From positions 304,414 through 368,413 of the forward strand of contig NZ_QQWI01000005.1 of assembly GCF_004125825.1 (NCBI RefSeq): 64,000 bases of DNA, given 5' to 3'. Origin of the DNA: Fusibacter sp. A1 (GTDB taxonomy: Bacteria > Bacillota > Clostridia > Peptostreptococcales > Acidaminobacteraceae). The translations under genes and the position numbers were made by a program. This document shows, one piece after another, positions 1 through 64,000 of the stretch (positions are counted from its first letter, which is position 1; every line of letters begins with the position of its first letter). Under the pieces are notes generated by a model. That model saw only the letters and a program-made list of their open reading frames with translations. It searched no databases and had not been told where the DNA came from.

Positions 1-366
1 TTGCACGGCTTAAATCAGCCGTAATCATCATCTTTTCAACCTGAGTAGTAGTTAGTCTTTCATCCCAATAAACCACATCGACGTCCCAGTCTATGCGTTT
101 ACCGTATCTGATTTTCTTTTCAATCTGCTTGACAAAGGCTTCGACCTTTTCAGTCTGAGGACCTTTTGAAGCGTTCATATTCAGAGGTAAACCGACCACT
201 AACTTTGTCACATGGTATTCCTCGATGTAGTCGATCATATGGTTTACATCTTCTTTAACACTCACGCGCCTGTAGTTTTCCAACCCTTGTGCGGTATAAC
301 CAAGCGGATCGCTGATCGCTATGCCGACTGTGGCGTCCCCCACATCTAGTCCTAAAAATCTTATCA
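1..366 (-). CDS. ruvX: Putative pre-16S rRNA nuclease / Holliday-junction resolvase-like RuvX (YqgF), 3' part runs off window
   Basis: Reverse translation begins MIRFLGLDVGDATVGIAISDPLGYTAQGLENYRRV..., the typical YqgF/RuvX N-terminus. ATG at 364-366. Conserved alaS-yrzL-ruvX neighbourhood. Confidence 0.8.
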
Positions 367-374
367 TCCTTACC

Positions 375-1331
375 TCATATTATCTTTATACAAAAATCGG
401 CGCATTTTTTACTGCAATATCCGCATAAGACACATTTACCGCGGTCGACAACCATCTTATCGGATAATGCGTCAAAACTTAGCGCTCCATGCTGACAAGC
501 GCTTATACAAGCCTTGCATCTGGTGCACCACGGGTCAATGCTGATTCTTTTCTTCTTTGATTTCAATCGTTCATATAGTTCAGGTTCGATGTCTTCGCCA
601 CTGATCCGCTTTACGTTAAAGTCGATCTCGTCTTCGTGCTGCATGCCTAAGGCGTAACTGTGAAAACACGTCTGACTTAATGCGAAATCAAACGCCGCAT
701 CCCTATCCGAAAGCAGATTTCCGCCTCCTAAAACCTTCATGCCGTAGATCCCTCTACCGCTGTCATAGGCTTTTGTGATAGCAGCGTGCATTTCATCCCT
801 AGTACCACCCTGAATTCCTATACCTGCGATATTGAAGATCGGATGAATCACTTCTATTTCAGGGTAGTTCAACGCTGCAGAAACAGCATCCACATAATGT
901 GTGCTGATCCCCACCGCCCTGATCTTTCCTTCTTTTTTTAGTTGATGATAGGTCTCAAGAGCTTCGTAGTGACCTCTTATGGTATGATCGCTTTCCTGCT
1001 CGTGCATGAGCCAGATATCTATGTACTCCCTGCCAAGTTCTTTTAAAGCCCGCTCGACAGTCTGTCTAGCGCCCTTCTCATCATAAGCGTATGACTTTGA
1101 TGCGATGACCATGTTATGCTTTCCTATAAGGTCAAGCGCATTTTTGATATGGGCATAATTATCATACAAATCAGCGGTGTCAATAAAATTGACACCGCGA
1201 TCATATGCATAGGCTATTAATTGTCCAGCACGGTCAACAGGTAGATTGGCTTGTAAAGGCCCAAGTGTCAAAGACCCGTAGCAAAGCCTGGATACCTCGA
1301 TGCCCGTATTACCGAGGATTTGCTTACGCAT
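375..1331 (-). CDS. Aldo/keto reductase fused to a C-terminal 2x[4Fe-4S] ferredoxin domain
   Basis: N-terminal AKR motifs ([19 protein letters not shown]). C-terminal cysteine clusters [11 protein letters not shown] and [11 protein letters not shown]. 318 aa. Confidence 0.75.
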
Positions 1332-1575
1332 TTTCCTCAGCCAGGAATTCTTTTAAAAGTTCTTCAAGGATTTCATCACGTTCTACGCGTCTGATCAGAT
1401 TACGCGCGTTTCCCTGTGAGGTAATATAGGTTGGATCACCAGAAATAAGATAACCGACCATTTGATTGATGGGATTATATCCTTTAGCTTCTAGTGCGCG
1501 ATGTACCTCAGAGAGGATTTCTTTAATTTCGATTGACTTATCTTTTTCAACTGTAAATCTTACTGTTTTTGACAT
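1324..1575 (-). CDS. IreB/UPF0297 (YrzL-like) small regulatory protein
   Basis: 83 aa. MSKTVRFTV...[35 protein letters not shown] matches the UPF0297 family. Sits between alaS and ruvX as in Bacillus. Confidence 0.7.
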
Positions 1576-1616
1576 CTAATCACCCCTTTATTGTAGTATT
1601 ACCCTTTTACTTTATT

Positions 1617-4241
1617 TTAAACCAATGTAGGCAATAGTGCGAGTGCATCTTTCAATTTAGAAGCATCTTTTCCACCTGCTTGCGCCATGTTAGGACGGCC
1701 GCCGCCGCCACCGCCACAAGCTTTTGCCAATTCTCTTACAATATTACCACAATGCGCACTATTTTTTACAGCGCTTTCATTGGCTTTTGCGATAAAGTTT
1801 ACTTTATCTCCTGTAACATTTGCGATGACAACAAGAACAGCCTCTTCCTTACTCGTCATTTGATCAGCGATGTTTCTGAGTACGTCTTGCTCTTGATCTT
1901 CAAATTCAACAACAATCACCTTCGTGCCATTGATGATCTGTGCATTCTTCTCGATATCTGAAAGACTTGCATTTGCTACAGCCTGCTTCATTTTTGTGAA
2001 TTCTCTAGTGAGTGTTTTGTTCTCGTCAACTAAAGCTACCGCTTTTTGTACTACGTCTTCTCTTTTGCTCTTAAGTGCAGTAACGGTATCATCAAGAATC
2101 GATTCCACTTGATTGAGGTAATGATAGACACCACGGCCTGTAATGGCTTCAATTCGCCTCACGCCAGCTGCGACACCAGCCTCTGAAGTGATTTTGAAAA
2201 GACCGATTTCTGAAGCATGTTTAAGGTGCGTACCACCGCAAAGTTCCATGCTATAATCGCCGATAGTGACCATACGGACAAGCTCACCGTACTTTTCACC
2301 AAAGAGAGCCATAGCTCCGCGTTTTTTCGCCTCTGCGATCGGCAGTTCCTCTACTGTGACAGGCATACCAAGGAATACTTTTTCATTGACGATTTGCTCC
2401 ACCTTTGACACTTCCTCAAAGCTCAGACCTTGGAAGTGGGTAAAGTCAAATCTTAGACGATCCACTTCAACTAGTGAACCAGCCTGTTCGATGTGTCCGC
2501 CAAGCACATCCTTAAGCGCCTGATGTAAAAGATGAGTCGCCGTATGGTTTCTAGCGATATCAAGTCGTTTGTCCTCACCGACCTCAGCAGAAATCATATC
2601 TCCTTTTTTCAGGCTACCTTCAATTAACGAAACGTGATGCAAGATCGTACCTGTTTTCGCCTTTTGAGTATCGGTAACCATAAGTTTTGCAGTAGTCGAA
2701 GTCAATACACCGGTGTCGCCCGATTGTCCACCGCTCTCAGCATAAAAAGGAGTACAATCAAGAACAACAAGCCCTTTTGTTTCGCCCGAAAGCTCATCAA
2801 CCAGCTGACCGTCTTTAAGGATTGCGATAACAGTAGCATCATATTGCGTCTTTTCATAACCTACAAACTCTGTAGCAAGTCCGACAAGCGCTTCTGTCGC
2901 ATCACCTGACCAACCTAAGGAATCCGAATCCCTGGAACTTCTAGCACGTTCCTTTTGAGCTTCCATTTCACTTTCAAAAGCTTTCTCGTCTACGCTAAGC
3001 TGATGTTCCTTAACAATTTCAAGCGTCAGGTCAAGCGGGAATCCGTAAGTGTCATATAATTTGAATGCGAGTTCGCCAGTCAATACATTTTTACCAGCAT
3101 CGATAGTATCTTTGATATAGCCTTCTAAAATGGTAAGCCCCTGATCAATCGTCTGTTCGAAGCGATCTTCTTCAATGGCAATCACTTTTTTAGTGTAATC
3201 CTGTCTTGCAATCAGCTCAGGATATGCTTCTCCGAACACTTCAATCACCGTATCAACCAGTTCAAATAAGAACGCGCCTTGTATACCAATCAGTCTACCG
3301 TGTCTTGCAGCACGTCTTAATAGCCTTCTAAGAACATAACCCCTGCCCTCGTTGTTAGGCATTACCCCATCGGTAACCAGGAAGGTCACCGCACGTATGT
3401 GGTCTGTGATGATTCTTATCGACGTATCCGTCTTATGATCGGCACCGTAAACTTTTCCGCTTCTTTGTGCGATCTGATTTCTAATATGCACCATGGTATC
3501 GATATCGAATATCGAGGTCACATCCTGCATCAGGCAAGCGATACGCTCAAGGCCCATGCCGGTATCGATGTTGGGATTCTTAAGAGGAGTCATCTCGCCT
3601 TTTTCGTCCTTTTCGAATTGAGTGAATACTAGGTTCCAAAACTCAACAAACCTGTCACAGTCACAACCTGGCTTGCAATCAGGGTCACCACAACCGTAAG
3701 CTTCGCCTCTGTCGTAATAGATTTCAGAACATGGACCGCATGGGCCTGTTCCTGTTCCGATTTCCCAGAAGTTATCTTCTTTTCCTAGTCTGACAATCCT
3801 ATCGGCGGGAACATTCTCTTGTTTCAACCAGATGTCATACGCTTCGTCGTCTTCAAGGTAAACCGTTACCCAAAGCTTATCAAGCGATAGTTCCAGTTCC
3901 TGCGTGATGAACTCCCAGCTGTATCGGATCGCTTCTTTTTTGAAGTAATCACCAAAAGCGAAGTTACCAAGCATCTCGAAGAATGACGCGTGTCTTGAAG
4001 TATGTCCTACATTGTCGATATCGTTCGTTCTGATACACTTTTGGCAAGTTGCCATGTTCTTGCTTGGCGGTTCTTGAACGCCGGTGAAAAAGTCTTTTAA
4101 AGGCACCATGCCGGCATTTATAAGCAGAAGCGTCTTATCCGATTGCGGTACTAGGGGGTAGGACGGTTGAACTAGATGTCCGTTTCTTTCAAAGTAATCT
4201 AAGAATCGTTTTCGTATTTCGTTTAGACTCATGGTTTTCAT
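1617..4241 (-). CDS. alaS: Alanine--tRNA ligase
   Basis: 874 aa. N-terminal class II aaRS catalytic core, editing domain, and C-terminal GGG-rich segment before the DHHA1-like end. Confidence 0.95.
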   Translation of the reverse strand: MKTMSLNEIRKRFLDYFERNGHLVQPSYPLVPQSDKTLLLINAGMVPLKDFFTGVQEPPSKNMATCQKCIRTNDIDNVGHTSRHASFFEMLGNFAFGDYFKKEAIRYSWEFITQELELSLDKLWVTVYLEDDEAYDIWLKQENVPADRIVRLGKEDNFWEIGTGTGPCGPCSEIYYDRGEAYGCGDPDCKPGCDCDRFVEFWNLVFTQFEKDEKGEMTPLKNPNIDTGMGLERIACLMQDVTSIFDIDTMVHIRNQIAQRSGKVYGADHKTDTSIRIITDHIRAVTFLVTDGVMPNNEGRGYVLRRLLRRAARHGRLIGIQGAFLFELVDTVIEVFGEAYPELIARQDYTKKVIAIEEDRFEQTIDQGLTILEGYIKDTIDAGKNVLTGELAFKLYDTYGFPLDLTLEIVKEHQLSVDEKAFESEMEAQKERARSSRDSDSLGWSGDATEALVGLATEFVGYEKTQYDATVIAILKDGQLVDELSGETKGLVVLDCTPFYAESGGQSGDTGVLTSTTAKLMVTDTQKAKTGTILHHVSLIEGSLKKGDMISAEVGEDKRLDIARNHTATHLLHQALKDVLGGHIEQAGSLVEVDRLRFDFTHFQGLSFEEVSKVEQIVNEKVFLGMPVTVEELPIAEAKKRGAMALFGEKYGELVRMVTIGDYSMELCGGTHLKHASEIGLFKITSEAGVAAGVRRIEAITGRGVYHYLNQVESILDDTVTALKSKREDVVQKAVALVDENKTLTREFTKMKQAVANASLSDIEKNAQIINGTKVIVVEFEDQEQDVLRNIADQMTSKEEAVLVVIANVTGDKVNFIAKANESAVKNSAHCGNIVRELAKACGGGGGGRPNMAQAGGKDASKLKDALALLPTLV

Positions 4242-4261
4242 GGGGGGTATCTCCTTTGTTT

Positions 4262-4716
4262 GTGTTTTTTGTGGAGTTTTTGGGTTGTTTGTTTTTTTTG
4301 CTTGTTGCGTTTAGTTTGTGTGGTTAGTTAGTTACATTAAAATTTTGTGGCATCGTTATTACTGCTCCGGTCCGTCAATAAAAGACATTGACTTACACCG
4401 GTTACGAACAAAGTACGTTCGTAAATGACTTACACCGGTTACGAACAAAAAGCGTTCGTAAGCAAAAACAAAAAATACCCTCCAGTGACGTACTGACTTA
4501 GGGACGAGCAAATGCCCGCGGTACCACCCTAATTATCTGTGATCACTCAGAAGGTTCTAAACCTATCAATTTAACGCATTGCTACGGGTTTGGCTACAAA
4601 TCAGGTTCACCAATCCAGCTCGGAAGCTGCTTCTATCCTTTTGAAAGCTTTCAGCATGTTTCACTTTCTCTCTAGTGTTAAGGAATTCTCTCTTCGTCTT
4701 CGCTTTTTATTATTCA
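4262..4716 (-). promoter_or_regulatory. T-box riboswitch leader of alaS
   Basis: Minus strand contains the canonical T-box sequence AATTAGGGTGGTACCGCGGG (plus 4515-4534), followed by a U-run. C/A-rich spacer to the GGAG RBS. Confidence 0.65.
4393..4461 (-). repeat. Tandem duplicated ~34-nt hairpin module inside the alaS leader
   Basis: Two near-identical units GACTTACACCGGTTACGAACAAA(G/A)...GTTCGTAA. Each forms a TTACGAAC/GTTCGTAA stem. Confidence 0.5.
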
Positions 4717-4724
4717 ATGAATAT

Positions 4725-4753
4725 ATAGTATCAGAAGTTGCGCGGATTGGCAA
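4725..4753 (-). promoter_or_regulatory. Candidate sigma-A promoter for the alaS leader
   Basis: On the minus strand: TTGCCA, 17 nt, TACTAT. Confidence 0.4.
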
Positions 4754-4758
4754 GTAGA

Positions 4759-4792
4759 AAGAGGTACAGCCCTCTTTTACAGGCTGTACCTC
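4759..4792 (-). terminator. Stem-loop terminator downstream of mnmA
   Basis: Perfect 12-bp stem AGAGGTACAGCC / GGCTGTACCTCT with a 10-nt loop, followed by a T-rich stretch. Confidence 0.45.
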
Positions 4793-4805
4793 TAGTTATT
4801 TCTGA

Positions 4806-5915
4806 TTATCTGACTACTGATTCGATAAATCCGCCACCGATGACTTCATCGCCCACGTAGAAAGCAACTGCCTGCCCTGGGGTGATGGCCCTTTGAGGCT
4901 CATCGAAGATGACTTCGTATTTTCCATTTCCTAGAGGCCTGATCACAGCAGGTGACTCTCGTTTTGTGTGACGTATCTTTGCGGCAATCTGCATCTCACC
5001 ATTTAACTCGTCAAAGCTGATCCAATTCACTTCGCGTGCTATAAGCCCCTTTGCAAACACGTCGTCATTTGAACCTAAAATAACATCGTTTGTCACATGG
5101 TTGATCGCAACGACATACATGGGTTTCCCAAAGGTCATGCCTAAGCCCTTACGTTGACCGACCGTATAGTAGATGATCCCCCTATGTCTACCCAAGACAT
5201 TTCCGTCAAGATCGACAAAGTTACCTTCTGGCACCATCTCTTCAATATTTTTGACAAGAAAGTTCGCATAGTCGTTGTCTGGAATAAAACAGATTTCCTG
5301 GCTATCCGCTTTCCTTGCGATAACAAAATCGAGCTTCTCAGCGATTTGTCGTACTTCTTCCTTGGTTTCAAACTCACCGATTGGCATTAATGTATGGGCA
5401 AGCTGGTCCTGCGTAAAGTTCGTGAGCATGTAGGTCTGGTCCTTGCTCATTTCCTTTGAACGCATCAGCTTATATCGATTGCTCTCTTCATCATGGACAA
5501 TCTTAGCATAGTGGCCTGTAGCCACATAGTATGCGCCAAGTTCTTTTGCCTTTTGAAGCAGTTTATCAAATTTGATGTACTTATTGCACATCACGCATGG
5601 ATTAGGCGTTTCACCTTCCTCATACGAGTCTACAAAGTAATCGATGACATGCTCTTTAAATGGCGCCTTAAAATTAACCACATAAAAAGGTATATCCAAG
5701 CTTGCTGCCACTCGTCTCGCATCCTCGACAGCAGACAAACTACAGCATCCACCGTAATTTTCAACATACTCGTCATTGGGGTCATCCCAAAGCTTCATGG
5801 TGACGCCGATAACCTCATATCCCTGTTCTTTTAACAGATAAGCTGCCACAGTGCTGTCCACACCGCCCGACATGCCTATTACCACTTTTTTCTTATCAAG
5901 CATAAATGCCATCAA
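4806..5915 (-). CDS. mnmA: tRNA 2-thiouridine(34) synthase
   Basis: 369 aa. PP-loop SGGVDS, catalytic Cys motifs. Last gene of the isc operon as in Clostridia and Bacilli. Confidence 0.9.
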   Translation of the reverse strand: MMAFMLDKKKVVIGMSGGVDSTVAAYLLKEQGYEVIGVTMKLWDDPNDEYVENYGGCCSLSAVEDARRVAASLDIPFYVVNFKAPFKEHVIDYFVDSYEEGETPNPCVMCNKYIKFDKLLQKAKELGAYYVATGHYAKIVHDEESNRYKLMRSKEMSKDQTYMLTNFTQDQLAHTLMPIGEFETKEEVRQIAEKLDFVIARKADSQEICFIPDNDYANFLVKNIEEMVPEGNFVDLDGNVLGRHRGIIYYTVGQRKGLGMTFGKPMYVVAINHVTNDVILGSNDDVFAKGLIAREVNWISFDELNGEMQIAAKIRHTKRESPAVIRPLGNGKYEVIFDEPQRAITPGQAVAFYVGDEVIGGGFIESVVR

Positions 5916-6010
5916 CCTTTCTCGCTACGGTTAAAAGCCGCGCTACTCATTCTTAATTCATGTTAACCTATTAATCTTACTTGAAACGTACTGATTTGTA
6001 AACATCCAGT

Positions 6011-6036
6011 AAAAAAGCACCCGCATTCGGGTGCTT
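6011..6036 (-). terminator. Rho-independent terminator after iscU
   Basis: AGCACCCGCATTCGGGTGCT hairpin followed by a U-run on the minus strand. Confidence 0.6.
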
Positions 6037-6046
6037 CAGTTGAATT

Positions 6047-6502
6047 CTAGTGATCATGTCCATCTTCATCACCATGGTCGTGGTGATCGTCATCAGCATT
6101 AGGGTCAAAACCTTCTAATGCGTCGTAGTGCTTACCGTTTTTTTGAGCGTAGTCATAAACTGCCGACTTAAGCGCTTGCTCCGCAAGTACCGAACAATGG
6201 ACCTTTACAGCAGGTAGTCCGCCTAGTGCTTCTAAAACGTCCTTATTGGTAATTTGAAGAGCTTCTTCAACTGTTTTTCCTTTGATGATGACAGTAGCCA
6301 TCGATGAAGATGCCACTGCCGAACCGCAACCGAAAGTCTTGAACTTGATGTCCTCGATCACTTCATCCGCAGAAATCTTCAAATAGATCTTCATGATATC
6401 GCCGCACTTGACATTGCCGACTTGGCCTACGCCATCCGCGTCTTCGATTACGCCAACATTCTGAGGGTTCATAAAGTGTTCCATTACTATATCGTTATAC
6501 AT
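6047..6502 (-). CDS. iscU: Fe-S cluster assembly scaffold IscU/NifU-like, with acidic His-rich C-terminal tail
   Basis: 151 aa. GNVKCGDIMKI...FGCGSA scaffold motifs. Tail DPNADDDHHDHGDEDGHDH. Confidence 0.85.
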   Translation of the reverse strand: MYNDIVMEHFMNPQNVGVIEDADGVGQVGNVKCGDIMKIYLKISADEVIEDIKFKTFGCGSAVASSSMATVIIKGKTVEEALQITNKDVLEALGGLPAVKVHCSVLAEQALKSAVYDYAQKNGKHYDALEGFDPNADDDHHDHGDEDGHDH

Positions 6503-7683
6503 TAGTTACCTCCGTTAAGCACCGCTTCATATAAGGGTGACATTTGTCTTAGACGATCAACAATTCCAACAAGTGCTTCTATAGTATAGTCTATATCCTC
6601 TTCGGTCGTAAAATCACCGACTGTCAGTCGTAATGATCCATGAGCGATTTCATGAGAAAGTCCGATAGCCATTAGTACGTGTGAAGGATCCAAAGAGCCT
6701 GATGTGCATGCAGATCCGCTTGAACCCGCTACGCCCATGATATCAAGGCTTAAAAGTAACGATTCACCTTCGATGAACTCAAAGGAGATATTCACATTTC
6801 CTGGGTGTCTCTTTGTAGGATGACCGTTGTGCTTTGTATAAGGAATTCTTTCTAAGATTCCGTTCGCAAGCTTGTCCCTAAGCATGATCGAATGCGCGCG
6901 ATGTTCTTCTAACGTTTCATCAGCCAGTTGTGCCGCTTTTGCAAAACCGATGATTCCAGGTACATTTTCTGTGCCTGGTCTACGTTTTCTTTCTTGCGCT
7001 CCACCATAAATCATATTGGCGATTCGAACGCCTTTTTTGATATATAGCGCACCAATACCTTTAGGTCCATATATTTTATGAGCAGATATCGACAAGAGGT
7101 CGATATTGTCTTCGTTGACATCGATTTTGAAGTTTCCATAGGCTTGTACAGCATCCGTATGGAAGATCACGCCTTTTTCCTTACAGATGGCACCGATTGA
7201 CTTTATATCTTGGGCGGTACCGATTTCGTTGTTTACATACATGATCGAAACCAGCACTGTTGTGTCTTTGATCGCAGCCTTTAGGTCATCTAGATTGATC
7301 AGTCCGTCTCCGTCTACAGGAAGATATGTAACTTCAACACCTTCTTTTTCAAGAGCCTGACAAGTATGCAGCATCGCGTGATGTTCCACAGTTGTCGTGA
7401 TCATATGATTTCCTTTTTTAGCGTTTGCAGCCATCACACCGCGCACTGCCCAGTTGTCGGCCTCAGTGCCGCCAGCTGTAAAGTAAATCTCTTCTTGTTT
7501 GCCACCTAGCGTATTTGCAATAGTCTCTCGTGCCACTGTGATCGCATTCTTGTTCTCGCGACCGAAGCGGTGAACACTTGATGGATTACCGAAGTGTTCT
7601 GTGAAATATGGAAGCATTGCATCAACGACTTCCTTTTTTGTAGGTGTAGTTGCCGAGTAATCTAAATATACTCTCTTTGACAT
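6502..7683 (-). CDS. iscS: Cysteine desulfurase (NifS/IscS type)
   Basis: 393 aa. PLP-lysine motif SISAHKIYGPKGIGALY, active-site Cys SSGSACTSGS. Confidence 0.9.
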   Translation of the reverse strand: MSKRVYLDYSATTPTKKEVVDAMLPYFTEHFGNPSSVHRFGRENKNAITVARETIANTLGGKQEEIYFTAGGTEADNWAVRGVMAANAKKGNHMITTTVEHHAMLHTCQALEKEGVEVTYLPVDGDGLINLDDLKAAIKDTTVLVSIMYVNNEIGTAQDIKSIGAICKEKGVIFHTDAVQAYGNFKIDVNEDNIDLLSISAHKIYGPKGIGALYIKKGVRIANMIYGGAQERKRRPGTENVPGIIGFAKAAQLADETLEEHRAHSIMLRDKLANGILERIPYTKHNGHPTKRHPGNVNISFEFIEGESLLLSLDIMGVAGSSGSACTSGSLDPSHVLMAIGLSHEIAHGSLRLTVGDFTTEEDIDYTIEALVGIVDRLRQMSPLYEAVLNGGN

Positions 7684-7684
7684 C

Positions 7685-8122
7685 CTAAAGCCCCTCCTCG
7701 ATTCCTGATATGGTAAACTGATCTTTGACCATATCTGCTAAAGTGATAGATTCAATCACATCATCAACTGCATCTGTGATTTTCTCCCAAATAAGTCTTG
7801 TAACGCAGTAACTTGCATTGCCGCAATCCGAGTCATCTTCAATCACACATTCAGAAGCGAGAATCGGTCCTTCAAGTGTTTTTAGAATACTACCCACAGT
7901 AATTGCAGATGGTTCATCATTAAGCATATAACCGCCATGAGCTCCGCGGACACTTTTGACAAGGCCGTTTTTTCGTAGCGGTAAAAATAACTGTTCTAAA
8001 TAGTTTACAGAGATTGATTGTCTTTCTGCAATTGTAGATAGCGGCACAGGCCCTTGCCCGTATTGTAGTGCCAGTACAAACATCGCTTTCAAACCATATC
8101 TGCCTTTTGTTGACAAAATCAT
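7685..8122 (-). CDS. iscR: Rrf2-family transcriptional regulator (IscR/CymR-like)
   Basis: 145 aa. MILSTKGRYGLKAM...SISVNYLEQL wHTH typical of Rrf2. Three Cys near the C-terminus. Confidence 0.85.
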   Translation of the reverse strand: MILSTKGRYGLKAMFVLALQYGQGPVPLSTIAERQSISVNYLEQLFLPLRKNGLVKSVRGAHGGYMLNDEPSAITVGSILKTLEGPILASECVIEDDSDCGNASYCVTRLIWEKITDAVDDVIESITLADMVKDQFTISGIEEGL

Positions 8123-8293
8123 AACATCACCTGTTTCCTACTAATTTAATCCCTACTAGTCTACTTGGAATTCATATTCAGTATAGTATACCCTAGTATT
8201 TGTGTCAAGATTATTGATAGCATATTAACGAAGTATTTTTCACTTGAGATTCATCTAATAAAAAGAACATGCCATAGACATGTTCCTTATCAA

Positions 8294-9550
8294 CTACAAA
8301 GAGAACTCAAGATCCAGTCGATTCAAGTCCTCATAGGTTTCCCTTCTACTCACAAGCTGATGTCTGCCGTCCTTTATAAACACTACAGGGTTTCTTCCAT
8401 GCTTGTTGTAATTGCTTGCCATACTTTGATGATAGGCTCCAGTATCGTGAATGACTAGCAGATCGCCCGGTTCTGGGGTGGTAAGAGTCATGTCCCTAAT
8501 CAATATGTCACCAGACTCGCAACAACTTCCCGCTATATCAAATCGCCTCACCTCGCTATTTCTCGGTTCGACAAGCGTTGCTCGATACTTGGCATCGTAA
8601 AGGGCAGGTCTCATGTTCTCATAAAGTCCACCATCAACATTGATGTAGTTCTTCTCAAGTCCAAGCGCTTTAACATGCCCTACCTCATATAGGGTGATGC
8701 CGGCTTTTGCGACCAAAGACCTGCCTGGTTCAATGATGATAGTAGGTTCCAACAGATTGCATCTTTTAAAAGAAGACTCCACTTGACCAAAAATTCTTTC
8801 CAGGTAATCGCCCAGATCATAAGGGGCTTCGTCAGAAAGATAATCGATTCCGAATCCACCACCGATGTTGAGCTCTTTAATGAAGATCTGCTCTTCTTCT
8901 AGTGCTTTATATAAAGGTTCAAGCGATTCAACCGCATCGATATGCGATGTCGGGGTCATCAACTGGCTACCGACATGAAAATGAAGACCTAAAAACTCAA
9001 ATCTTGAATCTTCTACCAAACCCTTTACAAGTTTGACAATACGGTTCACATCTAATGGAAATCCAAATTTAGATGCCTTATGACCTGTTGAAATATGTTG
9101 ATGGGTATCCACTTTGACTTCAGGATTGATACGAATCAGTACCGGCTGTACTTTGTCCTTAGCATGTAAAATCTGTTTTAAAAGCTCTATTTCATGCTCG
9201 TTATCTATGACAATACGGCCTACACCCGCATCAACGGCTTCTGTCAGCTCTTTCAACGTTTTGTTATTGCCGTGCATCACTACTTTTTCAGCCTTCATTC
9301 CAGCACTCAATACCGTGTTTAGTTCACCGCCAGAAACCACATCGATCAGTAAGTCCATTCTATCGACAAGTTGTGCCATTCCCTTAATTAAGAACGCTTT
9401 ACTGGCATAGGCGATTTTCGCATTTCTTTTTTTGGTGACATCCTTCATCTTCTCAATCGTTTCCTCAATCAGGCCGACATCCACCAAATAAGTCGGCGTT
9501 CCATATGCCGCTTTTATCACCTTTAAATCAACATTACCGAATGTAATCAT
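8294..9550 (-). CDS. lysA: Diaminopimelate decarboxylase
   Basis: Fold-III PLP decarboxylase. CESGD motif (AGSCCESGDIL). Start chosen at MITFGN with GGAGGAAGCT RBS, not the longer ORF start at 9637. Confidence 0.8.
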   Translation of the reverse strand: MITFGNVDLKVIKAAYGTPTYLVDVGLIEETIEKMKDVTKKRNAKIAYASKAFLIKGMAQLVDRMDLLIDVVSGGELNTVLSAGMKAEKVVMHGNNKTLKELTEAVDAGVGRIVIDNEHEIELLKQILHAKDKVQPVLIRINPEVKVDTHQHISTGHKASKFGFPLDVNRIVKLVKGLVEDSRFEFLGLHFHVGSQLMTPTSHIDAVESLEPLYKALEEEQIFIKELNIGGGFGIDYLSDEAPYDLGDYLERIFGQVESSFKRCNLLEPTIIIEPGRSLVAKAGITLYEVGHVKALGLEKNYINVDGGLYENMRPALYDAKYRATLVEPRNSEVRRFDIAGSCCESGDILIRDMTLTTPEPGDLLVIHDTGAYHQSMASNYNKHGRNPVVFIKDGRHQLVSRRETYEDLNRLDLEFSL

Positions 9551-9783
9551 AGCTTCCTCCTTAAAATAGTAGTAGTTTAGCTTATCCTTCCTTTGATTAC
9601 AAGTATTCTTGATAAGAAAACGTAAGTGTTTCGCCACTCTGTACTAGAACAGGTAAAATGGCCTTTAAATCATACGAGAATTATCAGAATATTCAACTCT
9701 TTTGTGGATGAAGTATTCTAAACATGGTAAAGTTAATCAAGAGCAAAAGGACTTGAACCTATCAAGAACTTACAGGAGGGACT

Positions 9784-11445
9784 ATGGATTTTAATTTTCT
9801 AAGAAATGAAACAATCGGCTATGGATCTACAATCCAAACGCCGTTCGGGACACGCCTAATGACTTACGCTGATTACACGGCATCCGGAAAACAGTTGCGA
9901 TTTATCGAAAATTACATACTTCACTTATCTGAGCATTACGCAAACAGCCATACTGAAGATAGCTACACCGGCAGAAGGACTACAGAATACTACCATCAGG
10001 CAAAAGAGAAAATGCATCAATACCTTGGCGCCAATGAGAATTACTCCATATTGCCCGTAGGTACCGGAGCAACCGCCGCTATTGACAAGTTATCAAGAAT
10101 ACTTGGCATTTATGAGACACCCGAACTCTTAAAGCAGACAAAAAAAGAACTATGCTCATCCAACATGCCGGCCTACGCCTGTGACAAGCCCGTTGTGTTC
10201 ATCTCATCCTATGAACATCATTCAAACGAACTTCAGTGGCGCTTAGGTTACGCCGAAGTTGTCAAAATCGAACTAACTGATGAAGGACTTTTCGACCTCA
10301 ATGATTTAGAGCACAAACTCAACCTACCTGTGTACAAACACCGCAAAAAAATCGGCTCCTTCTCCGCCGCTTCCAATGTTACAGGAATCAAAACTCCAGT
10401 CTACGAAGTGGCCCGACTGATGCACCTTCATGGCGGACTTGTCTTTTTTGATTTCGCCGCTAGCGGTCCTTATGTCGAAATAAATATGACAAGGGACGAA
10501 AACTCCTATTTTGATGGGATCTACTTATCACTGCATAAGTTCTTAGGAGGGCCGGGGTCCTCAGGTCTACTGGTAATCAACAACGCAGTCTATCCTTCTA
10601 AAAACATTCCTACAATCGCAGGTGGTGGCACAGTAACCTTTGTAACAGAAGACGATCAGTGCTTCGTCGATTCTTACGAAGACCGCGAAGATGCAGGCAC
10701 ACCAGGCATCTTTCAGGTCATAAGAGGAGCTTTGTGTCTAGAAGTCAAGCACAGATTGGGACAGCAGGCGATATCGGATAGAGAACATGCACTCACACGA
10801 AAAGGAATGGAGCAACTTACGACTGTTCCATCAATTCAAGTTCTAGGAAACCTCGACCCGGAAAATCGCGTCGGAATCGTATCCTTTGTGGTCAAGTACA
10901 AAGAAGCCTACCTTCATCATGGTTTCATCACTACACTGATCAACGACCTGTTCGGCATACAGTTGAGAGCCGGATGTACTTGTGCCGGTCCATATGGTAT
11001 TAAGCTGCTTAATATCGATGATGAGCATGCTACAAAATATAAGAAGGCGATCATGGATGGCGTTCATTCGATGAAGCCTGGTTGGGTAAGAGTCAATTTT
11101 CACTATACCTACGATGACGAGACTTTCAACTACATTATAAAAGCGATACTATTCGCAGCTGAGAACGCTTACTTGTTTTTAAGTGACTACGAAGTGGACA
11201 CATTGAAAGGAACATGGGCAAAGAAAGGCGTTGCGCCACAGACTAAAACACTGGATATCGACCATGCGCTTGTTATGGATAGACTCACCCTGACTAGCCT
11301 TGACAAAAACTATTCCGATTTATATGAACAGTACCTTCAAGAAGCTAATCTGATGAAAGAGGAACGCCTAGCAAAACCTATAGACCATGAGTTGTTCGCT
11401 GCTAAAACGATGAGTGACATCGCCTGGTTTTACCATTCAAAATAG
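9784..11445 (+). CDS. Class V aminotransferase-fold PLP enzyme (cysteine desulfurase / selenocysteine lyase-like)
   Basis: 553 aa. PLP-Lys motif LSLHKFLGGPGSSG aligns with SxHKxxGPxG of NifS/Csd. Divergent from lysA. Confidence 0.7.
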   Translation: MDFNFLRNETIGYGSTIQTPFGTRLMTYADYTASGKQLRFIENYILHLSEHYANSHTEDSYTGRRTTEYYHQAKEKMHQYLGANENYSILPVGTGATAAIDKLSRILGIYETPELLKQTKKELCSSNMPAYACDKPVVFISSYEHHSNELQWRLGYAEVVKIELTDEGLFDLNDLEHKLNLPVYKHRKKIGSFSAASNVTGIKTPVYEVARLMHLHGGLVFFDFAASGPYVEINMTRDENSYFDGIYLSLHKFLGGPGSSGLLVINNAVYPSKNIPTIAGGGTVTFVTEDDQCFVDSYEDREDAGTPGIFQVIRGALCLEVKHRLGQQAISDREHALTRKGMEQLTTVPSIQVLGNLDPENRVGIVSFVVKYKEAYLHHGFITTLINDLFGIQLRAGCTCAGPYGIKLLNIDDEHATKYKKAIMDGVHSMKPGWVRVNFHYTYDDETFNYIIKAILFAAENAYLFLSDYEVDTLKGTWAKKGVAPQTKTLDIDHALVMDRLTLTSLDKNYSDLYEQYLQEANLMKEERLAKPIDHELFAAKTMSDIAWFYHSK

Positions 11446-11640
11446 CACACCCAAAAATGCGGAGCACCCCAAACAGGGAGGCTCCGTATCGTTTCTTAGA
11501 GTTTTCTTAGAATACGATTATAGATTAGTGTAAGCCCTCTTTTATCGTAAATTGCATGCTATAATAAGTTATCAAATCAAAATGACAACACAGAAGATTT
11601 TGTGTTAAAATAACTGGTAGGTTTTTAAGGAGGGAGCATT

Positions 11641-12723
11641 ATGAACAAACGTTCATCGTCTTTTATATTTGGGGTTGTAATCGTCATCGTAGGTCTTTAT
11701 CTACTGGCTGACAACTTAAATCTTGGCATTGTAAATACCATCGATTTTGTAGACATCATCAGTGTCTTGTGGCCGATGCTCTTTATCGGTTGGGGATACG
11801 AGGCACTACAAAAAAGAAATTATGTGGTCGGAGCGATTTTCAGCAGCATCGGCTTACATTTCTTACTGGACAACCTGACATTCATCAGTCCGATTTTCGG
11901 ATTTGCGTCAAGCATAGTATGGCCGGCTTTCATCATCATATTGGGTGTCTACATTATGCTCGCTCCTCCTAAGGAAAAGCAGGTTAAAAGAAACAGCGAC
12001 TTCTCTTCAAGAGGCAGAAGCAGCAATAGCAGTCATAAGTTCAGAGAGTTCGATCCTGACACAGACAATACTGTCATCAGACCAGCAAAGGTTCAACGAC
12101 ACACAGGTAAAACTTCAGAAGCTAGCTTCTCCGATTCAATCGATCAAGTAATCTCATCGGTTGACGAGGTAGTTTCAAACATCAGTAGAAACGTGAAAGA
12201 AAATATTAAGGGTCACAGCGACACGACTTACACAGTGACTCTCTCAAAAGACTCGGATAAGCCAACTGTAGAAAGAATCTACGATGCAACACCAAAACCT
12301 GAGAGCTCAAAAGTCAATCTAAATAAAGAGACACCTAAACAAGAACAAGTTGAAACACAAGCTACAACAAAGACAAATCAAGAAGCTAATCAGAACCAGC
12401 AGCGTAAAGCTAAGAAAATGCGTTCCTATTCCGCAAGCTTTAATTCTAAAAAGCTTTTATTCAAAGAAGAAGACTTTGTAGACGGAGATAACACGATTGA
12501 TATCACTTGTGTATTTGGTGAAGTAAAACTAGGCATTCCAAGAGACGTCAATATCGAACTAGAAGGACAAGTCACACTTGGTGATTTGAAGTTCTTAAAT
12601 GAAAAATATGAAGGTTTCTCATCAGCGATAACTGACAGATATGTCTCCCCTAGCGGCGCGACAAAAACTGTACACATCAACGCTACTGTAATTTTAGGCG
12701 ACATAAAAATTAAATTGATTTAA
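11641..12723 (+). CDS. LiaF-like cell-wall-active-antibiotic response membrane protein (DUF2154-type C-terminus)
   Basis: N-terminal 4 TM helices and a low-complexity linker. C-terminal beta-rich domain with VFGEVKLGIP...ILGDIKIKL pattern. Confidence 0.5.
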   Translation: MNKRSSSFIFGVVIVIVGLYLLADNLNLGIVNTIDFVDIISVLWPMLFIGWGYEALQKRNYVVGAIFSSIGLHFLLDNLTFISPIFGFASSIVWPAFIIILGVYIMLAPPKEKQVKRNSDFSSRGRSSNSSHKFREFDPDTDNTVIRPAKVQRHTGKTSEASFSDSIDQVISSVDEVVSNISRNVKENIKGHSDTTYTVTLSKDSDKPTVERIYDATPKPESSKVNLNKETPKQEQVETQATTKTNQEANQNQQRKAKKMRSYSASFNSKKLLFKEEDFVDGDNTIDITCVFGEVKLGIPRDVNIELEGQVTLGDLKFLNEKYEGFSSAITDRYVSPSGATKTVHINATVILGDIKIKLI

Positions 12724-12771
12724 CACAAATGCCTCTCATGACGATATAATCTAGTGAGAGGTGTTTTTTAT

Positions 12772-13761
12772 ATGAAAAATGATAAATTTGATGAATTCTA
12801 TATGAAGCAGACCCAAGCCAAGAACAAGGAAAAAATGGGTAGAAGCAGCGAAGCTCTAAAATTGTATTTGGACATCATTGAAAATTACTTTCCCGACACA
12901 GATTATTCATTTGAACATGCAGTATTGCTACTAGAAAAAGCTAATCGTTTAGACGAAGCAAAATCAATTTGCACCACGGCGCTGGAGCGTATCAAATCCG
13001 GTGAAATGAAAGGCAATAAGTTTTTTTTTGAAACCCATCTCCTAAAGATAGACGAAAAAACATCAAGCAAAAAATCTGATCACCACTGGGACATACCTGC
13101 TTTTTTTAAAAACAGACCCTTAATTGTGGTAAGTGTATTTTATCTGCTTGCCGCGTTGATCTATTCCTTGCCCTCAAAAATATATAAGTTCATATTTATT
13201 GTTTTTATCGGAGTGGCGCTTGTCGTTCTATTTGAACTCTTAAAGAGTGCAAGAAAAAGCCTGTCGATCAAATTTCAATCCATAGCACTGATTTTTTCTT
13301 TGTTCATCGCGATGGCGGCTGCCGCACAACTCCCCCCACCCGACTGGACCAATTTCTTTTCATTACAATCAATAAGTGAAATGAATACCGAAACGACAAT
13401 AGAGCGATCCGTAGCACCTAATGAAGATAAGGATTCCAGCATCTCATCACAAGATGTAGATACCCTTGAAGCCATGTTTGAAAGCGACCTGGTGGTAAGT
13501 GAGTTATACATTGAGATTGATGATAATCTTATCAGCATATCCCTTTACCTTAAACCTGCCGCTACCACCGAAGAAGCAAAGAACGCCGTAAAATCGATAC
13601 TGCTGGAACTCAACAGCATTAAAGGCTATGAGCGACCAGATGATAATAGGATGGGCGACTTATACAAGGATTACAGCACCCAGATTCAAGTCTTCGACAG
13701 TTTCAGCAATCGTATCTTAAGAGGACAAGTTAGAAGATTCAATCAGAAGTTGAACTGGTAA
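12772..13761 (+). CDS. Hypothetical membrane protein (TPR-like N-terminus, 2-3 TM, C-terminal soluble domain)
   Basis: Start at MKNDKF behind a GAGAGGTG RBS. No recognisable catalytic motif. Confidence 0.4.
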   Translation: MKNDKFDEFYMKQTQAKNKEKMGRSSEALKLYLDIIENYFPDTDYSFEHAVLLLEKANRLDEAKSICTTALERIKSGEMKGNKFFFETHLLKIDEKTSSKKSDHHWDIPAFFKNRPLIVVSVFYLLAALIYSLPSKIYKFIFIVFIGVALVVLFELLKSARKSLSIKFQSIALIFSLFIAMAAAAQLPPPDWTNFFSLQSISEMNTETTIERSVAPNEDKDSSISSQDVDTLEAMFESDLVVSELYIEIDDNLISISLYLKPAATTEEAKNAVKSILLELNSIKGYERPDDNRMGDLYKDYSTQIQVFDSFSNRILRGQVRRFNQKLNW

Positions 13762-13846
13762 CTGAATTACAAGTAAATCAGTAAATAGAAAAGCCATCAC
13801 AACAACGTATTTTATATACGTATTGTGATGGCTTTTCTTGATAGGT

Positions 13847-14638
13847 TCAATCCATATTCTCAGGTGAAAAATCTCCTTTTGGCCCATGCCAACGAAATTT
13901 ATCTATCGTAGATTTTCCTATCTGAATCGCTTCTGCAGGGCAGTTATGTATGCATCTCATGCAAAGATAGCACCGATTGTTAAATGTCACTTTATGATCT
14001 ACGACAATGTTTGCACTAGGACAAATCCTTTGACATCTCCCACATAGAATACACCGTTCATCTGTTTTGAACTTCTTTTGTAGCATGTTTTCAAGAAGTG
14101 GATAGACGCCTTTGATTAGGTCTCCCAGTAGATAATCGCCGATTTTGGGCTTGTGGGAATAGTTATTGCCGTCCCCACTGATAATTGCTTTTGTAAAATC
14201 GGATACAACCTCAATTTCATCAAAATTCATCATGCTGATTGATTTTACCATACTTGAGTCTCTATCCTTAAAAGCCAATGCATCAGAACCGGGCATGAAT
14301 ACTTCAACCACACCTTTTACTTCGTACCCCTTTTTCTTAAACAGTTTTTCAGCAACTCTAAGCGCGTTGCCACTAAGAAAAGCCTTTGTAGCAAATAGAT
14401 AGACAGGCAGTTTGTTCACAGGTTCCATTTCTATAATAAACTTCTTAATGAACTTAGGTATGTCGCATGCGTAAATAGGAAACCCGAACACGAGAATGTC
14501 GCCTATCGACATGTCATTTGTAAAAGATTCAATGGAATTTCGTTTTACCAGCAAGTCAGCCGATTGCAAATTGCGTTCGATTATTTTACTGACGTATTCC
14601 GTATTGCCCGTCCCGCTAAAATAAAGTACTTGTATCAT
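13847..14638 (-). CDS. Flavodoxin-domain protein fused to 2x[4Fe-4S] ferredoxin (EFR1-like)
   Basis: MIQVLYFSGTGNTE flavodoxin loop. CILCGRCQRICP and CYLCMRCIHNCP clusters. GGAGGAGGAG RBS before the ATG at 14638. Confidence 0.7.
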   Translation of the reverse strand: MIQVLYFSGTGNTEYVSKIIERNLQSADLLVKRNSIESFTNDMSIGDILVFGFPIYACDIPKFIKKFIIEMEPVNKLPVYLFATKAFLSGNALRVAEKLFKKKGYEVKGVVEVFMPGSDALAFKDRDSSMVKSISMMNFDEIEVVSDFTKAIISGDGNNYSHKPKIGDYLLGDLIKGVYPLLENMLQKKFKTDERCILCGRCQRICPSANIVVDHKVTFNNRCYLCMRCIHNCPAEAIQIGKSTIDKFRWHGPKGDFSPENMD

Positions 14639-14798
14639 TTCTCCTCCTCCACTACTATAGATCCCTTCTTTCATCTATTCCCCTTTAATCCTTACTAATT
14701 GCAATTATTTGACTTGCATCACCCAAAACACGCATTGACATTAACGCAGCGTCATCGGGTATAATTGAATTGAAGTACTTCAAGAAAAGAGGATATCA

Positions 14799-14909
14799 AT
14801 GCTAATAACCGATGTATCTAAAAAGTATGCTGTCTCTACTAGAACCTTAAGATATTATGAAGAGCTTGGACTGATCACCTGCTCCGAAAATTGCTCTACC
14901 ATCAGTTAA
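14799..14909 (+). pseudogene. MerR-family HTH fragment (36 codons, truncated)
   Basis: MLITDVSKKYAVSTRTLRYYEELGLI is a classic MerR N-terminal HTH, then a stop. Upstream TTGACA-19 nt-TATAAT promoter with the MerR-type long spacer. Confidence 0.45.
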
Positions 14910-15367
14910 ATAGACTTGATACTTCAATCATCGACTTGAAGTATAAGCGTCAACTGGTGCGGTCTACACTGCAAACATTCGGTTCTGATGATTTAACTAA
15001 AGTGAATCTTAAGGCATTCCTAAGTCAACAGCTATTTTTTAGGTCATCCGATGAAAGGTGGACCAACATGATAGAAAATGATAGTCATATCACCATAGAT
15101 ATCGGCAAAGACTTAATCCCGATAGCCCTAGACGATGCAAAGTGCTCATTATTCAGTTCCATCAAAGAACTTAGAGAAACCCTATTAAAAGACTACGGCA
15201 TCGATTTGAAAAAAATCAGAGTAAAAGACAATCTAAATGACCTGTCTCCAAACGAATTTCAGATCTTAAACGACGATAAGGTCCTCATAAGAAAGCAAAT
15301 CAACTCTGAAAATCAACAGCTACAGGTTGATCAGATCATCACACAGTTGAAGGCGATAGTGCTGTAG
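14891..15367 (+). pseudogene. Orphan ORF with an FlhA/FHIPEP-like cytoplasmic-linker segment (likely relic of a type III/flagellar export gene)
   Basis: ITIDIGKDLIPIALD...LRETLLKDYGIDLKKIRVKDNLNDLSPNEFQILNDDKVLIRKQI aligns with the FlhA motifs LELEIGYGLIPLVD...IRRQ..ELG..VPPIRIRDNLQL.PNEY.I...G. No TM domain and no remaining cytoplasmic domain. Confidence 0.4.
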
Positions 15368-15402
15368 GACGATTGATGGCTAATCACACTTCATCTATAG
15401 TT

Positions 15403-15939
15403 CTATGCTTTAGCTAATTTTTTTACTTCTTGAAGCAGTAAAACACTAAAAACAACTTCAACTGCAATCATCAATACGGCTACTGTGACCGAAGTATAAA
15501 AACTACCAACGATCAGTGCCATCAGTGGAATAATAATTGCAAACACCTTATAGCTGGTTGATTTATAGATCCAACTATAGGGTAGTAAGTGTGCACCAAA
15601 TATCATCGCCATCACCATTACAAATTTATCAGGGCTTGTCGCATAGACCCACATGGCAATCAGCAGGTAAAGCATCTGGTTCATGGAAACTAAAAATCCC
15701 AACTGATCAATCGGATTATCCTTGCTGCTAAACTTGATGTTCATTAACTTTGAAATCAGGAATGAAACAGGCAATAATAACGATGTCGCACAGAAGGTCA
15801 ACAGATTCTTGGTTTCTATGACAAGCCCTGTACTATGGATAACGGCAATCACTGACCAGATGATAACAGAAGTCAGAATGAAGTGGATACCCTTCTTTTG
15901 ACTTTTCATACATTGGAGTCGTAATGTTTCTAATTTCAT
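15403..15939 (-). CDS. Hypothetical 5-TM membrane protein
   Basis: Hydrophobic, no motif recognised. Confidence 0.5.
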   Translation of the reverse strand: MKLETLRLQCMKSQKKGIHFILTSVIIWSVIAVIHSTGLVIETKNLLTFCATSLLLPVSFLISKLMNIKFSSKDNPIDQLGFLVSMNQMLYLLIAMWVYATSPDKFVMVMAMIFGAHLLPYSWIYKSTSYKVFAIIIPLMALIVGSFYTSVTVAVLMIAVEVVFSVLLLQEVKKLAKA

Positions 15940-16046
15940 GTTTTCCCCTTGATGTTCAAATAAGTTTGATCATACTCAACATTCTAATTATACTTGAATC
16001 AAAACATAGGATGTGGATTTTAAGGTAATTGTAATACTCAAAAACA

Positions 16047-16095
16047 GAGAAATCCCCGATAAATGACGCTTAGTCAACTATCGGGGATTTCTCTT
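16047..16095 (-). terminator. Terminator after the VOC gene
   Basis: 16-bp stem AGAGAAATCCCCGATA / TATCGGGGATTTCTCT, with a U-run on the minus strand. Confidence 0.55.
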
Positions 16096-16112
16096 GTAGT
16101 TTATCTAAACTG

Positions 16113-16478
16113 CTACCGACGGTCTTCAACAAACTGAACCTTGAATCCGTCCGGATCTTTGACATAAAAAAACCTCATCATAGGATTTGGTACATATACT
16201 TCTGATTGATCGTTGAATCCATTTTCAGTTAGTGTTGCCATCACATCTTCAAGCGTGCTATCCACCATAAAACCTACTGAGATGCCTTTTACTGGCGATT
16301 CAGGTTCGCCAGAATCGCAAATCAGTTCAAGTTCAGTCGTGCCACCGCCAAGAAAAGCGAGTTCAACATGCTCATTAGGCTTAAACCGCCTGTTCAACTC
16401 AAGTCCCACAATCCTTTGGTAAAAGTCGAGTGATACGTCAAGATCCTTTACATGTAGCGTGGTCCAGCAAAATCTCAT
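16113..16478 (-). CDS. VOC (glyoxalase/bleomycin-resistance) family protein
   Basis: 121 aa. MRFCWTTLHVKDLDVSLDFY ... typical paired beta-alpha-beta-beta-beta modules. Confidence 0.75.
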   Translation of the reverse strand: MRFCWTTLHVKDLDVSLDFYQRIVGLELNRRFKPNEHVELAFLGGGTTELELICDSGEPESPVKGISVGFMVDSTLEDVMATLTENGFNDQSEVYVPNPMMRFFYVKDPDGFKVQFVEDRR

Positions 16479-17860
16479 ACTGCTTCCTCCTTCAAAATCG
16501 CCTTGTCGGCTTGTATACCTTCGTGTGAGTCTTCCAAATGCCTTAGTTCGTTGAATAAGAATATCGCAGTCACTACAGATGCTGTAAAATCAGCAGTCGG
16601 ACCAGCAAGCCAGACTCCTGTAAGACCGATGAACTGCGGTAGTAAGATCAAGAGCGGAATCAGCACAAGCACTTGTCTTAATAAGCTTAAGAACATAGCC
16701 TTGGGAGCTTTCCCCACCGCCTGAAAATAGTTTGCACTGATAATCTGAAACCCGATGACAGGAAGCATAGATAAAAACAGCTTCATCCCTTTTGACGCCA
16801 GATCCACAAGTGCAGGATCATTATTGAAAAGACTGATTAGCCCTGTGGTCCAAAACTGTGTTAAAAGAAAACCGAATGATGAGAGTGCCGTACCGGCAAG
16901 TATCGCAAGTAAAAGGGTTTTTTTAACCCTATCAAACGCCTTTGCACCGTAGTTAAAACCGATGATCGGTTGTGAACCTTGGTTGATACCGAAGATAGGC
17001 ATTAAAAAGAAAATCGCAATTGCGTTAATCACAGTCATCGCACTAATCGCTAAATCCCCGCCTGTGGCCTTAAGTGCATTGTTCGCAAGTATGGTAACCA
17101 CACTTGCAGCAACTTGCATAGAGAATGGTGACATGCCTATGGAAAGAATGCTAAGTACTGTTTTTCCATCTAAAACAAGGTTTTTCAGTTTTAATTTAAG
17201 TTTACTCTTTGAAGATGTAAAGTGCATCAGAACCCATGTGGCTGTCAGTAACTGAGAAAAGACGGTTGCGACTGCGGCACCCTGTATTCCCATCCCGAAT
17301 CCAAAAATTAAAATCGGATCCAGTATGATATTGACTATCGCTCCGATAAGGACCGTATACATGGCAATTTTAGGACTTCCTTCGGATCTGACAATTGAAT
17401 TAAGTCCAAATCCCAATCCTTGAAAAATCGCACCTATAAGTATAACCGTCAAATACTGATCTGCAAAGCCGATGGTTACATCACTTGCCCCAAAAATTCT
17501 TAGTAGAGGCAGTTTGAAAATCAGACCTAGTACAGAAAGTGAACCCATGATAAGGATCAGTAGCGTCACCGCATTACCTAAGATTCTTTCAGCCAGTTCC
17601 TTATTGTTTTGCCCCAGCCTTATGGAAACCCTTGCGCCTGCACCGATGCCCACAAGCATCCCAAAGCCCATTAAAAGCGTCATTAGAGGCATGGATAAGC
17701 CTATGCCTGTCATAGGTAGCGGTCCAAGCTTACCGATGTAGATTCTGTCCACCACATTGTAAAGGGCGTTTACCATCATGCCGATAATCGCCGGTAGGGA
17801 ATACTTCCAAAGCAGTTTACCGACGGGTTCGTTTAAAAGTTGTTCATTCTGTCTCATCAT
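16475..17860 (-). CDS. MATE-family efflux transporter
   Basis: 461 aa. 12 TM. N-terminus LWKYSLPAIIGMMVNALYNVVDRIYIGK. 4-bp overlap with the VOC gene. Confidence 0.85.
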   Translation of the reverse strand: MMRQNEQLLNEPVGKLLWKYSLPAIIGMMVNALYNVVDRIYIGKLGPLPMTGIGLSMPLMTLLMGFGMLVGIGAGARVSIRLGQNNKELAERILGNAVTLLILIMGSLSVLGLIFKLPLLRIFGASDVTIGFADQYLTVILIGAIFQGLGFGLNSIVRSEGSPKIAMYTVLIGAIVNIILDPILIFGFGMGIQGAAVATVFSQLLTATWVLMHFTSSKSKLKLKLKNLVLDGKTVLSILSIGMSPFSMQVAASVVTILANNALKATGGDLAISAMTVINAIAIFFLMPIFGINQGSQPIIGFNYGAKAFDRVKKTLLLAILAGTALSSFGFLLTQFWTTGLISLFNNDPALVDLASKGMKLFLSMLPVIGFQIISANYFQAVGKAPKAMFLSLLRQVLVLIPLLILLPQFIGLTGVWLAGPTADFTASVVTAIFLFNELRHLEDSHEGIQADKAILKEEAV

Positions 17861-18317
17861 TCACCTTGTTGTCCTTTTCATCACAGCCTACATTTTTATA
17901 CACGCGGGCATTCTCACTCATCAAGTTGATTAGTCTAGTCAGTTCATTCAAATCATGCTCTGACATTCCTTTAGTTAATGTATTGTGCCAGTCACTAGCC
18001 ACATTTTTTAGCTCAGCATGAAGTTCCATGCCTCTTTGAGTCAAATAAAGCCTCAACATCCTACTATCCGATTCGTCTCTTTTTCTTTCTATAATTCCGC
18101 TCTTTTCAAGTTTCATCGCCGCCCTGGTCACTGTTGTCTTGTCAAGTTCAAGTCGTCTTGAAACATCTTCCTGAGAACTTCCAGGATTCAGATGGAGAGT
18201 AAAAATGAAGGCCAGCTGTCCTCCACCTATTTCTGAAGTTTTTGTACGTTCGGCAAAGAAGGCTTGTTGCGCTCGATATAATAATGAAATATGTCTACCT
18301 ATTGGAAAGTTACTCAT
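17844..18317 (-). CDS. MarR-family transcriptional regulator
   Basis: 157 aa. wHTH LELDKTTVTRAAMKLEKSGIIERKRDESDSRMLRLYLT. Overlaps the MATE gene start, so it probably regulates the pump. Confidence 0.8.
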   Translation of the reverse strand: MSNFPIGRHISLLYRAQQAFFAERTKTSEIGGGQLAFIFTLHLNPGSSQEDVSRRLELDKTTVTRAAMKLEKSGIIERKRDESDSRMLRLYLTQRGMELHAELKNVASDWHNTLTKGMSEHDLNELTRLINLMSENARVYKNVGCDEKDNKVNDETE

Positions 18318-18336
18318 TTTAAACCTTTCTTACAGT

Positions 18337-18392
18337 AATATAGTTGACAATACAACTATATATAGATTTAGTTGTATTGTCAACTATATTAT
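18337..18392. promoter_or_regulatory. 54-bp palindromic operator upstream of the marR-MATE operon
   Basis: 22-bp inverted arms AATATAGTTGACAATACAACTA / TAGTTGTATTGTCAACTATATT with a 10-bp spacer. Each arm is internally symmetric (TAGTTG...CAACTA). Confidence 0.55.
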
Positions 18393-18401
18393 TTCGCCCC
18401 T

Positions 18402-19115
18402 CTAATTAATCTCTTTTCTAATGACAAATAACTGAATACTACCAAATGCGCCTACAATTTTCCGCTCGTAAGTGCAACCGCGGTTATCTAGGATAGCTCC
18501 TATATCCTTAATGATGTCTCCGCTCCGCTCGATGAGCTTTACAAAAAGGTAACCAAATAAATTGTCATCTAAGGGATAGTCATAGTCCATCAAGAGTAAA
18601 ATGCCATCTTTTTTTAACACACGAAGTAGTTCTGTCATTGCAATATCGCCGTCTGCATATCCGGAGAAAGCCATCGTACAGACCACTGTGTCAAAAGACT
18701 CATCAGGATATGGCATTTGCTCCACGTTACCCTTAACAAAGTTGACTGGTCTATTGAGTTTTCTCATTTTGGCAATTGCCCTATCCACCATGGTCTGGTT
18801 ATAGTCAAGCGCATGAATCATAAACTCAGGTGGGTATAGTGACAAAAGATAGCCTGGTCCAAAGGAAACTTCAAGTAGCTTCTCGCCTTTAAGATAAGGA
18901 AGAACTGACCGCAACCACTTTTTCCACAGTGGAAAACAAGCCATGAATCCGTCATAAGCTTTTGCATAACGGGTATAAATCTCATTTCTTCTGTTGGTAT
19001 AATCAAGTCGGTCTACAGGTGCTTGCGTATACCTGAATTTGCTTCTAGAAACCTTAAACATACTGACCACTTCCCTTTCGATACTCATTCTATACCCCTT
19101 TGAGAGGTCTTTCAA
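18402..19115 (-). CDS. Class I SAM-dependent methyltransferase
   Basis: Motif I LEVSFGPGY, post-I acidic residue, VVCTMAF motif. Confidence 0.7.
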   Translation of the reverse strand: MKDLSKGYRMSIEREVVSMFKVSRSKFRYTQAPVDRLDYTNRRNEIYTRYAKAYDGFMACFPLWKKWLRSVLPYLKGEKLLEVSFGPGYLLSLYPPEFMIHALDYNQTMVDRAIAKMRKLNRPVNFVKGNVEQMPYPDESFDTVVCTMAFSGYADGDIAMTELLRVLKKDGILLLMDYDYPLDDNLFGYLFVKLIERSGDIIKDIGAILDNRGCTYERKIVGAFGSIQLFVIRKEIN

Positions 19116-19182
19116 ATGAGCTGTTTTTTTCTTTTGTGATTAGTGGTACAATAAAGTATAATTCGACAAAAGGAGAAACATA

Positions 19183-19629
19183 ATGGACATGACGAGTATG
19201 ATTTTAATTGGTGTGGTAACAAGTTTAATGATCGGGGGCGCTGTCGCAGTACATTTTTACAAGAAGAAAAATATTGCTAAGTTATTCGAGCAAGTTTATG
19301 AATCTTCAAAACAAGTTCCAAAGCAAAAGAAAAACAGTTTTCTATTACTAATGTTCAAAGAAGCGATGACTCCACCAGCTAAGCCGGTAAAATCAAAAGA
19401 CAAATCAAAAGGTAAAGGCAAAGGCAAATCAAAGGCAAAACCAGCAACAACACCAAATCAAAGCAAATTCAACAACCCAAAATATGTAGAAATTCAGTTG
19501 ATGCAGATGGCAAAAGTCCTCAAAGACAATTCTATCGCTAAAGATAAGCCGATGAAGCAGTCACTTCGCTTACTAAAAGATTACCTTGCTTGGGAAGCAG
19601 AAAAGAATTCCCAGAGCAAAAGCGCTTAA
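19183..19629 (+). CDS. Hypothetical single-TM protein with Lys-rich (KSKDKSKGKGKGKSKAK) segment
   Basis: ORF with AGGAG RBS, no homology recognised. Confidence 0.4.
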   Translation: MDMTSMILIGVVTSLMIGGAVAVHFYKKKNIAKLFEQVYESSKQVPKQKKNSFLLLMFKEAMTPPAKPVKSKDKSKGKGKGKSKAKPATTPNQSKFNNPKYVEIQLMQMAKVLKDNSIAKDKPMKQSLRLLKDYLAWEAEKNSQSKSA

Positions 19630-19637
19630 TAAAAATA

Positions 19638-19685
19638 AAGCCCGAAGCATGTCTATTTAGGTTAGACAAGCTTCGGGCTTTTTTA
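19638..19685. terminator. Bidirectional rho-independent terminator
   Basis: AAAGCCCGAAGC...GCTTCGGGCTTTTTTAT. Confidence 0.6.
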
Positions 19686-19687
19686 TA

Positions 19688-20938
19688 TTAGACATCCACT
19701 TTTTCAATCAACCTTAACAGGTATTTCGACTGGAATTTCTCACTCACAAGCAGTTGCTTTACCGGTGGCAACTTTAAAAACGCACCTGTAAAAGCAGCCA
19801 TAAACTTGTGGCTGGTCATCGCCTGGTTATCAAAAATCAAATTGTGTAGGGTATCGGTCTCGATTGCTTCAAGTACCAACTTATGAACTGTGTTGACAGG
19901 CGTAAAGATTCTAATTTCTCTCGGTTTCATCTCAATCGCATCAAGTTTACATACCCTTTGGCATACACCACAACCTAGACAGAGTTCATCATCAAAACTG
20001 ACTTTTCCATCGTCGTTTTTAGTAAAGCACCCTACCGGACAGACCGCAATACACTTTTTACAGCTGACGCATTTGTCATTCATCGCAGCAATAAAATTTG
20101 ATGAGCTGATCGCCTGGGGTATTCCCATCTTTTTTGCGCCCTTTAAAGCCATACAGCAGCAAGAGCAGCAGTTACAGATGAATCCGACTCCTTCTTTTAC
20201 ATTTTCTGCAAACTGTATCAGATTATTGTCGTAGGACACTTTTAAGATCTCAAATGCTTTTTCTTTAGAAATCAACTTGGAATAGCCGTGTTTTGACAGT
20301 GAATGCGATAACCCGTTGATAGATAAACATACTTCTTGTGGCGCGTCGCAGTTCTCACCTAAATGTTCTGCCTTGTGCCTGCAGTAGCATCTGCTTACGC
20401 CAACACTTTCTGCGTTTTCAATAATTTTTGTGGCTCTCTCGTAGTCGAGTACATACACTTCATCTGATGGCTTAACCGTGTTCTCATTCACAAGGATTCT
20501 TCCTATCGGCGTTTTTAACGACAATAGCTTTCTCATAAAATCCTCTTCTGTCTCCAAATACTGATGAAACAGTTCACTTAAAAGCTTCTGATCAAAATGA
20601 CCGCCGGTTCTCATCAGAGCGAACTCGAAAAAACCGATCATCGGTGGTGGTACTACGTATTTTTGCTCTTTGGTGTCATTCATATCCAGTAAAAGCGCTT
20701 TTTCAGCAAGCCCTTCTAGAATTTTGAATGTCTCCTCTTCAGTCATCTTCCAAATCTTTGCCGCATTCTTCACACTGAATGGTTTTATTGGAAGCAAAGA
20801 GACTAAAGAAGCCTCCTCATGGGTAAACATGACCTTAAGTATCTCATATAAGACCTCCGCTTCTGGTGCCCCTTGAGGAAATCTATTATATCTGTCGATC
20901 AGTTCTTTGTAACCTGTTCTGCCTGTTAAGTGAGCCAT
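19688..20938 (-). CDS. Fe-S protein: unknown N-terminal domain + CxxCxxCC (YkgJ-type) motif + 2x[4Fe-4S] ferredoxin motifs
   Basis: CNCCSCCC fits CxxCxxCC. CVSCKKCIAVCP and CLGCGVCQRVCK are ferredoxin motifs. Confidence 0.6.
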   Translation of the reverse strand: MAHLTGRTGYKELIDRYNRFPQGAPEAEVLYEILKVMFTHEEASLVSLLPIKPFSVKNAAKIWKMTEEETFKILEGLAEKALLLDMNDTKEQKYVVPPPMIGFFEFALMRTGGHFDQKLLSELFHQYLETEEDFMRKLLSLKTPIGRILVNENTVKPSDEVYVLDYERATKIIENAESVGVSRCYCRHKAEHLGENCDAPQEVCLSINGLSHSLSKHGYSKLISKEKAFEILKVSYDNNLIQFAENVKEGVGFICNCCSCCCMALKGAKKMGIPQAISSSNFIAAMNDKCVSCKKCIAVCPVGCFTKNDDGKVSFDDELCLGCGVCQRVCKLDAIEMKPREIRIFTPVNTVHKLVLEAIETDTLHNLIFDNQAMTSHKFMAAFTGAFLKLPPVKQLLVSEKFQSKYLLRLIEKVDV

Positions 20939-21019
20939 TGTTCTTCTCCGTTTGCTGTCGATTTGCTTTGGTTGATTAAGGGGCTAGCACAAGGCTAGCT
21001 ACTACGCGAGAGTTTGTTT

Positions 21020-21571
21020 CTATTTGTCATCTGGATTGATCAGGCCTTTGGGATCGTCAAAGATAGCACCCATCTTGCCAAAATGATGATAGATAGATAA
21101 CTCATTCAGATAACCTTGTATCTCAAGTTCAGGATCACCACTTGCGATAGCTATCTGATCCACAAAATTGTCCTTAGGATAAAATGCAGTCAATAATACC
21201 GATTCTCCAGGTGCTATGTTTAGCTTATTGCCAGTCATTTCGACCTTACATTTATTCGTAGTTCTAGAGTTTTCACCGGTGATTATCGGATAATACAAGT
21301 ATACGTTGTTCTGAACAATGGTATGTTTACTTTCGTTCTTGAGCTGAACAGTATAGACATTGCCCTCAGGCAGCTGTGAATACTCTACCAGTTCAAATTT
21401 AATATGGTCAAGCGCGTATGGATCAATTATAACAGCTTCTACAGCTTCATTACTTACGATGACTTTATCTTCAATAGTCTCAGTCATCTGCGTATTTGGA
21501 TTCACTTGAATGGTAATCATCAAGGCAATACAAGCAACGATTGTGATTATCACGGTTATCAAGTACTTCAT
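21020..21571 (-). CDS. Hypothetical signal-anchored protein
   Basis: N-terminal TM. 4-bp overlap with the upstream VOC gene. Confidence 0.4.
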   Translation of the reverse strand: MKYLITVIITIVACIALMITIQVNPNTQMTETIEDKVIVSNEAVEAVIIDPYALDHIKFELVEYSQLPEGNVYTVQLKNESKHTIVQNNVYLYYPIITGENSRTTNKCKVEMTGNKLNIAPGESVLLTAFYPKDNFVDQIAIASGDPELEIQGYLNELSIYHHFGKMGAIFDDPKGLINPDDK

Positions 21572-21936
21572 ATGCTCGCACCAAAAAAATTTACGATATT
21601 TCCGTCAGGATCCCTAAACCAAAACGATCTGGTTCCCCATGGGTAAGATTGTGGTAGTTTCAGTATTTCAATATCCATCCCTTTAATCCTTTCATATGCT
21701 TCATCTACCTGATCTACTTTTACTCCTACAGTAAAGTTCCCTGATCCCGCACCATGCATCGAACCGGGAGCCATTTCTTCCATTCCTTCAACACAAAATA
21801 TAGTAAGGGATGCGCCGGTCGTCTTGATTTCTGCGTGATAATCATCCCCCTCAGATCTTGTGTTTAATATCTTACAGTAAAAATCCACTAACAAGGGTAC
21901 GTTATTTGTGATTATGCTTATACCTACAAATTCCAT
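21568..21936 (-). CDS. VOC family protein
   Basis: 122 aa glyoxalase-fold (GASLTIFCVEG...FRDPDGNIVNF). Confidence 0.7.
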   Translation of the reverse strand: MEFVGISIITNNVPLLVDFYCKILNTRSEGDDYHAEIKTTGASLTIFCVEGMEEMAPGSMHGAGSGNFTVGVKVDQVDEAYERIKGMDIEILKLPQSYPWGTRSFWFRDPDGNIVNFFGASI

Positions 21937-22134
21937 GTGAATCCTCGCTTTCTGTATTTATATTCACTTATGATTCTATTTTACTAAATCAAAAGGCAAT
22001 AATATACGATTTAAGAAAAACGTAATAGATTGAATTACAATTACCTTAAATTAAGCAAATAGCAACCCATATGATATATAATTGACCTATATGGCGTTAT
22101 TATACATGTCTTGTGCATTCAGAAAGGAACACTC

Positions 22135-23940
22135 ATGAAAAAGGCTCTTTTTATTTTACTCATCCTGTCCGCATCATTGACTATAGCCTGTGATTCATCA
22201 GTGGATACACCTACTACGAATTTTGATGAAGCAGCCCAGATAGAGCAACTTCAACCCATCGATACAAAACGCTTTGAAGAACTTTTCGACGCAAACGACT
22301 TCTCTGTCCTCTTAGACGAATATACGCTTGAAACGGTAGCAACCATGTCTGAGCAAGCTAAAATCGATTATGTACACGCAGCACTTGCCAGTCAGGATTA
22401 TCAGCTTGCTCTAAAGTTTTTAACTGAGTTGACTCTCCCTTTCTCAGTCTTACAAGACCTTCTTGGCAATAAGGTGATCTTGCTAAGCGGTGAAGCTTTT
22501 CTAGAGGATTTGGTCGTCTATCAGGATAACTTCGCAGACGACCCAGACTACAATGTCTTACTTAGTCAGTTCACCTATGAGTTTCAGTCAGAAGTCGAAG
22601 GCAAGAATATTCTACTGAGAAGCTTTAAAACGAATCCACAACATTCCCCTACGTTACGACTGCTCACCTTTATGAAAATGGGAGAAAATCTTAAGCGAAC
22701 GATAGCATTTTTAAACGAATCCCTTACCACCTATGACAATAAATCCGAAGTTTACGAACTGATGGCTGAGGCCTACCGTACGTATACGTTTTATTACGAA
22801 GGCATGACTTGCTATGAAAAGGCCAATGAACTGGATTCTGAGCTGTATCTTGAACGTTATATTCTCTCGTGCATTGATGCTAAGCGATCAATAAAGGCTT
22901 ATGAACTCTTTATCAATAATGAATCATTTGATTTTGAAGACGTAACGATCCAACGAGTAGTCGAATCTCTGATCGGTCGTGGCGCGTTTGATGAAGCATC
23001 AGACTTGATTGCAAAAATGCAAGCGGATACTCCAGAACGAATGATCTGGTATCTGATGGAAGCCATTACAAAGATACGTCAGGGTGAACTAGACGAAATA
23101 GAAGCGGTTCTTGACCGCGCAGAGTCAAATGGAGTGGATAGGAAAAGCTTAGTATCCACTATCGGATTAGGAGACTTTGAGGACATAGCCGCGGATGATT
23201 GGATGGTAGAGGTCTTTAAGGACAATTACTTGTATACACCTGGAGACTATACCCCACCACAAGAAGACTTGACTAGGGAAGAACTTGCTAGAAATGCCTT
23301 TGATGCTTTAAAAGACCCCGAGGACCGATTCACCTTCTTACTTGATGAAGAAGAGATGGCGATGACCTTTGAAGCTCCCGAATTTTTAAAGAAAGACCAA
23401 CTACTCTATTTCAAGTTCAGCATCTTCGACGAGGCTGTCGACGACTGGATCATCGCTACACTTGACGAGGTAGCCCGAGATGACTCGCAGTGGTTGATTC
23501 TAGACATGCGTGGAAACCACGGCGGCATGTTGCAAACGGCATACGCCATAATAGACGAACTGACAGGCAGAGCTAATCTTTTTTATCAAGTAGATAAAAA
23601 CGGAAGACAGACGCCCTATTCCGCTACAGCATCCAGGCGTCCTTTTGAGAAAATCATCGTACTGCTCGATCATGAATCCGCAAGCTCGTCAGAAGTAGTC
23701 GCCCTTTCACTAAAAAAGCGTCTTAAAAATGTGACTATCGTCGGTGAAACAAGTTTTGGAAAAGGTGTCGGACAGCACGTCTTTTATGACCAAAAGTCAG
23801 GACTCACCTTATATCTGGTATCCTTCTACTGGAACGTGATAGAAGAAAACATACAAGAGGTCGGTATAGATCCGGATATAATCTATGATTTTTCTACTGA
23901 GGAAAATGTGATTGATAAGGTACTTGAACTGGTTCGGTAG
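22135..23940 (+). CDS. Lipoprotein with C-terminal S41 (tail-specific/CtpA-like) peptidase domain
   Basis: Lipobox LTIAC after the signal peptide. Ser/Lys dyad motifs HESASSSEVVALSLKK and TSFGKGVGQ. Start at MKKALF (AAAGGAA RBS), not the longer ORF start at 22111. Confidence 0.7.
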   Translation: MKKALFILLILSASLTIACDSSVDTPTTNFDEAAQIEQLQPIDTKRFEELFDANDFSVLLDEYTLETVATMSEQAKIDYVHAALASQDYQLALKFLTELTLPFSVLQDLLGNKVILLSGEAFLEDLVVYQDNFADDPDYNVLLSQFTYEFQSEVEGKNILLRSFKTNPQHSPTLRLLTFMKMGENLKRTIAFLNESLTTYDNKSEVYELMAEAYRTYTFYYEGMTCYEKANELDSELYLERYILSCIDAKRSIKAYELFINNESFDFEDVTIQRVVESLIGRGAFDEASDLIAKMQADTPERMIWYLMEAITKIRQGELDEIEAVLDRAESNGVDRKSLVSTIGLGDFEDIAADDWMVEVFKDNYLYTPGDYTPPQEDLTREELARNAFDALKDPEDRFTFLLDEEEMAMTFEAPEFLKKDQLLYFKFSIFDEAVDDWIIATLDEVARDDSQWLILDMRGNHGGMLQTAYAIIDELTGRANLFYQVDKNGRQTPYSATASRRPFEKIIVLLDHESASSSEVVALSLKKRLKNVTIVGETSFGKGVGQHVFYDQKSGLTLYLVSFYWNVIEENIQEVGIDPDIIYDFSTEENVIDKVLELVR

Positions 23941-24017
23941 AAGATAGAAGGTAGATGAGGATCTTTGAGGATTAACGATTAGTGACTACAGATTAGGGAT
24001 TGATAACCGCCCCCTAT

Positions 24018-25757
24018 TCACTCCATATTAAACGGATACTGATTCAGCACTAGGTAAAACATGACAGGTTCTAACGATTGAACAAGCTCGGCATCTTCAC
24101 CTAAAAGGGCTAACTCATCGCCATAGACCACTACCTTGTCTAACTTGCCTTCTTTGTATAATTCAATATTTTCTTGGATTTCATCACTAAACATGTAACT
24201 GACTTCATCCATCACCACATGCTGTGCATCCCAGTAAGCTTCGTTCTTGACCATCCTAAACACGTCGTTCATGGTCATGCTATAATCTTGGTTGTCTTTC
24301 CAATCGCTTACTATAAAAGGTCCATTATAAAGCGTCGTATCAGCACTTGTACCAAACGACTCCCCCATACTCTCTGCAAAGGCTTGATTCACAGGATAAA
24401 AGCTTGGAAAAGTCAACAGCTTTTCAAAGTAAGGTATCGGTCGTTCAAGAGTCACTTGTAAGGTGTGATCATCAATAGGCTTTACACCAAGCTCACTTGG
24501 ATCCACATCTCCATTCATCACTGTTTCATAGTTCTTAAACGCTGCAATTTCAATCATAAACTGATACATCATCTGGGTCTTAGGATCAGCAAGTCTCTTC
24601 CATGAATAGGCAAAATCCTCAGCGGTAACAGGTGCGCCATTCGACCACACCGCATTTTCCCTCAACTTAAAGGTATAGTTCAGTCCATCCTCGCTTTTAT
24701 GATAAGACTTTGCTACACCAAATTCCAAAACCTCTTTTTCACCAAGCGAAAATAGGCCCTCCATGGTATTCCCCAAGATTTCGAATGAAAATAAATCGGT
24801 GGCTTTATTCGTATCCAAGCTAGGAATATCCGTCCGTGTTGCAAGATGAAGCACTTGCCTTCCTTGGTCGTCTGCTTGTGTGCTTGCTTGCTTGTAAGAA
24901 ACCCGTCCTCCAAAGGAATGACCCACGATCCCTTTCACATAGGACTTTACCAGTTCAAAACGACGCCTCTGGTAAAGCGGAACAATTACGGCTTCCTCTT
25001 CAATCAACATCCTCTCAAGACTCTGAACCGCCAACACTCTTTCAACATAGCTATTGGCAAGGTCTGAATGCTTAATATGATCCACTACCTCATCATAGAT
25101 TTCATTTGAAAATCCAGCAGTATTATAATCACCATCCGTAACCCACATTTCTAAAAAAGTCATCGGGTCTGGATAATCAGGTCCCCACCCTTCATATAGC
25201 ATATGAATAGGAACATCCTTGGGATATCTTTGCGATGAAAATGGTCTTTGAATCAGCTCGACGGTCATTCCATCCAAAGTGGATTCAATACTTTCTTTTA
25301 TTCTATCTGATATGCTGTAAATACTAGGACCATCAAACGAGTAGAAGTGAATATGTGCATTTGTGAAACTTAGCTCTTCTTTTGCCATATTCCAGTACTC
25401 TCTAGCTAGAACAGGATTGTAATGCATCCAACCTTCCTGATTGAAAGCCCTATAGTCCGTTCCCTTATCAAACACAAAGTTTTTAGGCACAAGATAATCA
25501 GCAGTAATAAAGTCATCATAGCCAGCCATATGAATAAAACTTCCTTTATCAATTGCTAAAGAAATAGCCTTTCTTGCATGAACATTCTTCATCAAAACAT
25601 AAGGATCCACATATGTTTCTTCTTCACTCTCAATCGCAACTGGCTCATCGACTACCTGAAGTGTATTTTCCTCATTAGACCTGGTGGTACAAGCCGTCAG
25701 TAAAAATAGCATCATAAAGATAATCAGTATCCTTTGAAAAAACTTCATTCTTAGCAC
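24018..25757 (-). CDS. Family-5 (Opp/Dpp-type) ABC substrate-binding lipoprotein, apparently circularly permuted
   Basis: Lipobox LLTAC. Residues ~60-290 match the C-terminal half of SBP_bac_5 (VHARKAISLAIDK...VPLYQ). Residues ~300-579 match the N-terminal half (NYTFKLRENAVWSNGAPVTAEDFAYSWKR...NGPF...YW). Confidence 0.65.
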   Translation of the reverse strand: MLRMKFFQRILIIFMMLFLLTACTTRSNEENTLQVVDEPVAIESEEETYVDPYVLMKNVHARKAISLAIDKGSFIHMAGYDDFITADYLVPKNFVFDKGTDYRAFNQEGWMHYNPVLAREYWNMAKEELSFTNAHIHFYSFDGPSIYSISDRIKESIESTLDGMTVELIQRPFSSQRYPKDVPIHMLYEGWGPDYPDPMTFLEMWVTDGDYNTAGFSNEIYDEVVDHIKHSDLANSYVERVLAVQSLERMLIEEEAVIVPLYQRRRFELVKSYVKGIVGHSFGGRVSYKQASTQADDQGRQVLHLATRTDIPSLDTNKATDLFSFEILGNTMEGLFSLGEKEVLEFGVAKSYHKSEDGLNYTFKLRENAVWSNGAPVTAEDFAYSWKRLADPKTQMMYQFMIEIAAFKNYETVMNGDVDPSELGVKPIDDHTLQVTLERPIPYFEKLLTFPSFYPVNQAFAESMGESFGTSADTTLYNGPFIVSDWKDNQDYSMTMNDVFRMVKNEAYWDAQHVVMDEVSYMFSDEIQENIELYKEGKLDKVVVYGDELALLGEDAELVQSLEPVMFYLVLNQYPFNME

Positions 25758-25881
25758 GATTCCTTTCTACTAGTCATTTCTAGTCAACCTCTCGAGTATG
25801 AATTTTCAATTTTCACTCCTAACATTTCGTATAAGATACAGCTGATGTAGTGAATGCAACTCTACTAAAACTCAATATCCT

Positions 25882-26706
25882 CTATTGCTTTTTTGGCCCT
25901 TTTGCAACAAAAACTCCGCTATTTTTTGTAATCTTGATGTAGCCTTCATTTAGAATACGGTCATTCAATAGTTCGTATAATTCATTGATACGTTCATTTG
26001 TCATTACCTCGTCGATATTAAGGTGACCTTTCATCGATAGCATGTAATCGATAAGGGGCTGTGCATCGGTTATCTGTAATGAATCCTCATAATACCTTAC
26101 TTCAACCGAATCAAAATATTCCCTTAGTTGCGCTTGCCCGTTCTCTAGACCGAACTCATGGGCAACAGAAAAAGTTTTAGCATCAAGTCGAGAGTCAAAA
26201 TCCGAAAGGATTTCTTTCATCTCTCTCAAATGGTCCAGTCCGTTTGTAGAAGCATAAAATGTTCCGTTTGATTTTAATATTCTGGCCACTTCTCCAATGG
26301 CTATCTTGCGGTCAGATACATGATATAACATATGGTTTGCTATCACACAGTCAGCATGGTTGGACGCAAACCGTGAATTTTGAATATCGTCGACTTCGTA
26401 ATTGCATACTTGACCGATTTCATTCAAGTTCTCCTTGGCTGAAAGAATCATTCCTTGTGAAATATCAGAAAGGCTAATCTTTATATTTTGAGGGATTCTT
26501 TCTATGTTTTCCTTCCATATGCTCCCATTGCCGCATCCGAATTCTACTACAACATGGTTTGAGTTCAATTCATATTGATCATAGATCCAGTTTTGCCAAC
26601 TATAATGATTCGTACTATAGATTTTGTGCAGATTTTGTCTCGTGGATAAGTTATTCTCTGTGCTGTATTGCTTTTTTACAATTTCTCTATCATTTGCTCT
26701 AGACAT
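25882..26706 (-). CDS. Class I SAM-dependent methyltransferase
   Basis: VVEFGCGNGS motif I. Confidence 0.7.
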   Translation of the reverse strand: MSRANDREIVKKQYSTENNLSTRQNLHKIYSTNHYSWQNWIYDQYELNSNHVVVEFGCGNGSIWKENIERIPQNIKISLSDISQGMILSAKENLNEIGQVCNYEVDDIQNSRFASNHADCVIANHMLYHVSDRKIAIGEVARILKSNGTFYASTNGLDHLREMKEILSDFDSRLDAKTFSVAHEFGLENGQAQLREYFDSVEVRYYEDSLQITDAQPLIDYMLSMKGHLNIDEVMTNERINELYELLNDRILNEGYIKITKNSGVFVAKGPKKQ

Positions 26707-26814
26707 GTTTTACCTAATCCTTCATTTAGTCTCATCCATACGCCAGCTTATACCATTATACCAATTTAAAAGGATTTAATACTTGATTTATGGTAATTGT
26801 AAAAATAGAATAAA

Positions 26815-26840
26815 AACGACATCACAAGTGTGATGTCGAC
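26815..26840 (-). terminator. Terminator after the GGDEF gene
   Basis: GACATCACAC-TTGT-GTGATGTC hairpin plus a U-run on the minus strand. Confidence 0.5.
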
Positions 26841-26855
26841 CTCATAAGGCTCAAT

Positions 26856-27575
26856 TCAATTACTTTCGATATCAGAATCATTCTTCTCAAAAGCAACAAC
26901 TCTATTTCTCCCTGTTTGCTTTGCCTTATAAAGGGCTTGATCTACATAACTAATAATATCTTCAAAATCAATTTTACTTTCATCTGAATAGTTGATTACT
27001 CCAAAACTTGAGGTTACTTGAGTTACTGGAGAAAAATCAAAGTTTGAAATAAGTTGTCTTATAGCTTCAGAAAGTTTGAGTGCTGTCTCTAATGTGCTTT
27101 GTGGCATTAAGATCATGAACTCCTCGCCACCCCAGCGAGCAAAGGTATCTGACTCTCTGAGTCTACTTTGCACCAATTCAGAAAGTTTCTTTAAAACAAA
27201 ATCACCAATATCATGGCCATAGGTATCATTAACATTTTTAAAATGATCAATGTCAAACATGATAATCGAAAATCCTATACCATATCGTCCTATTCTACTA
27301 AATTCATATTTGAGTACTTCAATAAATCGTCTTCTGTTGAATATTCCTGTCAGTTGGTCTGTTACAGATAACCGTTTGATTTCTTTTAAATTTTCTTCTA
27401 GTTCTCTATAAAGCAAGATATTCCTATGTACAACATCGAACAGCAAATCTCTCATTATTCTATTATCATTATCTACTGCGATGGACTCCAATATTGCTTG
27501 AACAAACATGTTTTGGCGGCCTTCACTGTCTTCATGGTTAAGAATATCGATTAATCCTTGCATTGAAGTTACCAT
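26856..27575 (-). CDS. GGDEF-domain diguanylate cyclase
   Basis: Active-site GGEEF (ARWGGEEFMIL), I-site-like RxxD, FDIDHFKNVND. Confidence 0.85.
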   Translation of the reverse strand: MVTSMQGLIDILNHEDSEGRQNMFVQAILESIAVDNDNRIMRDLLFDVVHRNILLYRELEENLKEIKRLSVTDQLTGIFNRRRFIEVLKYEFSRIGRYGIGFSIIMFDIDHFKNVNDTYGHDIGDFVLKKLSELVQSRLRESDTFARWGGEEFMILMPQSTLETALKLSEAIRQLISNFDFSPVTQVTSSFGVINYSDESKIDFEDIISYVDQALYKAKQTGRNRVVAFEKNDSDIESN

Positions 27576-28423
27576 ATGTGATCTTCTCCATTCGCCTCAA
27601 TCCCATCAATTCCTATGTCGGTAATATCATACAACTTATCAATAATCACCTTAACCTGTTCCGCACCTCTTATCAGACTGCCATGTTGAGGTGCGATGAG
27701 TTCAATGTCAAGTTCCCTACATTTATCTAGTGTCTTTCTAAGTGCAAGATTTGATGTCATAATAATTTGATGAAATCTAATAATTCCCGGCATAAAGCAT
27801 GTATCTCTACCAATTGGGCAATCATCATAGCTCGAGCATTCGCTACATTTCTCACTGACATCCATAAATAAATCCCAGTGCTTCCCATACGCGCCGAAAA
27901 TATCTGAACTGAAAAGTGTCTTTGTCTGCTCATCATAAGTTACAAAACTTCCTGGTGAATGGGTATAAGGTGTATTTATGAATTTTAGTCTTCTTCCCGT
28001 TCTAAATCCCCATGAGTTTCTAATCTTGTTAATACACACTAATTTTGATGTTGTAGAGTAATGTTGAATAAAGATATTGTTTTGTTTTTGAGAAATAATC
28101 TCTAATTCATTATTACTGATAATACTTTCAAAATTTGAAACACTTCCTACTAGATCGGGATCATAATGCTGATAAATCAAGCGTACAATTTGGTCAGGAA
28201 GTATACCAGTCATCAATACTTTCATCATCACACTACTAAAATCCGGTCTGCTACCACCATCGATCAAGACCCCTTCATCGCCTTCATAGATCAGGTAGGG
28301 GTTGGAATGTAAACCGTTCTCTTTGTCGTTGTAGCCTACCCAGTATATCCCTTGTGCCACTTCAGCCGCTTTATCATAATCCATAAGTTTCCTCCTGCTA
28401 TTATTCATCCGAAGATTACTCAT
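27569..28423 (-). CDS. MBL-fold diiron-type (flavodiiron-protein N-domain / ODP-like) sensor protein, translationally coupled to GGDEF
   Basis: GIYWVGYNDKENGLHSNPYLIYEGDEGVLIDGG matches the FDP beta-lactamase-like domain. Candidate ligands are QHYDPD, YTHSPGS, SSDIFG and APQHG. 7-bp overlap with the cyclase. Confidence 0.55.
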   Translation of the reverse strand: MSNLRMNNSRRKLMDYDKAAEVAQGIYWVGYNDKENGLHSNPYLIYEGDEGVLIDGGSRPDFSSVMMKVLMTGILPDQIVRLIYQHYDPDLVGSVSNFESIISNNELEIISQKQNNIFIQHYSTTSKLVCINKIRNSWGFRTGRRLKFINTPYTHSPGSFVTYDEQTKTLFSSDIFGAYGKHWDLFMDVSEKCSECSSYDDCPIGRDTCFMPGIIRFHQIIMTSNLALRKTLDKCRELDIELIAPQHGSLIRGAEQVKVIIDKLYDITDIGIDGIEANGEDHIW

Positions 28424-28508
28424 GTAAATGGGATTGAATAATTACTATTATGTGTTATGTACCCTAAATGGCTTGATTTCAACTACTTCTTAAAAAATCG
28501 CTAAAAAA

Positions 28509-29123
28509 TCAAAGCAAACCGATAGAATCAAGAAGTTCTTCGACCAGCTCCTCAGTGGATTGCTTGCCTTCCATTACCAGTAGCTTAAATCCAAACTTCT
28601 CAGCTTCATTAGCAATGTAGCCGGCAAAGCCGATATCCCTTTCCATCCAGTTATTAAACGCTACTTTTGGATCATACGCGTCATTTAGAATATCAAAAGC
28701 CCATGTTCTCAGCGCGTACTTTTCTCTCTGAAAAGTTTCTGTAGGAACTATGAAGAATAGTCGGGCATCATCAATCAAATTGGTTGCCAAAGCTGGTAAC
28801 AGCGCACAGCCTTCAATAATCACCTTATCGCTTCTAATATCACAAAGAATATCTCGCTTAACTAGTTCCCACTCCTCATGATAAAACGCGATTTCTTCCT
28901 TTAACTGCACATCAACCTCACGTGAAAACAGCTCATGCCACGGCTCTGTTTTCCATCGGTACATGATCGGTTGAGTTTTTTCATCTGCCTCTTCGATATG
29001 CCTAAACATATAGTCATCGGCTTTGATCACTTGATAATTATATTTTTTGCCTAAGTAGGCACTCAACGTACTTTTTCCTGCACACGGCGACCCGCCTATC
29101 AGAATTGCTTTTGTTTTCATCAT
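28509..29123 (-). CDS. P-loop NTPase / nucleoside-kinase-like protein
   Basis: Walker A GGSPCAGKST. Confidence 0.5.
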   Translation of the reverse strand: MMKTKAILIGGSPCAGKSTLSAYLGKKYNYQVIKADDYMFRHIEEADEKTQPIMYRWKTEPWHELFSREVDVQLKEEIAFYHEEWELVKRDILCDIRSDKVIIEGCALLPALATNLIDDARLFFIVPTETFQREKYALRTWAFDILNDAYDPKVAFNNWMERDIGFAGYIANEAEKFGFKLLVMEGKQSTEELVEELLDSIGLL

Positions 29124-29251
29124 GTTCTCCTAACTGCCTTCGCAATCCGTGCTAAAGACAACCTATTTTACCACTAGTTTGACTGGAGAAAACGGAAAAA
29201 TCAATTTGATAAATTTCTTCCCTACATAGTAGACCATGAAAGTAAACCATG

Positions 29252-29300
29252 AAAAAAACCTGTGACCGAACGTATGCCTATACGTCATGTCGCAGGTTTT
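29252..29300 (-). terminator. Terminator after the bgl-ROK operon
   Basis: Long imperfect hairpin flanked by A/T runs. Confidence 0.45.
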
Positions 29301-29317
29301 CTTTATTTTTGAATCAA

Positions 29318-30223
29318 TCAGAGTGATTTATGTCTATTTAAATGATGGTATACGGCGCCAATCAAATTGGCATCTGCCTCAAAAGTACAACGTCTAACAG
29401 TGGGCATGCTTACAGCCACTTTAAAATGTTCGTATAACTTAGAGAGTTCAATATTAATTTCATCAACGATATCTTCTCTAGCACTGATTCCACCGCCTAT
29501 TAGGATAACTTGCGGATCGTATACATGTTGAACATTGTGTATTCCCACAGCAAACATGCGGTAGAACTCACGAATACAGGCACTAGCGATCTCGTCACCC
29601 GATTCAGCCAGGTCAAAAATTTGCTTACCGTTTACCGAGTCATGTGCGATATTCATCGTATCCGCATAGTGCTTCACCAGCGCAAAAGTCGATCCAGTAT
29701 CACTCCAGACAATCGGAACTCCGGTGTTCTGTTCAAAACCTGTGATCATAATTCCGAACTCACCGGCAAACTTATGCGCACCGCTATGAATGACCCTATT
29801 TTTTACGACAGCACCACCGACGCCTGTTCCACATACGACAAATGCCATATCGGATACATCCTTTGCAGAACCCAGCCAGACTTCTGCAAGTGCGGCGCAG
29901 TTACCATCGTTATCCGCAGAATAAGGTAAATCGAACATCGTGCCCATATCCTTTGCAGGATTCTTTCCCTTGATATAAATAAGTGCGCCTTCACTTAAAG
30001 CCTGAGACGTTTCCTCATCGGTGACGCATGGTTGACTAAGTGCGACACCTTCTATTGGTGCGACTGTTTGCCCCCATTCCACAAGACTCGATAAACTCTT
30101 TAACAGGGCTGCATAAGTGTTCAAAGGCGTTTTTTCAGCTGATCGATCGATGATATCGCCGCTAGCGCTGATTACAGCGGCTTTGATCATGGATCCACCA
30201 ATGTCAATTGCAATATAAGCCAT
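29318..30223 (-). CDS. ROK-family sugar kinase
   Basis: MAYIAIDIGGSMIKAAV. Cys/His zinc motif absent or weak, so a glucokinase-like ROK. Confidence 0.8.
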   Translation of the reverse strand: MAYIAIDIGGSMIKAAVISASGDIIDRSAEKTPLNTYAALLKSLSSLVEWGQTVAPIEGVALSQPCVTDEETSQALSEGALIYIKGKNPAKDMGTMFDLPYSADNDGNCAALAEVWLGSAKDVSDMAFVVCGTGVGGAVVKNRVIHSGAHKFAGEFGIMITGFEQNTGVPIVWSDTGSTFALVKHYADTMNIAHDSVNGKQIFDLAESGDEIASACIREFYRMFAVGIHNVQHVYDPQVILIGGGISAREDIVDEINIELSKLYEHFKVAVSMPTVRRCTFEADANLIGAVYHHLNRHKSL

Positions 30224-31657
<1,434 letters not shown>

Positions 31658-31798
31658 CTAGCTATTGTTTGACTCCGCCTAAAGCATCATGCTTTCCACT
31701 GCAAAGTCAGGTTTACCATTTGTCAATAGGAATGGATTATCAGACGTTTCATACGCCAAACAGCGATTTAATACTTATATCATGATAATATCCTTTTC

Positions 31799-32809
31799 TT
31801 AAAGTCTTGGTTGTTGACAAGTTTCACCTTTGATGAGTTCAACACTTACAGAAAGTCTAGTTACATCTGTCAGTTTAGATTCAACTAATTGAATACATTT
31901 TAGAGCTGCTTCCTTACCTAGTCTTACGGTATTTTGCTTCATCGTCGTAAGACGAGGATACATCATTTCACCTATTTCTAAGCCGTCAAACCCGGCCACA
32001 GAAACATCTTCTGGAACTCTGACTCCTAATCTTCTGAATGTGTTGATCGCCCATACTGCACAGTAATCATCAGGAAACATAACCGCTGTAGGCAAGTCTC
32101 CCCTACTGACTAGTTTTTCAACCGTGCTTATTGCAGCTTCTCTGTCGTTGAATCTTGACTCGATAATATTTTCTTCAAGAATTACCAAATCAGCATCTTT
32201 CATACTTCTCTTAAAGCCGTTTAATCGTTCAGTAGTGACATGAGACCTATGTCCGAAAGCATATGCGATATTTGTGTGACCAAGACTTATCAGATACGAT
32301 GTCAACTCGTACATCCCGGCAAAATTCTCTGACATGATAGAACTGGTATGATCTGATAAATGATCAATGACGACTACTGGAATCTCACTTGCCATCAGTT
32401 CCTTAACCTGCTTGCTTTCAAAATCGATACAAGCGATTACGACGCCATCCGTCTTTCTTCGTCTACAATGTTCCAAATAAGACGTTTCCTCACCACCAAA
32501 ATTCTTTGAAATGAAGGTAATGTCATAGCCTTTCTCTTCAGCTTGTTCCTTTACGGATTGCAAGATTGGAGCAAAATAGTAATGATTCAAACCGCTATGG
32601 TTCTCGTCTTCGAATAATACTCCAATATTCCAGGTTTTTTTTGTACTAAGTGCTCTAGCTTGGGAGTTTGGAGTAAAACCCATTTCTCTCGCCATTTTCA
32701 AAATTCGTTCTTTTGTGTTGATGTTTACATCAGGATAATTGTTAAGTGCCTTTGAAACGGTAGCGCTTGAACAACCGCATGCCTTTGCAATGTCGTATAT
32801 TGTAATCAT
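31799..32809 (-). CDS. LacI-family transcriptional regulator
   Basis: MITIYDIAKACGCSSATVSKALN HTH plus a periplasmic-binding-fold effector domain. Start at MITIYD, not the longer ORF start at 32881. Confidence 0.85.
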   Translation of the reverse strand: MITIYDIAKACGCSSATVSKALNNYPDVNINTKERILKMAREMGFTPNSQARALSTKKTWNIGVLFEDENHSGLNHYYFAPILQSVKEQAEEKGYDITFISKNFGGEETSYLEHCRRRKTDGVVIACIDFESKQVKELMASEIPVVVIDHLSDHTSSIMSENFAGMYELTSYLISLGHTNIAYAFGHRSHVTTERLNGFKRSMKDADLVILEENIIESRFNDREAAISTVEKLVSRGDLPTAVMFPDDYCAVWAINTFRRLGVRVPEDVSVAGFDGLEIGEMMYPRLTTMKQNTVRLGKEAALKCIQLVESKLTDVTRLSVSVELIKGETCQQPRL

Positions 32810-32827
32810 AAGGCACCTACCTCTCTT

Positions 32828-32909
32828 TCGAAACCGCTTTCGTAAAGCGGCTAAAAAAAAGGATAACATATGGACTATCACGCACCTTAAATACCGAAAC
32901 CGCTTTCGA
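32828..32909. promoter_or_regulatory. Two copies of near-palindrome TCGAAACCGCTTTCGA (LacI-type operator candidates)
   Basis: 32828-32842 and 32894-32909. Half-sites TCGAAA / TTTCGA around a CCGC core. Confidence 0.45.
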
Positions 32910-33080
32910 CAATTAGATTATAGCACTACGTTTTCCTACTCGTCAAGACAAAATTTTACGCTTTCTTAACACAAGTTCTTACTAGTACGATCAAGTCGTT
33001 GATATGACATTTATACAGCTGTTGTGAACTTCATCGATAAATGAAATCGATTTCGTCAAACAATGAGATCAATTCATTTA

Positions 33081-33407
33081 TCACCTCCTGTGCATTTCGA
33101 AAATGAAAGATGCATAATCATAAGTGATTTCAGTTACATTAAGAAACGCATTTGTCATATGCCATATTGACGTACCTTCGATTGGTTTCATCTGGTTGCG
33201 CTTGTAGTCGTAACCATGAGCGTTGCCTAGTACAACCACATTTTCAGTCTGTTCATTTCCTCTATAGATCAACGTCACATTCGAGTAGTTGGTATCGACC
33301 GGTTCAATCACCGGGTATCCAATTTTAAGAACTCAGTGACGAATTCGGCCTCAGATAACCTTCTATCTTTCAAATCACTCGTCAACTCCATCAGTCCATT
33401 TGACATT
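33081..33407 (-). pseudogene. Possible frameshifted small gene (~110 aa if restored)
   Basis: MSNGLMELTSDLKDRRLSEAEFVTEFLK(frameshift)IGYPVIEPVDTNYSNVTLIYRGNEQ...VVVLGNAHGYDYK. Two frames are needed, no homology recognised. Confidence 0.25.
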
Positions 33408-33456
33408 CTGTCCCATTTTTAAAGTTATACACTGGTTAAAATTTCTTTTAGATACA

Positions 33457-33482
33457 AATTTATTGTACAATAAATTGTACAA
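33457..33482. promoter_or_regulatory. 20-bp perfect palindrome AATTTATTGTACAATAAATT plus a second TTGTACAA box upstream of the radical SAM gene
   Basis: Perfect dyad symmetry, ~100 bp upstream of 33584. Confidence 0.45.
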
Positions 33483-33583
33483 ATGTTATCCTTGATGTAT
33501 GCGATTTAGTATTTTTATTTATAAGTTTCAATCAGAACTACCAGATGAAGTATCAATGAAATTTCACATAGTAAGGAGAAACC

Positions 33584-34525
33584 ATGCACGCTTTTAAAAA
33601 CTTGAACAGAATTGAATTTATGGTTACCCATACCTGCTCAGGACAATGTAAACACTGTTCTGTATCAGATAGGCTTAAAACCACCATCGAAGATGTCGCT
33701 TCAATAGACCAGCTGACTAGCGCGCTTCGCGATGTGACAAAACACGCTGAAATCGAATCAGTGATGACTTTTGGCGGCGAGCCCCTTTTGAGACATGAAA
33801 CGGTATGTGCAGTCCACCAAACCGCAAAGGAGCTTGGTATTAAAGACAGGCACCTGATCACAAACGGATTCTTTACAAAGGACAGAAGCACCATAAAGAA
33901 AGTCGCGCAAAATCTGGCAACTTGCGGTATCACTTCAATTTGCGTCTCTGTTGACGCATTCCATCAAGAAACGATACCAATTGAACTAGTGGAATACTTC
34001 ATTCAGTCCTTACTTGAAGCTGACTTCAATAACATTCACCTGCACCCTGCCTGGGTGGTAAATAAAGAGCATGACAATCCTTATAACAAGGAGACGAAAA
34101 GACTTCTTCGGCAATTGGCTCCACTTCAAGTCAATGAATCGAATGGGAACACTATCACCCTAAAGGGTAACGCAAAAAAATACTTAAGTGATTACTATAC
34201 ACCGTCAGTGACTGACTTATCTGTCAAATGCGGTGAGATGAAGTATGCTAACTCGCTGGATGACGTGCGTTTTTTATCTATTCAGCCAAACGGGGATATT
34301 GAACTATGCAAAGCTTTTAAGATTGGCAACGTCCAGACTGAAACCGTGAAAGAAATGCTACTTACCTACAATCCGATGTCAAACGAAAACATTAGACTGA
34401 TTACAGAACATGGCGTCCAAGGACTTGTAGAACATGCGAAACGCATGAATCTTACACCGAATTTTGATCCAAGTGATTCCATGTGCAGCATTTGCACTTC
34501 TTTACAGAAAACATTGTCGTGTTAA
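33584..34525 (+). CDS. Radical SAM protein
   Basis: CSGQCKHC = CxxxCxxC; FGGEPLL glycine-rich SAM motif. Confidence 0.75.
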   Translation: MHAFKNLNRIEFMVTHTCSGQCKHCSVSDRLKTTIEDVASIDQLTSALRDVTKHAEIESVMTFGGEPLLRHETVCAVHQTAKELGIKDRHLITNGFFTKDRSTIKKVAQNLATCGITSICVSVDAFHQETIPIELVEYFIQSLLEADFNNIHLHPAWVVNKEHDNPYNKETKRLLRQLAPLQVNESNGNTITLKGNAKKYLSDYYTPSVTDLSVKCGEMKYANSLDDVRFLSIQPNGDIELCKAFKIGNVQTETVKEMLLTYNPMSNENIRLITEHGVQGLVEHAKRMNLTPNFDPSDSMCSICTSLQKTLSC

Positions 34526-35304
34526 CTTAACTCCCTTAAAAGAAATCTTAGATGCGTTACATCATCAATGATATAATCGGGTTTGTATACTGCATTCTCA
34601 TTTGAAGCTTCACTGTACACGCCCGTTTTCACTTGTATGGCAATCGCATTGATTTTTTTTGCCCCAAATATATCTGTCGCAATGTCGTCTCCAATAACCA
34701 TGGTTTTCTCAGGTAAGCTATTGGTACGTGCAAGCGCCATATTAAAATACTCGCTTGCCGGTTTACCCATAAGCTTCGCCTTTTTATTACACGCGGTCTC
34801 GAACATACTTACAAAAGCACCGGTGTTGATGCTGTCCCCATCTCTGTCGATATACCATAGGGTATTCGATAGTGAGATTATCTCAGCACCATTTTTTATC
34901 AGTCTAAACGCCTTGTTGATCACATCGTAGTTCATCTTATCGTTAAAATCGCCAATCACCACATAATCAGGAGTTTGATCATCTCTAATCGCACCTTCAA
35001 AATCGGCAAGCACGTCGTCATGAACTAAAAAGTGATATCTTTTCTCAGGCTCCATAGCAATCATTTGCTTCACTGCCGATACCGGTGTAAAAAGTTCATC
35101 CTCTTGAATATCAATCCCCAGCCTTGTTACCCGTTTATGTACATCACCAATACTTCTACCATCCGTGTTAGTGATAAAATTCAAGTGATATCCTTCTTCT
35201 CTTAAGTTACTGATAAGTTCTGCAACACCTTTGACCATCACACCTTTTTCATATAGTGTCCCGTTCAAATCAAAAATAAGTGTATCAATATTTTTAAACT
35301 TCAT
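34522..35304 (-). CDS. HAD-IIA family sugar-phosphatase-like hydrolase
   Basis: Motif I FDLNGTLY, motif II ITNTD, motif IV GDDIATD. Confidence 0.75.
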   Translation of the reverse strand: MKFKNIDTLIFDLNGTLYEKGVMVKGVAELISNLREEGYHLNFITNTDGRSIGDVHKRVTRLGIDIQEDELFTPVSAVKQMIAMEPEKRYHFLVHDDVLADFEGAIRDDQTPDYVVIGDFNDKMNYDVINKAFRLIKNGAEIISLSNTLWYIDRDGDSINTGAFVSMFETACNKKAKLMGKPASEYFNMALARTNSLPEKTMVIGDDIATDIFGAKKINAIAIQVKTGVYSEASNENAVYKPDYIIDDVTHLRFLLRELS

Positions 35305-35432
35305 TGTTCCTCCTATAGCTCATCGTCTAGACTACTTTAACTATGCTGTAAAAGTCAGGTCGCTATTTATTTTCAACTACTACTAGTTTACTAAAACAAA
35401 ATCGATATTTCACAGTTTTAAGTTAAATATAA

Positions 35433-35466
35433 TAAAAAAGCGATATCACTTACGAGTGATATCGCC
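35433..35466 (-). terminator. Terminator after the GH94-like gene
   Basis: GCGATATCACT-TACG-AGTGATATCGC plus a U-run on the minus strand. Confidence 0.55.
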
Positions 35467-35514
35467 ATTCCATTTAATCCTGATAAGCTGCATCAAGAAG
35501 AAAGTCACTTACTA

Positions 35515-38500
35515 CTACTTCAGTTTGCTGCTATCAACACTAACTTCAATTCTATCAATCTGATGATTGCGCATGAAAATTCGTTGACTGATTGACTTAT
35601 TAAGCATGTTGGTAGCTTCGAACTCACCTGATGTTCCATCGTTGTAATAGACTGTAATCTTGCGCTCAAGAGCAAACTTGTAAACAACCGGAACCGCACA
35701 GAACGTAAAGGCTAAGGAACCAGGCTCAAGTTGTATTGCCGTTTTTTGCGTCTTGTCACCTTTTGAAGGTAGAGTCCATAGGCTCGCATCTTTAAGAAAC
35801 TCAGACTTAGGAAGTAGTACTGGATCAAAAATAAGACAACCGCTTTTAACCTTGACGCCTAGTTCTCCGAACCGTGCGATGAAATCTTCCTTAACCTGCC
35901 CAGTCATTCCTGGTTGCTGCACTCCTGCAAAACCTGGAGTGTGAGAATAAGGATCTGTTGGGAACGCACCATAGTCTTCCGGCGACTTCTCTAGTCCGAT
36001 TCCCGCTTTTATGTCTTCATAATAATGCATTAGCTCTTTTGTCTCATGACTCATTCCACTCGTTGTGTACGCGTCAAAAAAGTTTTCCTGAGTGATCAAG
36101 GCTAATTTGGAAACCATATGCCAGTAGATGCATCCAAGGCCTTCATACTTGTAAAAAGTGCCCGAACGTCCTGTGAATGCGTGATGGTTGAACAGTCTAG
36201 TAAAGATTTCTCCAACCGCTTCTATATCCGAAACCTCATAATCATTTGATCTTTCAATCGCTTCAACCAACTCATCGCTGTTTCTGAATTGTCCATTAAA
36301 ATGATAGTTTCCATGAATATCTTTTTCAATAAATCTTGTCCGTCCAGCGTCGATTTCGGTTTTAAGTACTACTGAAGACATCACCTCAGCTGCTGGCACG
36401 ATATTCTTTTCTAAAAATTTTGGTAGCTCGCGGTTTGGATAAAGCATATAGCTGTTCTGATCCTCGCGGTAAATACTGCTGCTTCTTAGTGCCTTTAAGA
36501 CGCTTACAGCCTCTTTACTGTCAAGCGCCTTAGAACTGAGCACGGCGACCTGACCTTCTAGCATTTCATATAAATTAGAAACAGAACACGTATCACCGTC
36601 GAAGTGAATCAGGTTGTAAGAGTGATATAGACCATCTTCACGTTTATTCTTATTGATTGAATCCTTTAAGTGATCTGATGAAACCTCAATAAACGCCTTT
36701 AGCGATTCAGTCGGCAATGCTTTTTTTATACCTGTAAAACCATTGTCGTAGATCGAATTTCTATACGTCTGACCGATCTCACCAAGTGACTTGACTACTG
36801 CAAATCGATTCTCGTTTGAAATGTTCTGACCTAGTAACTGCCTATTCTCTTCAAGTACAGTCAAGGTATCGTTAAACATGTCAAGTACTTCTATAGAAAC
36901 TTCAATTTCCTGTTCGGTGATTCCTTCTACAAGATCGCGCATATATGCCAAGAACCGATGTAAGTAACCTAAAGTGACCATAGAGAGCCCATTACCGACA
37001 AGAGCGTTGTTCGCATCATTCCACTCAGGTCGCTGCGTATTCATCCAAATGCCACCTTCCGGTACATAGTTTGAAAATTTAGACAACATTGTTACCAGTA
37101 GCTTTTCCATCAGGTTCACCTTATAAGTCTCATCCCCCTGATATATCAGTTTTCCGTCTGATCCCACTACTTTTGTTTTATCATCAATACGTCTTCCTAG
37201 CTCGTCATCAAAGTCGATGCTGTTCCTTGGGTCTTTGACTAAAGATTTAAAATCTCTTATTCTATATGGCACATTCGCATAGACGAAAACATTTTTATGA
37301 AGAAGCTCTTTTAACTTGCTGGAATCATAATCATTGGAGAGTTCCAAAAGTTTAAGCAAGTAGATGATCTGATGGTCGCCCCAATAACCTATATTGGACC
37401 ATGGATCTTGCGGATCGTGCACCTCCCAATCAATTCCTTCTTTTGTGATTCTGTAAGGATTGTATCCATCCGCCGTCGAAGCATTTAGAAATTTGGCGAT
37501 GATACTTTCAATATACCCAGGGTATGAAATAGACAGCGCTTCCCAGTTTTGAAAAATATCACGCCAGTTTCCTTCAAATTTAAGTTTTTTACTTCCATCA
37601 TCCTTGAATAGATCAATATTGAATTTATTCCACGGACGACTTGGGTCTCCGTGTCTTCTGCTATAGGTAAGCGGTAAGTATTCGTACACCAGTCGTTCAA
37701 AATCTGGGCTGTTAAGTTCTTTTACCAGTGCCAACAACTCATGATACTCAATCGTCTCAGGTAACTGCTTTAAAACGTTAAGATGCATATCATAGACCGA
37801 CTTGTTCCAACCTTCGATGAACTCGTTAAAATCATCTGTATCGATTTTATATTCATCGGCGTAAATACCACCTCTCATGATATTGTAAAGGGTGTTCGAA
37901 AAATGACGGTAGCCCGCCTTCTCATTTGCAGTATGCTGAAAGCCGTCAGCTTCAAATACGAGCCTTCTTAACTTGTTATCACCCTTTAAAACGTCAGCAC
38001 TTAACTCTTGAATTATCATTTGATTCACTTTTAACGAATTTATGAGGCTCTCTACGGATGCGGCACTTTGGTTTAGCTCTGCAACAATCACCCATTCTCT
38101 TTTTTCGTTGCCGCTTAGTTCAAGGGTATCATGAACATAATAGGCGCCTCGTCTCCCTTTGACATCGTACTCCGTTTCAATGGAATTCCCCTTTGTAAAC
38201 ACAGCTAGCTGCTGTTCTGATAAAAGATAAGTCGGATTATCAAAGCCTTTTGACCAAACCGTCGTGGCTTTGAGCGACTCACTTGGTTCAGCCTTATCAG
38301 AAAGGATTGAGCTTAATGTGTATATTCCAAGACCTGTATCCGCATGTAGTTCACATCGTTTGTATCCGTCGACAAGCGTGCTTTTTGTGGTTTGCATCAG
38401 TGTATCTACACCATACGGAAGTATATTTCTAATTCCATCTAAAACCTTGACCTTTATAACTGATTCAGAAAGATTGATAAGTTCAGATGCTTTTACAAAT

Positions 38501-38982
38501 CCGAAAGTGTCGGAACTTTTCCATGTATAGCTAAAGCTCACATTCAAGTCATGATTGATTTCTTCAAAGATGATTTTATTACCTATCGCATTTTTGTAGA
38601 GATTACGCGAAATGACATAGACATCCGCATGTTGAGTAGAAAATGGCTTCCACAAAAACCGTTTCTCTTCTTTTTCGACGATCAAGACGGTATCAGAACC
38701 AGAAGTCTCAATGCTGTCATGTATCTTATCGTCCGTATAATATGGAAACAGCGCTGAATCGGCATTCTTACGTCCGCAAGTCACACCACCCGTGCTTGAT
38801 ATATACATCCAGTGGTCTACATCGCTGACTACAGACATAAAAAAGGGATCCATCTGATTAAAATTCTCAATCTTGAAGAAAGTCTCATCGGATCTTCTTA
38901 TCGTTTCAAGCGAAATCGATTTCGTAAATGGGTTTAAAAGATTGCTGCCAAAATACAAATCTTGTTCATTGCTCATTTTCAT
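35515..38982 (-). CDS. Large cytoplasmic GH94-like glycoside phosphorylase family protein (possibly beta-1,2-oligoglucan phosphorylase-like)
   Basis: 1155 aa, no signal peptide. RPEWNDANNAL resembles the GH94 catalytic-acid motif (G)DWND. Lies in a locus with GH1, ROK kinase, LacI and HAD phosphatase. Confidence 0.5.
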   Translation of the reverse strand: MKMSNEQDLYFGSNLLNPFTKSISLETIRRSDETFFKIENFNQMDPFFMSVVSDVDHWMYISSTGGVTCGRKNADSALFPYYTDDKIHDSIETSGSDTVLIVEKEEKRFLWKPFSTQHADVYVISRNLYKNAIGNKIIFEEINHDLNVSFSYTWKSSDTFGFVKASELINLSESVIKVKVLDGIRNILPYGVDTLMQTTKSTLVDGYKRCELHADTGLGIYTLSSILSDKAEPSESLKATTVWSKGFDNPTYLLSEQQLAVFTKGNSIETEYDVKGRRGAYYVHDTLELSGNEKREWVIVAELNQSAASVESLINSLKVNQMIIQELSADVLKGDNKLRRLVFEADGFQHTANEKAGYRHFSNTLYNIMRGGIYADEYKIDTDDFNEFIEGWNKSVYDMHLNVLKQLPETIEYHELLALVKELNSPDFERLVYEYLPLTYSRRHGDPSRPWNKFNIDLFKDDGSKKLKFEGNWRDIFQNWEALSISYPGYIESIIAKFLNASTADGYNPYRITKEGIDWEVHDPQDPWSNIGYWGDHQIIYLLKLLELSNDYDSSKLKELLHKNVFVYANVPYRIRDFKSLVKDPRNSIDFDDELGRRIDDKTKVVGSDGKLIYQGDETYKVNLMEKLLVTMLSKFSNYVPEGGIWMNTQRPEWNDANNALVGNGLSMVTLGYLHRFLAYMRDLVEGITEQEIEVSIEVLDMFNDTLTVLEENRQLLGQNISNENRFAVVKSLGEIGQTYRNSIYDNGFTGIKKALPTESLKAFIEVSSDHLKDSINKNKREDGLYHSYNLIHFDGDTCSVSNLYEMLEGQVAVLSSKALDSKEAVSVLKALRSSSIYREDQNSYMLYPNRELPKFLEKNIVPAAEVMSSVVLKTEIDAGRTRFIEKDIHGNYHFNGQFRNSDELVEAIERSNDYEVSDIEAVGEIFTRLFNHHAFTGRSGTFYKYEGLGCIYWHMVSKLALITQENFFDAYTTSGMSHETKELMHYYEDIKAGIGLEKSPEDYGAFPTDPYSHTPGFAGVQQPGMTGQVKEDFIARFGELGVKVKSGCLIFDPVLLPKSEFLKDASLWTLPSKGDKTQKTAIQLEPGSLAFTFCAVPVVYKFALERKITVYYNDGTSGEFEATNMLNKSISQRIFMRNHQIDRIEVSVDSSKLK

Positions 38983-39091
38983 GTTCCTTTCCCTATTTAA
39001 AATAACCTTTGTTTGTTATGTTGCACTACAATATTTTTTCTCATTGTATAATATCCATGCTAAAAATACAATAAGGCTATCAACGATCACA

Positions 39092-39874
39092 TTAGAGATG
39101 AAGTAGCGAATACTCAAAATTCATAGTACTTAAAAGATCAAAAACCATTTTCACCACTAAGATTAAAGATACCACAACAAATACCGGTTTAATAAACTTT
39201 GAGCCCTTTTTAAGTGCGAGTTTAGCTCCTACCTGACCACCCAACATCATCGAAAAGGCCATGGGTATTCCATAGGCATACATGACTTCCCCGTTGATTA
39301 GAAAAAGGATAAGCGCAGTTGCGTTTCCAGTCAGATTTAACATCTTGGCATTCGCAGACGCTTTTTTAAAATCAAATCCATAGATCGCAATAAGAGCAAA
39401 GATCAGAAATGATCCTGTACCTGGACCAAAAAAACCATTGTAGAATCCGATACCAAGCGCCATAAACATACCAAGTAAAATCGTTCTTTTTGTCAGGTTC
39501 TCAAACGTGCTCTTAAGTCCTAGTTCTTTGTGAAGCAGTGTATATAGTCCGATAGCAAGTACGAGTATGATAATAAGAATTCTAAGGAACTCAGGATCCA
39601 CCCTAAGTACCACCCACACTCCTACGGCTGACCCGATCAGTGAAAAGGGTAATAAATACTTCATCAGTCTAGTATTCACTTCACCGCTTCTGAAAAACTC
39701 GATTGTAGAAGAGATCGTACCTAATGAAGATGCGAACTTATTGGTCCCAAGTGCCAGATAAGTTGGCATACCTGTAGCCAGAAGTGCCGGTATAGTGATC
39801 AATCCGCCACCTCCAACGATAGCGTCTACGAGCGCACCAAAAAATCCTGCCAAGCAAATAATAAATAATGTCAA
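39092..39874 (-). CDS. TauE/SafE-family sulfite/anion exporter
   Basis: 260 aa. Duplicated 4-TM halves with GGGGLITIPAL and MLGGQVGA motifs. Confidence 0.8.
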   Translation of the reverse strand: MTLFIICLAGFFGALVDAIVGGGGLITIPALLATGMPTYLALGTNKFASSLGTISSTIEFFRSGEVNTRLMKYLLPFSLIGSAVGVWVVLRVDPEFLRILIIILVLAIGLYTLLHKELGLKSTFENLTKRTILLGMFMALGIGFYNGFFGPGTGSFLIFALIAIYGFDFKKASANAKMLNLTGNATALILFLINGEVMYAYGIPMAFSMMLGGQVGAKLALKKGSKFIKPVFVVVSLILVVKMVFDLLSTMNFEYSLLHL

Positions 39875-40123
39875 AATAGCCTCCTTGTTCAGTCATCCTA
39901 TTCTAGCATTTAAATCGGGTGGATAACAACAAGTATTCAAAGTGAAAGAAGTGGGAACTCTGTCCTGACTATTAGGGACTATTGTCACCAAACGGCTTCA
40001 ATCGCTTGCACGGTGACAAGACAAGGGCATATAATGTTAAAATAATATAATTGCAACCAGTGTAATTAACCGTTGAGCTGGCGATTGAAGGATAAACCGT
40101 AGTATGGATAAGGAGGTGCTGCT

Positions 40124-40474
40124 ATGAAATTCAAATATGTTTCGATCGTCTTGATCATCCTCCTTATTGGATTGATGGTTTCCTTAGATTATGCAGATCA
40201 ATACAAGCGTAGACAAATGACTGTAAAAATAGAAGGTCTTGTTGTTGAAGTGATGGAAAAAGAAGCAGCACTCATGGACAGCTCCCTTAACCTACTCAAT
40301 AAGACAAGTGAAAAACTTGAAGAAGAAATTGCAGACCTTAACTCAAAAATCAACAAGCTATCAAAGGAAATTGAAGTTTTCAAAGCACGTGAACTTCGGG
40401 CGTTTACAAGCAAAGCCATGAGTAATTTTTCTGAACTGATCAAAGATATCAAACACATGATTGGTGGTAGATAA
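40124..40474 (+). CDS. Hypothetical membrane-anchored coiled-coil protein
   Basis: N-terminal TM, heptad-rich remainder. GGAGGTG RBS. Confidence 0.4.
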   Translation: MKFKYVSIVLIILLIGLMVSLDYADQYKRRQMTVKIEGLVVEVMEKEAALMDSSLNLLNKTSEKLEEEIADLNSKINKLSKEIEVFKARELRAFTSKAMSNFSELIKDIKHMIGGR

Positions 40475-40509
40475 AAGTAGTCATAAGAACCGGTTATAAT
40501 TTCTATAAT

Positions 40510-40541
40510 AAAAGCACCTTGATTGGGTCAAGGTGCTTTTT
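40510..40541. terminator. Bidirectional terminator
   Basis: AAAAGCACCTTGA-TTGGG-TCAAGGTGCTTTTT. Confidence 0.6.
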
Positions 40542-40569
40542 GATATTCATTTAGTTTTACTAGCTCTGT

Positions 40570-40856
40570 CTATGCCGCTTTCGGATCTGAACCGAAGGTA
40601 TTCCCACCAAGCGTGCCTTCTGTAACCATTAAGATGAAGAACCAGATTTGTCCGATAAGTGGTATCCATGAAATGAGAATCCACCAAGCCGACTTGTTGA
40701 TATCGTGTAATCTTCTGAACGTCAATGCAAAACTTGGAATAACAACAATCAACGCATATAGATAATACAACGCTGCGAAGTTGAAATACCACTAATTTTT
40801 CTATATTTTTTTTTCATATCTTGCAAACTCATAGTGGTCTTCCAGTATGAACTTAT
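40570..40856 (-). pseudogene. DUF805-family membrane protein, N-terminus frameshifted and overlapping the GNAT gene
   Basis: C-terminal 70 aa (RRLHDINKSAWWILISWIPLIGQIWFFIL...GSDP) is a typical DUF805. The upstream N-terminal region sits in another frame as KYRKISGISTSQ, corresponding to KYANFSGRASRSE. Confidence 0.4.
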
Positions 40857-41283
40857 CATAGAGTTCAAAACCGTTGTGTTCATATATGCTTCTAAGAAAG
40901 ACGTTTCCCCACGCTGTATCAAGACGCAACTTATCCACTTTTCGTTTTTTGCATTCATCCACGGCATAATTGATCAGATGTCCGGTTAAGCCTTGACCTG
41001 AAAAACTTCTTCTCACGCTCATATGGTGTAGATAACCTGCATCATTTTTATCAAATTCCGGCCAAAACTGATGATCTTCCCACTGCATGATCATCGCAGC
41101 TGCATCTTCGCCATCGACCGTGATCAAGTAAAACTCATCTTCAGAATAATAGTTCAATAAATTTTCACGATTCAACTCTTGTTCGTTCCATATATTTCTG
41201 CCGATATTTTTTCCCCAGTGAGCGACTTCTTTCATGATTGCGATCGATCGGTCTACTTCACCAACATGTAGTTCTATTGTCAT
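40801..41283 (-). CDS. GNAT-family N-acetyltransferase (YuaI-like by position)
   Basis: Acetyl-CoA motif A (RSFSGQGLTGHLINYAV). Confidence 0.8.
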   Translation of the reverse strand: MTIELHVGEVDRSIAIMKEVAHWGKNIGRNIWNEQELNRENLLNYYSEDEFYLITVDGEDAAAMIMQWEDHQFWPEFDKNDAGYLHHMSVRRSFSGQGLTGHLINYAVDECKKRKVDKLRLDTAWGNVFLRSIYEHNGFELYDKFILEDHYEFARYEKKI

Positions 41284-41397
41284 AGGTACCCCTCCTTAAC
41301 TGTCTTATCCACTACAACGAAGTATTTCCCTATGTTATATGTATACCTTGCTCGTGCTCTTTTAATCATTACCCTCACTAGTCAATTAGAGGAATAA

Positions 41398-41434
41398 GCA
41401 AAAGCGACGTCACTTTTTATGAGACGCCGCTTTC
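41398..41434 (-). terminator. Terminator after the giant ATPase gene
   Basis: AAGCGACGTC...GACGCCGCTT hairpin plus a U-run on the minus strand. Confidence 0.45.
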
Positions 41435-41449
41435 ATAACCTTTTACTTT

Positions 41450-44400
41450 TTAACTTTCATTCACAGCAACTTCGAATACGTCTTTGATCTTACATAAGCT
41501 ATCTCGAAGATCGCTCAGTACAACTACCGCTTGACCCATTTTATCATCACTTCCAGCCAATTTACTCTTTTGGTAGACTTGCTTGATCTCTGAATATCTG
41601 GCTGATTCATGTTCATTCATATGGCCTGTGATTTCTTTCCATTTCAGAAGGTTGGATTCAGCTCCAGTAGTCAGTGTTTGGCAATCATTTTCATAGCTTG
41701 CTATGATTTGTTCTGTCAACTCAGTATCATTCATCACAGATACGACGCGTTGAGCGATCTTGTTCATGTTTCTGTAAGACCCTTGAAGCTTAAACGGCGG
41801 CTCATTTCTGTATTCGTCAGACTGAGCTGCAGAATGGATATACTCCATATTGACTCTTAAAACAATGTCTCTGACATGACTTAACTTGGTAATCACTTGA
41901 GTGTACTCATTAAGTTCATCGGCCGTATAACTACTTTCCAATGTGATCGACTCCCTATCGACGCCGTTTGCCATCTGCACAAGACCGTATAAGTCAGACT
42001 GGCTTCGACTTGAAAGCTTTGATAAGACAGGGTTAGACGTCAAGCTGTTCTCAATGTAACTAAGCTTGAAGGCTTCCTCATTCTCACGTAGCATGTCCCC
42101 TAGGTTATAAACATCAGCCCTATTGGCAAGCATATCCGGTATTTTAAACTTGGCGCCACTTTCAGTATAAGGATTACCGGCCATGACAACCGCTATTTTC
42201 TTACCTCTCAAATCGTATGTCTGACCGACTCCATTGTAGACACCTTCAATCTTACGCTGCCCGTCGCAAAGGGAGATAAATTTTTGCAAGAACTCAGGGT
42301 CGCAGTGTTGAATATCATCAAGATACAACATCACATTGTTCCCCATTTTAAGCGCTAGATTCAACTTTCTCAGTTCTTCCTTGGCACTCGAATGTGAAGC
42401 CTTGTCAGGATCAAGCGAAGTGATTTCGTTTCCAAGGGAAGGACCATTGATCTTTACAAGAATTATGCCTAATCTGCTGGCGATATATTCCATCAGTGTC
42501 GTCTTACCATAACCAGGCGGCGATACTAAAAGTAGTAATCCCATAAGATCCGTTCGCTTATCATCACCCACTACACCCATTTGCTTAGCAAGATTCTCTC
42601 CTACTAAGGGTAGATACACCTTGTCGATCAGTCTATTTCTGACAAACGATGTCAGCACATTGGGTTTAAAGTCGTCAAGACGAAGTACCTCTTTGAAGTT
42701 TTTGATCAACTCACTTTTAAGTGCGTTGAACTTCAGATAATCATCTACCACTTCTTCGCTGAATAAACGCATTTTTGACATGAACTTTGTATAGCTAAGT
42801 TCGTAAGTTCCATCTGCGATTACGCCGTGCGAGCCTACAAGACCTTCAATAACCGTTTTAGTCGGTACTTGTATGACACCGCTCATGTTCACATCTTCTT
42901 CAAGGAGCAGAACGACCACTTCGTTCAATATGCCTGGCCAATCCTCAGCCTCAATATCCATAGGTGTCTTAAGGCTAGCCGTCTGCTCGTTCCAGTATGC
43001 CAAGACCCATTCCTTAACTAGGAAGAATTGTCCTTCCAGATCGGCTTTACTTGCCTTTAAAGACGCTTCAAAGCTTTCCAGCGCATGATTATCTCTAATA
43101 AACGCTTTAAATCCATCATAGACTTGTTTTGCTTCTAGACTTATCACAAAGGATGTCCCTTGCATTAACTCCTTGCACAAGTATTCCGATGAGGCTTCGA
43201 TACTCACCTTGTCATAAAAACCAAGGGTGTCAAACGCCTTTTCCAGGTTTTCTACAACTAAGGGAAGATAGTTATCCAGACTTGGCGCTGATTTGAAAAA
43301 TGTGCCTACTTTAGTCAAGTGATTCAACCGCGTACTTAACAACGTCTTCGTCTGCTCATCTACAAGACGACTCCAGAATAACCTCGCCATTGATCTTACA
43401 TCGCTTTGATAAGTCAACAGGTTGATATGGTGATGAAGATGAAGTAGCGCGCTTAATATCTTTGTCGCATCCTCATCATGCACCCCTTTTGTATACCCTT
43501 CCTGATACCTTGTCTCCATAAACGTCCTGACACGGTCTAAAAGTTGTGAATCCGACATATCGTATAACGTCTGTAAACTTTCAATTTGTAGATTCCTTGA
43601 TGCTTCAAAAGCAGTATATGCCAGATACTCTCCCCTATAGACATCAGCATTTTCAGAAACGAGTGTCTGTTCAAATACATGCTGATACCCGCTCAATTCA
43701 CGGTGGACCACCCTATCCCAAAAATCAGTTCCTGTGATGTGGTAGTAAAGCTGATTATCCTTTTGAACAATGGATAGGTCAATCGCCTTTCTGTTCACAG
43801 AAAAATGATGGTTGCCAAATTTGATGACATCCTGTCCATTCAGGTAGAGGTCTTGCTTGTCTTTCAACTGACGTATGGCATTTTCTTTGAGTGATTTGAG
43901 CTTGGCACTTACTTCATCCGCTTTGACGCTGTCTCCAAGTGACCTTAGTTCAGAAATGATATCTCTGACTTTTTCGGCCATGATATCAGATGCAAGATAA
44001 CCGTTGATCATTTCAATCGTATCAAGGCCCATCAAACGATTTTGAATACCACCGATGATACGCTGTGAAGAATCGAAAAGTGCGACCAACCGCTTATTAA
44101 GCTTATCTAGTAGCGTCTGCTTTCTCGATTCGAATGCGCTGTAGATCTCTTCTCTTTTTTCATCAAGCTTTATAAGATACTCTTCAAACTCAGAAAACTT
44201 ACCTTCAAGCTCCTGAAGCTGTACCATCACCTTATTCAGGTAATTGTCACACTTGTCTTCTGTATCAGCTATTTCAAGATAGTTCAAAACAGCCTGACCA
44301 AGCAGCTTCATTTGAGCGTTAAACTGAATCGTCATCTCGGTTTTTGTGAAGGTTTCGATTCTGACTTTCAGTTTGGCTTTCGCATTATTCATCAAGGAGA

Positions 44401-46336
44401 AGAGAGCAGAAATCTTTTCGATAAGTTCTGTTGTCACTGTCGGGTCTTCGATTTTAAAATTGCTTACTATTTCCATCAACAACTCTAAATCGGTGGACGT
44501 CTTGTCCATTTTTACAGCAAGTTCATTTCCCTCTAGCGACTTTTCGACCGATTCGATCGAACTATGCAACTCATCTACAACCATCTCATACGGCTTCAGG
44601 CCGTCTGGGCTTACGATGAACGCGACACATTTTTCAGAAAATGCGTCATTTTTTTCTTTGACGCGATCCTCTAATTTCTGAACCACGTCAAGGTCTGTAT
44701 ACATCAGATCTCTCAACGAGACTATTTCACCGCGTATGTTTCTGATTTCGCCAAGTACATCGACGTATTCATTGATGTTCTCAAAGGTTCCATATTCAAT
44801 CTTTTTAAGCAGCTCCTCCGTTGTCTTTCCAACTAGTTCGATTTGCTTCTTTGCTACTTCCTTCATTCGAATGACTTTTTCGAATTCTCCAATTGCAAAA
44901 GTGGATGTCTCTTTGATCTCCTTAAGCACCTGAGCAAGATTGAAAGCCTCATCCTTATCCACCCAAAAGTAGGAATCCAAAATGTTTTGAGTTTCCTTTA
45001 CAATATCAAGGTACACGCTTTGATAGCTGTCCCCCTTTTGTACAAGTTTTCCGACACCTCTGCAGGCCGCTATACAGTCAACGACATCCTTATTGCCTAT
45101 CTTGTAGAGTACCGAATCCCTATTCCCCTGAGCAACATGATTCTTGCCGACATAAGGTGTCTGCCATACTTGAAGTGAATGGTTTTTTCTGGGTTCATTC
45201 TCATGTCTGAATACGATCATCTCACCACTATTAAAATGTGAATAGCCACTACAGACGATAGGCATTTCTATTGTCTGCTCAATCATATTATACGAGTACA
45301 TCAGATAGGTACCGCTATCCATATTATAAAAGATATACTGATAGTCCTCGCCGTTTGTAGAACTGATAATCTGATCAAACACCGCATTTTCTAGGGGCAC
45401 GTCAAAGAGCTTATATTCCCCACTTCTCAAGTAATACCCTTGAGGAAAGATCAAGCCATGTCCTCCTGGCAAAAGCTTGCACGTATGTTCCATTGAATCA
45501 ACTCGAACCACATTCTTCAACTTGTTGTTGAAGACAAAGTAACGGTAGGCTTTTTCCTTATAGGGAAGAATCTTAAGCAGGATCAGCTGATCCAAGTCCA
45601 CATAGTAGATCTCGGCATCGTCAAGGTTTTGGTCCTTATCCTCAACAACCTCAGAATAGATACCTTTTCCCGTTTCGGTATTGTCCTCAACCTTAATCGT
45701 AAGGTCTCCACCTATAGTTTCGACAAATACCTTATCCAGAATGGAAACATGGGGGTGGATACCTGTTCTTTGCTGGTCTCTTGTCGCCCTCTGAAAGTCG
45801 AAATCATTGCCTAGGTTGAACTTTACTTCGTGCTCGCTTCTGTTATCGACATAAATCAAACGACGACCTTCGATCAGCCACTTGAACACTTTAATATCCG
45901 TCGCAGCTTTTCCGGTCTGAAAGACCATGTAAAAGTAAGGTTCAGAGATTGTGAACTTGGCAAAGAAGGTGTTCTTGTAGTACTGATACAGATCATCAAA
46001 ATCCTTTTTGAAAAGGTCATCGTTGATCAGTTCGAGGGATTCCTTTATGAATCCCTCTTCACCATACTTGTAAATTGAGAAAACATCCTCAAGTTCAACC
46101 TTTTGCTTCAAGCCGATATGAACGTTGTATCCAAAAAGGAAGCAATCGTCCACAGGTGCCATATCACGAGGGATGCAGTTGTTCTCTGTAAGAATCCTCT
46201 CACTGGCAAGTAGTTTTGTATCAACGGACCCAAAAACATCTTTTCTAGTAGCATTCAATTTCTCCGCTCTTGTTTTTAAGTCGACACCTTGTTTTTCCAG
46301 ACGACTCTTAATTACCTCATAAGTCCCTGAATCCAT
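41450..46336 (-). CDS. Giant (≈1630 aa) uncharacterised AAA_5-type ATPase
   Basis: Start at the ATG 1 nt after the flotillin stop, with a TTGGAG RBS. N-terminal ~450 aa beta-rich, ~750 aa helical/coiled-coil, then Walker A SPPGYGKTT, Walker B VMLYLDDIQH and sensor VVMAGNPY near residues 1250-1420. Function unknown, although the ORF itself is near-certain. Confidence 0.5.
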   Translation of the reverse strand: MDSGTYEVIKSRLEKQGVDLKTRAEKLNATRKDVFGSVDTKLLASERILTENNCIPRDMAPVDDCFLFGYNVHIGLKQKVELEDVFSIYKYGEEGFIKESLELINDDLFKKDFDDLYQYYKNTFFAKFTISEPYFYMVFQTGKAATDIKVFKWLIEGRRLIYVDNRSEHEVKFNLGNDFDFQRATRDQQRTGIHPHVSILDKVFVETIGGDLTIKVEDNTETGKGIYSEVVEDKDQNLDDAEIYYVDLDQLILLKILPYKEKAYRYFVFNNKLKNVVRVDSMEHTCKLLPGGHGLIFPQGYYLRSGEYKLFDVPLENAVFDQIISSTNGEDYQYIFYNMDSGTYLMYSYNMIEQTIEMPIVCSGYSHFNSGEMIVFRHENEPRKNHSLQVWQTPYVGKNHVAQGNRDSVLYKIGNKDVVDCIAACRGVGKLVQKGDSYQSVYLDIVKETQNILDSYFWVDKDEAFNLAQVLKEIKETSTFAIGEFEKVIRMKEVAKKQIELVGKTTEELLKKIEYGTFENINEYVDVLGEIRNIRGEIVSLRDLMYTDLDVVQKLEDRVKEKNDAFSEKCVAFIVSPDGLKPYEMVVDELHSSIESVEKSLEGNELAVKMDKTSTDLELLMEIVSNFKIEDPTVTTELIEKISALFSLMNNAKAKLKVRIETFTKTEMTIQFNAQMKLLGQAVLNYLEIADTEDKCDNYLNKVMVQLQELEGKFSEFEEYLIKLDEKREEIYSAFESRKQTLLDKLNKRLVALFDSSQRIIGGIQNRLMGLDTIEMINGYLASDIMAEKVRDIISELRSLGDSVKADEVSAKLKSLKENAIRQLKDKQDLYLNGQDVIKFGNHHFSVNRKAIDLSIVQKDNQLYYHITGTDFWDRVVHRELSGYQHVFEQTLVSENADVYRGEYLAYTAFEASRNLQIESLQTLYDMSDSQLLDRVRTFMETRYQEGYTKGVHDEDATKILSALLHLHHHINLLTYQSDVRSMARLFWSRLVDEQTKTLLSTRLNHLTKVGTFFKSAPSLDNYLPLVVENLEKAFDTLGFYDKVSIEASSEYLCKELMQGTSFVISLEAKQVYDGFKAFIRDNHALESFEASLKASKADLEGQFFLVKEWVLAYWNEQTASLKTPMDIEAEDWPGILNEVVVLLLEEDVNMSGVIQVPTKTVIEGLVGSHGVIADGTYELSYTKFMSKMRLFSEEVVDDYLKFNALKSELIKNFKEVLRLDDFKPNVLTSFVRNRLIDKVYLPLVGENLAKQMGVVGDDKRTDLMGLLLLVSPPGYGKTTLMEYIASRLGIILVKINGPSLGNEITSLDPDKASHSSAKEELRKLNLALKMGNNVMLYLDDIQHCDPEFLQKFISLCDGQRKIEGVYNGVGQTYDLRGKKIAVVMAGNPYTESGAKFKIPDMLANRADVYNLGDMLRENEEAFKLSYIENSLTSNPVLSKLSSRSQSDLYGLVQMANGVDRESITLESSYTADELNEYTQVITKLSHVRDIVLRVNMEYIHSAAQSDEYRNEPPFKLQGSYRNMNKIAQRVVSVMNDTELTEQIIASYENDCQTLTTGAESNLLKWKEITGHMNEHESARYSEIKQVYQKSKLAGSDDKMGQAVVVLSDLRDSLCKIKDVFEVAVNES

Positions 46337-46337
46337 A

Positions 46338-48362
46338 TTATGCTCCAATTACATTTTCAATTAGATTGGCTGGTAGATTTGCAACACCCGCCTTGTTTAC
46401 AGTATCAAGTAGCTTAGTCAACATCGCATGGTCGTTTCCTTCTGCAGTCTTCATCATTTTTCCTATAGCACCCGAAATGGTGATGTTCATCAGGTCTTGA
46501 GAAGATAAGTTGAATCTTCCTACCATCGTTTTAAGCTGCTGCTGGAAGTAGTCCGCGTCTCCTGTGATGAGGGTCTCTTTGATATCCTTTAGCACTTCAC
46601 TGTTGTTTACAACACGGTCAACCGCCTTACCTTGCGCGATCGAACCGATAATTTTGTCAAAGAACATCGTTTCTCCACCGACAATATCGATCTTAGCTGA
46701 TTTAAGCGCTTCTCTGATAACAGACGCTTGAGCATCTGCAATATCCTTTTGAATGGTGATTTGAGCAAGTTCGATCTGTTTTTCCTTATCAAGCTTGAGT
46801 TTGAACTCTTCATGATCTCTGCCTACAGCATCAAGTAATTTCATGCTATTGGCCTTTTCCTTGATACCTTCAGCTTCTGAAAGGTACATTCTCTTAAGGT
46901 TTGCAGCTTCGACAGTACCGTCTTTCTCTTTTACTTCTACTTTGGCGGTTTCGCCTTTGGCTTCTGCAAGTGCTTTCGCTTCAATCACTTTCGATGCGGC
47001 AATACCTTCGACAGAACCTTCCAGCACTCTGGCATCAACAATCACCTTGATCGCTTCCGCTTCTTTATGAGCGGCTTTCAGATTTGCATCTGCGTCGATA
47101 ATTGTCTTTTCGGCTTCTTTTTCAGCAGCCATCTTGGCGGCTTCCGCACCTTTAACAACAAGAATTTGCTTTGTTTCCGCCTCTTCTTCTGCTTTTCTGA
47201 GCGCTACATTTTTTGTACGGTTTGCATCCGCAAGCGCACGCGTGTCTTTGATTTTTTCTTCTTCCACCACGGTATCTTTTTCGACAGTCACTCTTTCTCT
47301 AATTACCGTCTGTATATTCTTCTTCTCAACTTCTACTAGCTTTTCCTTATCGATGATAGCAAGCTCGACAAGCTTTTCCTTTTCAGTTCTCTCAAGCAGT
47401 CTTTTTCTTTCTACACGTTCAGTTTCGATGGCTTCTGTGCTTTCCTTGGACTTTGCCGCAATGATGATCTGTCTTTGCTTGTTCTCCTCGGCTACACCAA
47501 TCTCTTCTTCTGTCTTCACTCTGGCAAGCTCAGACTTATAGCGTTCTTCTTGAGCGACCTTTTCAGCTTCGGCGATTTCACGTGAATTGATGATCGAAAT
47601 CTCTCTAAGCTGTTTGGCTTCGGCTTCGGCGTTTTGCTTTTCAAGTTCTAAAATAGCTTCTCTTGCCGATACGTCTTGTCGCTTGATTGTCTTTTCGCGT
47701 TCTCTTTCAATCTCGTTGGCCAATATTCTTTGAGTTGAAGTCAGTTCTGTGATCTTCTTGATCCCCTCAGAATCCAAAATGTTGTCAGGATTCAACAAGC
47801 GAATGTCGGTTTGCTCCAGATAATCGATCGCGGCATCATCCAACACATAACCGTTTAAGTCCGTGCCGATGATCTGCAGGATTTCACTCTTAAAAGTCTC
47901 ACGGTCCGTATATAACTGAACAAAATCAAACTTTTTGCCTACAGTCTTAAGCGCTTCAGAGAATTTTGCATCAAAGAAGGCCATTAGGGTTTCCGGATCG
48001 GATGCTTTTTGACAACCCAGCAGCTGTGCGACTTTTAAAACGTCATCTGTCGTCTGATTGACACGAACGAAGAATGCGACACGGATATCCGCCCTTAAGT
48101 TGTCTTTACAGATCAAGCCGTCCTTGCCTTCTCTAGCGATTTCGACACGTTTGATCGAAATATCCATCTCCTCTTTGCGGTGGATGATGGGTACTACCAT
48201 GATGCCGCCAAAGCAGACAACCTGATTGCCGATACCGTTTCTAATGATTACCTTCGACTGCTCCACCTTGTGATAGAAACTGGCAAATAAGGCCAGTAGT
48301 CCAACCACAATGACGATTGATGCTCCTACCGTGACAAGGGTTCCTTGTAATAAAACATTCAT
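46338..48362 (-). CDS. floT: Flotillin-family (SPFH/band-7, FloT/YqiK-like) protein
   Basis: N-terminal TM + SPFH domain, then a long EA/K-rich coiled-coil. Start at MNVLLQG with GGAGGAA RBS, not the longer ORF start at 48377. Confidence 0.85.
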   Translation of the reverse strand: MNVLLQGTLVTVGASIVIVVGLLALFASFYHKVEQSKVIIRNGIGNQVVCFGGIMVVPIIHRKEEMDISIKRVEIAREGKDGLICKDNLRADIRVAFFVRVNQTTDDVLKVAQLLGCQKASDPETLMAFFDAKFSEALKTVGKKFDFVQLYTDRETFKSEILQIIGTDLNGYVLDDAAIDYLEQTDIRLLNPDNILDSEGIKKITELTSTQRILANEIEREREKTIKRQDVSAREAILELEKQNAEAEAKQLREISIINSREIAEAEKVAQEERYKSELARVKTEEEIGVAEENKQRQIIIAAKSKESTEAIETERVERKRLLERTEKEKLVELAIIDKEKLVEVEKKNIQTVIRERVTVEKDTVVEEEKIKDTRALADANRTKNVALRKAEEEAETKQILVVKGAEAAKMAAEKEAEKTIIDADANLKAAHKEAEAIKVIVDARVLEGSVEGIAASKVIEAKALAEAKGETAKVEVKEKDGTVEAANLKRMYLSEAEGIKEKANSMKLLDAVGRDHEEFKLKLDKEKQIELAQITIQKDIADAQASVIREALKSAKIDIVGGETMFFDKIIGSIAQGKAVDRVVNNSEVLKDIKETLITGDADYFQQQLKTMVGRFNLSSQDLMNITISGAIGKMMKTAEGNDHAMLTKLLDTVNKAGVANLPANLIENVIGA

Positions 48363-48380
48363 ATAGTATTCCTCCATAAG

Positions 48381-49082
48381 TTAAATAGTGTTGCCATCGT
48401 TCATCAGTGGTGTGGTGATAAAGTACACATCGTCCACCTTATCCTTGCTAAATACAAATACGGTCTCACCTTTTTTATAAACAAGATGTTTGTCGGCTGT
48501 GGTGACATTAATGACAATCGATACTCCGTCCTGCATGATCTCTGCCTGTCCGAGCCGTCCATATTCCACATCGCTTTTCAAAGTGCATCTTTTGTAAAGC
48601 ACCCTATGGGCAATGTCTTCCTCATTTTTCCTTTCAAAAAAAAGCTTTCTTATCGGAATAAGCTCAAGTTTCGTTATGTAAAGGCTCAAAAAAAATGCCG
48701 GTATCAAAAGCACCGCGCTGATCAGACCGCCCGCTTGAATCGGAAGGACATACAAGAGCATGCTTGATATCCAGAAGTTCAGAAAAATCATACTGAGTAC
48801 CAGGGCGAATGGGATATCACCGCTGTTAACAAGCACCGCGATACCGCTAAGCGGTCCTGACGCATCAGCACCTTCCACATCGAGATCGACATCAAACAAA
48901 TCAAAATCCAGAAAGCCTGTGATAGCCACCAACCAATATAGCTGCATCAAAATCAGCAGTGCGGTAGGTATGACATTTATTCCTGTAAAAGCAAATCTTA
49001 TTAATTCCGTAACAATCACCTCCATCGTACAATCATCGTAAGAACAGGTAACGACTAGGCCTAGAGTATCAGGCTTTAGCAT
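48381..49082 (-). CDS. NfeD-like (YuaF/YqiJ-type) membrane protein
   Basis: Multi-TM N-terminus, C-terminal OB-like soluble domain. Immediately upstream of flotillin as in yuaF-floT and yqiJ-yqiK. Confidence 0.6.
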   Translation of the reverse strand: MLKPDTLGLVVTCSYDDCTMEVIVTELIRFAFTGINVIPTALLILMQLYWLVAITGFLDFDLFDVDLDVEGADASGPLSGIAVLVNSGDIPFALVLSMIFLNFWISSMLLYVLPIQAGGLISAVLLIPAFFLSLYITKLELIPIRKLFFERKNEEDIAHRVLYKRCTLKSDVEYGRLGQAEIMQDGVSIVINVTTADKHLVYKKGETVFVFSKDKVDDVYFITTPLMNDGNTI

Positions 49083-49196
49083 TACTTCCTAAGTATACAC
49101 AAATCACCGGATTATATAAGGATTCCACCTGCGATTTAAGGTTAATTTAAGGTTGTTGGTCCTTACGAGTCCTGAAGGACACACGCGCTACAAGCA

Positions 49197-49227
49197 AGAA
49201 AAAACAGACTACTTTACTAGTCTGTTC
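49197..49227 (-). terminator. Terminator separating the upstream gene from the nfeD-floT operon
   Basis: AACAGACTAC-TTT-ACTAGTCTGTT plus a U-run on the minus strand. Confidence 0.55.
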
Positions 49228-49295
49228 CTTGCTGTACATGGTTATTCATGATTATCGTCTAGACAAGCCCTTAGCAACCCAAGTCACAACTATCG

Positions 49296-50243
49296 TCATA
49301 GACTTTCAAAATCGGTTTCTATGATCCTTTGGTATTCCTTTTTATCGTATCGCTTTAAAACCTTGAGCGCCCTAAGTGTATTGAACCTGCCTGCCCTTGA
49401 ATCTTCAAGCCTAAAGTGCAGTTCTCCCCCATATTGAGAGCCTTTTGGCATAAAGCCTTTTCGCATGTTCTTTTTGATCAGATCAAGCCCCTCTTTCATG
49501 CGTTCATCATAATGCCTCTTCACCGATGCGAAATATTCGAGCGCGCGTAGATAGTCGTACTTCCATCTTGGCGGGTAATGTGCCCTCAGAAAATCCTTCT
49601 TGATGACTTCTCCAGTACTTACCGTATGGAATAGCCTTCTTTCAAGCAGGTATTCCTCGCCTTCGTATGATTTTTCCTGCATTTCCTCCGACCTGTATCC
49701 GTCACCCCATGTTCCATAGTCTCTAAAGGCCTCAAGTACTGTCAAGGTCGTATGGATGGATCCCCTTGTGGAAAGGTGCTTCTTATAATTCCACTCGCAG
49801 TTCCAACCCCCATCCTCCATCTGGTGATCTAAGAGTTCATCGACCATTTCGTGAGTCCGTACCTCAGTGAATCTTCCATAAGCTGCCAGACTCAGCACCA
49901 TAGCAACCACACAAAGATCAGGCCGCTTCCACATGGACTTGTAGTCTTGTGAACGCCACAACTGATCCACTAGCTTCACCATCGCCTTTTGATAATAGGG
50001 GTGCTGAAAATCGATTTCCATATACTTCAGTTCCCGCATCGTATAGTGGGTTGAGATCCATTTGGGGCTGTATATGCCCTTTCCCCATAATCCCGAGTCA
50101 TCGTCAAAAAGATCGATGTATTTCTTGATGTAACCATCTTCTGTAGAGGGAAGTTCCACCTCTAGCAAATAGGTAGAAGTCAGTCTACGTATCACCGGAT
50201 CGCCTTGCATCAACCAATCAATCACTTTCATAGGAGCCTCCAT
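49296..50243 (-). CDS. Hypothetical protein (possible alpha/alpha-toroid, QxxDGGW-like repeats)
   Basis: HQMEDGGWNCEWN and DSGLWGKG are reminiscent of prenyltransferase/terpene-cyclase repeats. Weak evidence. Confidence 0.35.
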   Translation of the reverse strand: MEAPMKVIDWLMQGDPVIRRLTSTYLLEVELPSTEDGYIKKYIDLFDDDSGLWGKGIYSPKWISTHYTMRELKYMEIDFQHPYYQKAMVKLVDQLWRSQDYKSMWKRPDLCVVAMVLSLAAYGRFTEVRTHEMVDELLDHQMEDGGWNCEWNYKKHLSTRGSIHTTLTVLEAFRDYGTWGDGYRSEEMQEKSYEGEEYLLERRLFHTVSTGEVIKKDFLRAHYPPRWKYDYLRALEYFASVKRHYDERMKEGLDLIKKNMRKGFMPKGSQYGGELHFRLEDSRAGRFNTLRALKVLKRYDKKEYQRIIETDFESL

Positions 50244-50321
50244 TCTTTACTGGATTCCATACCCACCTAGTGACCGGTTACACTTCTTTTTATGGTCCTT
50301 CGACACCAAACGCATAAAAAT

Positions 50322-50356
50322 AAAACCAGGCTGCAGTTTAGCAGCCTGATTTTTTC
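50322..50356. terminator. Bidirectional terminator
   Basis: CCAGGCTGC-AGTTTA-GCAGCCTG flanked by A/T runs. Confidence 0.5.
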
Positions 50357-52106
50357 AGATTACTTGCATTTGATCATTTAGTCCAGATAAATACGTCTTC
50401 CACATCTTACTGAAGTGCCTATCATTCGCATGAAGCTCATCAAGCGTGCCTGATTCAACGATTTGCCCTTGATCCATTACGATAATCAGATCAAACATTT
50501 CAAGTAGGTGCAGTTGATGAATCGGCGTGATGATCGTACGATCCTTGAACTCATTGAGAATCTGACTGAAGATCATTTTTTCATTCAACGCATCGACACT
50601 GCTGCTGATCTCGTCAAGCAAGAGCATTGATTTATGCCTGGCAAAGAACAAGGCTCTTGCAAGTGCTAAGCGTTGTTTTTAACCACCAGACAAATTGACG
50701 CCTTTCTCCCTGATATCGGTATCAAGTCCCTTTGGGAATCCTTTCAACACTTCTGAAAATCTTGATATGACGAGTATTTTTTCCATATACTTCTCATCGT
50801 AGTCCATACCGAATGTGATATTATACCGAATTGTATTTTCAAAAATTTCGATATCCTGAGGCGCCAGCAGACTCATTTGATTGATGCAGTGAAAGTCATT
50901 GATTTTGATGCCGTCAATGATAAGGTCTCCATTACTTGGAGTATGAAACCCTGCAAGCAAATGAATCAGCGTGCTTTTTCCAGATCCGCTACTTCCGATT
51001 ATCGCCACTTTACTTCCAGTACGGAGATCCAGGTTGATGTTGCGAAGCGTACTCTCCTGATTATCATAGCTGAAGTGAAGATTCCTATTTGCAATGTGCT
51101 CCCATGACTCTACTTCTACTGAAACGCTCTTAGCAGTTAATTCGTCGGAAGTTGTGACAATCTGCGAAACTGATTGTAGTGAAGTTTTCCAATCCATCGT
51201 ATCGTAGAAGGTATTTGTAATGTCAAAAAATGATGTGCTCATGGTTTTAAAGTAATTGACAATGGCGATCAGCGATCCAATGATGATCACTCCACCCGCT
51301 TCGCTAGCCGACCACAAGAAAAACAAAATGAGAACAAGTTCTGTTATGAAAGTCCCGGATGCGCTTATGAAGCAGCGCGGTTGGTTTATTTTGAATTCCC
51401 GCATTCTTTCGTGAACATAATGATTGAACTTGTGATTCAGAACCTCATTGGTCTCCTCTTTTAAATGCAGGTTGATCACAGTACGAATGTTGACGATAAA
51501 ATCGAACAACTTAGCAGTATAAGCATGAGTCTCTTCGTTGATACTGTGTAGTATCGGTTGAATAAGCAAATTCATTTTGGTAACTACAACTAAGTTGACC
51601 AGAGTCAAACCGATACATATCATCGAATACTTCCACGAGTAGTTGATGAGTATGAACACCGGTCCGACCGATAATAAAAGATTTCCAAGCATTTCGTGCT
51701 GCATGAACCCATAATCCCTAAGTGAAAAGCTGGCAGTATTGATTCGATTGACAAGCTCTCCAGAATGATTGTTGGTATGCCATTGTATTGGCAAGGAATA
51801 CACTCTACCATACATGTCATCTACAAAGTTCTTTTGCATCGTATATGCCACGGTTAATTCAAAATATCTTGCAGTATGATGAAAAACTTGAAAAGCCAGA
51901 AATCCTACCAGATACATGGACAGCCAAAATAGCGTTGGTCGAATATTTCCAATTCCATTTACTTGCAGCAAGTTGATCGCTTTACCAAATGAATAGGGCT
52001 GAAAAAGAACCCCTGCAAAAGACAAGCTGTGTAAAAAGTATAAAAGAACAATCTTCCAACGTTCTTTTTCCGCATAAATCCATGCTGTTTTAAAAAGATA
52101 TAACAT
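50355..52106 (-). pseudogene. Fused TMD-NBD ABC exporter interrupted by an in-frame TAA in the LSGGQ signature
   Basis: Walker A GSSGSGKST and signature LSGG, then TAA (50679-50681) where Gln is expected. Downstream in-frame KQRLALARALF...LLLDEISSSVD (Walker B). Confidence 0.6.
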
Positions 52107-52410
52107 AGTTCCCTCCTAATTATCCGATTGATTGAAAATTACAGCAAACAGATAAGATAGGCGGCGGTCTAGCTACATAGGGTCAACGTCAATGTTTTGT
52201 AAACTTAGCTTTCATAGTATTTCCTCCTTTGATTAATTACAAATATTGTAACATAACTCATCTGATCCACCAATAATATTTCACTTGATTAATCTTTCAT
52301 CACTTTCCTATGTTTATAAATTACGTATCACGAAATATTATGTTGTTTTATTTTACTTATTGGTTTAGAGTATATTAGAGTATATTTGTGAAAATGCAAC
52401 GGAGGCGTTT

Positions 52411-53751
52411 ATGAATAAAGCACGAATCATTTTATTAAAAAGCATTTTAATCATCGCAGCACCTGCGATTATAGAAATGAGTCTAAATACGATGTTGATG
52501 GTCGCCGATACCATCATGGTTGGTCAGTTGATCGACAAGCAGGCATTATCAGCCGTAGGAATAGCAAACTCCATCATGTTTACCATGATCTTTGTGTTTT
52601 CCTCTTTCAACACAGGAGCAATCGCCATGATTTCAAGGAGTTTTGGCGAAAAGAACATGCCAAAGGCAAAGGATGTGGCACAAACAAATTTAGCGCTTAA
52701 TCTTATCATTGGTATAGCAGTGGCACTTTTGGCGTTTTTATTGAAACCAATTCTTTTTATGCCCTATCAGATCGAACCACTAGTTACATCGCATCTGCAT
52801 ATCTACTATGACATTGTCGTCGCCGGCATGCTCTTTCAGTTCTTGTCCTTTGCCTTCGCGTCCATCTCAAGAGGTGTGGGAGATACGAAAACACCAATGT
52901 ACATTACGGGCTTTGCGGTTGTCACCAACATCATTTTAAACTACGTGCTCATCGCAGGATGGTCTGTGTTTCCTGAAATGGGCATCGCAGGTGCGGCGCT
53001 TGCCACGACGATCGCAAGGATCATGAGTTTTTCGATTTATGTTTTCATCATTTTCGGCGGCAGACATAAACTGAGTTTGTCACTAAAAAACATTCATCTA
53101 AATCGCAGCATCTTAAAACCACTATGGAAGATTTCATACCCAGGAGCGGTAGAACAGTTTCTGATGCAAACGGCATTTTTAGTCCTTGGCATCATCATCA
53201 CCACATTAAGCACAGATTCAGAAGCGCTTTTTAGAATTTTATTAAATATCGAATCGACTAGTTTTATGCCCGCGGTCGGTATTTCCATCGCAGCAGCCAC
53301 ACTTGTCGGTCAATCTTTAGGCGAAAAAGACCCAGACAAAGCGTATGAGATCGGACTACTCTCCGGTTACATTAGCGTGATGTGGGGTGTTATCATCGGC
53401 ATCATCTTCTTCGTCTTCCCAAAGAGCATCTTGGGCCTGTTCACACCAGACCAGGTGATCATTCAAATGGGCATAGTCGTAATGATGGTCTTCGCGTTCA
53501 ACCAACCGCTTCTAAACTTCAATATTGCCATGTCAGGCGCGTTAAGAGGTGCTGGAGATACAAGTATCGTGATGCGTTTGACCTCGATGAGGCTATGGCT
53601 GATCTTCATACCAGGCACCTACCTTTGCGTCATGGTCTTAAAAACAGGCGTAGTCGGTCTTTGGTACGCAGAAATTCTATCATTTTTGCTCTTTAGCTTC
53701 ATCATGCTTAAGCGCTTTAAAAGTAGAAAATGGGCTTATATCGAGCTTTAA
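52411..53751 (+). CDS. MATE-family efflux transporter
   Basis: 446 aa, 12 TM. LIIAAPAIIEMSLNTMLMVADTIMVGQL. Confidence 0.85.
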   Translation: MNKARIILLKSILIIAAPAIIEMSLNTMLMVADTIMVGQLIDKQALSAVGIANSIMFTMIFVFSSFNTGAIAMISRSFGEKNMPKAKDVAQTNLALNLIIGIAVALLAFLLKPILFMPYQIEPLVTSHLHIYYDIVVAGMLFQFLSFAFASISRGVGDTKTPMYITGFAVVTNIILNYVLIAGWSVFPEMGIAGAALATTIARIMSFSIYVFIIFGGRHKLSLSLKNIHLNRSILKPLWKISYPGAVEQFLMQTAFLVLGIIITTLSTDSEALFRILLNIESTSFMPAVGISIAAATLVGQSLGEKDPDKAYEIGLLSGYISVMWGVIIGIIFFVFPKSILGLFTPDQVIIQMGIVVMMVFAFNQPLLNFNIAMSGALRGAGDTSIVMRLTSMRLWLIFIPGTYLCVMVLKTGVVGLWYAEILSFLLFSFIMLKRFKSRKWAYIEL

Positions 53752-53776
53752 AAAGGATCACATAGCTTACTAATGA

Positions 53777-53810
53777 AACGACCTCTTGGATTAACTCCAA
53801 GAGGTCGTTT
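53777..53810. terminator. Bidirectional terminator
   Basis: AAACGACCTCTTGGA-TTAAC-TCCAAGAGGTCGTTT. Confidence 0.6.
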
Positions 53811-55688
53811 CTAGTAAGGGCTAAAGAAGCTAAGCGATGCATCGTGTCTAAAACTAAAGTAGTCCAAATAATTCAAGTCGCTGACTCTCGTGATCACTCC
53901 GCTTTTTAAATCAATGGAATACAACCTGCCTGAATCCAAATGAAGTAGTAATCCTTGAACTTCCTGTTCGTCTTCATATAGTAGACGGAAGTGCTCAGAA
54001 GACATTCTTTTGAAGCTTTGCTGATCGATATCATATTGATAAAAACCTGACTCGTCGTCATATCGATTATAAAAAAGAGTATTTCTTATCTGCTCTAATT
54101 GATTGAATTCACCTTGTGCTATCAAACTGTAATCTCTGTCAATCAGCTGATAAAGTCCAGCTTCATCGCCCGCTGTCGCTGCAAAATCGTTTGTAGCGTT
54201 TTTTACGTGTTCAAGGCTGTTAGTTTTACCTTTTAAGGTTACCTCTTCATCAACACCTATCACCATATCGTTGTTCCACGTAGTATGTTGAGCAGGCAGT
54301 TCCCAGTCAGGATAGGTCTGGTGGCCCTTGATATCAGATATGACATAACTTATCACTGCAAAGGAATCATCCAGCAATAGTAAGATATCAAAATCACCAA
54401 TCAGGTATTCCGCTTTATAGCCTTGATATAGCTCATCATATTCAAGAATTGATAGCTTCATAGGTTTTCCTAAAACAGCTTCCACTTCACCAAGTTTCAT
54501 TCCCTTTCGAACGCCGAACAGCGGTTCATCTCCCCGATAGAACAAGGTGATAATTATCGAATCCTGCTCATCTATTTCACGATTGAACTCCGAAAGGAAT
54601 GAGAATGAACCGATGATACCGTAGTGGGCTCCCCAAAAGAAATCAAACGATACTTGATCATGTTCTACATTCAAAGCCTCTTCCAATTCCCTTACGGTCA
54701 TTCCCAGTCCGATTTCTACATTTGAGATGTCATCAAAGTACTTGCCAAGTGATAGATAATTACCGCTATCCATACCCACCACCTGTAGGTCCTCATTCAA
54801 TGTAACTCTTCTGATTTTGTTACCGCTTCTGAAGCTCAGTTGATTTTCACTATAAATCACAGGTTCAAATTTCATTCCATAGTGACGATCAACCATCAAT
54901 AGCCTATTAGTGATCAAATTCCAGGCATAAAGATTGATTGTATAAGGTTGCTTTAAAAAGTGCTCGTAGTCATCAACATCACTGAACTGAGGATAACTCG
55001 AATAGACTATCCAGTTGGATTCTGCATTAAACACAACTTCAGATCCAAACTGATCAGGTATGCTTATCAAACTGATACTTTGTTCCTCAATATCTAAAAT
55101 CGCCACCTTATCCCATTGGTATACGTTCATCGGGTGCCGATCGGGTACGCAGGTAAGCCTACCGCCCTCATCATTGACATAAAAATCAGAATAACTTCCA
55201 AAGGATTCGATATTGAACTGTGTCGTATCGTATTTGTCATAATCAAAGTCACTTGATGTCAAGTCGACGACATAGATTTCTTGATCAAAGACAACAACCA
55301 TTACTGACTCGTTTTTGTTTACGCTAAAATCGAAAAAATTATCATTCCTCTTGCTGAACACCTCAAGAGGTTTTTCTGACCTTGTAGTCTTCCATATGAC
55401 ACAACTGTTGTCATGCTTCAACTTAATATATTTTGTTCCATTATGCATATCTAGTATATCGTTTGTGTAAGCCAGATAGCCGTCACTGTAACGATGCGCT
55501 GACTTTTCTGATAGGTTCTCAGCCTCTACCTTGTTCAGGCTCTCTTCAAGTTCAAGGATCCTTTGCTTTAGCTCGGTGCTTGTCTGTTTGTACAGTCGTG
55601 AGTCCTGATACAGACTGAATGATAAATAGGATGTCACTACCGATAGTAGGCATAATAACAACACAACCAATCTTACGTTCTTGCTCAT
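53811..55688 (-). CDS. Hypothetical signal-anchored extracytoplasmic protein (625 aa)
   Basis: N-terminal TM then coiled-coil then a large beta-rich domain. Confidence 0.4.
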   Translation of the reverse strand: MSKNVRLVVLLLCLLSVVTSYLSFSLYQDSRLYKQTSTELKQRILELEESLNKVEAENLSEKSAHRYSDGYLAYTNDILDMHNGTKYIKLKHDNSCVIWKTTRSEKPLEVFSKRNDNFFDFSVNKNESVMVVVFDQEIYVVDLTSSDFDYDKYDTTQFNIESFGSYSDFYVNDEGGRLTCVPDRHPMNVYQWDKVAILDIEEQSISLISIPDQFGSEVVFNAESNWIVYSSYPQFSDVDDYEHFLKQPYTINLYAWNLITNRLLMVDRHYGMKFEPVIYSENQLSFRSGNKIRRVTLNEDLQVVGMDSGNYLSLGKYFDDISNVEIGLGMTVRELEEALNVEHDQVSFDFFWGAHYGIIGSFSFLSEFNREIDEQDSIIITLFYRGDEPLFGVRKGMKLGEVEAVLGKPMKLSILEYDELYQGYKAEYLIGDFDILLLLDDSFAVISYVISDIKGHQTYPDWELPAQHTTWNNDMVIGVDEEVTLKGKTNSLEHVKNATNDFAATAGDEAGLYQLIDRDYSLIAQGEFNQLEQIRNTLFYNRYDDESGFYQYDIDQQSFKRMSSEHFRLLYEDEQEVQGLLLHLDSGRLYSIDLKSGVITRVSDLNYLDYFSFRHDASLSFFSPY

Positions 55689-56020
55689 TTAAACCTCCAT
55701 ATCAAAAGTAAAACACACGGTTATCGACCGCATGATCTTAAGACGTCCTGCTGTCTCTAAACACAACCCCTCTCAGACTTTCCATTACAATTTTACTAAA
55801 TTAATGCATTCCTTAGTGCGTTTTAAGAAAAACGTAATATAAGAACATAAGCGGTTTCCTCACTCGACTATCTCAGACATTCGTTCAAATCCGATATAAA
55901 TCCTGCATTTATTTGCTTACGCACTAAAATTAATACCACAACGTGGTAATATTTTACTATAATTGCTTTAAGGACATAATCAAACAGGAACTATTGTTAC
56001 TATAAGAATCGGAGACGAAC

Positions 56021-58525
56021 ATGAAAAACAAGACTGTTCAAACCTATGATGAGGTTCTAAAACATCATCGCCAATCCTTAGCAGCACTCGAAGAAAAGCT
56101 TCAATCACTCGGCATAGAACAAGTGGCTAAGGAGAATGAGGAATTAAAGGACATGAAGGAGGAGTTGGATGAAAAGTTCAAGTCCCTGTCTAAAGAATAC
56201 AATGAGTTGAAAAAGGATTATACGGACCTTAAAGTGGGGTTTATGAGTCATCTAGCTTCTGAAAAAATGGTCCATATCACCCACTCAAAATCCAGAATGG
56301 ATCTACTCTTCAAGCAAGCGGAAGACCGTGTCTATAACCATCTTGAAAAGATTACTATTGAAATGGAAAGCCATATCGATGCTTATACGCAAAAGGCTGA
56401 AATCTTAACTGAATCCTTAAAGGAAAAGTACCAAAATGAATTGAATGCGATAAAGGATCACCTAAAACCTGATGTGCTTGCTGCTAGAGCAGAACTTGAC
56501 AGACTTTTGCAGCTTGAAAAAGCATCTATGGAAGCCTATGATAATCAAGAACTGCAAGCCGTTACAGAGGCGATGCTTATAAAGGAATCCAAACCTTCAG
56601 TTCTCGAATTCAAATGGGGCCTTTCTATTGTAAATAAGATCGGCGCGCTGCTTATCGTGCTGGCGGTCGTACTTGCAGGACAATACACCTATTCCAACTT
56701 CTTTAATGATATTGCAAAAGGGATCACTTTTTATAGTATCGGAATTGTCATGATCGTCATCGGTGAGCTATTTAGCCGAAAAAAATATAAGGCCCTTTCC
56801 ATGTCATTGCTGGGAGGCGGTATCGGTATCTTATATGCGTCCACCTTTATCAGCACGTTCTACCTAAACATATTGGACTTGTGGCCGGCACTAGGTATCG
56901 CTGTTGTCATCGCGATTTGCTCGATTGTTCTTTCATGGCAACATAAATCGCAAACGCTGGCTGCCATCTCGTTGATTGGCGGTTACTTGCCTGTGTTCGC
57001 CTATGTGGTAGTAGAAGGAATAGATACCCTACCTGTACTTGGAGCTGTCACTTATCTAATGGTTCTTAACTTTGTAATCCTTGCAATGTCACTGCGCCAC
57101 GACTGGAAACTGTCTATCATCATCGGTTTCGCATTCAATCTGATCTGTGTGGATGCGCTGGTCATGCTGATGGATGCCGTCTACCTGCAGCTAGCCGTCC
57201 TTGCAATCAACTTTTTGACCTATTTTGAAGTAATCACTTACCGTATGTTAAACAAGACGATCAGGATTGCGGTAGAAGATACTTTGATCACACTGTTTAA
57301 CACCATCGGCCATATTTCCATGATCTATCTTGTACTGAACATCGATAAGGAATTTGCCTATAATGGAGTCATCGCCATCATCTTCGGTACCTTATATCTA
57401 GCTATCGGTATTGTCGCACAAAAAAGAAGGATAGAACCTAAACAGTTGGAACTCTATTACTTGATTTCTGCGGTTTTCGGTGTGCTTGTCGTCCCATTAC
57501 AACTCGAGTTGGAGTGGTGGTTTATCGCATGGCTGCTTCAGTCGGTCGCCTTTCTTGCAGTCGGTAGACGCAACGGGATAGCAAGTATTCAAGTCGGTGG
57601 AATAGTCTTATTGATTATTTCGCATTACATGTTCTACCTAGACAACTTTGACGTATTGATGCCGCTGTCTGACTTCACTTGGAGCGGTGATCTCAATTAC
57701 CTGGCACTTATTTTAGGTGAGCTCTCGGTCTTCTACCTATACAGGGATGAAAGCAAACTGAACAGCGCGTTTTCAAGCATCAACAGATTCTTCAGATACT
57801 TTGTGCTCGCCCATATCATCTATTTTGTTACGATAGAACTTATGAAGACTGTGAACAGCCTATCGGGTGATCTTTACATGGTCGAGTCCGTCGTACTCTT
57901 CATGACCTCCGGTATCTTGATGGTTAAGATGCTCAAGTACTTTGATCTTGATAAGTATATCCATATGGACATGTTTAAAAAAGCCGCCTATTCGCTAATA
58001 GCAATCACAGCCCTTATCAGTAACTTTGAACCTGCAATGCCCGTGGGCATAAGATGGAGCATCGATATCCTTGCACTCATCCTGCTCAACTACTTCATCA
58101 TTCGGGTGATGGTCATGTGGTTTAAAGACGATAGGATCGGCACTCGCATTCCGACAGGTGTGAGCAGTGTCGTCATCGGTTTATACTGCTTATTTGCCTA
58201 CTATGTGAACTTCGCACAGCGGATCGATACGAATTACGATGATGTGCTGCTAAACCTCTCGCTCATCCTATTTGCTATCGCCTATGTCCTTCTCGGCTTC
58301 CTCAAATACAACAGTTCACTCAGAAAAGTAGGCTTACTACTGGCTTTAGTGACAACCGCCAAACTCCTGTTATGGGATTCCATGCACTTTGAACTTGGAC
58401 AGCGCATTGTAAGCTACTTTGCTTTTGGCATTATACTAATAGCCATGTCCTATGTCTACCAAAGAATCAATGCAAAACTTGAAGAACAACTGGATGGAGG
58501 TGACGTTGATGACAAGGAAAATTAA
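56021..58525 (+). CDS. Large polytopic membrane protein with ~190-aa N-terminal cytoplasmic coiled-coil (DUF2339-like architecture)
   Basis: 834 aa, ~20 predicted TM helices after a heptad-rich N-terminus. Confidence 0.5.
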   Translation: MKNKTVQTYDEVLKHHRQSLAALEEKLQSLGIEQVAKENEELKDMKEELDEKFKSLSKEYNELKKDYTDLKVGFMSHLASEKMVHITHSKSRMDLLFKQAEDRVYNHLEKITIEMESHIDAYTQKAEILTESLKEKYQNELNAIKDHLKPDVLAARAELDRLLQLEKASMEAYDNQELQAVTEAMLIKESKPSVLEFKWGLSIVNKIGALLIVLAVVLAGQYTYSNFFNDIAKGITFYSIGIVMIVIGELFSRKKYKALSMSLLGGGIGILYASTFISTFYLNILDLWPALGIAVVIAICSIVLSWQHKSQTLAAISLIGGYLPVFAYVVVEGIDTLPVLGAVTYLMVLNFVILAMSLRHDWKLSIIIGFAFNLICVDALVMLMDAVYLQLAVLAINFLTYFEVITYRMLNKTIRIAVEDTLITLFNTIGHISMIYLVLNIDKEFAYNGVIAIIFGTLYLAIGIVAQKRRIEPKQLELYYLISAVFGVLVVPLQLELEWWFIAWLLQSVAFLAVGRRNGIASIQVGGIVLLIISHYMFYLDNFDVLMPLSDFTWSGDLNYLALILGELSVFYLYRDESKLNSAFSSINRFFRYFVLAHIIYFVTIELMKTVNSLSGDLYMVESVVLFMTSGILMVKMLKYFDLDKYIHMDMFKKAAYSLIAITALISNFEPAMPVGIRWSIDILALILLNYFIIRVMVMWFKDDRIGTRIPTGVSSVVIGLYCLFAYYVNFAQRIDTNYDDVLLNLSLILFAIAYVLLGFLKYNSSLRKVGLLLALVTTAKLLLWDSMHFELGQRIVSYFAFGIILIAMSYVYQRINAKLEEQLDGGDVDDKEN

Positions 58526-59732
58526 TCTGCTCCTACTGCTGTTCCTAATCGCAGGTATTACCTTCGCTGAAACTCCAATTATCTACCAAGCTTCAATAGA
58601 AGTGTTGACTCCACAAGAGTTCAACTGCTTTGCCATCACTCCGGAACTTTATCATTTGAGTAGGAATCAGCTTGGCGATATTAGAATTTTTAATCAAAGC
58701 AAGATCGAAATTCCTTATTTCATCCAAAGGCTTGAACCTAAGAAGATGAATATCATATCAGAAAGCACTTTGACACCTATCGGTGCTAGACGAGAAAAAG
58801 ATAGAGATGTATACGACTTTAAGACCGCATCGACAGAAGATCAAGATATCTTCCTAAGCGCACTTGAGGTTCAGGTGAATACACCTGCCGACTATCTCTT
58901 TGAAGCTCAGATTTGGGGCAGCTATAACCAAGAGGATTTCACATGGATAACAACAGAACCCATCTACAGGGTCACAGGTGGTAAGCAGTCATTGATCACC
59001 TTCAAAAGCGAAGTCGATTATATCTACTACAGGGTAACAACCGATCAAGCCAAATCAGATCTTGTAGATATGTCAGTACAAGGTATCAGGTATACAGACA
59101 AGCTTCTTATGCCAAGTAGCTCGTCGATCATCCAAGCTGATTATCAAGTCGAAGAACAGGAAAAACAGACACAAATCACAATCACCGACTATGCGAACTT
59201 GCCGATAACCAAACTGATCCTTCACGCTGACGGAAGGTTTTTTAGAAACGTGACCGTAGACTATTACTCTTTAGATATGAAATTCAAGACCTATAGGGCC
59301 ACCTTAAGCCAAACACCTGAAATGGGAAGCGGTGCAATCAAACTACCCGAAACCTTCACAGACTACCAGAAAATAGTGCTGACTATTAGCAATGGTGATA
59401 ACGCACCTCTTGACTTAAGTAGCATCGACCTTGAATATACACCAGATTACTTGTATTTTGAGAATCAAACCGATGGAACGTTTCGCTTACAGCTAGGAGA
59501 TGAGTCAGTTGAAGCTCCCGTATATGACATTGGCTATTTCAAAGATGAGATCAGTGCAAAGACCCAAGTGAACTCCAAAGTCGCACACGTGGAGAAAATC
59601 GATAAATCCGATGAGGAACTCCTTGATTCATCGATGAGTGACAGACTCAAACGAACCCTTCTTAACGGTGTCATTATTCTCGCAGGAGCCGTACTTATTT
59701 TCATAAGTCTCAAAGCAGTGAAAAACAAATGA
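58509..59732 (+). CDS. Hypothetical secreted protein with C-terminal TM anchor, translationally coupled to the upstream membrane protein
   Basis: Start at MTRKINLLLLLFLIAGITFA (signal peptide) behind a GGAGGTG RBS, not the longer ORF start at 58452. C-terminal VIILAGAVLIFISL...KNK. 17-nt overlap with the previous gene. Confidence 0.45.
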   Translation: MTRKINLLLLLFLIAGITFAETPIIYQASIEVLTPQEFNCFAITPELYHLSRNQLGDIRIFNQSKIEIPYFIQRLEPKKMNIISESTLTPIGARREKDRDVYDFKTASTEDQDIFLSALEVQVNTPADYLFEAQIWGSYNQEDFTWITTEPIYRVTGGKQSLITFKSEVDYIYYRVTTDQAKSDLVDMSVQGIRYTDKLLMPSSSSIIQADYQVEEQEKQTQITITDYANLPITKLILHADGRFFRNVTVDYYSLDMKFKTYRATLSQTPEMGSGAIKLPETFTDYQKIVLTISNGDNAPLDLSSIDLEYTPDYLYFENQTDGTFRLQLGDESVEAPVYDIGYFKDEISAKTQVNSKVAHVEKIDKSDEELLDSSMSDRLKRTLLNGVIILAGAVLIFISLKAVKNK

Positions 59733-59749
59733 TTTTCACCATAAATATA

Positions 59750-59781
59750 AAGCGGTATCACGACTACTCGTGATACCGCTT
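59750..59781. terminator. Bidirectional terminator
   Basis: AAGCGGTATCACGA-CTA-CTCGTGATACCGCTT. Confidence 0.6.
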
Positions 59782-59821
59782 ATGATCGGTTGAATACCAT
59801 ATACTATAACACGGCTTGACT

Positions 59822-60703
59822 TTAAACCTCTGCAAAGGCAACGCGTTCTACTGACATCAGTTCAATTTCACGTCCGATCGGCAAAAAGTATCTTTCCAAA
59901 AATTCGACTTTACCGATATCCTCAATAAGCTTGAGACCATAATGGTCAAGGTACTCAGGCATCTGACTGGGATCGAGTACGTAAATCCATGCCGCCCCCA
60001 TCATATTGATTTGCTTTTTAAGTGACTTATATTCAGGAAACAGCTCTGGGTTTGTCAATAAGGCTTTGAGTATGTAGGTAAAAACAATCTTGCTTCCATT
60101 TTTTGCTGACGCAACTTACTTTAAGGTATCTGAAACCGCCTCTTCGCTTATGTACTGGGTGACCGCTTCCCAGATGAAAAGTGTTTTTGAACGCTTGTCA
60201 TAACCTGAATTCGAAAGCACCTCCGCTAGGCTTTGCTTGTCAAAATCAATTGAGACAAATCGAACATTATCGGGTATGCCCATTGGCAACTTCGCCATAT
60301 TCTTACTAAACTTATCGATTACTTCCGCTTGATCGACATGATAATAATCAATTTCTTTCATCCTTCCGATTCTGAGGCATCTTGTATCATAACCGCCCCC
60401 CAGATTCACGATGGTTTCCATACCTTCCCCCAACGCCTTATCTATCACATCATCGATATAACGTGTTCTTGCAATAAGCCCCCCATAAACACCTGGAGCT
60501 ATCTTTTCTGACAAGTCGGCCATCCAATGAAGTAGCCGTTTTGATTGCAACATACTTATGAAAGGACGATTGAAAGCAGAAATGAACTTAACGGAGTATT
60601 CATCTTCAAACAATCGTTCCTCGGGAGAAAACATATGCTCCATCGCTTTTGAAGCCGCTGTTTGGTCAGCTAAAGTGGTCTTTTTCATCTTTACCTCCTG
60701 CAA
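59822..60703 (-). pseudogene. LCMT/TcmP-like class I SAM-dependent O-methyltransferase split by a frameshift
   Basis: The first ORF ends ...ISEEAVSDTLK. The continuation VASAKNGSKIVFTYILKALL TNPELFPEYK... is in another frame, with the break around 60105-60120. Confidence 0.5.
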
Positions 60704-60798
60704 CTATCGAAATAGGCTTATAGATCGCTTAAGTATCCCTATACCCATTCACAAGATGAAATCACTCAAAGCAAGCCTTGCGGTGACAAGTATTCAAA

Positions 60799-62427
60799 TC
60801 AAGCGATGATTACCCTGTTCCTGCCCGCACTTTTAGCCTGATAAAGACACTTATCCGCTTCCTCAATATAGCGGTTCAGATTTTCATTTGCCATCCTATC
60901 TATGCAACCACCTATACTGACCGTAATGCTTCTCTGACCCTTCGGTGTATCATAGTAAAGATTAAGACTTGAGACCGATTCTTTAATCTTCAATCCAATT
61001 TCCATCGCCTCGTCTTTGTCTTTAACTTTCATATAGCATAAGAATTCCTCACCACCATACCTACCAATAAAGTAATCCTCATACTTCAGGTGTTTAAGCT
61101 GTTCAGTAATTTGCTGCAAGCATGTATCACCTTTTACATGACCCCACGTGTCATTATAGAGTTTAAAGTAATCGATATCGATAATGAACACTAAGTCCAT
61201 CAGCGGTCCTTTTACGCTAGTCTTTTGAGATAACATCTGGGTAATGCCTCTTCGGTTATAGATTTGGGTCAGCTCATCAATGATACTGACTTCAATCAGT
61301 TTCTCATTTTCAAGCTTGATTTCTTGCAGCTCTTTTTTAGATTCACTTACTTCATGTTTAAGCTTCTCACTTAATAACTTGTTCTGCTCTTTTTCGTTTT
61401 TTTCTTTATAGTAACTGAATTCCACGGAGATCAACTCGAGCTTCATCGATAAATTGCTAGCTTCTATTTCTCTTTCTTTTTGATGATACAACTTAAAATA
61501 ATCAAACGCCTTCTTGTAATCATCATTTGCCTCATGGTATGCGATGAGTTGCTTATAGATTTCTGAAATCTTTGAACCTAAGTTATTTTCAATCGCATAA
61601 TCTAGGGCTTCCATAAGATGAGGCTTCGGATTAAGTTTCATCGCCATGTCTAGTTGTGCGAAGTCCATCAATAATTCAACCATGTAAAATCTGTTGTTCA
61701 CTTTATTAAAATGCTTTAACGCTGACAAATAGTGCTCTCTTGCTTTTTCATAGTCGCCTTGCGCAAGCATCAAACGACCAAGTTTTGTCTGTACTTCGCC
61801 GTGAGTGATGATATCATTACTGCGTTTTGAATATTCCTCACAATTGATCATTTGAACTAGCGCTTTTACATACTCTTTTTGTAAATAGTAGATTTGACCG
61901 ATATTCATATAGATGACAGCTATATTCATTTCTAAATGATTCTCGAATGAAATTTCTAGGGCCCTCTTGTAATAATCGAGCGCTTTTTCAAAATCTTCAG
62001 CGACTCTATGAATTTCACCGATATTGTTCAACACACTCGATTCAAGTCGCGGATCCTTTATCTTTTCGAGTATTTCTATTGCGATCATAAAATTTTCAAG
62101 AGAGCTTTTATAATCACTATAATAAAAATAGACTATCCCTATGATATTTCTTACCTTCAATATTCCACTCAAGTCATTATGACCATTAAAGATATCTAGA
62201 GCTTTAAGTGCATAGATAAGACCATTTGAATAATCCGACATCACCCTGCACGAATAGGCCATACAATAATAGGCATTCGCCTTTTCAATTTCCAAATCAT
62301 TTTCGCATGCAAGAGCAAATGCTTCTTTTGCCAAACTATAGGAAGCCTGAGGATTCTCAAGCGCTTGCTTTTTTGAAATGTCCAACATCGTTTTAATCTT
62401 TGTGATCATATTGCCTCCTAATACCAT
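60799..62427 (-). CDS. TPR-repeat sensor fused to coiled-coil and GGDEF diguanylate cyclase
   Basis: N-terminal TPR units (AYYCMAYS..., ALDYYKRALEI...). C-terminal RYGGEEFL active site. Confidence 0.8.
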   Translation of the reverse strand: MVLGGNMITKIKTMLDISKKQALENPQASYSLAKEAFALACENDLEIEKANAYYCMAYSCRVMSDYSNGLIYALKALDIFNGHNDLSGILKVRNIIGIVYFYYSDYKSSLENFMIAIEILEKIKDPRLESSVLNNIGEIHRVAEDFEKALDYYKRALEISFENHLEMNIAVIYMNIGQIYYLQKEYVKALVQMINCEEYSKRSNDIITHGEVQTKLGRLMLAQGDYEKAREHYLSALKHFNKVNNRFYMVELLMDFAQLDMAMKLNPKPHLMEALDYAIENNLGSKISEIYKQLIAYHEANDDYKKAFDYFKLYHQKEREIEASNLSMKLELISVEFSYYKEKNEKEQNKLLSEKLKHEVSESKKELQEIKLENEKLIEVSIIDELTQIYNRRGITQMLSQKTSVKGPLMDLVFIIDIDYFKLYNDTWGHVKGDTCLQQITEQLKHLKYEDYFIGRYGGEEFLCYMKVKDKDEAMEIGLKIKESVSSLNLYYDTPKGQRSITVSIGGCIDRMANENLNRYIEEADKCLYQAKSAGRNRVIIA

Positions 62428-62512
62428 TTAGTATTCATAATTGATTATATCATTAATTATGTTGTCATTGAGCGACAGACCTTAATGAAAATTAATTTAA
62501 CTCAGCTTTCGT

Positions 62513-62546
62513 AAAAACCACTCGCAAACTGATACGAGTGGTTTTT
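62513..62546 (+). terminator. Orphan terminator-like hairpin in the divergent promoter region upstream of the yczE-like gene
   Basis: AAAAACCACTCG-CAAACTGATA-CGAGTGGTTTTT. Confidence 0.35.
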
Positions 62547-62638
62547 ACTTTACCCACTTAGGTGCGTATGCTAGTATTATGTTAGCAACTACAAAAATGA
62601 TCACCCATAGGCTGATAGACAATAGGAGATAAAGCAAA

Positions 62639-63253
62639 TTGAAAACACTAAAACTCATGCCTCGAATGCTATTAGGACTCTTCTTATACGCACTCGGAAT
62701 TGGCATTACGATTAAAGCTCACCTAGGCGTCTCTCCATGGACGGTATTCCATCAGGGAATGAGTAATGTATTTCCGATATCCCTAGGACAGGCAGTCATT
62801 TTGACTGGACTGATTATCGTTGTTTTAAACTATCTTTTTAAAGAAAAAATCGGATTGGGAACCTTACTGAATATGTCGCTGATCGGTGTGTTCATCGACT
62901 GGCTATTCAAGTTGAATCTGATACCTAATTCAACTACTATGGTTACCGGTATTTTAATGCTTGTCAGTGGAATGTTTACCATCGCAATTGCATCCTGGCT
63001 TTACATAGGTGCAGGACTTGGCGCAGGTCCTAGAGACGGCCTCATGGTCATTCTTACTAAAAAGACCAACAAGCCGGTAGGATTAATTCGCGCACTCATT
63101 GAGTTCGCAGCACTTATGCTCGGCATACTGATGGGGGGAAAGGTTGGAATTGGTACCGCTATTCTTGTATTCGGTATCGGTCCTATCATCCAGTTGACAT
63201 TCAAACTCGTTAGATTTGATGTAAAGAAAGTTGAACACCGTTATCTAGGTTAA
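62639..63253 (+). CDS. YczE/YitT-type membrane protein
   Basis: 204 aa. GIGITIKAHLGVSPWTVFHQG and GAGPRDGLMV motifs. Confidence 0.7.
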   Translation: MKTLKLMPRMLLGLFLYALGIGITIKAHLGVSPWTVFHQGMSNVFPISLGQAVILTGLIIVVLNYLFKEKIGLGTLLNMSLIGVFIDWLFKLNLIPNSTTMVTGILMLVSGMFTIAIASWLYIGAGLGAGPRDGLMVILTKKTNKPVGLIRALIEFAALMLGILMGGKVGIGTAILVFGIGPIIQLTFKLVRFDVKKVEHRYLG

Positions 63254-63292
63254 GAGACTAAATCTCAACCGTTTAAGCTCGTAAAATCGAAA

Positions 63293-63345
63293 TCTTGATA
63301 ACAGTCAAATTTTATACAACTGTTATCAAGATTTTCTTTTTATAT
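63293..63345 (+). terminator. Rho-independent terminator
   Basis: TCTTGATAACAGT-loop-ACTGTTATCAAGA followed by TTTTCTTTTT. Confidence 0.6.
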
Positions 63346-63421
63346 CAGTGACTTTATGAACACAGAATAATTCATAAAGAAAAGCAGTCTTCAGAATTTC
63401 TCTAAAGACTGCTAATTGTAA

Positions 63422-64000
63422 CTATTTCTTTCTGAACACCCAGCCTAATGCAATTAATCCAGTACCGAATGTATAAACTCTCCAAGGTAAACTTTCACTA
63501 GTTTTAGGTAATGAACCGTTTCCTAATGGAATTTCAATATCAAGAATAATCTCTGGTTCATCTTCTACTAAATGGGAATCATTTACCGGAGGATCAATTG
63601 ATCCGAGTGCTATTTCTCCATCATCAAATGTCGCAAACTCATCAAGATCAGCACTTTCACTTGAAGTTGGTTCAATGATAGATATCACATTATCTTCAAT
63701 TACTGGTACTTCAGTGGTTAATGGAGTTGTCGATGTAGACTTTGTTTTCGAAGGTGATTTTGTTTTTTCTACTACCTTAGTTGTAGCTTCAGTTGATTCT
63801 GGTGCAACTGTTACAGGTGGTTGTGTTACTTCCGGAGTAGCAGTTGTTGGAGCTTGCGTTACCACTGGCGTTGCAGTCGTTGGAGCTTGCGTTACCACTG
63901 GCGTTGCAGTCGTTGGAGCTTGCGTTACCACTGGCGTTGCAGTCGTTGGAGCTTGCGTTACCACTGGCGTTGCAGTCGTTGGAGCTTGCGTTACCACTGG
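63422..64000 (-). CDS. Cell-wall-anchored surface protein, C-terminal part (N-terminus beyond window), with Pro/Thr tandem repeats and LPKTS-type sorting signal
   Basis: Ends ...LPKTSESLPWRVYTFGTGLIALGWVFRKK (motif, hydrophobic span, basic tail). Upstream (PVVTQAPTTAT)n repeats. Confidence 0.6.
   Translation of the reverse strand, partial: PVVTQAPTTATPVVTQAPTTATPVVTQAPTTATPVVTQAPTTATPVVTQAPTTATPEVTQPPVTVAPESTEATTKVVEKTKSPSKTKSTSTTPLTTEVPVIEDNVISIIEPTSSESADLDEFATFDDGEIALGSIDPPVNDSHLVEDEPEIILDIEIPLGNGSLPKTSESLPWRVYTFGTGLIALGWVFRKK
63858..64000 (-). repeat. Perfect 33-bp tandem coding repeats (>=4 copies, continue past window)
   Basis: GTTACCACTGGCGTTGCAGTCGTTGGAGCTTGC repeated head-to-tail. 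Degenerate copies from ~63825. Confidence 0.8.

Follow-up and report, generated by a model that had tools for sequence, protein, structure and literature searches.

Apparent remnant of a single MerR-type regulator gene with an FlhA-D1-like C-terminal domain in Fusibacter sp. A1

The region described here is a short intergenic-looking segment of a window of 64,000 nucleotides (the whole stretch of Fusibacter sp. A1 DNA that was analysed). It contains two small open reading frames in different frames of the plus strand, a promoter with a ribosome-binding site ahead of them and a convergent gene behind them (Table 1). ORF1 exceeds the Pfam cut-offs for MerR (E 8.6e-9, 35.5 bits against a cut-off of 28.2) and for MerR_1 (E 5.2e-6). 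The original prediction had called it a truncated MerR helix-turn-helix (HTH) of 36 codons, which is what it is, residues 28-72 being deleted. The complete MerR winged HTH of about 70 residues is missing from the window copy, where only positions 1-30 of the 69 in the MerR_1 profile are matched. ORF2 matches Pfam FHIPEP (E 1.6e-8, 34 bits, cut-off 29.1) at profile positions 322-406 of 657. It was correctly said to have no transmembrane region and to be followed by no further part of such a gene, the next gene being the convergent one. A database check of the 158-aa ORF against FlhA, proposed together with the original prediction, turned out significant with Pfam and TIGR01398, and hhalign, as well as Foldseek run on the model of the homolog P0003, likewise pointed to FlhA.

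Table 1. Features of the region, in window coordinates
Feature	Position	Strand	Remarks
MerR-type promoter: -35 TTGACA (14735-14740), -10 TATAAT (14760-14765), spacer 19 bp	14735..14765	+	pattern search
Dyad operator TAACGC-A-GCGTCA	14742..14754	.	spacer positions 2-14; one left-arm mismatch in the window
Second perfect palindrome TTGAAGTACTTCAA	14770..14783	.	4 nt past the -10, around the expected transcription start
Ribosome-binding site AGAGGA	14788..14793	+	5 nt upstream of ATG 14799; read off the sequence
ORF1	14799..14909	+	36 codons; Pfam MerR/MerR_1 over residues 1-30
Surviving 5´ part, codons 1-27 (MLITDVSKKYAVSTRTLRYYEELGLIT)	14799..14879	+	MerR HTH helix 1 and helix 2; Pfam MerR/MerR_1
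Deletion junction	14876..14880	+	136 nt absent relative to five intact homologs; exact base ambiguous by a few nt
Surviving 3´ part, 162 codons and stop	14879..15367	+	corresponds to residues 73-232 of intact homologs
Out-of-frame ORF1 tail CSENCSTIS, stop 14907-14909	14880..14909	+	downstream part read in the wrong frame
ORF2	14891..15367	+	158 codons; frame differs from ORF1; Pfam FHIPEP
Candidate internal start: AAAGGTGG (15054-15061), 6 nt, ATG (15068-15070)	15054..15070	+	inferred
FlhA-D1-like domain (strand-helix-helix-three strands)	15083..15301	+	homologous to FlhA ~353-424
Family-specific C-terminal amphipathic helix (…QVDQIITQLKAIVL) and stop	15302..15367	+	helix 216-231 of the P0003 model; conserved in the alignment
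Convergent neighbour, full-length DUF7010 membrane protein	15403..15939	-	E 6.6e-60

When the database was searched with ORF2, five proteins came up (P0002-P0006; 232-234 aa, 55-61% identity along the entire ORF) whose precomputed Pfam annotation lists MerR, MerR_1 and FHIPEP together. Intact homologs, 226-260 aa long, carry the MerR HTH, a coiled coil and a C-terminal FlhA-D1-like domain in one reading frame. In the protein alignment, window codons 1-27 pair with residues 1-27 of P0002-P0006, and residues 28-72 of these proteins are covered by neither of the window ORFs. At the DNA level, alignment with the five intact genes leaves a gap of exactly 136 columns (79-214), present in the window copy only. 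What the deletion took away is the wing, helices 3-4 and the beginning of the dimerisation helix; what follows it is the rest of the coiled coil, the helical linker and the C-terminal domain. The predicted coiled-coil dimerisation helix is retained in the window from residue 73 onward. The 3´ part has zero internal stops, is 55-63% identical to P0002-P0006 over its full length of 162 residues and keeps all family-conserved residues, including the 53 invariant columns of the closest relatives.

Because 136 is not a multiple of three, the reading frame changes and a stop is reached nine codons past the junction. With residues 28-72 lost and the frame shifted, the DNA-binding protein can no longer be made and the window copy is therefore a pseudogene. 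The two ORFs had been presented as two separate relics. Since both parts lie in one frame in the intact homologs and a single 136-nt deletion joins them, we read positions 14735..15367 as one gene with its own promoter, broken by that deletion. The ancestral sequence and the exact junction, as given here, are reconstructed from distant homologs, the closest intact allele found having 61% identity. What the window copy keeps are the promoter hexamers, the spacer length, the operator (with the one arm mismatch), the ribosome-binding site, codons 1-27 and the 162-codon 3´ part. As promoter, operator, 3´ reading frame and conserved residues are undecayed, the lesion looks recent in evolution.

A MerR-style promoter of the form TTGACA-19 bp-TATAAT had been pointed out ahead of ORF1, and this holds as well: the window has a single exact match to the pattern, where shuffled sequences would lead one to expect 0.03. 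An over-long spacer containing a dyad is a hallmark of MerR-activated promoters (PMC9909328). In the present case such a promoter fronts the regulator's own gene. We compared the upstream region of the window gene with those of nine independent lineages carrying intact copies (L003, L004/L007/L008, L005, L009, L011, L012, L013, L014 and L015). All ten have TTGACA (once TTGACT), a 19-bp spacer and a -10 hexamer that reads TATAAT, TATACT, TATGAT, TACACT or TAAGAT; promoters of the family stand 30-52 nt upstream of the start codon. Spacer positions 2-14 are occupied by a 6-1-6 dyad with the consensus T[TG]ACG[CT]-N-[GA]CGT[AC]A, whose arms co-vary between loci (TGACGC/GCGTCA, TTACGC/GCGTAA, TGACGT/ACGTCA). 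The combination typical of MerR, a spacer of 19-20 bp with a dyad operator, is accordingly found in the window and in all nine other lineages. No further copy of the spacer dyad was detected in the 64-kb window, other matches being mismatched and at chance level. Other operator targets nearby were considered and rejected, as only the gene's own promoter carries the spacer dyad or the GAAGTACTTC core described below.

The second palindrome, TTGAAGTACTTCAA, shows no sequence relationship with the spacer dyad. It is complete in four of the ten lineages (the window, L004/L007/L008, L009 and L011), where it starts 4-5 nt after the -10. Its 10-nt core GAAGTACTTC, which has a single exact copy in the window, is found alone in L003 and L015, is degenerate in L005 and is absent from L012, L013 and L014. 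An explanation at the RNA level, for the palindrome or for what had been called an intergenic junkyard, was rejected: the palindrome does not form a significant hairpin (z -1.2) and the Rfam search of the leader and the region gave no match below E 0.1. The palindrome may be a site for a second factor; its position at the predicted transcription start is unexplained by a model of one-gene autoregulation. Half-sites of the same palindrome are repeated as ACTTCAA-N8-TTGAAGT at window positions 14919-14944, inside the coding sequence (codons DTSIIDLKY). We do not regard these copies as functional, since they are not conserved in other loci and are probably due to chance. A weak, sub-threshold Rfam match to Flavo-1 (E 0.11; 15397-15485, minus strand) lies mostly in the 3´ end of the DUF7010 gene and most likely arose by chance, too.

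For a wider view of the family, we built a profile from the C-terminal 162 residues and searched 1.84 billion cluster representatives with it (E <= 1e-3). The search returned 58 proteins, about 45 of them 226-260 aa long and matching from approximately residue 73 to the end; true FlhA appears in the result as a marginal match (P0054, 698 aa, E 2.5e-4, residues 355-416). Among the aligned full-length members, MerR and MerR_1 are matched in 35 out of 35 and FHIPEP in 34. The HTH of these 35 intact homologs is complete; in P0003, for example, the MerR_1 match covers positions 3-65 of 69. When each of 185,579 species was scanned through one genome, a single locus emerged, in a Clostridiales MAG. 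The MerR/FlhA-D1-like family is real but rare, and its profile matches place the intact proteins in the MerR family. In the library searched, no paper was found that describes MerR and FHIPEP combined in one regulator. To that extent, MerR regulators whose effector domain derives from FlhA are an undescribed variant of the MerR type; the feature in the window is an ordinary recent pseudogene.

Several aberrant relatives were seen. P0028 (160 aa) is a family copy with two in-frame internal deletions, P0067 (200 aa) has a frameshifted C-terminus and P0038 (645 aa) is fused to a UDP-glucose-dehydrogenase-like enzyme. Further, two soluble proteins, P0055 (265 aa) and P0068 (223 aa, partial), consist of an XRE-type HTH followed by an FlhA_C-like region made of a D1-like segment and a segment resembling D3/D4; one of them carries the JGI label 'FlhA'. 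In these proteins, cytoplasmic modules of FlhA are joined to the HTH of a transcription factor in a second, independent way.

The resemblance of ORF2 to FlhA that the original prediction relied on is real homology. It lies above the Pfam cut-off, hhalign against a true FlhA gives a probability of 98.1% (E 7e-14, 72 columns, FlhA 353-424, 32% identity), and all matches of a PDB profile search are FlhA, over the same stretch. What did not stand is its reading as an export-gate gene, as only about 72 residues of D1 are involved. The TIGR01398 (FlhA) match has an E-value of 1.8e-9 but reaches 36 bits, compared with an equivalog cut-off of 772, and TIGR01399 reaches 18 bits with a cut-off of 692. 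Nothing in the MerR/FlhA-D1-like proteins corresponds to the linker, the membrane domain or D2-D4 of FlhA. The N-terminal membrane domain of FHIPEP (about 8 TM helices, about 330 residues) is present neither in the ORF nor upstream of it; intact homologs have the MerR HTH at this end instead. A complete set of domains D1-D4 is likewise missing, given the 72 aligned columns, and the C-terminal helix of the family falls outside the hhalign match. We also considered whether the conserved DERW motif in the linker might be the FlhA linker; this is unsupported, as the hhalign and PDB profile alignments stop at the ITIDIG strand.

An AF2 model of P0003, computed from the 35-sequence alignment, has a pLDDT of 83 (an earlier model from 7 sequences, with a pLDDT of 56, was discarded). 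It predicts an HTH with a wing (residues 1-67), a long helix (72-107), a helical segment leading into a low-confidence linker (128-140), a compact strand-helix-helix-three-strand domain (143-210) and a terminal helix (216-231). When the model was compared with the PDB by Foldseek, FlhA_C came out on top (3mix, E 1.1e-5), and 6ch1, 3a5i and 6ai2 were superposed over about 73 columns at 1.8-2.3 A. Interleaved with FlhA_C are matches of the N-terminal half, dimerisation helix included, to CadR, SoxR, MtaN, TipAL-N and HiNmlR. Alignments and model together argue that the homology to FlhA is genuine and limited to the first half of subdomain D1, and that the C-terminal domain has probably descended from this half of D1 of the FlhA cytoplasmic domain. 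Because there is no membrane domain, no D2-D4 and no flagellar context, and the scores are far under the equivalog cut-offs, we do not consider the family FHIPEP in any functional sense.

The genomic surroundings are those of a solitary gene. Members of the family nearly always stand alone on their strand, between a divergent and a convergent neighbour, and the neighbours encode unrelated proteins, small enzymes or transporters, of the flavodoxin/ferredoxin, DUF7010, glyoxalase, MATE, MarR, NUDIX, GNAT, MFS and APH types. No flagellar or type III secretion genes, and hence no FHIPEP cluster, flank the gene at the 10 loci examined, and no conserved cis target gene was found among the loci examined. 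A conserved partner gene was looked for in the recurrent Flavodoxin_5 and NUDIX neighbours, which proved non-orthologous, being similar only at the level of the domain (25-31% identity over short stretches). In the window itself, no flagellar genes are among the genes called between approximately 4800 and 25100, and Pfam scans of the ten largest ORFs of the right-hand part found no flagellar families. Other members of the genus are described as motile, namely Fusibacter 3D3, with 136 COG-N genes (PMC5525254), and Fusibacter WBS (PMC10386464). We conclude from the one-gene structure and the non-flagellar loci that the region carries no implication of lost motility.

Elsewhere in the window, some other genes deserve a remark. 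The gene at 50679..52106 (minus strand) encodes a 475-aa ABC exporter (ABC_membrane and ABC_tran) whose ATPase-domain match breaks off at position 112 of the 137 in the profile, precisely where the protein ends; the next ORF is at 49296..50243 (minus strand). This may be another truncated or frameshifted gene. A block of three genes at 41450..49082 (minus strand) encodes a 1632-aa DUF3686/DUF7902/AAA ATPase, followed by proteins of 679 aa and 233 aa without any Pfam match. PADLOC gave no meaningful match for the large neighbouring genes, this block included. ORFs of 1155 aa (35515..38982) and 625 aa (53811..55688) were likewise unannotatable.

The original prediction had seen in the locus a dead MerR gene next to a separate flhA/sctV fragment, the latter being a fossil of flagellar or type III export machinery and of past motility, or else horizontally acquired. 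Significant matches to Pfam FHIPEP and TIGR FlhA speak for this scenario, as do GenBank entries naming the ORF FlhA or FHIPEP. Nevertheless, we find it practically untenable. Single-chain MerR-fusion proteins share 55-61% identity with the ORF along 162 residues, whereas its identity to true FlhA is 20-32% and spans only 72 residues, with the TIGR01398 score quoted above lying far below its cut-off. The part between the HTH and the FlhA-like region (coiled coil and the motifs LKYKRQL, EQLFF and DERW) is family-specific and has no FlhA counterpart, one deletion accounts for both ORFs, and flagellar neighbours are present at none of the loci examined. The 232-aa proteins are not artefacts of gene calling either, since the loci translate to the query proteins. 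One could also suppose that the organism has an intact gene and that the 136-nt gap was made in assembly, as the assemblies are all drafts. However, GenBank has three accessions with the identical remnant, which come from the strains Fusibacter sp. A1 and A2, and its contig was seen in two samples, so that the lesion is reproducible across assemblies. In addition, the junction has no direct repeats, so there is no repeat to collapse, and a clean loss of 136 nt in unique coding sequence is atypical of assembly errors. An assembly or sequencing artefact is thus very improbable. In the A1 and A2 entries the 3´ ORF is called with three different starts (99, 121 and 143 aa) and named "hypothetical protein", "flagellar biosynthesis protein FlhA" or "FHIPEP family type III secretion protein"; the latter two names are, judging from the comparisons above, misannotations.

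More delicate is the question whether the remnant is still alive, that is, whether its FlhA-D1-like domain is made as a protein of 99-158 aa with a function of its own, such as sequestering of a ligand or partner. Translation from the candidate internal start would give a 99-aa product (15068..15367) comprising the FlhA-D1-like domain only, and the GenBank call RXV61570.1 begins at this very ATG. In the P0003 model, the conserved internal Met lies in the low-confidence linker directly before the FlhA-like domain. It belongs to the motif E-R-(W)-x-x-M, coded as GAA AGG (T/A/G)(G/T)G, two codons and ATG (L005 has CAA for GAA), and this coding supplies an AAAGG Shine-Dalgarno core 6-7 nt ahead of the ATG. 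All 8 of the 8 lineages that keep the Met encode the Arg of the motif by AGG and the one Met-less, distant lineage by AGA, while AGG makes up 16% of other Arg codons in the family genes and 11-25% in surrounding genes. The chance of eight AGG codons is about 1e-5 to 1e-6 if the lineages are taken as independent and before any correction for the post-hoc choice of position. The internal Met is missing from about one fifth of family members. Family genes have their own MerR-type promoter, a monocistronic layout and an internal AAAGG..ATG, and a domain-only short isoform in the manner of TipAL/TipAS may exist in the family, a suggestion we make tentatively.

For the remnant in particular, the frame open over 162 codons, the retention of all conserved residues, the good Shine-Dalgarno-like AAAGGTGG and the intact promoter would suit a living gene. 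Stand-alone calls of similar length occur elsewhere, for example P0024 (99 aa) with the same Met start, and TipAS and AlbAS are precedents for products consisting of the ligand-binding domain only (PMC7762955; bioRxiv 10.64898/2026.09.21.753095). On the other hand, a very recent deletion predicts the open frame equally well, the short database entries may be fragments at contig ends, and the promoter needs an activator that is now lost. A promoter with a 19-bp spacer and without its activator should be weak, which makes expression of the remnant doubtful. All in all, we consider a living remnant unlikely, although a recent deletion and a 3´ part still under selection as a 99-aa product appear inseparable on these data.

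Taken together, the most satisfying explanation, in which we have considerable confidence, is one MerR gene with an FlhA-D1-like tail, presumably organised as an autoregulated tipA-like unit with a possible short isoform and interrupted by the 136-nt deletion. The intact gene would encode a MerR regulator of about 232 aa, whose winged HTH and long dimerisation helix are connected through a flexible linker to a small FlhA-D1-derived domain; this domain stands in place of the sensor or effector domains of other MerR proteins. Extrapolating from the family, we hypothesize that the protein binds, as a dimer, to the spacer dyad of its own promoter. A signal sensed via the C-terminal domain would then lead to self-activation by the usual MerR distortion of the promoter, resulting in a one-gene autoregulated unit like tipA. 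More tentatively, the internal Shine-Dalgarno sequence and ATG might give rise to an additional short isoform with the FlhA-like domain alone, and the window copy could still yield the 99-aa product at basal promoter activity. A bolder proposal, which we regard as rather speculative, is that the intact family forms a class of one-gene, self-activating MerR systems with an FlhA-derived sensor, the same domain being also produced on its own, from the conserved internal start and as in TipAL/TipAS, to capture the inducing ligand or partner. In that case the Fusibacter copy is a natural regulator knockout left with the short isoform only.

There are several consequences of these findings. For Fusibacter sp. 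A1, the FHIPEP match is removed as a false lead, since it does not testify to the loss of a flagellum or of a secretion system, and the misnamed remnant could otherwise distort inventories of motility and secretion genes. A small uncharacterised MerR family is exposed, with an effector domain that appears to come from FlhA D1 and with a well-defined operator and promoter. The family, possibly with a TipA-like two-isoform design, is well suited to studying how a domain of a secretion machine is recruited for use in a transcription factor. If the bolder proposal is true, then, along with the XRE-HTH/FlhA_C-like fusions, it would mean that transcription factors in Firmicutes have repeatedly acquired their signalling domains from the cytoplasmic part of FlhA.

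Among known systems, FlhA/SctV shares with the family domain the motifs ITIDIG..LIP and IRV[KR]DN...L..NE[FY], situated in FlhA at approximately 353-424. The family domain has about 90 residues in contrast to about 690 in FlhA. It comes without the TM domain, D2-D4, the second half of D1 and the ring-forming context, and the family-specific C-terminal helix takes the place of the rest of D1. The activators MerR, CueR, SoxR, BmrR and Mta resemble the family in having an N-terminal winged HTH, a long antiparallel dimerisation helix, an over-long 19-bp spacer with a dyad and a variable C-terminal domain in the effector position. Unlike in these activators, the C-terminal domain of the family is presumably a piece of FlhA and not a metal loop, GyrI-like, TipAS or B12 domain, and the promoter drives the regulator gene itself and not a divergent or downstream cargo; the window copy, moreover, is short of two thirds of the HTH domain.

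The TipA class seems the nearest in design. The tipA gene was described as a "minimal autoregulated" system in which TipAL is accompanied by the ligand-binding TipAS from a second start (PMC7762955), and AlbA/AlbAS provides a second two-isoform example (bioRxiv 10.64898/2026.09.21.753095). At one locus of our family, a stand-alone gene for a 124-aa TipAS-domain protein (L015:2534-2908, plus strand) lies directly upstream of P0062 (L015:3001-3714) on the same strand, an arrangement suggestive of a connection in function to TipA-type antibiotic sensing. With TipAL/TipAS of Streptomyces lividans, SkgA and AlbA/AlbAS, the family has in common a monocistronic MerR gene behind its own MerR-type promoter, without cargo. 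Its internal Shine-Dalgarno sequence and ATG, placed at the domain boundary, may be the start of a short isoform. The fold is different, with no match to the TipAS domain (PF07739, E <= 0.01) in any of the 35 aligned members, and autoregulation and the short isoform are proposed for the family by analogy with the TipA class.

Follow-up and report, generated by a model that had tools for sequence, protein, structure and literature searches.

OppA-type proteins are the textbook Venus-flytrap receptors, and a hinge of two strands and an interleaved domain I are regarded as constant features of cluster C. The locus described here raises the question of whether a protein of this type with the two halves of its chain in exchanged order is a working receptor or the product of faulty assembly or gene decay. 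The window, i.e., the whole 64,000-nucleotide (64-kb) stretch of DNA that was analysed, carries one such gene. Based on its sequence, its relatives and its predicted structure, the gene very probably codes for a working OppA/cluster C receptor that is anchored to the membrane, binds oligopeptides and has a circularly permuted chain. Its features are as follows.

24018..25757, minus strand: complete coding sequence for the permuted SBP_bac_5 lipoprotein (579 aa when read from a GTG at 25757)
25689..25757, minus strand: predicted signal peptide and lipobox L-T-A-C, residues 1-23 (translation)
25614..25688, minus strand: acidic tether from lipid anchor to fold, residues 24-48 (low pLDDT)
24963..25613, minus strand: lobe 2, counterpart of OppA domain III, residues ~49-265; the C-terminal half in canonical proteins (6npo 306-541)
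25164..25190, minus strand: GWGPDYPDP motif, residues 190-198 (translation, EcOppA alignment)
24861..24962, minus strand: the one hinge crossing left, the domain I segment from the old C-terminus, and the junction; residues 266-299 (translation, P0037 alignment)
24021..24860, minus strand: lobe 1 (residues 300-579), counterpart of OppA domains Ia, II and Ib; the N-terminal half in canonical proteins (6npo 31-297)

Lipoprotein signal, chain order and predicted fold

The reading frame was found to be intact, as the preliminary description had claimed, with no internal stops ahead of the stop codon at 24018-24020. In the NCBI version translation begins at an ATG at 25748, three codons downstream of the GTG, giving a protein of 576 aa, and this ATG is likely the true start; Shine-Dalgarno spacing is poor at both codons. 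Scans for promoters and terminators gave nothing exceeding shuffle expectation, and the 124-bp upstream spacer contains no promoter-like site. The normal signal peptide and lipobox noted at the outset were recovered in the translation, where the N-terminus (MLRMKFFQRILIIFMMLFLLTAC) leads through ...MMLFLLTAC into a lipobox, L-T-A-C, that fits the pattern [LVI][ASTVI][GAS]C. Cys23 is the predicted lipidation site, and the lipobox cysteine is conserved at 90% or more in an alignment of 48 family sequences. The acidic tether that follows is of low confidence in the AlphaFold (AF2) model (pLDDT <50 at residues 22-43) and varies in sequence and length among permuted members of the family alignment, with a median of 31 aa in permuted and 23 aa in canonical proteins.

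The first half of the protein had been described as matching the C-terminal half of canonical binding proteins and the second half as matching the N-terminal half, and alignment in normal versus permuted order had been set beforehand as the test. The permuted order was obtained. In phmmer comparisons to PDB sequences, query residues 298-573 matched residues 31-297 of 6npo (1.9e-65) and query residues 56-291 matched its residues 306-541 (3.4e-34). The corresponding pairs were 291-573 with 5-279 and 56-291 with 288-524 for 5kzt, and 281-574 with 40-327 and 55-291 with 332-560 for 4faj (PrgZ). The two query pieces are complementary and jointly span the entire canonical protein, far above chance, and the same swapped order was seen against 70 canonical homologues. 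Pfam SBP_bac_5 (PF00496), the family to which the canonical OppA/cluster C proteins of B. anthracis (6npo), L. monocytogenes (5kzt), S. typhimurium and E. coli also belong, was matched in two stretches at 182.6 bits (cut-off 32.4; E = 1.5e-53). Identity to 6npo and 5kzt is ~35-45% within each half. Thus, the chain order is III-Ic-Ia-II-Ib rather than the canonical Ia-II-Ib-III-Ic with its two inter-lobe crossovers.

The old C-terminus is joined to the old N-terminus at residues ~292-299 (STQADDQG, bases 24861-24884), which fits the junction initially placed near 24.9 kb; canonical protein P0037 stops at residue 554 of its 555 opposite query residue 294 and resumes at residue 45 opposite query residue 300. 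The new termini correspond to a cut at EcOppA mature residues ~279/283 (YYYEINN|QKPPFNDVRVR). The last residue of the protein aligns to EcOppA ~279, ahead of QKPPFNDVRVR, and the terminal strand of lobe 1 (...VMFYLVLNQ) has a canonical counterpart that continues into domain III. This site is no more than ~10 residues from the domain I/III boundary of BbOppA4 and AliD (PMC5736914, PMC11192437). As judged by alignment, the cut interrupts one of the two hinge strands, the crossover that leads from domain I into domain III, so that each lobe is almost contiguous in sequence and a single covalent hinge crossing is left, compared to two in canonical OppA. The lipid tether of the permuted protein attaches to domain III, and only a few residues link the old termini.

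The structure prediction recommended for this protein proved confident (AF2; pLDDT 88.7, pTM 0.84), with pLDDT of 91-95 over the hinge crossing and junction (residues 266-299). The model has the three domains of canonical OppA in a bilobed fold, with domains I and II in lobe 1 and domain III in lobe 2; each modeled half superposes on canonical structures at 1.6-2.9 Å, and the mutual arrangement of the lobes is predicted to be OppA-like. By Foldseek, lobe 1 aligned to 6npo and 5kzt with an rmsd of 1.6 Å over ~241-258 columns, and the domain III fragment 3o6p aligned over 220 columns (TMt 0.79). No solved structure aligned over more than half of the model in this search, the longest match being ~265 columns. 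Query residues 265/266, at the end of lobe 2, align to EcOppA 486/487. An insertion of 8 residues (~491-498) in the window protein is of low pLDDT.

The Trp and Asp of the GWxxDY motif, which clamp the peptide N-terminus, are kept as in canonical OppA. By sequence conservation these are W191 and D194, the latter aligned with EcOppA Asp419, the binder of the peptide alpha-amino group. The 48-sequence alignment shows no variation at G190, W191, P193, Y195 or D197, and conservation of D194 reaches at least 90%. The role of the equivalent Asp and Trp has been described for AliD and AliB (PMC11192437).

A family of permuted receptors in Clostridia

A search of relatives for the same permutation found it to be widespread. 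Among the best 120 homologues, 49 are collinear with the query from end to end; this count of at least 49 permuted relatives comes from independent genomes and metagenomes. All 49 share the order, termini and junction of the window protein at 34-53% identity, and the same order was detected in ~27 of the best 150 representatives of 50%-identity clusters. The end-to-end alignment (48 sequences, 34-52% identical to the query) has 31 invariant columns, and the window protein carries every invariant residue. Hosts include Fusibacter, Vallitalea, Natranaerovirga and uncultured-genome and metagenome assemblies, representing two orders of Clostridia. For every permuted member, 8-30 permuted matches outrank the first canonical match. 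The window protein itself is on a long branch, its nearest relative being 53% identical, and NCBI lists the identical protein as a MULTISPECIES Fusibacter entry on two contigs. Scanning genome contigs with the family alignment revealed one extra permuted locus among the matches listed (L006, from an uncultured Fusibacter), which were mostly canonical OppAs of Bacillales and Staphylococcus. Taken together, these alignments indicate a conserved family of permuted OppA-type receptors in Clostridia.

These relatives also bear on whether the permuted order could be an assembly error that joined two oppA copies in tandem, or a rearranged pseudogene in the course of decay. Tandem arrays of substrate-binding protein (SBP) genes, which are prone to misjoins, are common in the clade and would favor such an artefact. 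The identical protein is nonetheless present on two NCBI contigs, the 49 collinear homologues have the same termini and junction in independent assemblies, and the window contains no second SBP fragment, nor any significant DNA repeat within or near the gene. The intact frame, the retention of all family-invariant residues and the confident structure prediction likewise argue against an artefact or a dead gene. Misassembly and pseudogene were thus rejected as extremely improbable, and with them the prospect, raised in the preliminary description, of a misjoin between two gene copies.

Permuted proteins pass no curated equivalog model. The NCBIfam OppA equivalog NF011684 gave a best score of 194.1 bits (cut-off 947), all 14 NCBIfam equivalog matches were far under their own cut-offs, and the current annotation is merely 'ABC transporter substrate-binding protein'. 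If such a protein were aligned collinearly in the ordinary way, or modelled by homology on OppA templates, half of its chain would be mis-threaded.

Orphan and operon copies, and the proposed mode of action

The gene was originally called an orphan, and no permease or ATPase genes are adjacent to it. By tblastn with OppB, OppC, OppD and OppF from the operon of a relative, no OppB or OppC was found in the entire 64 kb, and the only signal was weak, generic ABC-ATPase similarity at ~50.4-51.1 kb; the gene is thus not linked to OppB/OppC permease and OppD/OppF ATPase genes within the window. By contrast, five type-1 permuted genes head complete oppB-oppC-oppD-oppF operons; two of these operons are in Vallitalea okinawensis, one is in Natranaerovirga pectinivora, and a 3.6-Mb contig and a 195-kb metagenome contig carry one each. 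One type-2 relative is likewise linked to Opp permease/ATPase genes. The other 13 of the 18 type-1 genes examined for context, the window copy included, are orphans or members of permease-less tandem arrays. Orphan status is therefore a trait of the window copy and several Fusibacter-like paralogues and not of the family. Five relatives head oppBCDF operons, so the likeliest role of the permuted topology is in an ABC importer.

The orphan copy might instead sense peptides, or act at the cell surface with a different partner, and this reading was considered with its surroundings. A permease is absent within 64 kb, the gene is downstream of ODP, GGDEF and methyltransferase genes on the same strand, and it is convergent with an S41 peptidase lipoprotein gene. 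At another Fusibacter locus (L001), an array of five permuted paralogues directly precedes a TPR-GGDEF protein, and PrgZ is one of the top matches of solved structure. On these grounds, a connection with c-di-GMP signalling or with a peptidase, or PrgZ-like pheromone capture, may be envisaged. However, GGDEF adjacency is restricted to two loci that differ in gene order, the neighbouring proteins carry no sensor-type partner domain for an SBP, and relatives head complete oppBCDF operons. Orphan OppA paralogues with a shared permease are, moreover, normal: Borrelia burgdorferi has five OppA binding proteins, including orphan paralogues that share one permease (PMC5736914). The genes for pneumococcal AliC and AliD are also apart from permease genes (PMC11192437). 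Like these proteins (B. burgdorferi OppA1-5, AliC and AliD), the window gene and the Fusibacter five-gene array are away from a permease; unlike them, they depart from the canonical chain order. A sensor role or another surface role is thus improbable, and a link to the neighbouring S41 peptidase or ODP-GGDEF genes is a weak rival to transport.

For transport, we propose that the protein would be exported by Sec and lipidated at Cys23, and that the acidic tether of ~25 residues would run straight into domain III (lobe 2). The chain would then cross once to lobe 1 by a long beta-strand (residues 258-270), add the old C-terminal piece of domain I, pass by the short link to the old N-terminus, continue through domains Ia, II and Ib, and end where canonical OppA crosses to domain III. 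Peptide would be held in the inter-lobe cleft by the conserved Trp191 and Asp194, and the loaded receptor would dock on an OppBCDF-type permease. With no OppB or OppC in the window, the permease for this copy must be encoded outside the 64 kb; the window copy would most likely feed such a permease, probably shared with paralogues.

Natural precedent, origin and other registers

Searches of open-access literature on permuted OppA, solute-binding and periplasmic binding proteins and on hinges returned only TpMglB-2 (Tp0684) of Treponema pallidum and engineered permutants. We could not find the Clostridia family described, and it is apparently new, with TpMglB-2 the one natural precedent found. 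TpMglB-2 and its 'Cluster Bc' relatives are likewise natural circular permutations of an ABC binding protein; they are lipoproteins or tethered, occur in spirochaetes and Gram-positives as a conserved subfamily, and still bind ligand (PMC4990184). Lipoprotein anchoring is shared with Gram-positive OppAs as well. TpMglB-2, by contrast, is a type I/cluster B sugar binder, whereas the permuted receptor matches PF00496 and OppA structures only. In TpMglB-2 only three strands of one lobe have moved, from the N-lobe to the C-terminus (PMC4990184), and a fourth hinge crossing is gained where the OppA-type protein loses one. The permuted part of TpMglB-2 is barely similar to its canonical counterpart, whereas the OppA-type halves match at 1e-34 to 1e-65; with both halves clearly alignable, this is an unusually clean case of permutation. 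The Clostridia protein is thus not a member of 'Cluster Bc', and the analogy is one of principle.

Engineered permutants of binding proteins, built as biosensors, are reported to tolerate new termini and joined old termini and to keep ligand-induced closure (e.g., PMC6335823). They differ in being artificial constructs, chiefly of ribose- and maltose-binding proteins and others from clusters B and D, and unselected for permease docking. The permuted family provides a natural experiment on hinge connectivity and tether position versus closure and docking, and marks natural split/insertion sites for peptide biosensors.

The preliminary description proposed a tandem duplication trimmed at both ends. 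The duplication is plausible, as fused double SBPs exist in the same clade (P0172 and P0240) and would be fitting intermediates. Simple trimming is less so: removal of the N-terminus would cost the signal peptide, such that an in-frame internal deletion, which would fall between the tether and domain III of the first copy, or a new signal peptide is needed. We infer that the gene arose when tandem duplicates were fused in frame and their outer halves were lost. It is doubtful, by comparison, that the family arose several times or by hinge fission and reverse re-fusion of half-genes. In neighbor-joining (NJ) trees of 'un-permuted' sequences (120 taxa, and 39 taxa with 100 bootstraps), permuted proteins did not form one clade (bootstrap 0-3%), and a canonical clade with 85% support nested among them. 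The hinge loop is also a natural break point, as the domain-swapped dimer of AliC hinges at residues 290-294, in the alpha7-beta14 loop just before the equivalent crossover (PMC11192437). The tree backbone, however, has near-zero branch lengths and supports no arrangement, and for this reason neither single nor multiple origins are claimed. Against fission or recurrence, all permuted members share termini and an equal junction length, each has permuted matches ranked ahead of its first canonical one, the fused double SBPs have one signal peptide, as the duplication model requires, and split half-genes were not seen.

Fusion from duplicated genes may also have produced other chain orders. It is conceivable, if somewhat short of probable, that the Opp receptors of this clade have been repeatedly 're-windowed' on one closed sequence circle, with at least three registers that share the same join of the old termini. 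In that case, new chain topologies would have a standing source in tandem SBP arrays and fused double SBPs, and a Venus-flytrap receptor held by a single covalent hinge strand would remain able to dock productively with an ABC permease. Two registers besides that of the window protein are present in databases. In the second, represented by P0268 of Anaerorhabdus, the cut is inside domain III, and the gene heads an oppBCDF-DUF3899 operon that is syntenic with the type-1 operons. In the third, represented by P0137 and P0267, the cut is inside domain II.

Chain order and predicted fold of the binding protein

The gene for the OppA-type substrate-binding protein (SBP) of Fusibacter sp. A1 was found to be as follows.

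24018..25757, minus strand, intact open reading frame of 579 aa with a GTG start (ORF call), permuted SBP lipoprotein

The unbroken frame of the preliminary description was thus upheld. The start codon is ambiguous (25746-25757), as the ORF call begins with GTG at 25757 and the NCBI entry for the identical protein (576 aa) with ATG at 25748. A Shine-Dalgarno-like motif, AAAGGA, is found 3 nt 5' of the GTG and 12 nt 5' of the ATG, a spacing that is poor for both. With either start, the translation opens with a signal peptide and lipobox (L-T-A-C, Cys23), as had been described.

Two stretches of the protein (query) matched the Pfam family SBP_bac_5 (PF00496), with a score of 182.6 bits, and no NCBIfam equivalog came near its cut-off (the best, OppA, scored 194 bits vs a cut-off of 947). 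When PDB sequences were searched, the two halves were found to be swapped relative to three solved proteins, in agreement with the order first proposed.

Matches of the query to solved proteins of canonical order
B. anthracis OppA (6npo): N-terminal half, query 298-573 = 31-297 (1.9e-65); C-terminal half, query 56-291 = 306-541 (3.4e-34)
Listeria OppA (5kzt): N-terminal half, query 291-573 = 5-279; C-terminal half, query 56-291 = 288-524
PrgZ (4faj): N-terminal half, query 281-574 = 40-327; C-terminal half, query 55-291 = 332-560

The matched pieces adjoin in the canonical protein and jointly span it, which makes this a true circular permutation as opposed to a partial duplication. No DNA repeat was detected within or around the gene, nor was a second SBP fragment found anywhere in the 64-kb window. 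By sequence, the protein belongs to the SBP_bac_5/cluster C family, yet it departs from the canonical chain order of that family.

AlphaFold2, supplied with the family alignment, returned a confident model (mean pLDDT 88.7, pTM 0.84) with a pLDDT of 91-95 at the junction of the old termini. Only three parts were disordered: residues 1-5 (start of the signal peptide), 22-43 (lipobox and most of the tether) and 491-494. The last of these lies in an 8-residue insertion particular to this protein (residues 491-498, window 24264-24287, part of ...YSMTMNDVFRMV...), which is the sole low-confidence patch within the predicted fold and was not found in any other aligned permuted family member or aligned canonical relative. 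Foldseek against the PDB aligned OppA-type proteins at rmsd 1.6-2.9 Å over at most ~265 columns and the domain III fragment 3o6p with a TMt of 0.79. Each half is thus predicted to have the expected OppA fold, and no solved structure with the chain order of the query was found. The predicted arrangement of the two lobes rests on the pTM of 0.84.

Position of the cut and the inter-lobe hinge

The query was re-ordered to canonical order (Ia-II-Ib-III-Ic) and aligned with mature E. coli OppA (EcOppA) and eight canonical relatives. By this approach, its last residues were found opposite EcOppA ...YYYEINN (~residue 279) and its first folded residues opposite PFNDVRVR (~residue 283). In S. typhimurium OppA, the boundary was reportedly placed at 270/271 by Tame et al. 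in 1994. The second inter-lobe crossover was kept intact, with EcOppA 486/487 corresponding to query 265/266. Based on the domain limits of BbOppA4 (domain I, 30-62, 187-285 and 504-530; domain II, 63-186; domain III, 286-503; PMC5736914) and of AliD (domains I and II as lobe 1; domain III, residues 297-582, as lobe 2; PMC11192437), the cut is assigned by alignment to the first inter-lobe crossover, ~10 residues or less from the nominal I/III boundary. The chain order is thus tether, III, Ic, junction, Ia, II, Ib; both lobes are nearly contiguous in sequence, the covalent hinge crossings are reduced from two to one, and the lipid tether leads into domain III. Between the old termini the join is nearly direct, as the canonical protein P0037 ends opposite query residue 294 and the fold restarts opposite residue 300. 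The tether is slightly longer in permuted proteins (median 31 residues) than in canonical relatives (median 23).

In the open-access literature, no permuted OppA-type protein was found, and the sole natural permuted ABC binding protein found there was TpMglB-2 ('Cluster Bc'; PMC4990184). This protein differs from the query in its SBP cluster, in that only three strands are moved, and in that its permutation adds a hinge crossing whereas that of the query removes one. As a natural permutation of a textbook receptor, that of the OppA proteins is clean, populated and apparently functional, and it has a specific mechanical consequence, the single hinge strand and relocated tether, that is open to direct test.

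Distribution, other registers and origin of the permuted order

An assembly artefact was rejected, as the identical protein is on two contigs in NCBI (a 'MULTISPECIES: unclassified Fusibacter' entry; longer contig, 622,685 bp) and the same order recurs in relatives. Among the best 120 homologues, 49 were collinear with the query over >450 residues, 1 was a same-order fragment and 70 were swapped (canonical). End-to-end alignment was possible for 48 permuted sequences (34-52% identical to the query), which have in common the lipobox Cys, an acidic but variable tether, the first helix (NVNARKAIA...), the last strand (...FYLxFN) and a junction of the old termini that is conserved in length (FGGDYTYKxAxTxxxxDGKKIIRL). 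When 1.84 billion cluster representatives were searched exhaustively with HMMER, the query order was seen in ~27 of the best 150 50%-identity clusters. The named hosts comprise Fusibacter, of the Eubacteriales, and two genera of the Lachnospirales, Vallitalea and Natranaerovirga, with further examples in uncultured-genome and metagenome assemblies. The permuted SBPs are thus a conserved family. One Fusibacter genome carries five tandem permuted paralogues (locus L001, 10001-20136; 571-581 aa; 40-46% identical to the query), an array that points to strong local amplification.

Two registers other than that of the query (type-1, cut in the domain I-to-III hinge crossover) were detected.

P0268/P0219, Anaerorhabdus sp., 551-aa lipoprotein (at least 8 NCBI accessions and at least 8 contigs): residues 36-191 = 6npo 384-542, residues 196-547 = 6npo 34-380; cut inside domain III
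P0137/P0267, metagenome proteins of 660 and 661 aa (two independent sources, Logan and ENA): residues 99-505 = 6npo 151-542, residues 511-623 = 6npo 34-145; cut inside domain II

Like the query, both link 6npo ~542 to ~34 through 4-6 residues. In both, the I-to-III crossover, restored by the new register, also carries additional residues that resemble the remnant of a C-terminal tail plus tether. When un-permuted, their nearest neighbours were type-1 proteins, by a small margin.

The permutation had been ascribed to a tandem duplication trimmed at both ends. Duplication is plausible, as fused double SBPs exist: P0240 (1037 aa) and P0172 (1238 aa) each have two complete SBPs in frame behind a single signal peptide. 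Together with giant proteins of at least four SBP repeats (P0121, 2704 aa; P0175, 2843 aa), these are candidate intermediates, and each of the four is known from a single contig. Simple N-terminal trimming does not fit, since signal peptide and tether are retained; either the N-terminal part was lost through an in-frame deletion within the gene, or the leader must have been replaced. Neighbor-joining trees of 'un-permuted' sequences had an unresolved backbone, with 0-3% bootstrap for permuted monophyly and a canonical clade of 85% support nested among permuted proteins. In favour of one origin, for every permuted protein 8-30 permuted hits preceded the first canonical hit, and termini and junction length were common to all those aligned. 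A single origin is favoured but cannot be claimed.

Operon context and predicted function

Complete oppB-oppC-oppD-oppF operons headed by permuted genes, all verified as collinear by tblastn, were found at four places.

L002, Vallitalea okinawensis: two consecutive operons, permuted SBP as first gene
L003, Natranaerovirga pectinivora: permuted SBP heads oppB-oppC-oppD-oppF
L086, 3.6-Mb contig: permuted SBP heads oppB-oppC-oppD-oppF
L087, 195-kb metagenome contig: permuted SBP heads oppB-oppC-oppD-oppF

The domain III-cut P0268 (locus L091, 8001-9656) is likewise the first gene of an oppBCDF-DUF3899 operon. L086 and L087 share a CYTH-domain gene, SBP-oppBCDF, DUF3899, tig (trigger factor) and clpP, with ClpX also in L086; the CYTH gene is kept in L003 and DUF3899 in L091. 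Such synteny suggests that the operon has been inherited vertically across genera. In the GWxxDY motif, the Trp and Asp that clamp the peptide are conserved (W191 invariant; D194 aligned with EcOppA D419), and this motif and the operon headship are evidence that the permuted topology apparently works.

By contrast to these operon heads, 13 type-1 genes had no permease within at least 8 kb: the window gene, borne out as an orphan, the five L001 paralogues, two at locus L006 and five of assembly GCA_002754915.1. Orphan OppA paralogues that share one permease are well known (PMC5736914). In Fusibacter sp. 3D3, a canonical-order oppA is followed by oppBCDF (L045, 8001-13583); suitable permeases thus exist in the genus and could serve orphan permuted SBPs. 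We consider it probable that the window protein works like other SBP_bac_5/cluster C members, as a functional peptide receptor feeding a permease encoded elsewhere. The main rival to a transport receptor, that the orphan copy is a sensor or has some other role, appears unlikely.

A gene on the plus strand (22111-23940) converges on the SBP gene and lies 77 bp away from the stop codon of the latter. It encodes a predicted lipoprotein of 609 aa (LTIAC lipobox) whose C-terminal domain is an S41 peptidase; this adjacency may be coincidence, or it may functionally pair the production of peptides with their capture. Upstream of the SBP gene and on its strand (25882-28423, minus strand) are encoded an ODP-family metallo-beta-lactamase-fold protein, a GGDEF diguanylate cyclase and a methyltransferase. 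A gene for a TPR-GGDEF protein (L001, 20230-21716) also comes after the five-gene Fusibacter array.

Follow-up and report, generated by a model that had tools for sequence, protein, structure and literature searches.

Two genes on the minus strand share seven nucleotides in the window, as we call the whole 64,000-nucleotide stretch of Fusibacter sp. A1 DNA that was analysed. The upstream gene (27569..28384, minus strand) encodes a 271-aa ODP-family sensor protein, as judged from its Pfam PF19583 match, PDB and fold matches, and the length of its homologues. The downstream gene (26856..27575, minus strand) encodes a 239-aa diguanylate cyclase in which an N-terminal helical module is followed by a GGDEF domain. 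In the shared heptamer ATGGTAA (27569..27575, minus strand) the cyclase start overlaps the ODP stop, and these overlapping codons suggest that translation of the ODP and of the cyclase is coupled. A first-pass annotation of this DNA had described a 284-aa ORF overlapping a GGDEF gene by 7 bp, and both minus-strand ORFs and the 7-bp overlap are as it described them; the peptide strings that it quoted also occur in the translation. The longer ORF (27569..28423, minus strand) does run to 284 aa, but as a protein it is over-extended. The real start is almost certainly M14, at the ATG at 28384, because a Shine-Dalgarno sequence read from the DNA (AGGAGG, 28391..28396, minus strand) lies 6 nt 5' of it, nearly all homologues are about 271 aa long, and the NCBI call on this contig is also 271 aa.

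A hairpin resembling an intrinsic terminator (26808..26838, minus strand), with a 9-bp stem containing five GC pairs and a T-run next to it, starts 18 nt past the cyclase stop codon and is a candidate for closing the two-gene unit; terminator-like sites in this region do not exceed shuffle expectation, so it is put forward for its position and quality only. The promoter scan of the region was uninformative, with 13 matches against 13.2 expected, and one promoter-like match (28428..28400) was rejected since it would put the transcription start inside the ribosome-binding site. Within the interval of the gene pair no further ORF of at least 60 aa was found on either strand, and Rfam returned no riboswitch near the operon, its sole match in the window being a T-box at 4497..4709. 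Next to the pair lie a gene for a P-loop kinase-like protein and one for a methyltransferase. Elsewhere in the window lies a second GGDEF gene, which encodes a TPR-GGDEF protein.

The upstream protein is a member of the ODP family. It scores 186 bits against the Pfam ODP model PF19583 (cut-off 27.2), residues 38-248 matching profile positions 1-194 of 194, and 51 bits against Lactamase_B. Pfam found no flavodoxin domain in it and nothing beyond ODP/Lactamase_B, which bears out the first-pass description of a flavodiiron-type metallo-beta-lactamase (MBL) domain standing without flavodoxin. The NCBIfam flavorubredoxin models gave 38-42 bits, far under their cut-offs of 635-711. Sequence matches in the PDB were to 6qrq (2.9e-23) and 6qnm (6.8e-17), and a Foldseek search with the AlphaFold model (pLDDT 85) placed 6qrq, 6qwo, 6r9n and 6qnm at ranks 1-9 and 11 with TM-scores of 0.70-0.85, the top hits scoring 0.72/0.81; flavodiiron proteins came behind these solved ODPs, with E-values of 1e-13 to 1e-16. 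Among the PDB ODP entries matched by fold are apo, Zn and peroxo forms. The protein is no more than 26-27% identical to the characterised ODPs, and none of the 120 best homologues fuses the ODP to an output domain.

The residues that would hold the metals are preserved throughout. Motif 2, H86-Y-D88-P-D90 (28154..28168, minus strand) followed by L91, aligns to the HQDPD of the Thermotoga maritima and Treponema denticola ODPs. His155 of motif 3 (27959..27961, minus strand) aligns with the ODP histidine in 6qrq and 6qnm, Asp174 of motif 4 (27902..27904, minus strand), by analogy the bridging aspartate, with the SGD of the same two structures, and Gln246-His247 within the PQHG of motif 5 (27683..27688, minus strand) with their APQHG. 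H86, D88, D90, H155, D174, Q246 and H247 are all invariant in an alignment of 17 homologues (49-75% identity), and the H-x-D-x-D and PQHG motifs recur in 117-120 of 120 database homologues. The first-pass ligand list of H-x-D-x-D, H, D, H therefore aligns residue by residue with 6qrq and 6qnm, but it left out Gln246. The glutamine of PQHG is an ODP-specific ligand that takes the place of the fourth motif 2 residue, which ODPs lack (PMC7785958). That fourth position is a leucine in all 120 homologues, where flavodiiron proteins carry a histidine; in the alignment, HYDPDL faces HTEPDH of the T. maritima flavodiiron protein. Neither the flavodiiron motif H-x-E-x-D-H nor the Zn motif of canonical MBL hydrolases, H-x-H-x-D-H, is present, HYDPDL standing in the place of each. 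Alignment to flavodiiron and ODP structures, which the first-pass annotation had proposed as a check, thus yields the full ODP-type ligand set and sets the protein apart from a plain MBL hydrolase. We infer that the Fusibacter ODP binds iron at a dinuclear carboxylate/His/Gln site.

How such a site might be read is a separate matter. The cyclase may be switched by whether the dinuclear site is metallated or apo, and not by the binding of O2, in which case the protein would report on Fe(II) availability. The title of Muok et al. 2019 reportedly terms ODP an Fe[II] and oxygen sensor, and the genus Fusibacter has a species named F. ferrireducens. In the literature ODP figures as an auxiliary sensory subunit with direct binding of both iron and oxygen (PMC6978683), and the solved structures cover apo, Zn and peroxo forms. 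Against this, nothing in the locus points to genes of iron uptake or storage, its neighbours being the kinase-like and methyltransferase genes, and a response to iron is in any case compatible with O2 sensing and does not exclude it. As the sole explanation we hold iron availability to be quite unlikely.

The first-pass annotation passed over a second conserved feature of the protein. The insertion CSECSSYDDCPIGRDTC (27797..27847, minus strand), characteristic of the subfamily, contains C193, C196, C202 and C209 and is a candidate second metal or Fe-S site. All four cysteines are invariant in the alignment of 17 homologues, with the spacing CxxC-x5-C-x6-C. The insertion is found in 90 of the 92 ODPs from the loci and in 119 of the 120 database homologues, 99 of which keep the x2/x5/x6 spacing. 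In the T. maritima and T. denticola ODPs the corresponding loop is 14 residues shorter and free of cysteine. Treponema and Thermotoga ODPs reversibly bind O2 as a peroxo adduct. Since the four-Cys insertion is without counterpart in the characterised ODPs, the sensing chemistry of this subfamily may differ from that peroxo-diiron mechanism.

Taken further, the four cysteines could themselves be the sensor, as a labile Fe-S cluster attacked by O2, NO or ROS, or as a redox-active thiol or Zn site. Once lost or oxidised, this site would change the shape of the loop by the active site and so signal to the partner, and the dinuclear site would have a structural role or reset the sensor. The invariance of the cysteines across all output classes fits this proposal, as does the position of the insertion between ligands D174 and Q246/H247, in the segment where the protein departs most from the T. 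maritima and T. denticola ODPs. The CX2CX5C spacing is also that of Cys20, Cys23 and Cys29 in FNR (PMC4672761). A likeness in spacing is no test, however, and a structural Zn would suit four cysteines equally well. The seven dinuclear-site ligands are just as invariant, which argues that this site too is functional, and AlphaFold confidence in the loop is only 75-77. We regard a signalling role centred on the cysteines as unlikely, if less so than one based on iron supply alone.

The cyclase appears intact. Its product matches PF00990 (GGDEF) at 153 bits and TIGR00254 at 170 bits, and is 100% identical to the NCBI entry 'GGDEF domain-containing protein [unclassified Fusibacter]'. The active site, GGEEF at residues 149-153 (27117..27131, minus strand), is invariant in an alignment of 25 ODP-linked cyclases. 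Five residues ahead of it lies an RxxD I-site, RESD at R140-D143 (27147..27158, minus strand), of which R140 is kept in at least 90% of the 25 and D143 in every one. D108, N116, D125, K219 and R223, which we take by analogy to PleD to be the Mg2+/GTP-binding residues, are invariant as well. At the level of its sequence the enzyme would thus be catalytically competent. It has no sensor domain of its own; an N-terminal helix leads directly into the GGDEF domain with its I-site. A weak match of the N-terminus to DUF3683 (E = 0.085) was dismissed as chance.

Our survey of related loci indicates that the pairing is neither local nor limited to cyclases. The survey comprised 83 distinct related ODP loci, 68 of them with a classifiable downstream gene, and all 68 of these genes encode signalling outputs: PP2C/SpoIIE in 28, HD-GYP in 26, GGDEF in 8 plus the window, and histidine kinase in 6. 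Pfam assignments on 67 of the partners gave HD_5 in 26, SpoIIE in 25, GGDEF in 9 and HisKA in 6. The ODP partners thus include both synthases and phosphodiesterases of c-di-GMP, a mix that favours neither sign of regulation, and no chemoreceptor (MCP) was found downstream in the 68 classifiable loci. Intergenic distances are mostly -4, -7 or +1 nt; -4 is the commonest across all classes, and the -7 overlap seen here recurs in 5 of the 8 related ODP-GGDEF loci. The first-pass annotation had asked whether the gene pair is conserved. ODP-GGDEF pairs are indeed kept with differing neighbours across Bacillota, Fusobacteriota and metagenomes, examples coming from a Clostridiales MAG, Natroniella, Fusobacteriaceae and several metagenome contigs, and six loci (L001, L002, L005, L012, L093 and L095) show the pair among unrelated flanking genes. 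The earlier picture of a sensor wired to GGDEF is therefore supported for this pair, but was too narrow, GGDEF being one of four output classes.

The ODP and partner genes co-diversify. The ODP tree groups by partner class, the nearest neighbour belonging to the same class for 62 of the 68 ODPs, and the output classes are nearly monophyletic in it. The subfamily is also abundant: the metagenome scan gave at least 514 related ODP loci, and about 1,500 matching proteins are in the database. A search of genome contigs with the single ODP sequence returned one locus; a query built from an alignment would reach further.

The four partner classes have an N-terminus in common, which the first-pass annotation also passed over. 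In the Fusibacter cyclase this module of about 65-70 aa (27366..27575, minus strand; core residues 29-66, LESIAVDNDNRIMRDLL...) is modelled by AlphaFold as a short helix at residues 5-12 and a continuous helix at residues 17-71 that runs into the GGDEF domain (pLDDT 83-95). The GGDEF, HD-GYP, SpoIIE and histidine-kinase partners of ODP have this coiled-coil module in common. At least 90% of sequences keep A33, D37 and L44, and in each of the four classes the module is set at a constant distance from Met1. An exhaustive HMM search, seeded with 11 short fragments that the N-terminal module profile had matched, put it at the very start of the protein in nearly all of 105 library representatives. 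No Pfam family describes the module, and comparison with the PDB gave no match, the best profile hit (E = 0.019) being unrelated. An ODP gene precedes the short GGDEF homologues with the module, and a 296-aa GGDEF homologue that lacks its motif has no ODP neighbour. We propose from these patterns that the module serves as an ODP-docking and dimerisation stalk.

Two simpler accounts of the locus can be weighed against these data. The adjacency and overlap might be fortuitous and the two proteins independent of each other, for which one can cite the general frequency of GGDEF genes, as seen in the TPR-GGDEF gene of the same window. The pair nevertheless persists across Bacillota, Fusobacteriota and metagenomes while its flanks change, and it is the module-bearing short GGDEF proteins, not the module-less homologue, that follow an ODP; conservation effectively refutes coincidence, and we give it next to no weight. 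Alternatively, the ODP-like protein might be an enzyme, a scavenger of O2, NO or H2O2 or else a hydrolase, that is merely co-transcribed with signalling genes. It does belong to the metallo-beta-lactamase superfamily and is distantly similar to flavodiiron proteins that reduce NO and O2. It has, however, no flavodoxin or other domain for electron input, and HYDPDL replaces the HxHxDH of the hydrolases. A signalling neighbour at 68 of 68 loci, a module shared by the partners and ODP clades that follow partner class would likewise be unexpected for a housekeeping enzyme. We consider an enzymatic role highly improbable.

The reading that we favour, with a confidence somewhat above even, is that the gene pair encodes a signalling protein split into two subunits, in which the ODP gates c-di-GMP synthesis in trans. 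The sensor would be the 271-aa ODP-type protein, with its MBL fold, its dinuclear iron site and the four-Cys site of its subfamily. Overlapping codons would lead to co-translation, so that both proteins are made together, and the ODP would bind the cyclase stalk in its conserved N-terminal half. A change in the metal, ligand or redox state of the ODP would then alter its conformation or association, which in turn may alter the coiled-coil stalk and with it how readily two GGDEF domains come together. Synthesis of c-di-GMP could thereby be tied in a strict anaerobe to O2, which is the most likely signal, with NO, redox state and the supply of Fe2+ as alternatives. The physical complex and its docking on the stalk are suggested only by conservation and genetics, and the signal, O2 foremost, is a candidate whose effect on the cyclase could be of either sign.

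The wider pattern suggests that ODP relatives wired through one N-terminal helix to four kinds of enzyme form a plug-in kit for oxygen, iron or redox sensing in anaerobes. It is tempting to go a step further and speculate that the four-Cys ODPs are unrecognised, widespread dual-cofactor sensor subunits of anaerobes, with a Cys-ligated Fe or Fe-S site beside the dinuclear iron site, that act in trans by clamping a universal N-terminal coiled-coil adaptor of about 65 aa which evolution has joined to four unrelated output enzymes. We offer this broader proposal tentatively and think it rather doubtful. Were it true, one O2, NO or redox input could be routed to c-di-GMP, to partner-switching control of sigma factors or to a phosphorelay, and the four-Cys ODPs would parallel the RsbT-RsbU and H-NOX systems as a counterpart based on metalloproteins.

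Strict anaerobes must sense traces of O2, NO or iron limitation, and to our knowledge few dedicated sensors are known in them. We know of ODP being characterised so far only as an input to chemotaxis. Our literature searches, in full texts other than the original ODP paper, found no paper on an ODP-cyclase pair or a four-Cys ODP. The data suggest that a distinct and abundant ODP subfamily feeds into the making and degradation of c-di-GMP, into partner-switching through PP2C and into two-component signalling. The Fusibacter pair, of 271 and 239 aa, offers a simple system in which control of a cyclase by a gas or metal sensor acting in trans can be reconstituted, and the four-Cys insertion is a candidate new metal site. 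The signature of the module predicts which apparently sensor-less GGDEF, HD-GYP, SpoIIE and kinase proteins are under ODP control. Moreover, the partner families amount to a natural experiment on whether coiled-coil linkers render sensory inputs interchangeable among effector families.

Among known systems, the closest are the ODPs of Treponema denticola (TDE2498) and Thermotoga maritima (6qnm, 6r9n, 6qrq, 6qwo), which share PF19583, a single MBL domain without flavodoxin, and all of the ligands, the Gln of PQHG among them. There ODP acts in trans on a sensor-less receptor (PMC7666581, PMC6978683). The first-pass analogy to ODP-chemoreceptor pairs holds in that a separate sensor gene lies beside a gene for a sensor-less signalling protein in both. 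The Fusibacter subfamily differs in its 14-residue four-Cys insertion and in a conserved C-terminal (I/V)G(I/V)D tail. It differs also in its partners, which are GGDEF, HD-GYP, PP2C and histidine-kinase proteins marked by the shared N-terminal helix module, whereas the partner of the characterised ODPs is a chemoreceptor. The diiron domain is homologous to the MBL-type domain of flavodiiron proteins (FprA, ROO and the flavorubredoxin NorV). Those proteins, in contrast, have a flavodoxin/FMN domain and H-x-E-x-D-H where the ODP has H-x-D-x-D-L, and they work in detoxification or electron transfer where the context of the ODP subfamily is signalling.

Other systems are analogous in arrangement or chemistry. 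In stand-alone H-NOX systems a small gas sensor is encoded beside a histidine kinase, diguanylate cyclase or phosphodiesterase that has no sensor of its own, and controls it in trans; H-NOX has a haem cofactor and a fold unrelated to ODP, and is a functional analogue only. Hemerythrin-GGDEF proteins (Bhr-DGC; PMC9388753) and globin-coupled diguanylate cyclases (PMC7033309) place GGDEF under the control of an O2-binding metal centre. These sensors are fused in cis and have other folds, whereas the Fusibacter sensor is a separate MBL-fold polypeptide. The [4Fe-4S] O2 sensor FNR has Cys20, Cys23, Cys29 and Cys122 as ligands (PMC4672761); the spacing of its first three equals that of the first three cysteines of the ODP insertion, with no homology in sequence or fold. 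The fourth cysteine follows after 6 residues in the insertion and is far off in FNR, and the contexts are unrelated. In the RsbT/RsbU system the effectors, which include PP2C, histidine-kinase and GGDEF proteins, are controlled by a trans-acting partner by way of an N-terminal domain and a coiled-coil linker (PMC12143880). Here too a separate protein would act on an exchangeable N-terminal helical dimerisation module with a coiled-coil linker, which in our case would be bound by the ODP. The ODP-partner module shows no detectable similarity to RsbU_N (no Pfam match in 67 partners at E<=1e-3), and where RsbT is a kinase released from the stressosome, the partner in Fusibacter would be a metalloprotein sensor.

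The ORF scan places an oxygen-binding di-iron protein (ODP)-type ORF of 284 aa at 27569..28423 on the minus strand and, downstream of it on the same strand, a GGDEF ORF of 239 aa at 26856..27575; the interval holds no rival ORF of 60 aa or more on either strand. The two ORFs have the seven nucleotides ATGGTAA in common, as end of one and start of the other, in agreement with the 7-bp overlap described in the first-pass annotation. The 284-aa ORF described there is also present, but its start does not stand. Because the ATG at 28384 (M14) is preceded by AGGAGG at 6 nt, homologues are almost all about 271 aa, and NCBI's annotation of the source contig likewise gives the protein 271 aa, M14 is almost certainly the real start, giving 271 aa (residue numbers here follow the 284-aa ORF). 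The cyclase stop is followed, after 18 nt, by a strong hairpin and T-run, and the nearest relatives have just these two genes in common with the window, with differing flanks; the ODP and cyclase genes look like a two-gene unit.

The sensor protein matches the ODP family PF19583 at 186 bits (cut-off 27.2) and Lactamase_B at 51 bits, and Pfam matched no further domain, consistent with the earlier statement that a flavodoxin domain is absent. NCBIfam flavorubredoxin models score just 38-42 bits against cut-offs above 600, and we therefore rejected a flavodiiron enzyme identity. Its best solved sequence relatives are the ODPs of Thermotoga maritima (6qrq, E = 2.9e-23) and Treponema denticola (6qnm, E = 6.8e-17), with flavodiiron proteins (FDPs) next. 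A Foldseek search with the AlphaFold model (pLDDT 85.4) placed ODP chains at ranks 1-9 and 11 (TM 0.70-0.85) and FDPs after them, so that predicted structure and sequence rank the relatives alike. In the alignment, H86-Y-D88-P-D90 falls over HQDPD of both solved ODPs, H155 over the ODP His, D174 over the Asp of SGD, and P-Q246-H247-G over APQHG; the seven residues H86, D88, D90, H155, D174, Q246 and H247 are invariant in 17 of 17 homologues (49-75% identity), and the H-x-D-x-D(L) and PQHG motifs occur in 117-120 of the 120 best database homologues. The candidate ligands originally read from the sequence (H-x-D-x-D, H, D, H) are therefore retained on proper alignment. The final His of HTEPDH in the T. 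maritima FDP aligns with a Leu of the window protein. ODPs have an unusual coordination set in which a motif-5 Gln stands in for that His (PMC7785958), and the window sequence predicts exactly this arrangement, with Leu after the motif and Gln in motif 5. All testable ODP features are present save a chemoreceptor (MCP) partner, and the protein lacks the features that define flavodiiron proteins and metallo-beta-lactamase hydrolases; the solved ODPs have an MCP as partner, whereas here it is a GGDEF cyclase.

A four-cysteine insertion, CSECSSYDDCPIGRDTC (27797..27847, minus strand), sits in the segment that joins D174 and Q246. Its cysteines are invariant in our homologue alignment and kept in 90 of 92 locus ODPs and 119 of the 120 best database homologues (99 with x2/x5/x6 spacing), whereas the T. 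maritima and T. denticola ODPs have at this place a loop 14 residues shorter and devoid of Cys. The first three are spaced like Cys20, Cys23 and Cys29, which ligate the cluster of FNR (PMC4672761), a hint, to be taken as a lead only, of an Fe-S-type site; the insertion would suit a structural Zn site just as well, and AlphaFold confidence within the loop is 75-77. Past the core, the C-terminal tail (residues 265-284; 27572..27631) bears an (I/V)G(I/V)(D/E) motif found in 114 of the 120 best homologues, with G271 invariant and D273 in at least 90% of aligned sequences. This tail may help to form the contact with the partner.

The annotation of the overlapped gene as a GGDEF cyclase holds (Pfam GGDEF, 153 bits), with GGEEF at residues 149-153 and an I-site, RESD, at 140-143. 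D108, N116, D125, K219 and R223, which by reference to PleD we take to be the Mg2+/GTP-binding residues, are invariant across 25 ODP-linked cyclases. No recognised sensor domain was found in the cyclase, and its AlphaFold model (pLDDT 88.8) has a short helix at 5-12 followed by an unbroken helix, 17-71, running into the GGDEF domain.

The gene pair is kept in relatives. An ODP gene with a short GGDEF gene recurs in a Clostridiales MAG (69% identity, likewise with a 7-nt overlap), GCA_002919055, Natroniella and a 981-kb contig, each time with different flanking genes. Reciprocally, two distant short GGDEF homologues (about 45% identity), from Fusobacteriaceae and another contig, each have an ODP upstream; a 296-aa spirochaete GGDEF homologue has neither an upstream ODP nor the N-terminal motif described below. 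Other ODP homologues at about 50% identity precede sensor-less histidine kinases (Nitrospirae and others) or PAS-HD-GYP proteins. A metagenome search confirmed at least 514 ODP relatives, and 80 further loci were taken. We extracted the downstream ORF from each of 83 distinct ODP loci; 14 downstream genes were truncated, by a contig end or otherwise, one locus had no space for any, and 68 were classifiable. The partners are SpoIIE/PP2C (28 loci), PAS-HD-GYP (19), short HD-GYP (7), GGDEF (8, plus the window) and HisKA-HATPase (6), in agreement with Pfam on the 67 unique partners (HD_5 26, SpoIIE 25, GGDEF 9, HisKA 6). ODP-partner gaps are chiefly -4, -7, -1 or +1 nt, the pattern of translationally coupled subunits. 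ODPs cluster by partner class in a neighbour-joining tree (nearest neighbour of the same class for 62 of 68), so sensor and output have co-diversified.

Some loci have further features. In two Fusobacteriaceae metagenome contigs (L093, 176..3675, and L094) the gene immediately 5' of ODP-GGDEF, on the same strand, encodes an MCP that has a Cache/HAMP sensor of its own, an arrangement that could reflect chemotaxis/ODP-cyclase cross-talk or coincidence. In GCA_002919055 the gene for a response-regulator-hemerythrin protein, another diiron-type sensor (L002, 8..838, minus strand), lies at a distance of about 4 kb from the pair. In four metagenome contigs (L021, L057, L060 and L081) the gene 3' of ODP is ended early by a stop, at 28-71 aa, and at least the L060 and L081 products still start with the partner motif; such genes could reflect pseudogene formation, errors in the sequence or a free-standing adaptor peptide.

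All four output classes open with the same segment of about 65 aa, whose spacing from Met1 hardly varies and which has the consensus ...L-E-x-x-A-x-x-x-D-x-x-I-x-x-x-L-L-x-x-L-h-x-x-Y...L...N..L; A33, D37 and L44 (window numbering) are kept in at least 90% of 59-67 partner sequences. Its high-information positions (29/30, 33, 37, 40, 44/45, 48/49, 52, 59, 63 and 66) follow 3/4 heptad spacing with a conserved Asn at 63, which fits a parallel dimeric coiled coil. The N-terminal half of the segment, where Ala and Asp occupy seam positions, is conserved beyond what packing needs, and we therefore read this half as a putative surface for ODP binding. Pfam has no family for the module, and the PDB gave no match (best E = 0.019, an unrelated entry). 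When 1.84 billion representatives were searched exhaustively by HMM, 105 proteins with the module were recovered at E <= 1e-3, the match beginning at residue 1-30 in almost all.

Elsewhere in the window, a second diguanylate cyclase (60799..62427, minus strand; 542 aa) has TPR repeats and GGDEF, an architecture unrelated to the ODP-linked cyclase. A T-box leader (RF00230; 4497..4709, minus strand), at 93.4 bits barely over the gathering score of 93, precedes an alanyl-tRNA synthetase gene (1617..4241, minus strand; tRNA-synt_2c, 674 bits), which fits an origin in Bacillota. Three large genes in the same orientation (41450..49082, minus strand) form a block that begins with the gene for a 1632-aa protein (DUF3686, 'ATPase involved in DNA repair', 583 bits; DUF7902; AAA domain), which overlaps a 679-aa ORF without Pfam match; a 233-aa ORF comes next, and PADLOC matched neither of these two ORFs. 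The block is a candidate repair or defence module of uncharacterised type. Neither Pfam nor PADLOC matched two long ORFs, of 1155 aa (35515..38982, minus strand) and 625 aa (53811..55688, minus strand).

The evidence best supports a split sensor-effector, in which the ODP, as sensory subunit, would dock on the conserved stalk of the cyclase dimer and gate the productive meeting of the two GGDEF domains. In view of the ODP ligand set and of a host genus, Fusibacter, that is strictly anaerobic, the signal is most likely O2; Fe2+ occupancy, NO and redox chemistry at the four-cysteine site are the other candidates. The searched literature held no description of the four-cysteine insertion, of the shared N-terminal adaptor, or of ODP coupling to c-di-GMP enzymes, PP2C phosphatases or kinases, although the original ODP paper may mention non-MCP neighbours. 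Precedent for the split sensor-effector exists in the ODP-chemoreceptor system, where the ODP, which binds iron and O2, works in trans on a chemoreceptor lacking its own sensor (PMC7666581, PMC6978683). A second precedent is the RsbT/RsbU system, in which the separate partner RsbT binds RsbU at an N-terminal helical module with its coiled-coil linker, a module that PP2C phosphatases, histidine kinases and GGDEF cyclases alike can carry (PMC12143880).

Follow-up and report, generated by a model that had tools for sequence, protein, structure and literature searches.

What is a gene for a 1628-residue ATPase doing directly behind a flotillin gene in Fusibacter sp. A1, and does it belong to a unit of its own or to a flotillin operon of a familiar kind? 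Three minus-strand genes lie tightly packed on the chromosome of this bacterium within the window (the whole 64-kb stretch of DNA analysed), with a GNAT gene beyond them. A first-pass annotation had taken the giant gene for an addition to a canonical Firmicute yuaF–floT–yuaI operon, in an architecture that matched no described flotillin partner. The genes and signals concerned are the following.

48381–49082, minus strand: NfeD-like gene, 233 aa as called
46338–48377, minus strand: flotillin-like gene, 679 aa
41450–46336, minus strand: giant ATPase gene, 1628 aa counted from its ATG (the mechanical ORF begins at TTG 46348)
49199–49230, minus strand: terminator-like hairpin with T-run, 3′ of the upstream 315-aa gene (terminator scan and sequence)
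41390–41441, minus strand: terminator-like hairpin with U-tract, right after the ATPase stop, 12-bp stem, dG −19.2 kcal/mol (ViennaRNA)
40801–41283: GNAT gene with its own AAGGAGG

The junctions read TAA-ctt-ATG between the NfeD-like and flotillin-like genes (a 3-nt gap) and TAA-t-ATG between the flotillin-like and ATPase genes (a 1-nt gap), confirming the co-directional, translationally packed arrangement described initially. The ATPase ATG is preceded, 6 nt upstream, by a GGAG located within the 3′ end of the flotillin-like gene. Two start sites may differ from those called: the flotillin-like start could be ATG 48362, which lies 8 nt after a GGAGG and would widen the first gap to 18 nt, and the small NfeD-like protein may start at ATG 49025 rather than at 49082, as judged from homologue alignment. 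The ATPase and GNAT genes are 166 nt apart, and this spacer includes the downstream hairpin and U-tract, which our consensus terminator scan missed because the loop exceeds 8 nt. We take the terminator-like hairpins at either end to set the operon limits, and the three genes between them form a self-contained operon.

Gene order was compared across 80 related loci from at least eight phyla. The ATPase gene is immediately preceded by a flotillin-like gene on the same strand in 69 of the 80 and, since 8 of the 11 exceptions have less than 1.6 kb of upstream sequence, in 69 of the 72 informative loci, so that linkage between flotillin and giant protein is clearly non-random. An NfeD-like gene in turn precedes the flotillin-like one in 61 of the 62 loci with room for it. 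The same triad order recurs in annotated records from Pseudomonas, Streptomyces and Deinococcus (Gammaproteobacteria, Actinomycetota and Deinococcota), whose flotillin-like proteins and ATPases are respectively 40–42% and 37–40% identical to those of the window, and the pairing of a private flotillin with a giant AAA+ protein spans at least eleven phyla. All-against-all ORF clustering of the 80 loci yielded no universal fourth gene, and in 16 loci other genes separate flotillin from ATPase, these being mutually unrelated. We read the YqiJ-like/flotillin-like/ATPase triad itself as the conserved unit. The GNAT gene does lie downstream, as had been pointed out, but it stands behind the terminator and is conserved in none of the 80 loci, and it is not an operon member here; nor is yuaF–floT–yuaI the canonical Firmicute arrangement, as yuaI has been placed in the operon 'only in B. 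subtilis' (Hinderhofer et al., 2009; PMC2636767). That an unrelated large gene landed by chance in a yuaF–floT–yuaI-type operon of this strain, as the succession of ATPase and GNAT genes might suggest, is therefore extremely improbable: the intervening terminator, the B. subtilis-specific yuaI linkage and above all the 80-locus census rule it out, and the ATPase gene cannot be regarded as an extra. Identities to the window flotillin and ATPase, at about 47% and 48% respectively in distant phyla and 82% and 73% in close relatives, correlate across the 80 loci (r = 0.96). Because r falls to 0.14 within the distant loci, this co-divergence seems to be mostly clade structure, and we set it aside as evidence of co-evolution beyond that.

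For the two proteins encoded upstream of the ATPase, single-sequence searches gave no Pfam, NCBIfam or PADLOC match even at E <= 10, and their identification therefore required relatives to be aligned and the profiles compared with those of E. coli YqiJ and YqiK. The NfeD-like protein has hydrophobic segments, a D-rich acidic loop and a beta-rich C-terminal domain. Its alignment found nothing in a PDB profile search and matched YqiJ with 96% probability (hhalign, profile–profile; E 4e-9), and among 22 relatives Pfam YqiJ_N matches 18 and the Pfam NfeD C-terminal family two. We assign it, on these profile matches, as a YqiJ/YuaF-type NfeD-like membrane protein. The flotillin-like protein comprises an N-terminal hydrophobic anchor (aa 6–40), an SPFH domain, a coiled coil rich in Glu and Ala, and a conserved C-terminal region. 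Its alignment matches YqiK in hhalign with 99.95% probability (E 1e-38, 417 columns) over aa 15–447 only, which leaves the conserved C-terminal region outside, and Pfam Band_7 matches two of 23 relatives. A PDB sequence search with the protein gave no match, and the alignment gave a weak PDB profile match to QmcA (E 0.04); likeness to SPFH cages (flotillin, HflK/C, QmcA) rests on this match together with the YqiK homology. The protein is best described as a YqiK-type flotillin-like SPFH protein. With the proteins encoded just upstream of the ATPase in the 69 loci it shares 46–83% identity, and its identity to ATPase-linked relatives overall (40–83%) exceeds that to E. coli YqiK (30%), which marks it as a dedicated paralogue tied to the ATPase.

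An NfeD homologue right upstream of an SPFH2 gene, the hallmark of SPFH2–NfeD2 operons (Hinderhofer et al., 2009), is thus present here across the 3-nt gap, in the same order as in E. coli yqiJ–yqiK and B. subtilis yuaF–floT. Unlike those operons, which contain no ATPase, that of the window includes the giant gene, and its flotillin-like protein is longer than YqiK (679 versus 553 aa).

The giant ATPase has a 100% match to one Fusibacter protein and more than 4000 relatives, and Pfam DUF3686 (E 5.5e-175), DUF7902 and AAA match it. No hydrophobic or transmembrane segment was found in it, and it is predicted to be soluble. From N- to C-terminus its parts are:

45161–46330, minus strand: N-terminal helix (aa 3–35) and beta-propeller (aa 41–392), DUF3686 core, from AlphaFold2
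43847–45112, minus strand: very long helices (aa 409–830), single ones of up to 58 residues, from the secondary structure of the model
42578–43828, minus strand: small beta domain and all-helical middle domain (aa 837–1253)
41969–42577, minus strand: AAA+ module (aa 1254–1456)
41453–41968, minus strand: C-terminal helical domain (aa 1457–1628), from the model

In the AlphaFold2 model the propeller part has a mean pLDDT of 85 and about 25 strands, and Foldseek matched it (E 1e-6 to 1e-4) to the propellers of WD40 proteins, prolyl-oligopeptidase and the clathrin terminal domain. DUF3686 is found essentially only at the N-terminus of proteins of 1600–2036 aa. The long-helix region, which includes DUF7902 at aa 579–660, is predicted to form a coiled-coil or helical-bundle arm. 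The AAA+ module carries a Walker A motif (G1275-YGKTT), Walker B (YLD1340-D1341), sensor 1 (N1388), a candidate Arg finger (R1406) and a pre-sensor-1 beta-hairpin (aa 1362–1375), and its fold is closest to MoxR, dynein and midasin, which places it in the MoxR/AAA_5 clade; similarity at the sequence level is marginal (AAA_5, 23.1 bits). The family members compared show no variation in Walker A, sensor 1 or the Arg finger, and in every one of them Walker B is Asp-Asp, not Asp-Glu, which may point to slow or switch-like hydrolysis rather than to a processive motor. Relatives in Planctomycetota and Desulfobacterales reach 1750–1950 aa through extensions of 100–300 aa past the C-terminal helical domain, one of them (P0123) with ankyrin repeats. 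The model thus presents the 1628-aa protein as a beta-propeller followed by long helices, a helical domain and a MoxR/dynein-type AAA+ module; together, hhalign, Pfam and AlphaFold2/Foldseek bear out the NfeD-like, flotillin-like and giant dynein/MoxR-type AAA+ identities proposed at the outset. Compared with MoxR-type chaperones (CbbQ, NorQ) and with dynein and midasin, the window protein has a single AAA+ module in 1628 aa. MoxR-type ATPases are normally paired with a VWA partner; the 80 loci share no conserved VWA gene, and VWA is absent from the 25 most frequent Pfam families among 144 flanking ORFs.

These features bear on two readings of what the ATPase acts on. It goes by the name 'DNA repair ATPase' in NCBI and UniRef, the Pfam text for DUF3686 reads 'ATPase involved in DNA repair' and the P-loop region gives a weak RuvB-like match, all of which would suit an enzyme that works on DNA like RuvB or RecN. 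The RuvB likeness amounts, however, to 20 bits against a cut-off of 299 for the TIGR00635 ruvB equivalog, over 45 residues; neither Pfam nor Foldseek revealed a DNA-binding or nuclease domain; and the gene is nearly always beside two membrane-protein genes and often beside pspA. Our literature search returned no paper naming DUF3686 or PF12458 and none joining flotillin with 'DNA repair ATPase'. We consider a role in DNA repair very unlikely, and the database name, for which we see no visible support, may mislead users of the annotation. A coiled-coil match to 'ATPase involved in DNA repair' entries of the RecN/SMC type is the probable source from which the name spread. Alternatively, a coat-like or dynein/midasin-like mechanoenzyme might bud or pinch membrane at flotillin domains, with no tie to stress repair. 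Foldseek matches of the propeller and long helical region to clathrin heavy chain, nucleoporin and Elp1 point that way, as does the abundance of the family in Planctomycetota, Verrucomicrobiota and Bacteroidota. Yet the TM-scores are low (0.13–0.16) and the matches are generic propellers, very long single helices, not an alpha-solenoid, make up the helical part, and the family occurs just as much in Clostridia, Streptomyces and Deinococcus; a coat or vesicle machine is in our judgement unlikely.

The architecture is not without precedent, contrary to what was initially supposed. Ravi et al. (2024; mSystems 9:e00847-23, PMC11237479) describe operons that combine a CesT/Tir–PspA dyad, YqiJ/YuaF, band-7/flotillin and a "β-propeller–coiled-coil–AAA+" protein, as in the neighbourhood of ANH61663.1 of Dokdonia donghaensis, and also mention abbreviated operons without PspA. 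Their account, which is purely computational, ties the class to the PspA membrane-stress response by comparative genomics and proposes a 'chaperone-like role in assembly of membrane-linked complexes', with no further mechanism. The window agrees with this class in its three core proteins, in gene order and in domain architecture, the NfeD-like gene supplying the YqiJ/YuaF-type multi-TM neighbour, but lacks the CesT/Tir–PspA dyad of the full form. On this comparison we assign the window operon to the abbreviated form of this already published PspA-associated band-7/flotillin–AAA+ class.

Consistent with that account, the extended form was found among the related loci: CesT/Tir–PspA lies directly upstream in about 12 Bacteroidota loci, and extended loci also carry a divergent HTH + protease regulator and a PLD gene, as in Ravi et al. 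(2024). On plasmid pQBR103, YjfI–PspA heads a co-directional 11-gene cluster with the triad at its end. The association with PspA in these two lineages could reflect few evolutionary events. In the 64-kb window itself, tblastn (E <= 1) found no homologue of PspA, CesT, PLD or HTH-S24 beyond noise, and any PspA link in this strain would therefore act in trans, or not at all. A 116-aa ORF at 40124–40474 was considered as a local PspA and rejected, as it scores only 21.7 bits with PspA_IM30 (cut-off 33.9), lies on the opposite strand, has half the expected length and is unmatched by real PspA neighbours in tblastn. A precedent for recruitment of PspA by an SPFH protein is reported from B. subtilis (PMC8581546; PMC9239133).

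The first-pass annotation had further suggested abortive-infection-type defence. In such a system the flotillin scaffold would sense perturbation of the envelope by phage and the ATPase would trigger membrane damage or cell death. Several features of the loci would fit: a patchy spread across phyla despite well-conserved proteins, which suggests horizontal transfer, occurrence on megaplasmids, a PLD/HKD hydrolase gene next to some loci and, in several Bacteroidota loci, variable genes inserted between those for the flotillin and the ATPase. Against this, PADLOC-DB 2.0 gave P-loop noise alone for the ATPase (IetA best, E 5.6e-4 over 29 residues; BrxF, TRIP13 and mad8 weaker) and zero matches for the other four window proteins scanned, and no relatives occur among 2.9 million viral contigs. 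In the 144 flanking ORFs the top Pfam families comprise PspA, CesT/Tir, response regulators and sigma factors, with none for restriction, toxins or integrases among them, and the surroundings of the operon in the window are ordinary chromosome. Moreover, the core has no effector domain, and an arms-race gene would not usually keep 46–50% identity between phyla across 1600 residues. Anti-phage defence is accordingly a quite improbable function for the triad, and the suggestion found no support in these data.

The reading that we favour, with moderate confidence, is that the triad is an abbreviated PspA-associated module in which the ATPase serves as an ATP-driven remodeller of the flotillin scaffold in membrane-stress maintenance; the early proposal of an ATP-driven machine anchored by flotillin is in line with what has been predicted in print (PMC11237479). 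The flotillin-like protein and its NfeD-type partner would build an oligomeric SPFH scaffold at the cytoplasmic face of the membrane, onto which the soluble giant ATPase would dock through its N-terminal propeller and long helical arm. As an AAA+ oligomer, it would then spend ATP to assemble, remodel or dismantle the scaffold or the clients gathered there, which may include PspA polymers where PspA is encoded, and the overall role of the triad would be the upkeep or repair of stressed membrane.

The best-understood pairing of an SPFH scaffold with an AAA+ machine at a membrane is HflK/C–FtsH, a cage and a protease. The pairing proposed for the window is similar in kind to this complex, covered by a Cell Rep 2026 paper (PMC13220708). 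It differs in that FtsH is a membrane-anchored AAA+ protease of the classical clade, whereas the window ATPase is predicted to be soluble, lacks a protease domain and has a MoxR/dynein-type module; moreover, HflK/C face the periplasm, whereas the flotillin scaffold is proposed to lie on the cytoplasmic face. Coupling of a membrane-remodelling polymer to an AAA+ ATPase is likewise seen in ESCRT-III/Vps4 of archaea and eukaryotes and in PspA/PspF, and pspA genes adjoin the triad in two phyla. PspF, however, is an NtrC-type transcription activator, unlike the window ATPase, and a 2025 review (PMC7619361) states that a Vps4-like ATPase appears to be absent in bacteria and calls the roles of band-7 partners undetermined. 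A more speculative version of the remodelling model, which we hold possible but doubtful, would make the giant ATPase a bacterial functional counterpart of Vps4, recruited by its private flotillin paralogue, that disassembles or recycles flotillin cages and/or ESCRT-III-like PspA polymers in a slow, load-dependent cycle tuned by the Asp-Asp Walker B. It is not a Vps4 homologue, for it lacks an MIT domain and falls in another AAA+ clade.

Roles in membrane organisation and repair are ascribed to bacterial flotillins and PspA, and the triad is a candidate for the missing energy-consuming step in the handling of their assemblies. Carriers workable in the laboratory include Pseudomonas fluorescens SBW25 with pQBR103, Proteus mirabilis, Clostridium paraputrificum and Streptomyces.

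In this chromosomal stretch from a Fusibacter species (Clostridia), the three genes of interest lie on the minus strand, within the following limits:

48381–49082, minus, YqiJ/NfeD-like gene (ORF, 233 aa)
46338–48377, minus, flotillin-like gene (ORF, 679 aa)
41450–46336, minus, giant ATPase gene (ORF, 1628 aa counted from ATG)
49230–49199, minus, hairpin and T-run past the upstream 315-aa gene
3′ of the stop codon of the giant gene, minus, 12-bp hairpin (dG −19.2 kcal/mol) and U-tract

The tight packing noticed in the first-pass annotation is confirmed by the junctions, which read TAA-ctt-ATG between the first and second genes and TAA-t-ATG between the second and third, with a GGAG located 6 nt 5′ of the ATPase start codon, within the 3′ end of the flotillin-like gene. 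The flotillin-like gene may alternatively start at the ATG at 48362, which has GGAGG in front of it, and alignment with homologues suggests that the NfeD-like gene may start at 49025. Given the hairpins at both ends, the three genes appear to form a single transcription unit. With an AAGGAGG of its own, the GNAT gene at 40801–41283 looks like a separate unit.

Neither of the two smaller proteins from the window matched anything in Pfam, NCBIfam or PADLOC, and a sequence search of the PDB with the flotillin-like protein found nothing. Because these direct searches gave no match, we resorted to alignments built from the proteins encoded next to the giant gene elsewhere. In hhalign, the 679-aa family matched E. 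coli YqiK, a flotillin-family protein, with 99.95% probability (E 1e-38, 417 columns), and the 233-aa family matched E. coli YqiJ with 96% (E 4e-9). Pfam Band_7 was passed by 2 of 23 members of the former family; among 22 members of the latter, 18 carry YqiJ_N and two the NfeD C-terminal domain. Hydrophobic segments number several in the small protein and one, N-terminal, in the flotillin-like protein. The earlier ‘NfeD-flotillin’ call is thus borne out by the profile matches and, as judged from sequence comparison, the first two genes are a YqiJ/YqiK-type (SPFH2/NfeD2) pair as in Hinderhofer et al. (2009; PMC2636767).

To census gene neighbourhoods, one genome per species was scanned for two peptides conserved in the giant protein, and a confirmed relative was found encoded in at least 597 stretches (597 of 600 among the matches listed). 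The best 80 of these at least 597 loci, in which the giant protein is 46–73% identical over its full length, come from Bacillota, Bacteroidota, Planctomycetota, Verrucomicrobiota, Desulfobacterota, Fibrobacterota, Calditrichota and Hydrogenedentota. A full-length flotillin-like homologue (46–83% identity) lies directly upstream of the ATPase gene in 69 of the best 80, and the gene is upstream and on the same strand in all 67 loci where both were placed by ORF clustering. Eight of the 11 remaining loci have less than 1.6 kb of upstream sequence, so that linkage amounts to 69 of 72 informative loci (best 80 of at least 597), which refutes an incidental adjacency of the two genes. Among the best 80, 62 loci have room for the NfeD-like gene and 61 of these contain it; clustering of all ORFs in the best 80 revealed no further universal gene. 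Moreover, the same gene order occurs in three annotated records from three more phyla, plasmids of P. fluorescens SBW25 (pQBR103), Streptomyces and Deinococcus grandis, whose giant and flotillin-like proteins are 37–40% and 40–42% identical, respectively, to those in the window. E. coli YqiK differs in that no such ATPase adjoins it, and it is only 30% identical to the flotillin-like protein.

Census and clustering therefore identify the triad itself as the conserved unit, rather than a canonical flotillin operon with an inserted extra gene, as first proposed: the ATPase is inherited together with a private flotillin paralogue and the NfeD-type partner of the latter. None of the best 80 related loci has the GNAT, TauE or upstream 315-aa gene seen in the window. 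With a terminator-like hairpin after the ATPase stop, and with yuaI part of the operon only in B. subtilis (PMC2636767), the proposed link to the yuaI-like GNAT gene has to be abandoned. Three loci, L054, L070 and L014, have no flotillin-like gene within 10, 10 and 2.7 kb upstream of the ATPase gene, respectively, and in L054 small unrelated ORFs lie immediately 5′ of it. In 16 other loci, mostly from Bacteroidota (L020, L022, L023, L034, L035, L038, L043, L047, L055, L058, L060, L063, L064, L066, L067 and L074), 0.6–3 kb of unrelated, non-conserved ORFs separate the flotillin-like and ATPase genes. Small lipoprotein-like proteins are among their products, as is an ABC-transporter-like pair in L043; this junction seems tolerant of insertions.

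The giant protein, which has 100% identity to an ‘unclassified Fusibacter’ protein at NCBI, matches Pfam DUF3686 (aa 19–457, E 5.5e-175) and DUF7902 (aa 579–660), with weak AAA, AAA_22 and AAA_5 matches at ~aa 1266–1391. No hydrophobic segment was found in it, and the protein is soluble. Two AlphaFold2 models, with a 43-sequence alignment across several phyla as input (mean pLDDT 85.0 for aa 1–870 and 84.6 for aa 839–1628), predict the following order:

protein start, N-terminal helix
aa 41–392, beta-propeller (model and Foldseek)
after the propeller, very long helices of ~420 residues
after the long helices, a small beta domain and an all-helical domain, with no fold match assigned
window 41969–42577, minus, AAA+ module
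past the AAA+ module, C-terminal helical domain

The propeller matched WD40, prolyl-oligopeptidase and clathrin terminal-domain propellers in Foldseek (E 1e-6 to 1e-4). The protein is thus predicted to combine an N-terminal domain of protein-binding type and a long arm with a MoxR/dynein-type AAA+ module that looks intact; its Walker A (GYGKTT, K1278), sensor-1 N1388 and R1406 show no variation from Clostridia to Planctomycetota. Whereas the usual Walker B motif is Asp-Glu, that of this family is Asp-Asp (YLDDIQH, D1340-D1341), without exception in the aligned members, which span several phyla. This motif and the lack of a VWA partner set the ATPase apart from typical MoxR systems and may be signs of a slow, regulated ATPase cycle. 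No feature could be detected that would justify its database name, ‘DNA repair ATPase’, the score with the RuvB model being 20 bits (cut-off 299). A role in DNA repair is very improbable.

DUF3686 is found in 706 cluster representatives (E ≤ 0.001) among 1.84 billion proteins. The listed matches of full-length size (about 1500–2036 aa) have the domain at or near the N-terminus, and the shorter ones (183–1345 aa), of which there are many, are most likely fragments. Many of relatives P0121–P0240 (Planctomycetota, Desulfobacterales and others) reach 1750–1950 aa because of C-terminal extensions; P0123 (Desulfobacterales, 1906 aa) has ankyrin repeats. One match in the eukaryotic set EukProt (P0204, 1711 aa) may be contamination or a true eukaryotic copy.

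In the window, the triad has an ordinary neighbourhood (TauE exporter, HAD hydrolase, radical-SAM protein, LacI regulator, ABC transporter and MatE pump). Among 144 ORFs flanking it elsewhere, the commonest Pfam families are PspA_IM30 (six) and CesT_Tir_1 (five), PLDc_2 and Band_7 recur, and no restriction, toxin or integrase family is prominent. An anti-phage defence role, which the first-pass annotation had suggested, appears quite unlikely, as the ATPase has no relative in a viral contig collection and its PADLOC matches are P-loop noise only. In 11–12 Bacteroidota loci, a divergent HTH+S24-like regulator is followed by CesT/Tir-like, PspA, YqiJ-like, flotillin-like and ATPase genes, and two Planctomycetota loci have a PLD-like gene directly upstream. 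On the megaplasmid pQBR103 (NC_009444.1, 84437–97641; L082/L084), the triad comes last in an 11-gene co-directional cluster with YjfI (CesT/Tir), PspA/IM30, a rhomboid protease and polyamine-type genes (DUF2491, DUF350, DUF1190 and glutathionylspermidine-synthase-like). At least two distant lineages thus combine PspA modules with the triad. In the window, a 116-aa ORF flanked by the TauE and GNAT genes (40124–40474, plus) matched PspA_IM30 below threshold (E 1.7e-4; 21.7 bits, cut-off 33.9), probably coiled-coil noise, since tblastn with the real PspA neighbours of the operon misses it.

Operons joining three components to CesT/Tir-PspA, one of them a 3TM protein with YqiJ/YuaF as prototype, and some including a PLD hydrolase, were described by Ravi, Anantharaman and co-authors (mSystems 2024, PMC11237479; preprint 2020), whose Dokdonia donghaensis example (Table S3) has a gene string identical to one found here. 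Our locus very probably belongs to this class, and so the arrangement is not, as had been claimed, without described precedent. PspA was also reported alongside band-7/FloT and NfeD in Acidobacteriota (Popp et al., 2022). The class was already known computationally and the window adds a member; new here are the quantified linkage, fold-level description, AAA+ clade assignment, invariant Asp-Asp Walker B and terminator-bounded operon limits, with the pQBR103 cluster as an experimental handle.

According to a 2025 review (PMC7619361), a Vps4-like ATPase appears absent from bacteria and the roles of band-7 partners are undetermined. We found no experimental work on the giant ATPase in the literature. 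A membrane coat or vesicle machine is an unlikely reading. Solved SPFH proteins (flotillin, HflK/C and QmcA structures) are membrane-attached oligomeric scaffolds, and the flotillin-like protein with its NfeD-type partner would form another. The giant ATPase could dock on it and spend ATP on building, reshaping or taking apart this scaffold or its clients, PspA polymers among them, in an overall role of membrane-stress maintenance. Taken whole, this scaffold-docked remodeller is an explanation we lean towards slightly. It retains the parts and general idea of the first-pass interpretation, shorn of its extra-gene framing, GNAT link and claim of novelty.

Elsewhere in the window, an ABC transporter gene with transmembrane and ATPase domains (50355–52106, minus) has an in-frame stop at the Gln of LSGGQ (‘LSGG*KQRLALARA’), beyond which the remainder of the ATPase domain can be read without a change of frame. 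Read-through, a sequencing error or decay to a nonsense pseudogene may account for it. The gene directly upstream of the operon, past the terminator (49296–50243, minus), encodes the 315-aa protein, which matched no family beyond a faint similarity to the N-terminal domain of squalene-hopene cyclase (E 0.012). ORFs 35515–38982 (1155 aa) and 53811–55688 (625 aa), both minus, gave no Pfam match at E ≤ 0.001. Finally, at 56021–59732 (plus), the gene for a DUF2339 membrane protein (834 aa) overlaps that for a DUF3999 protein (426 aa), a pairing of two uncharacterised families.
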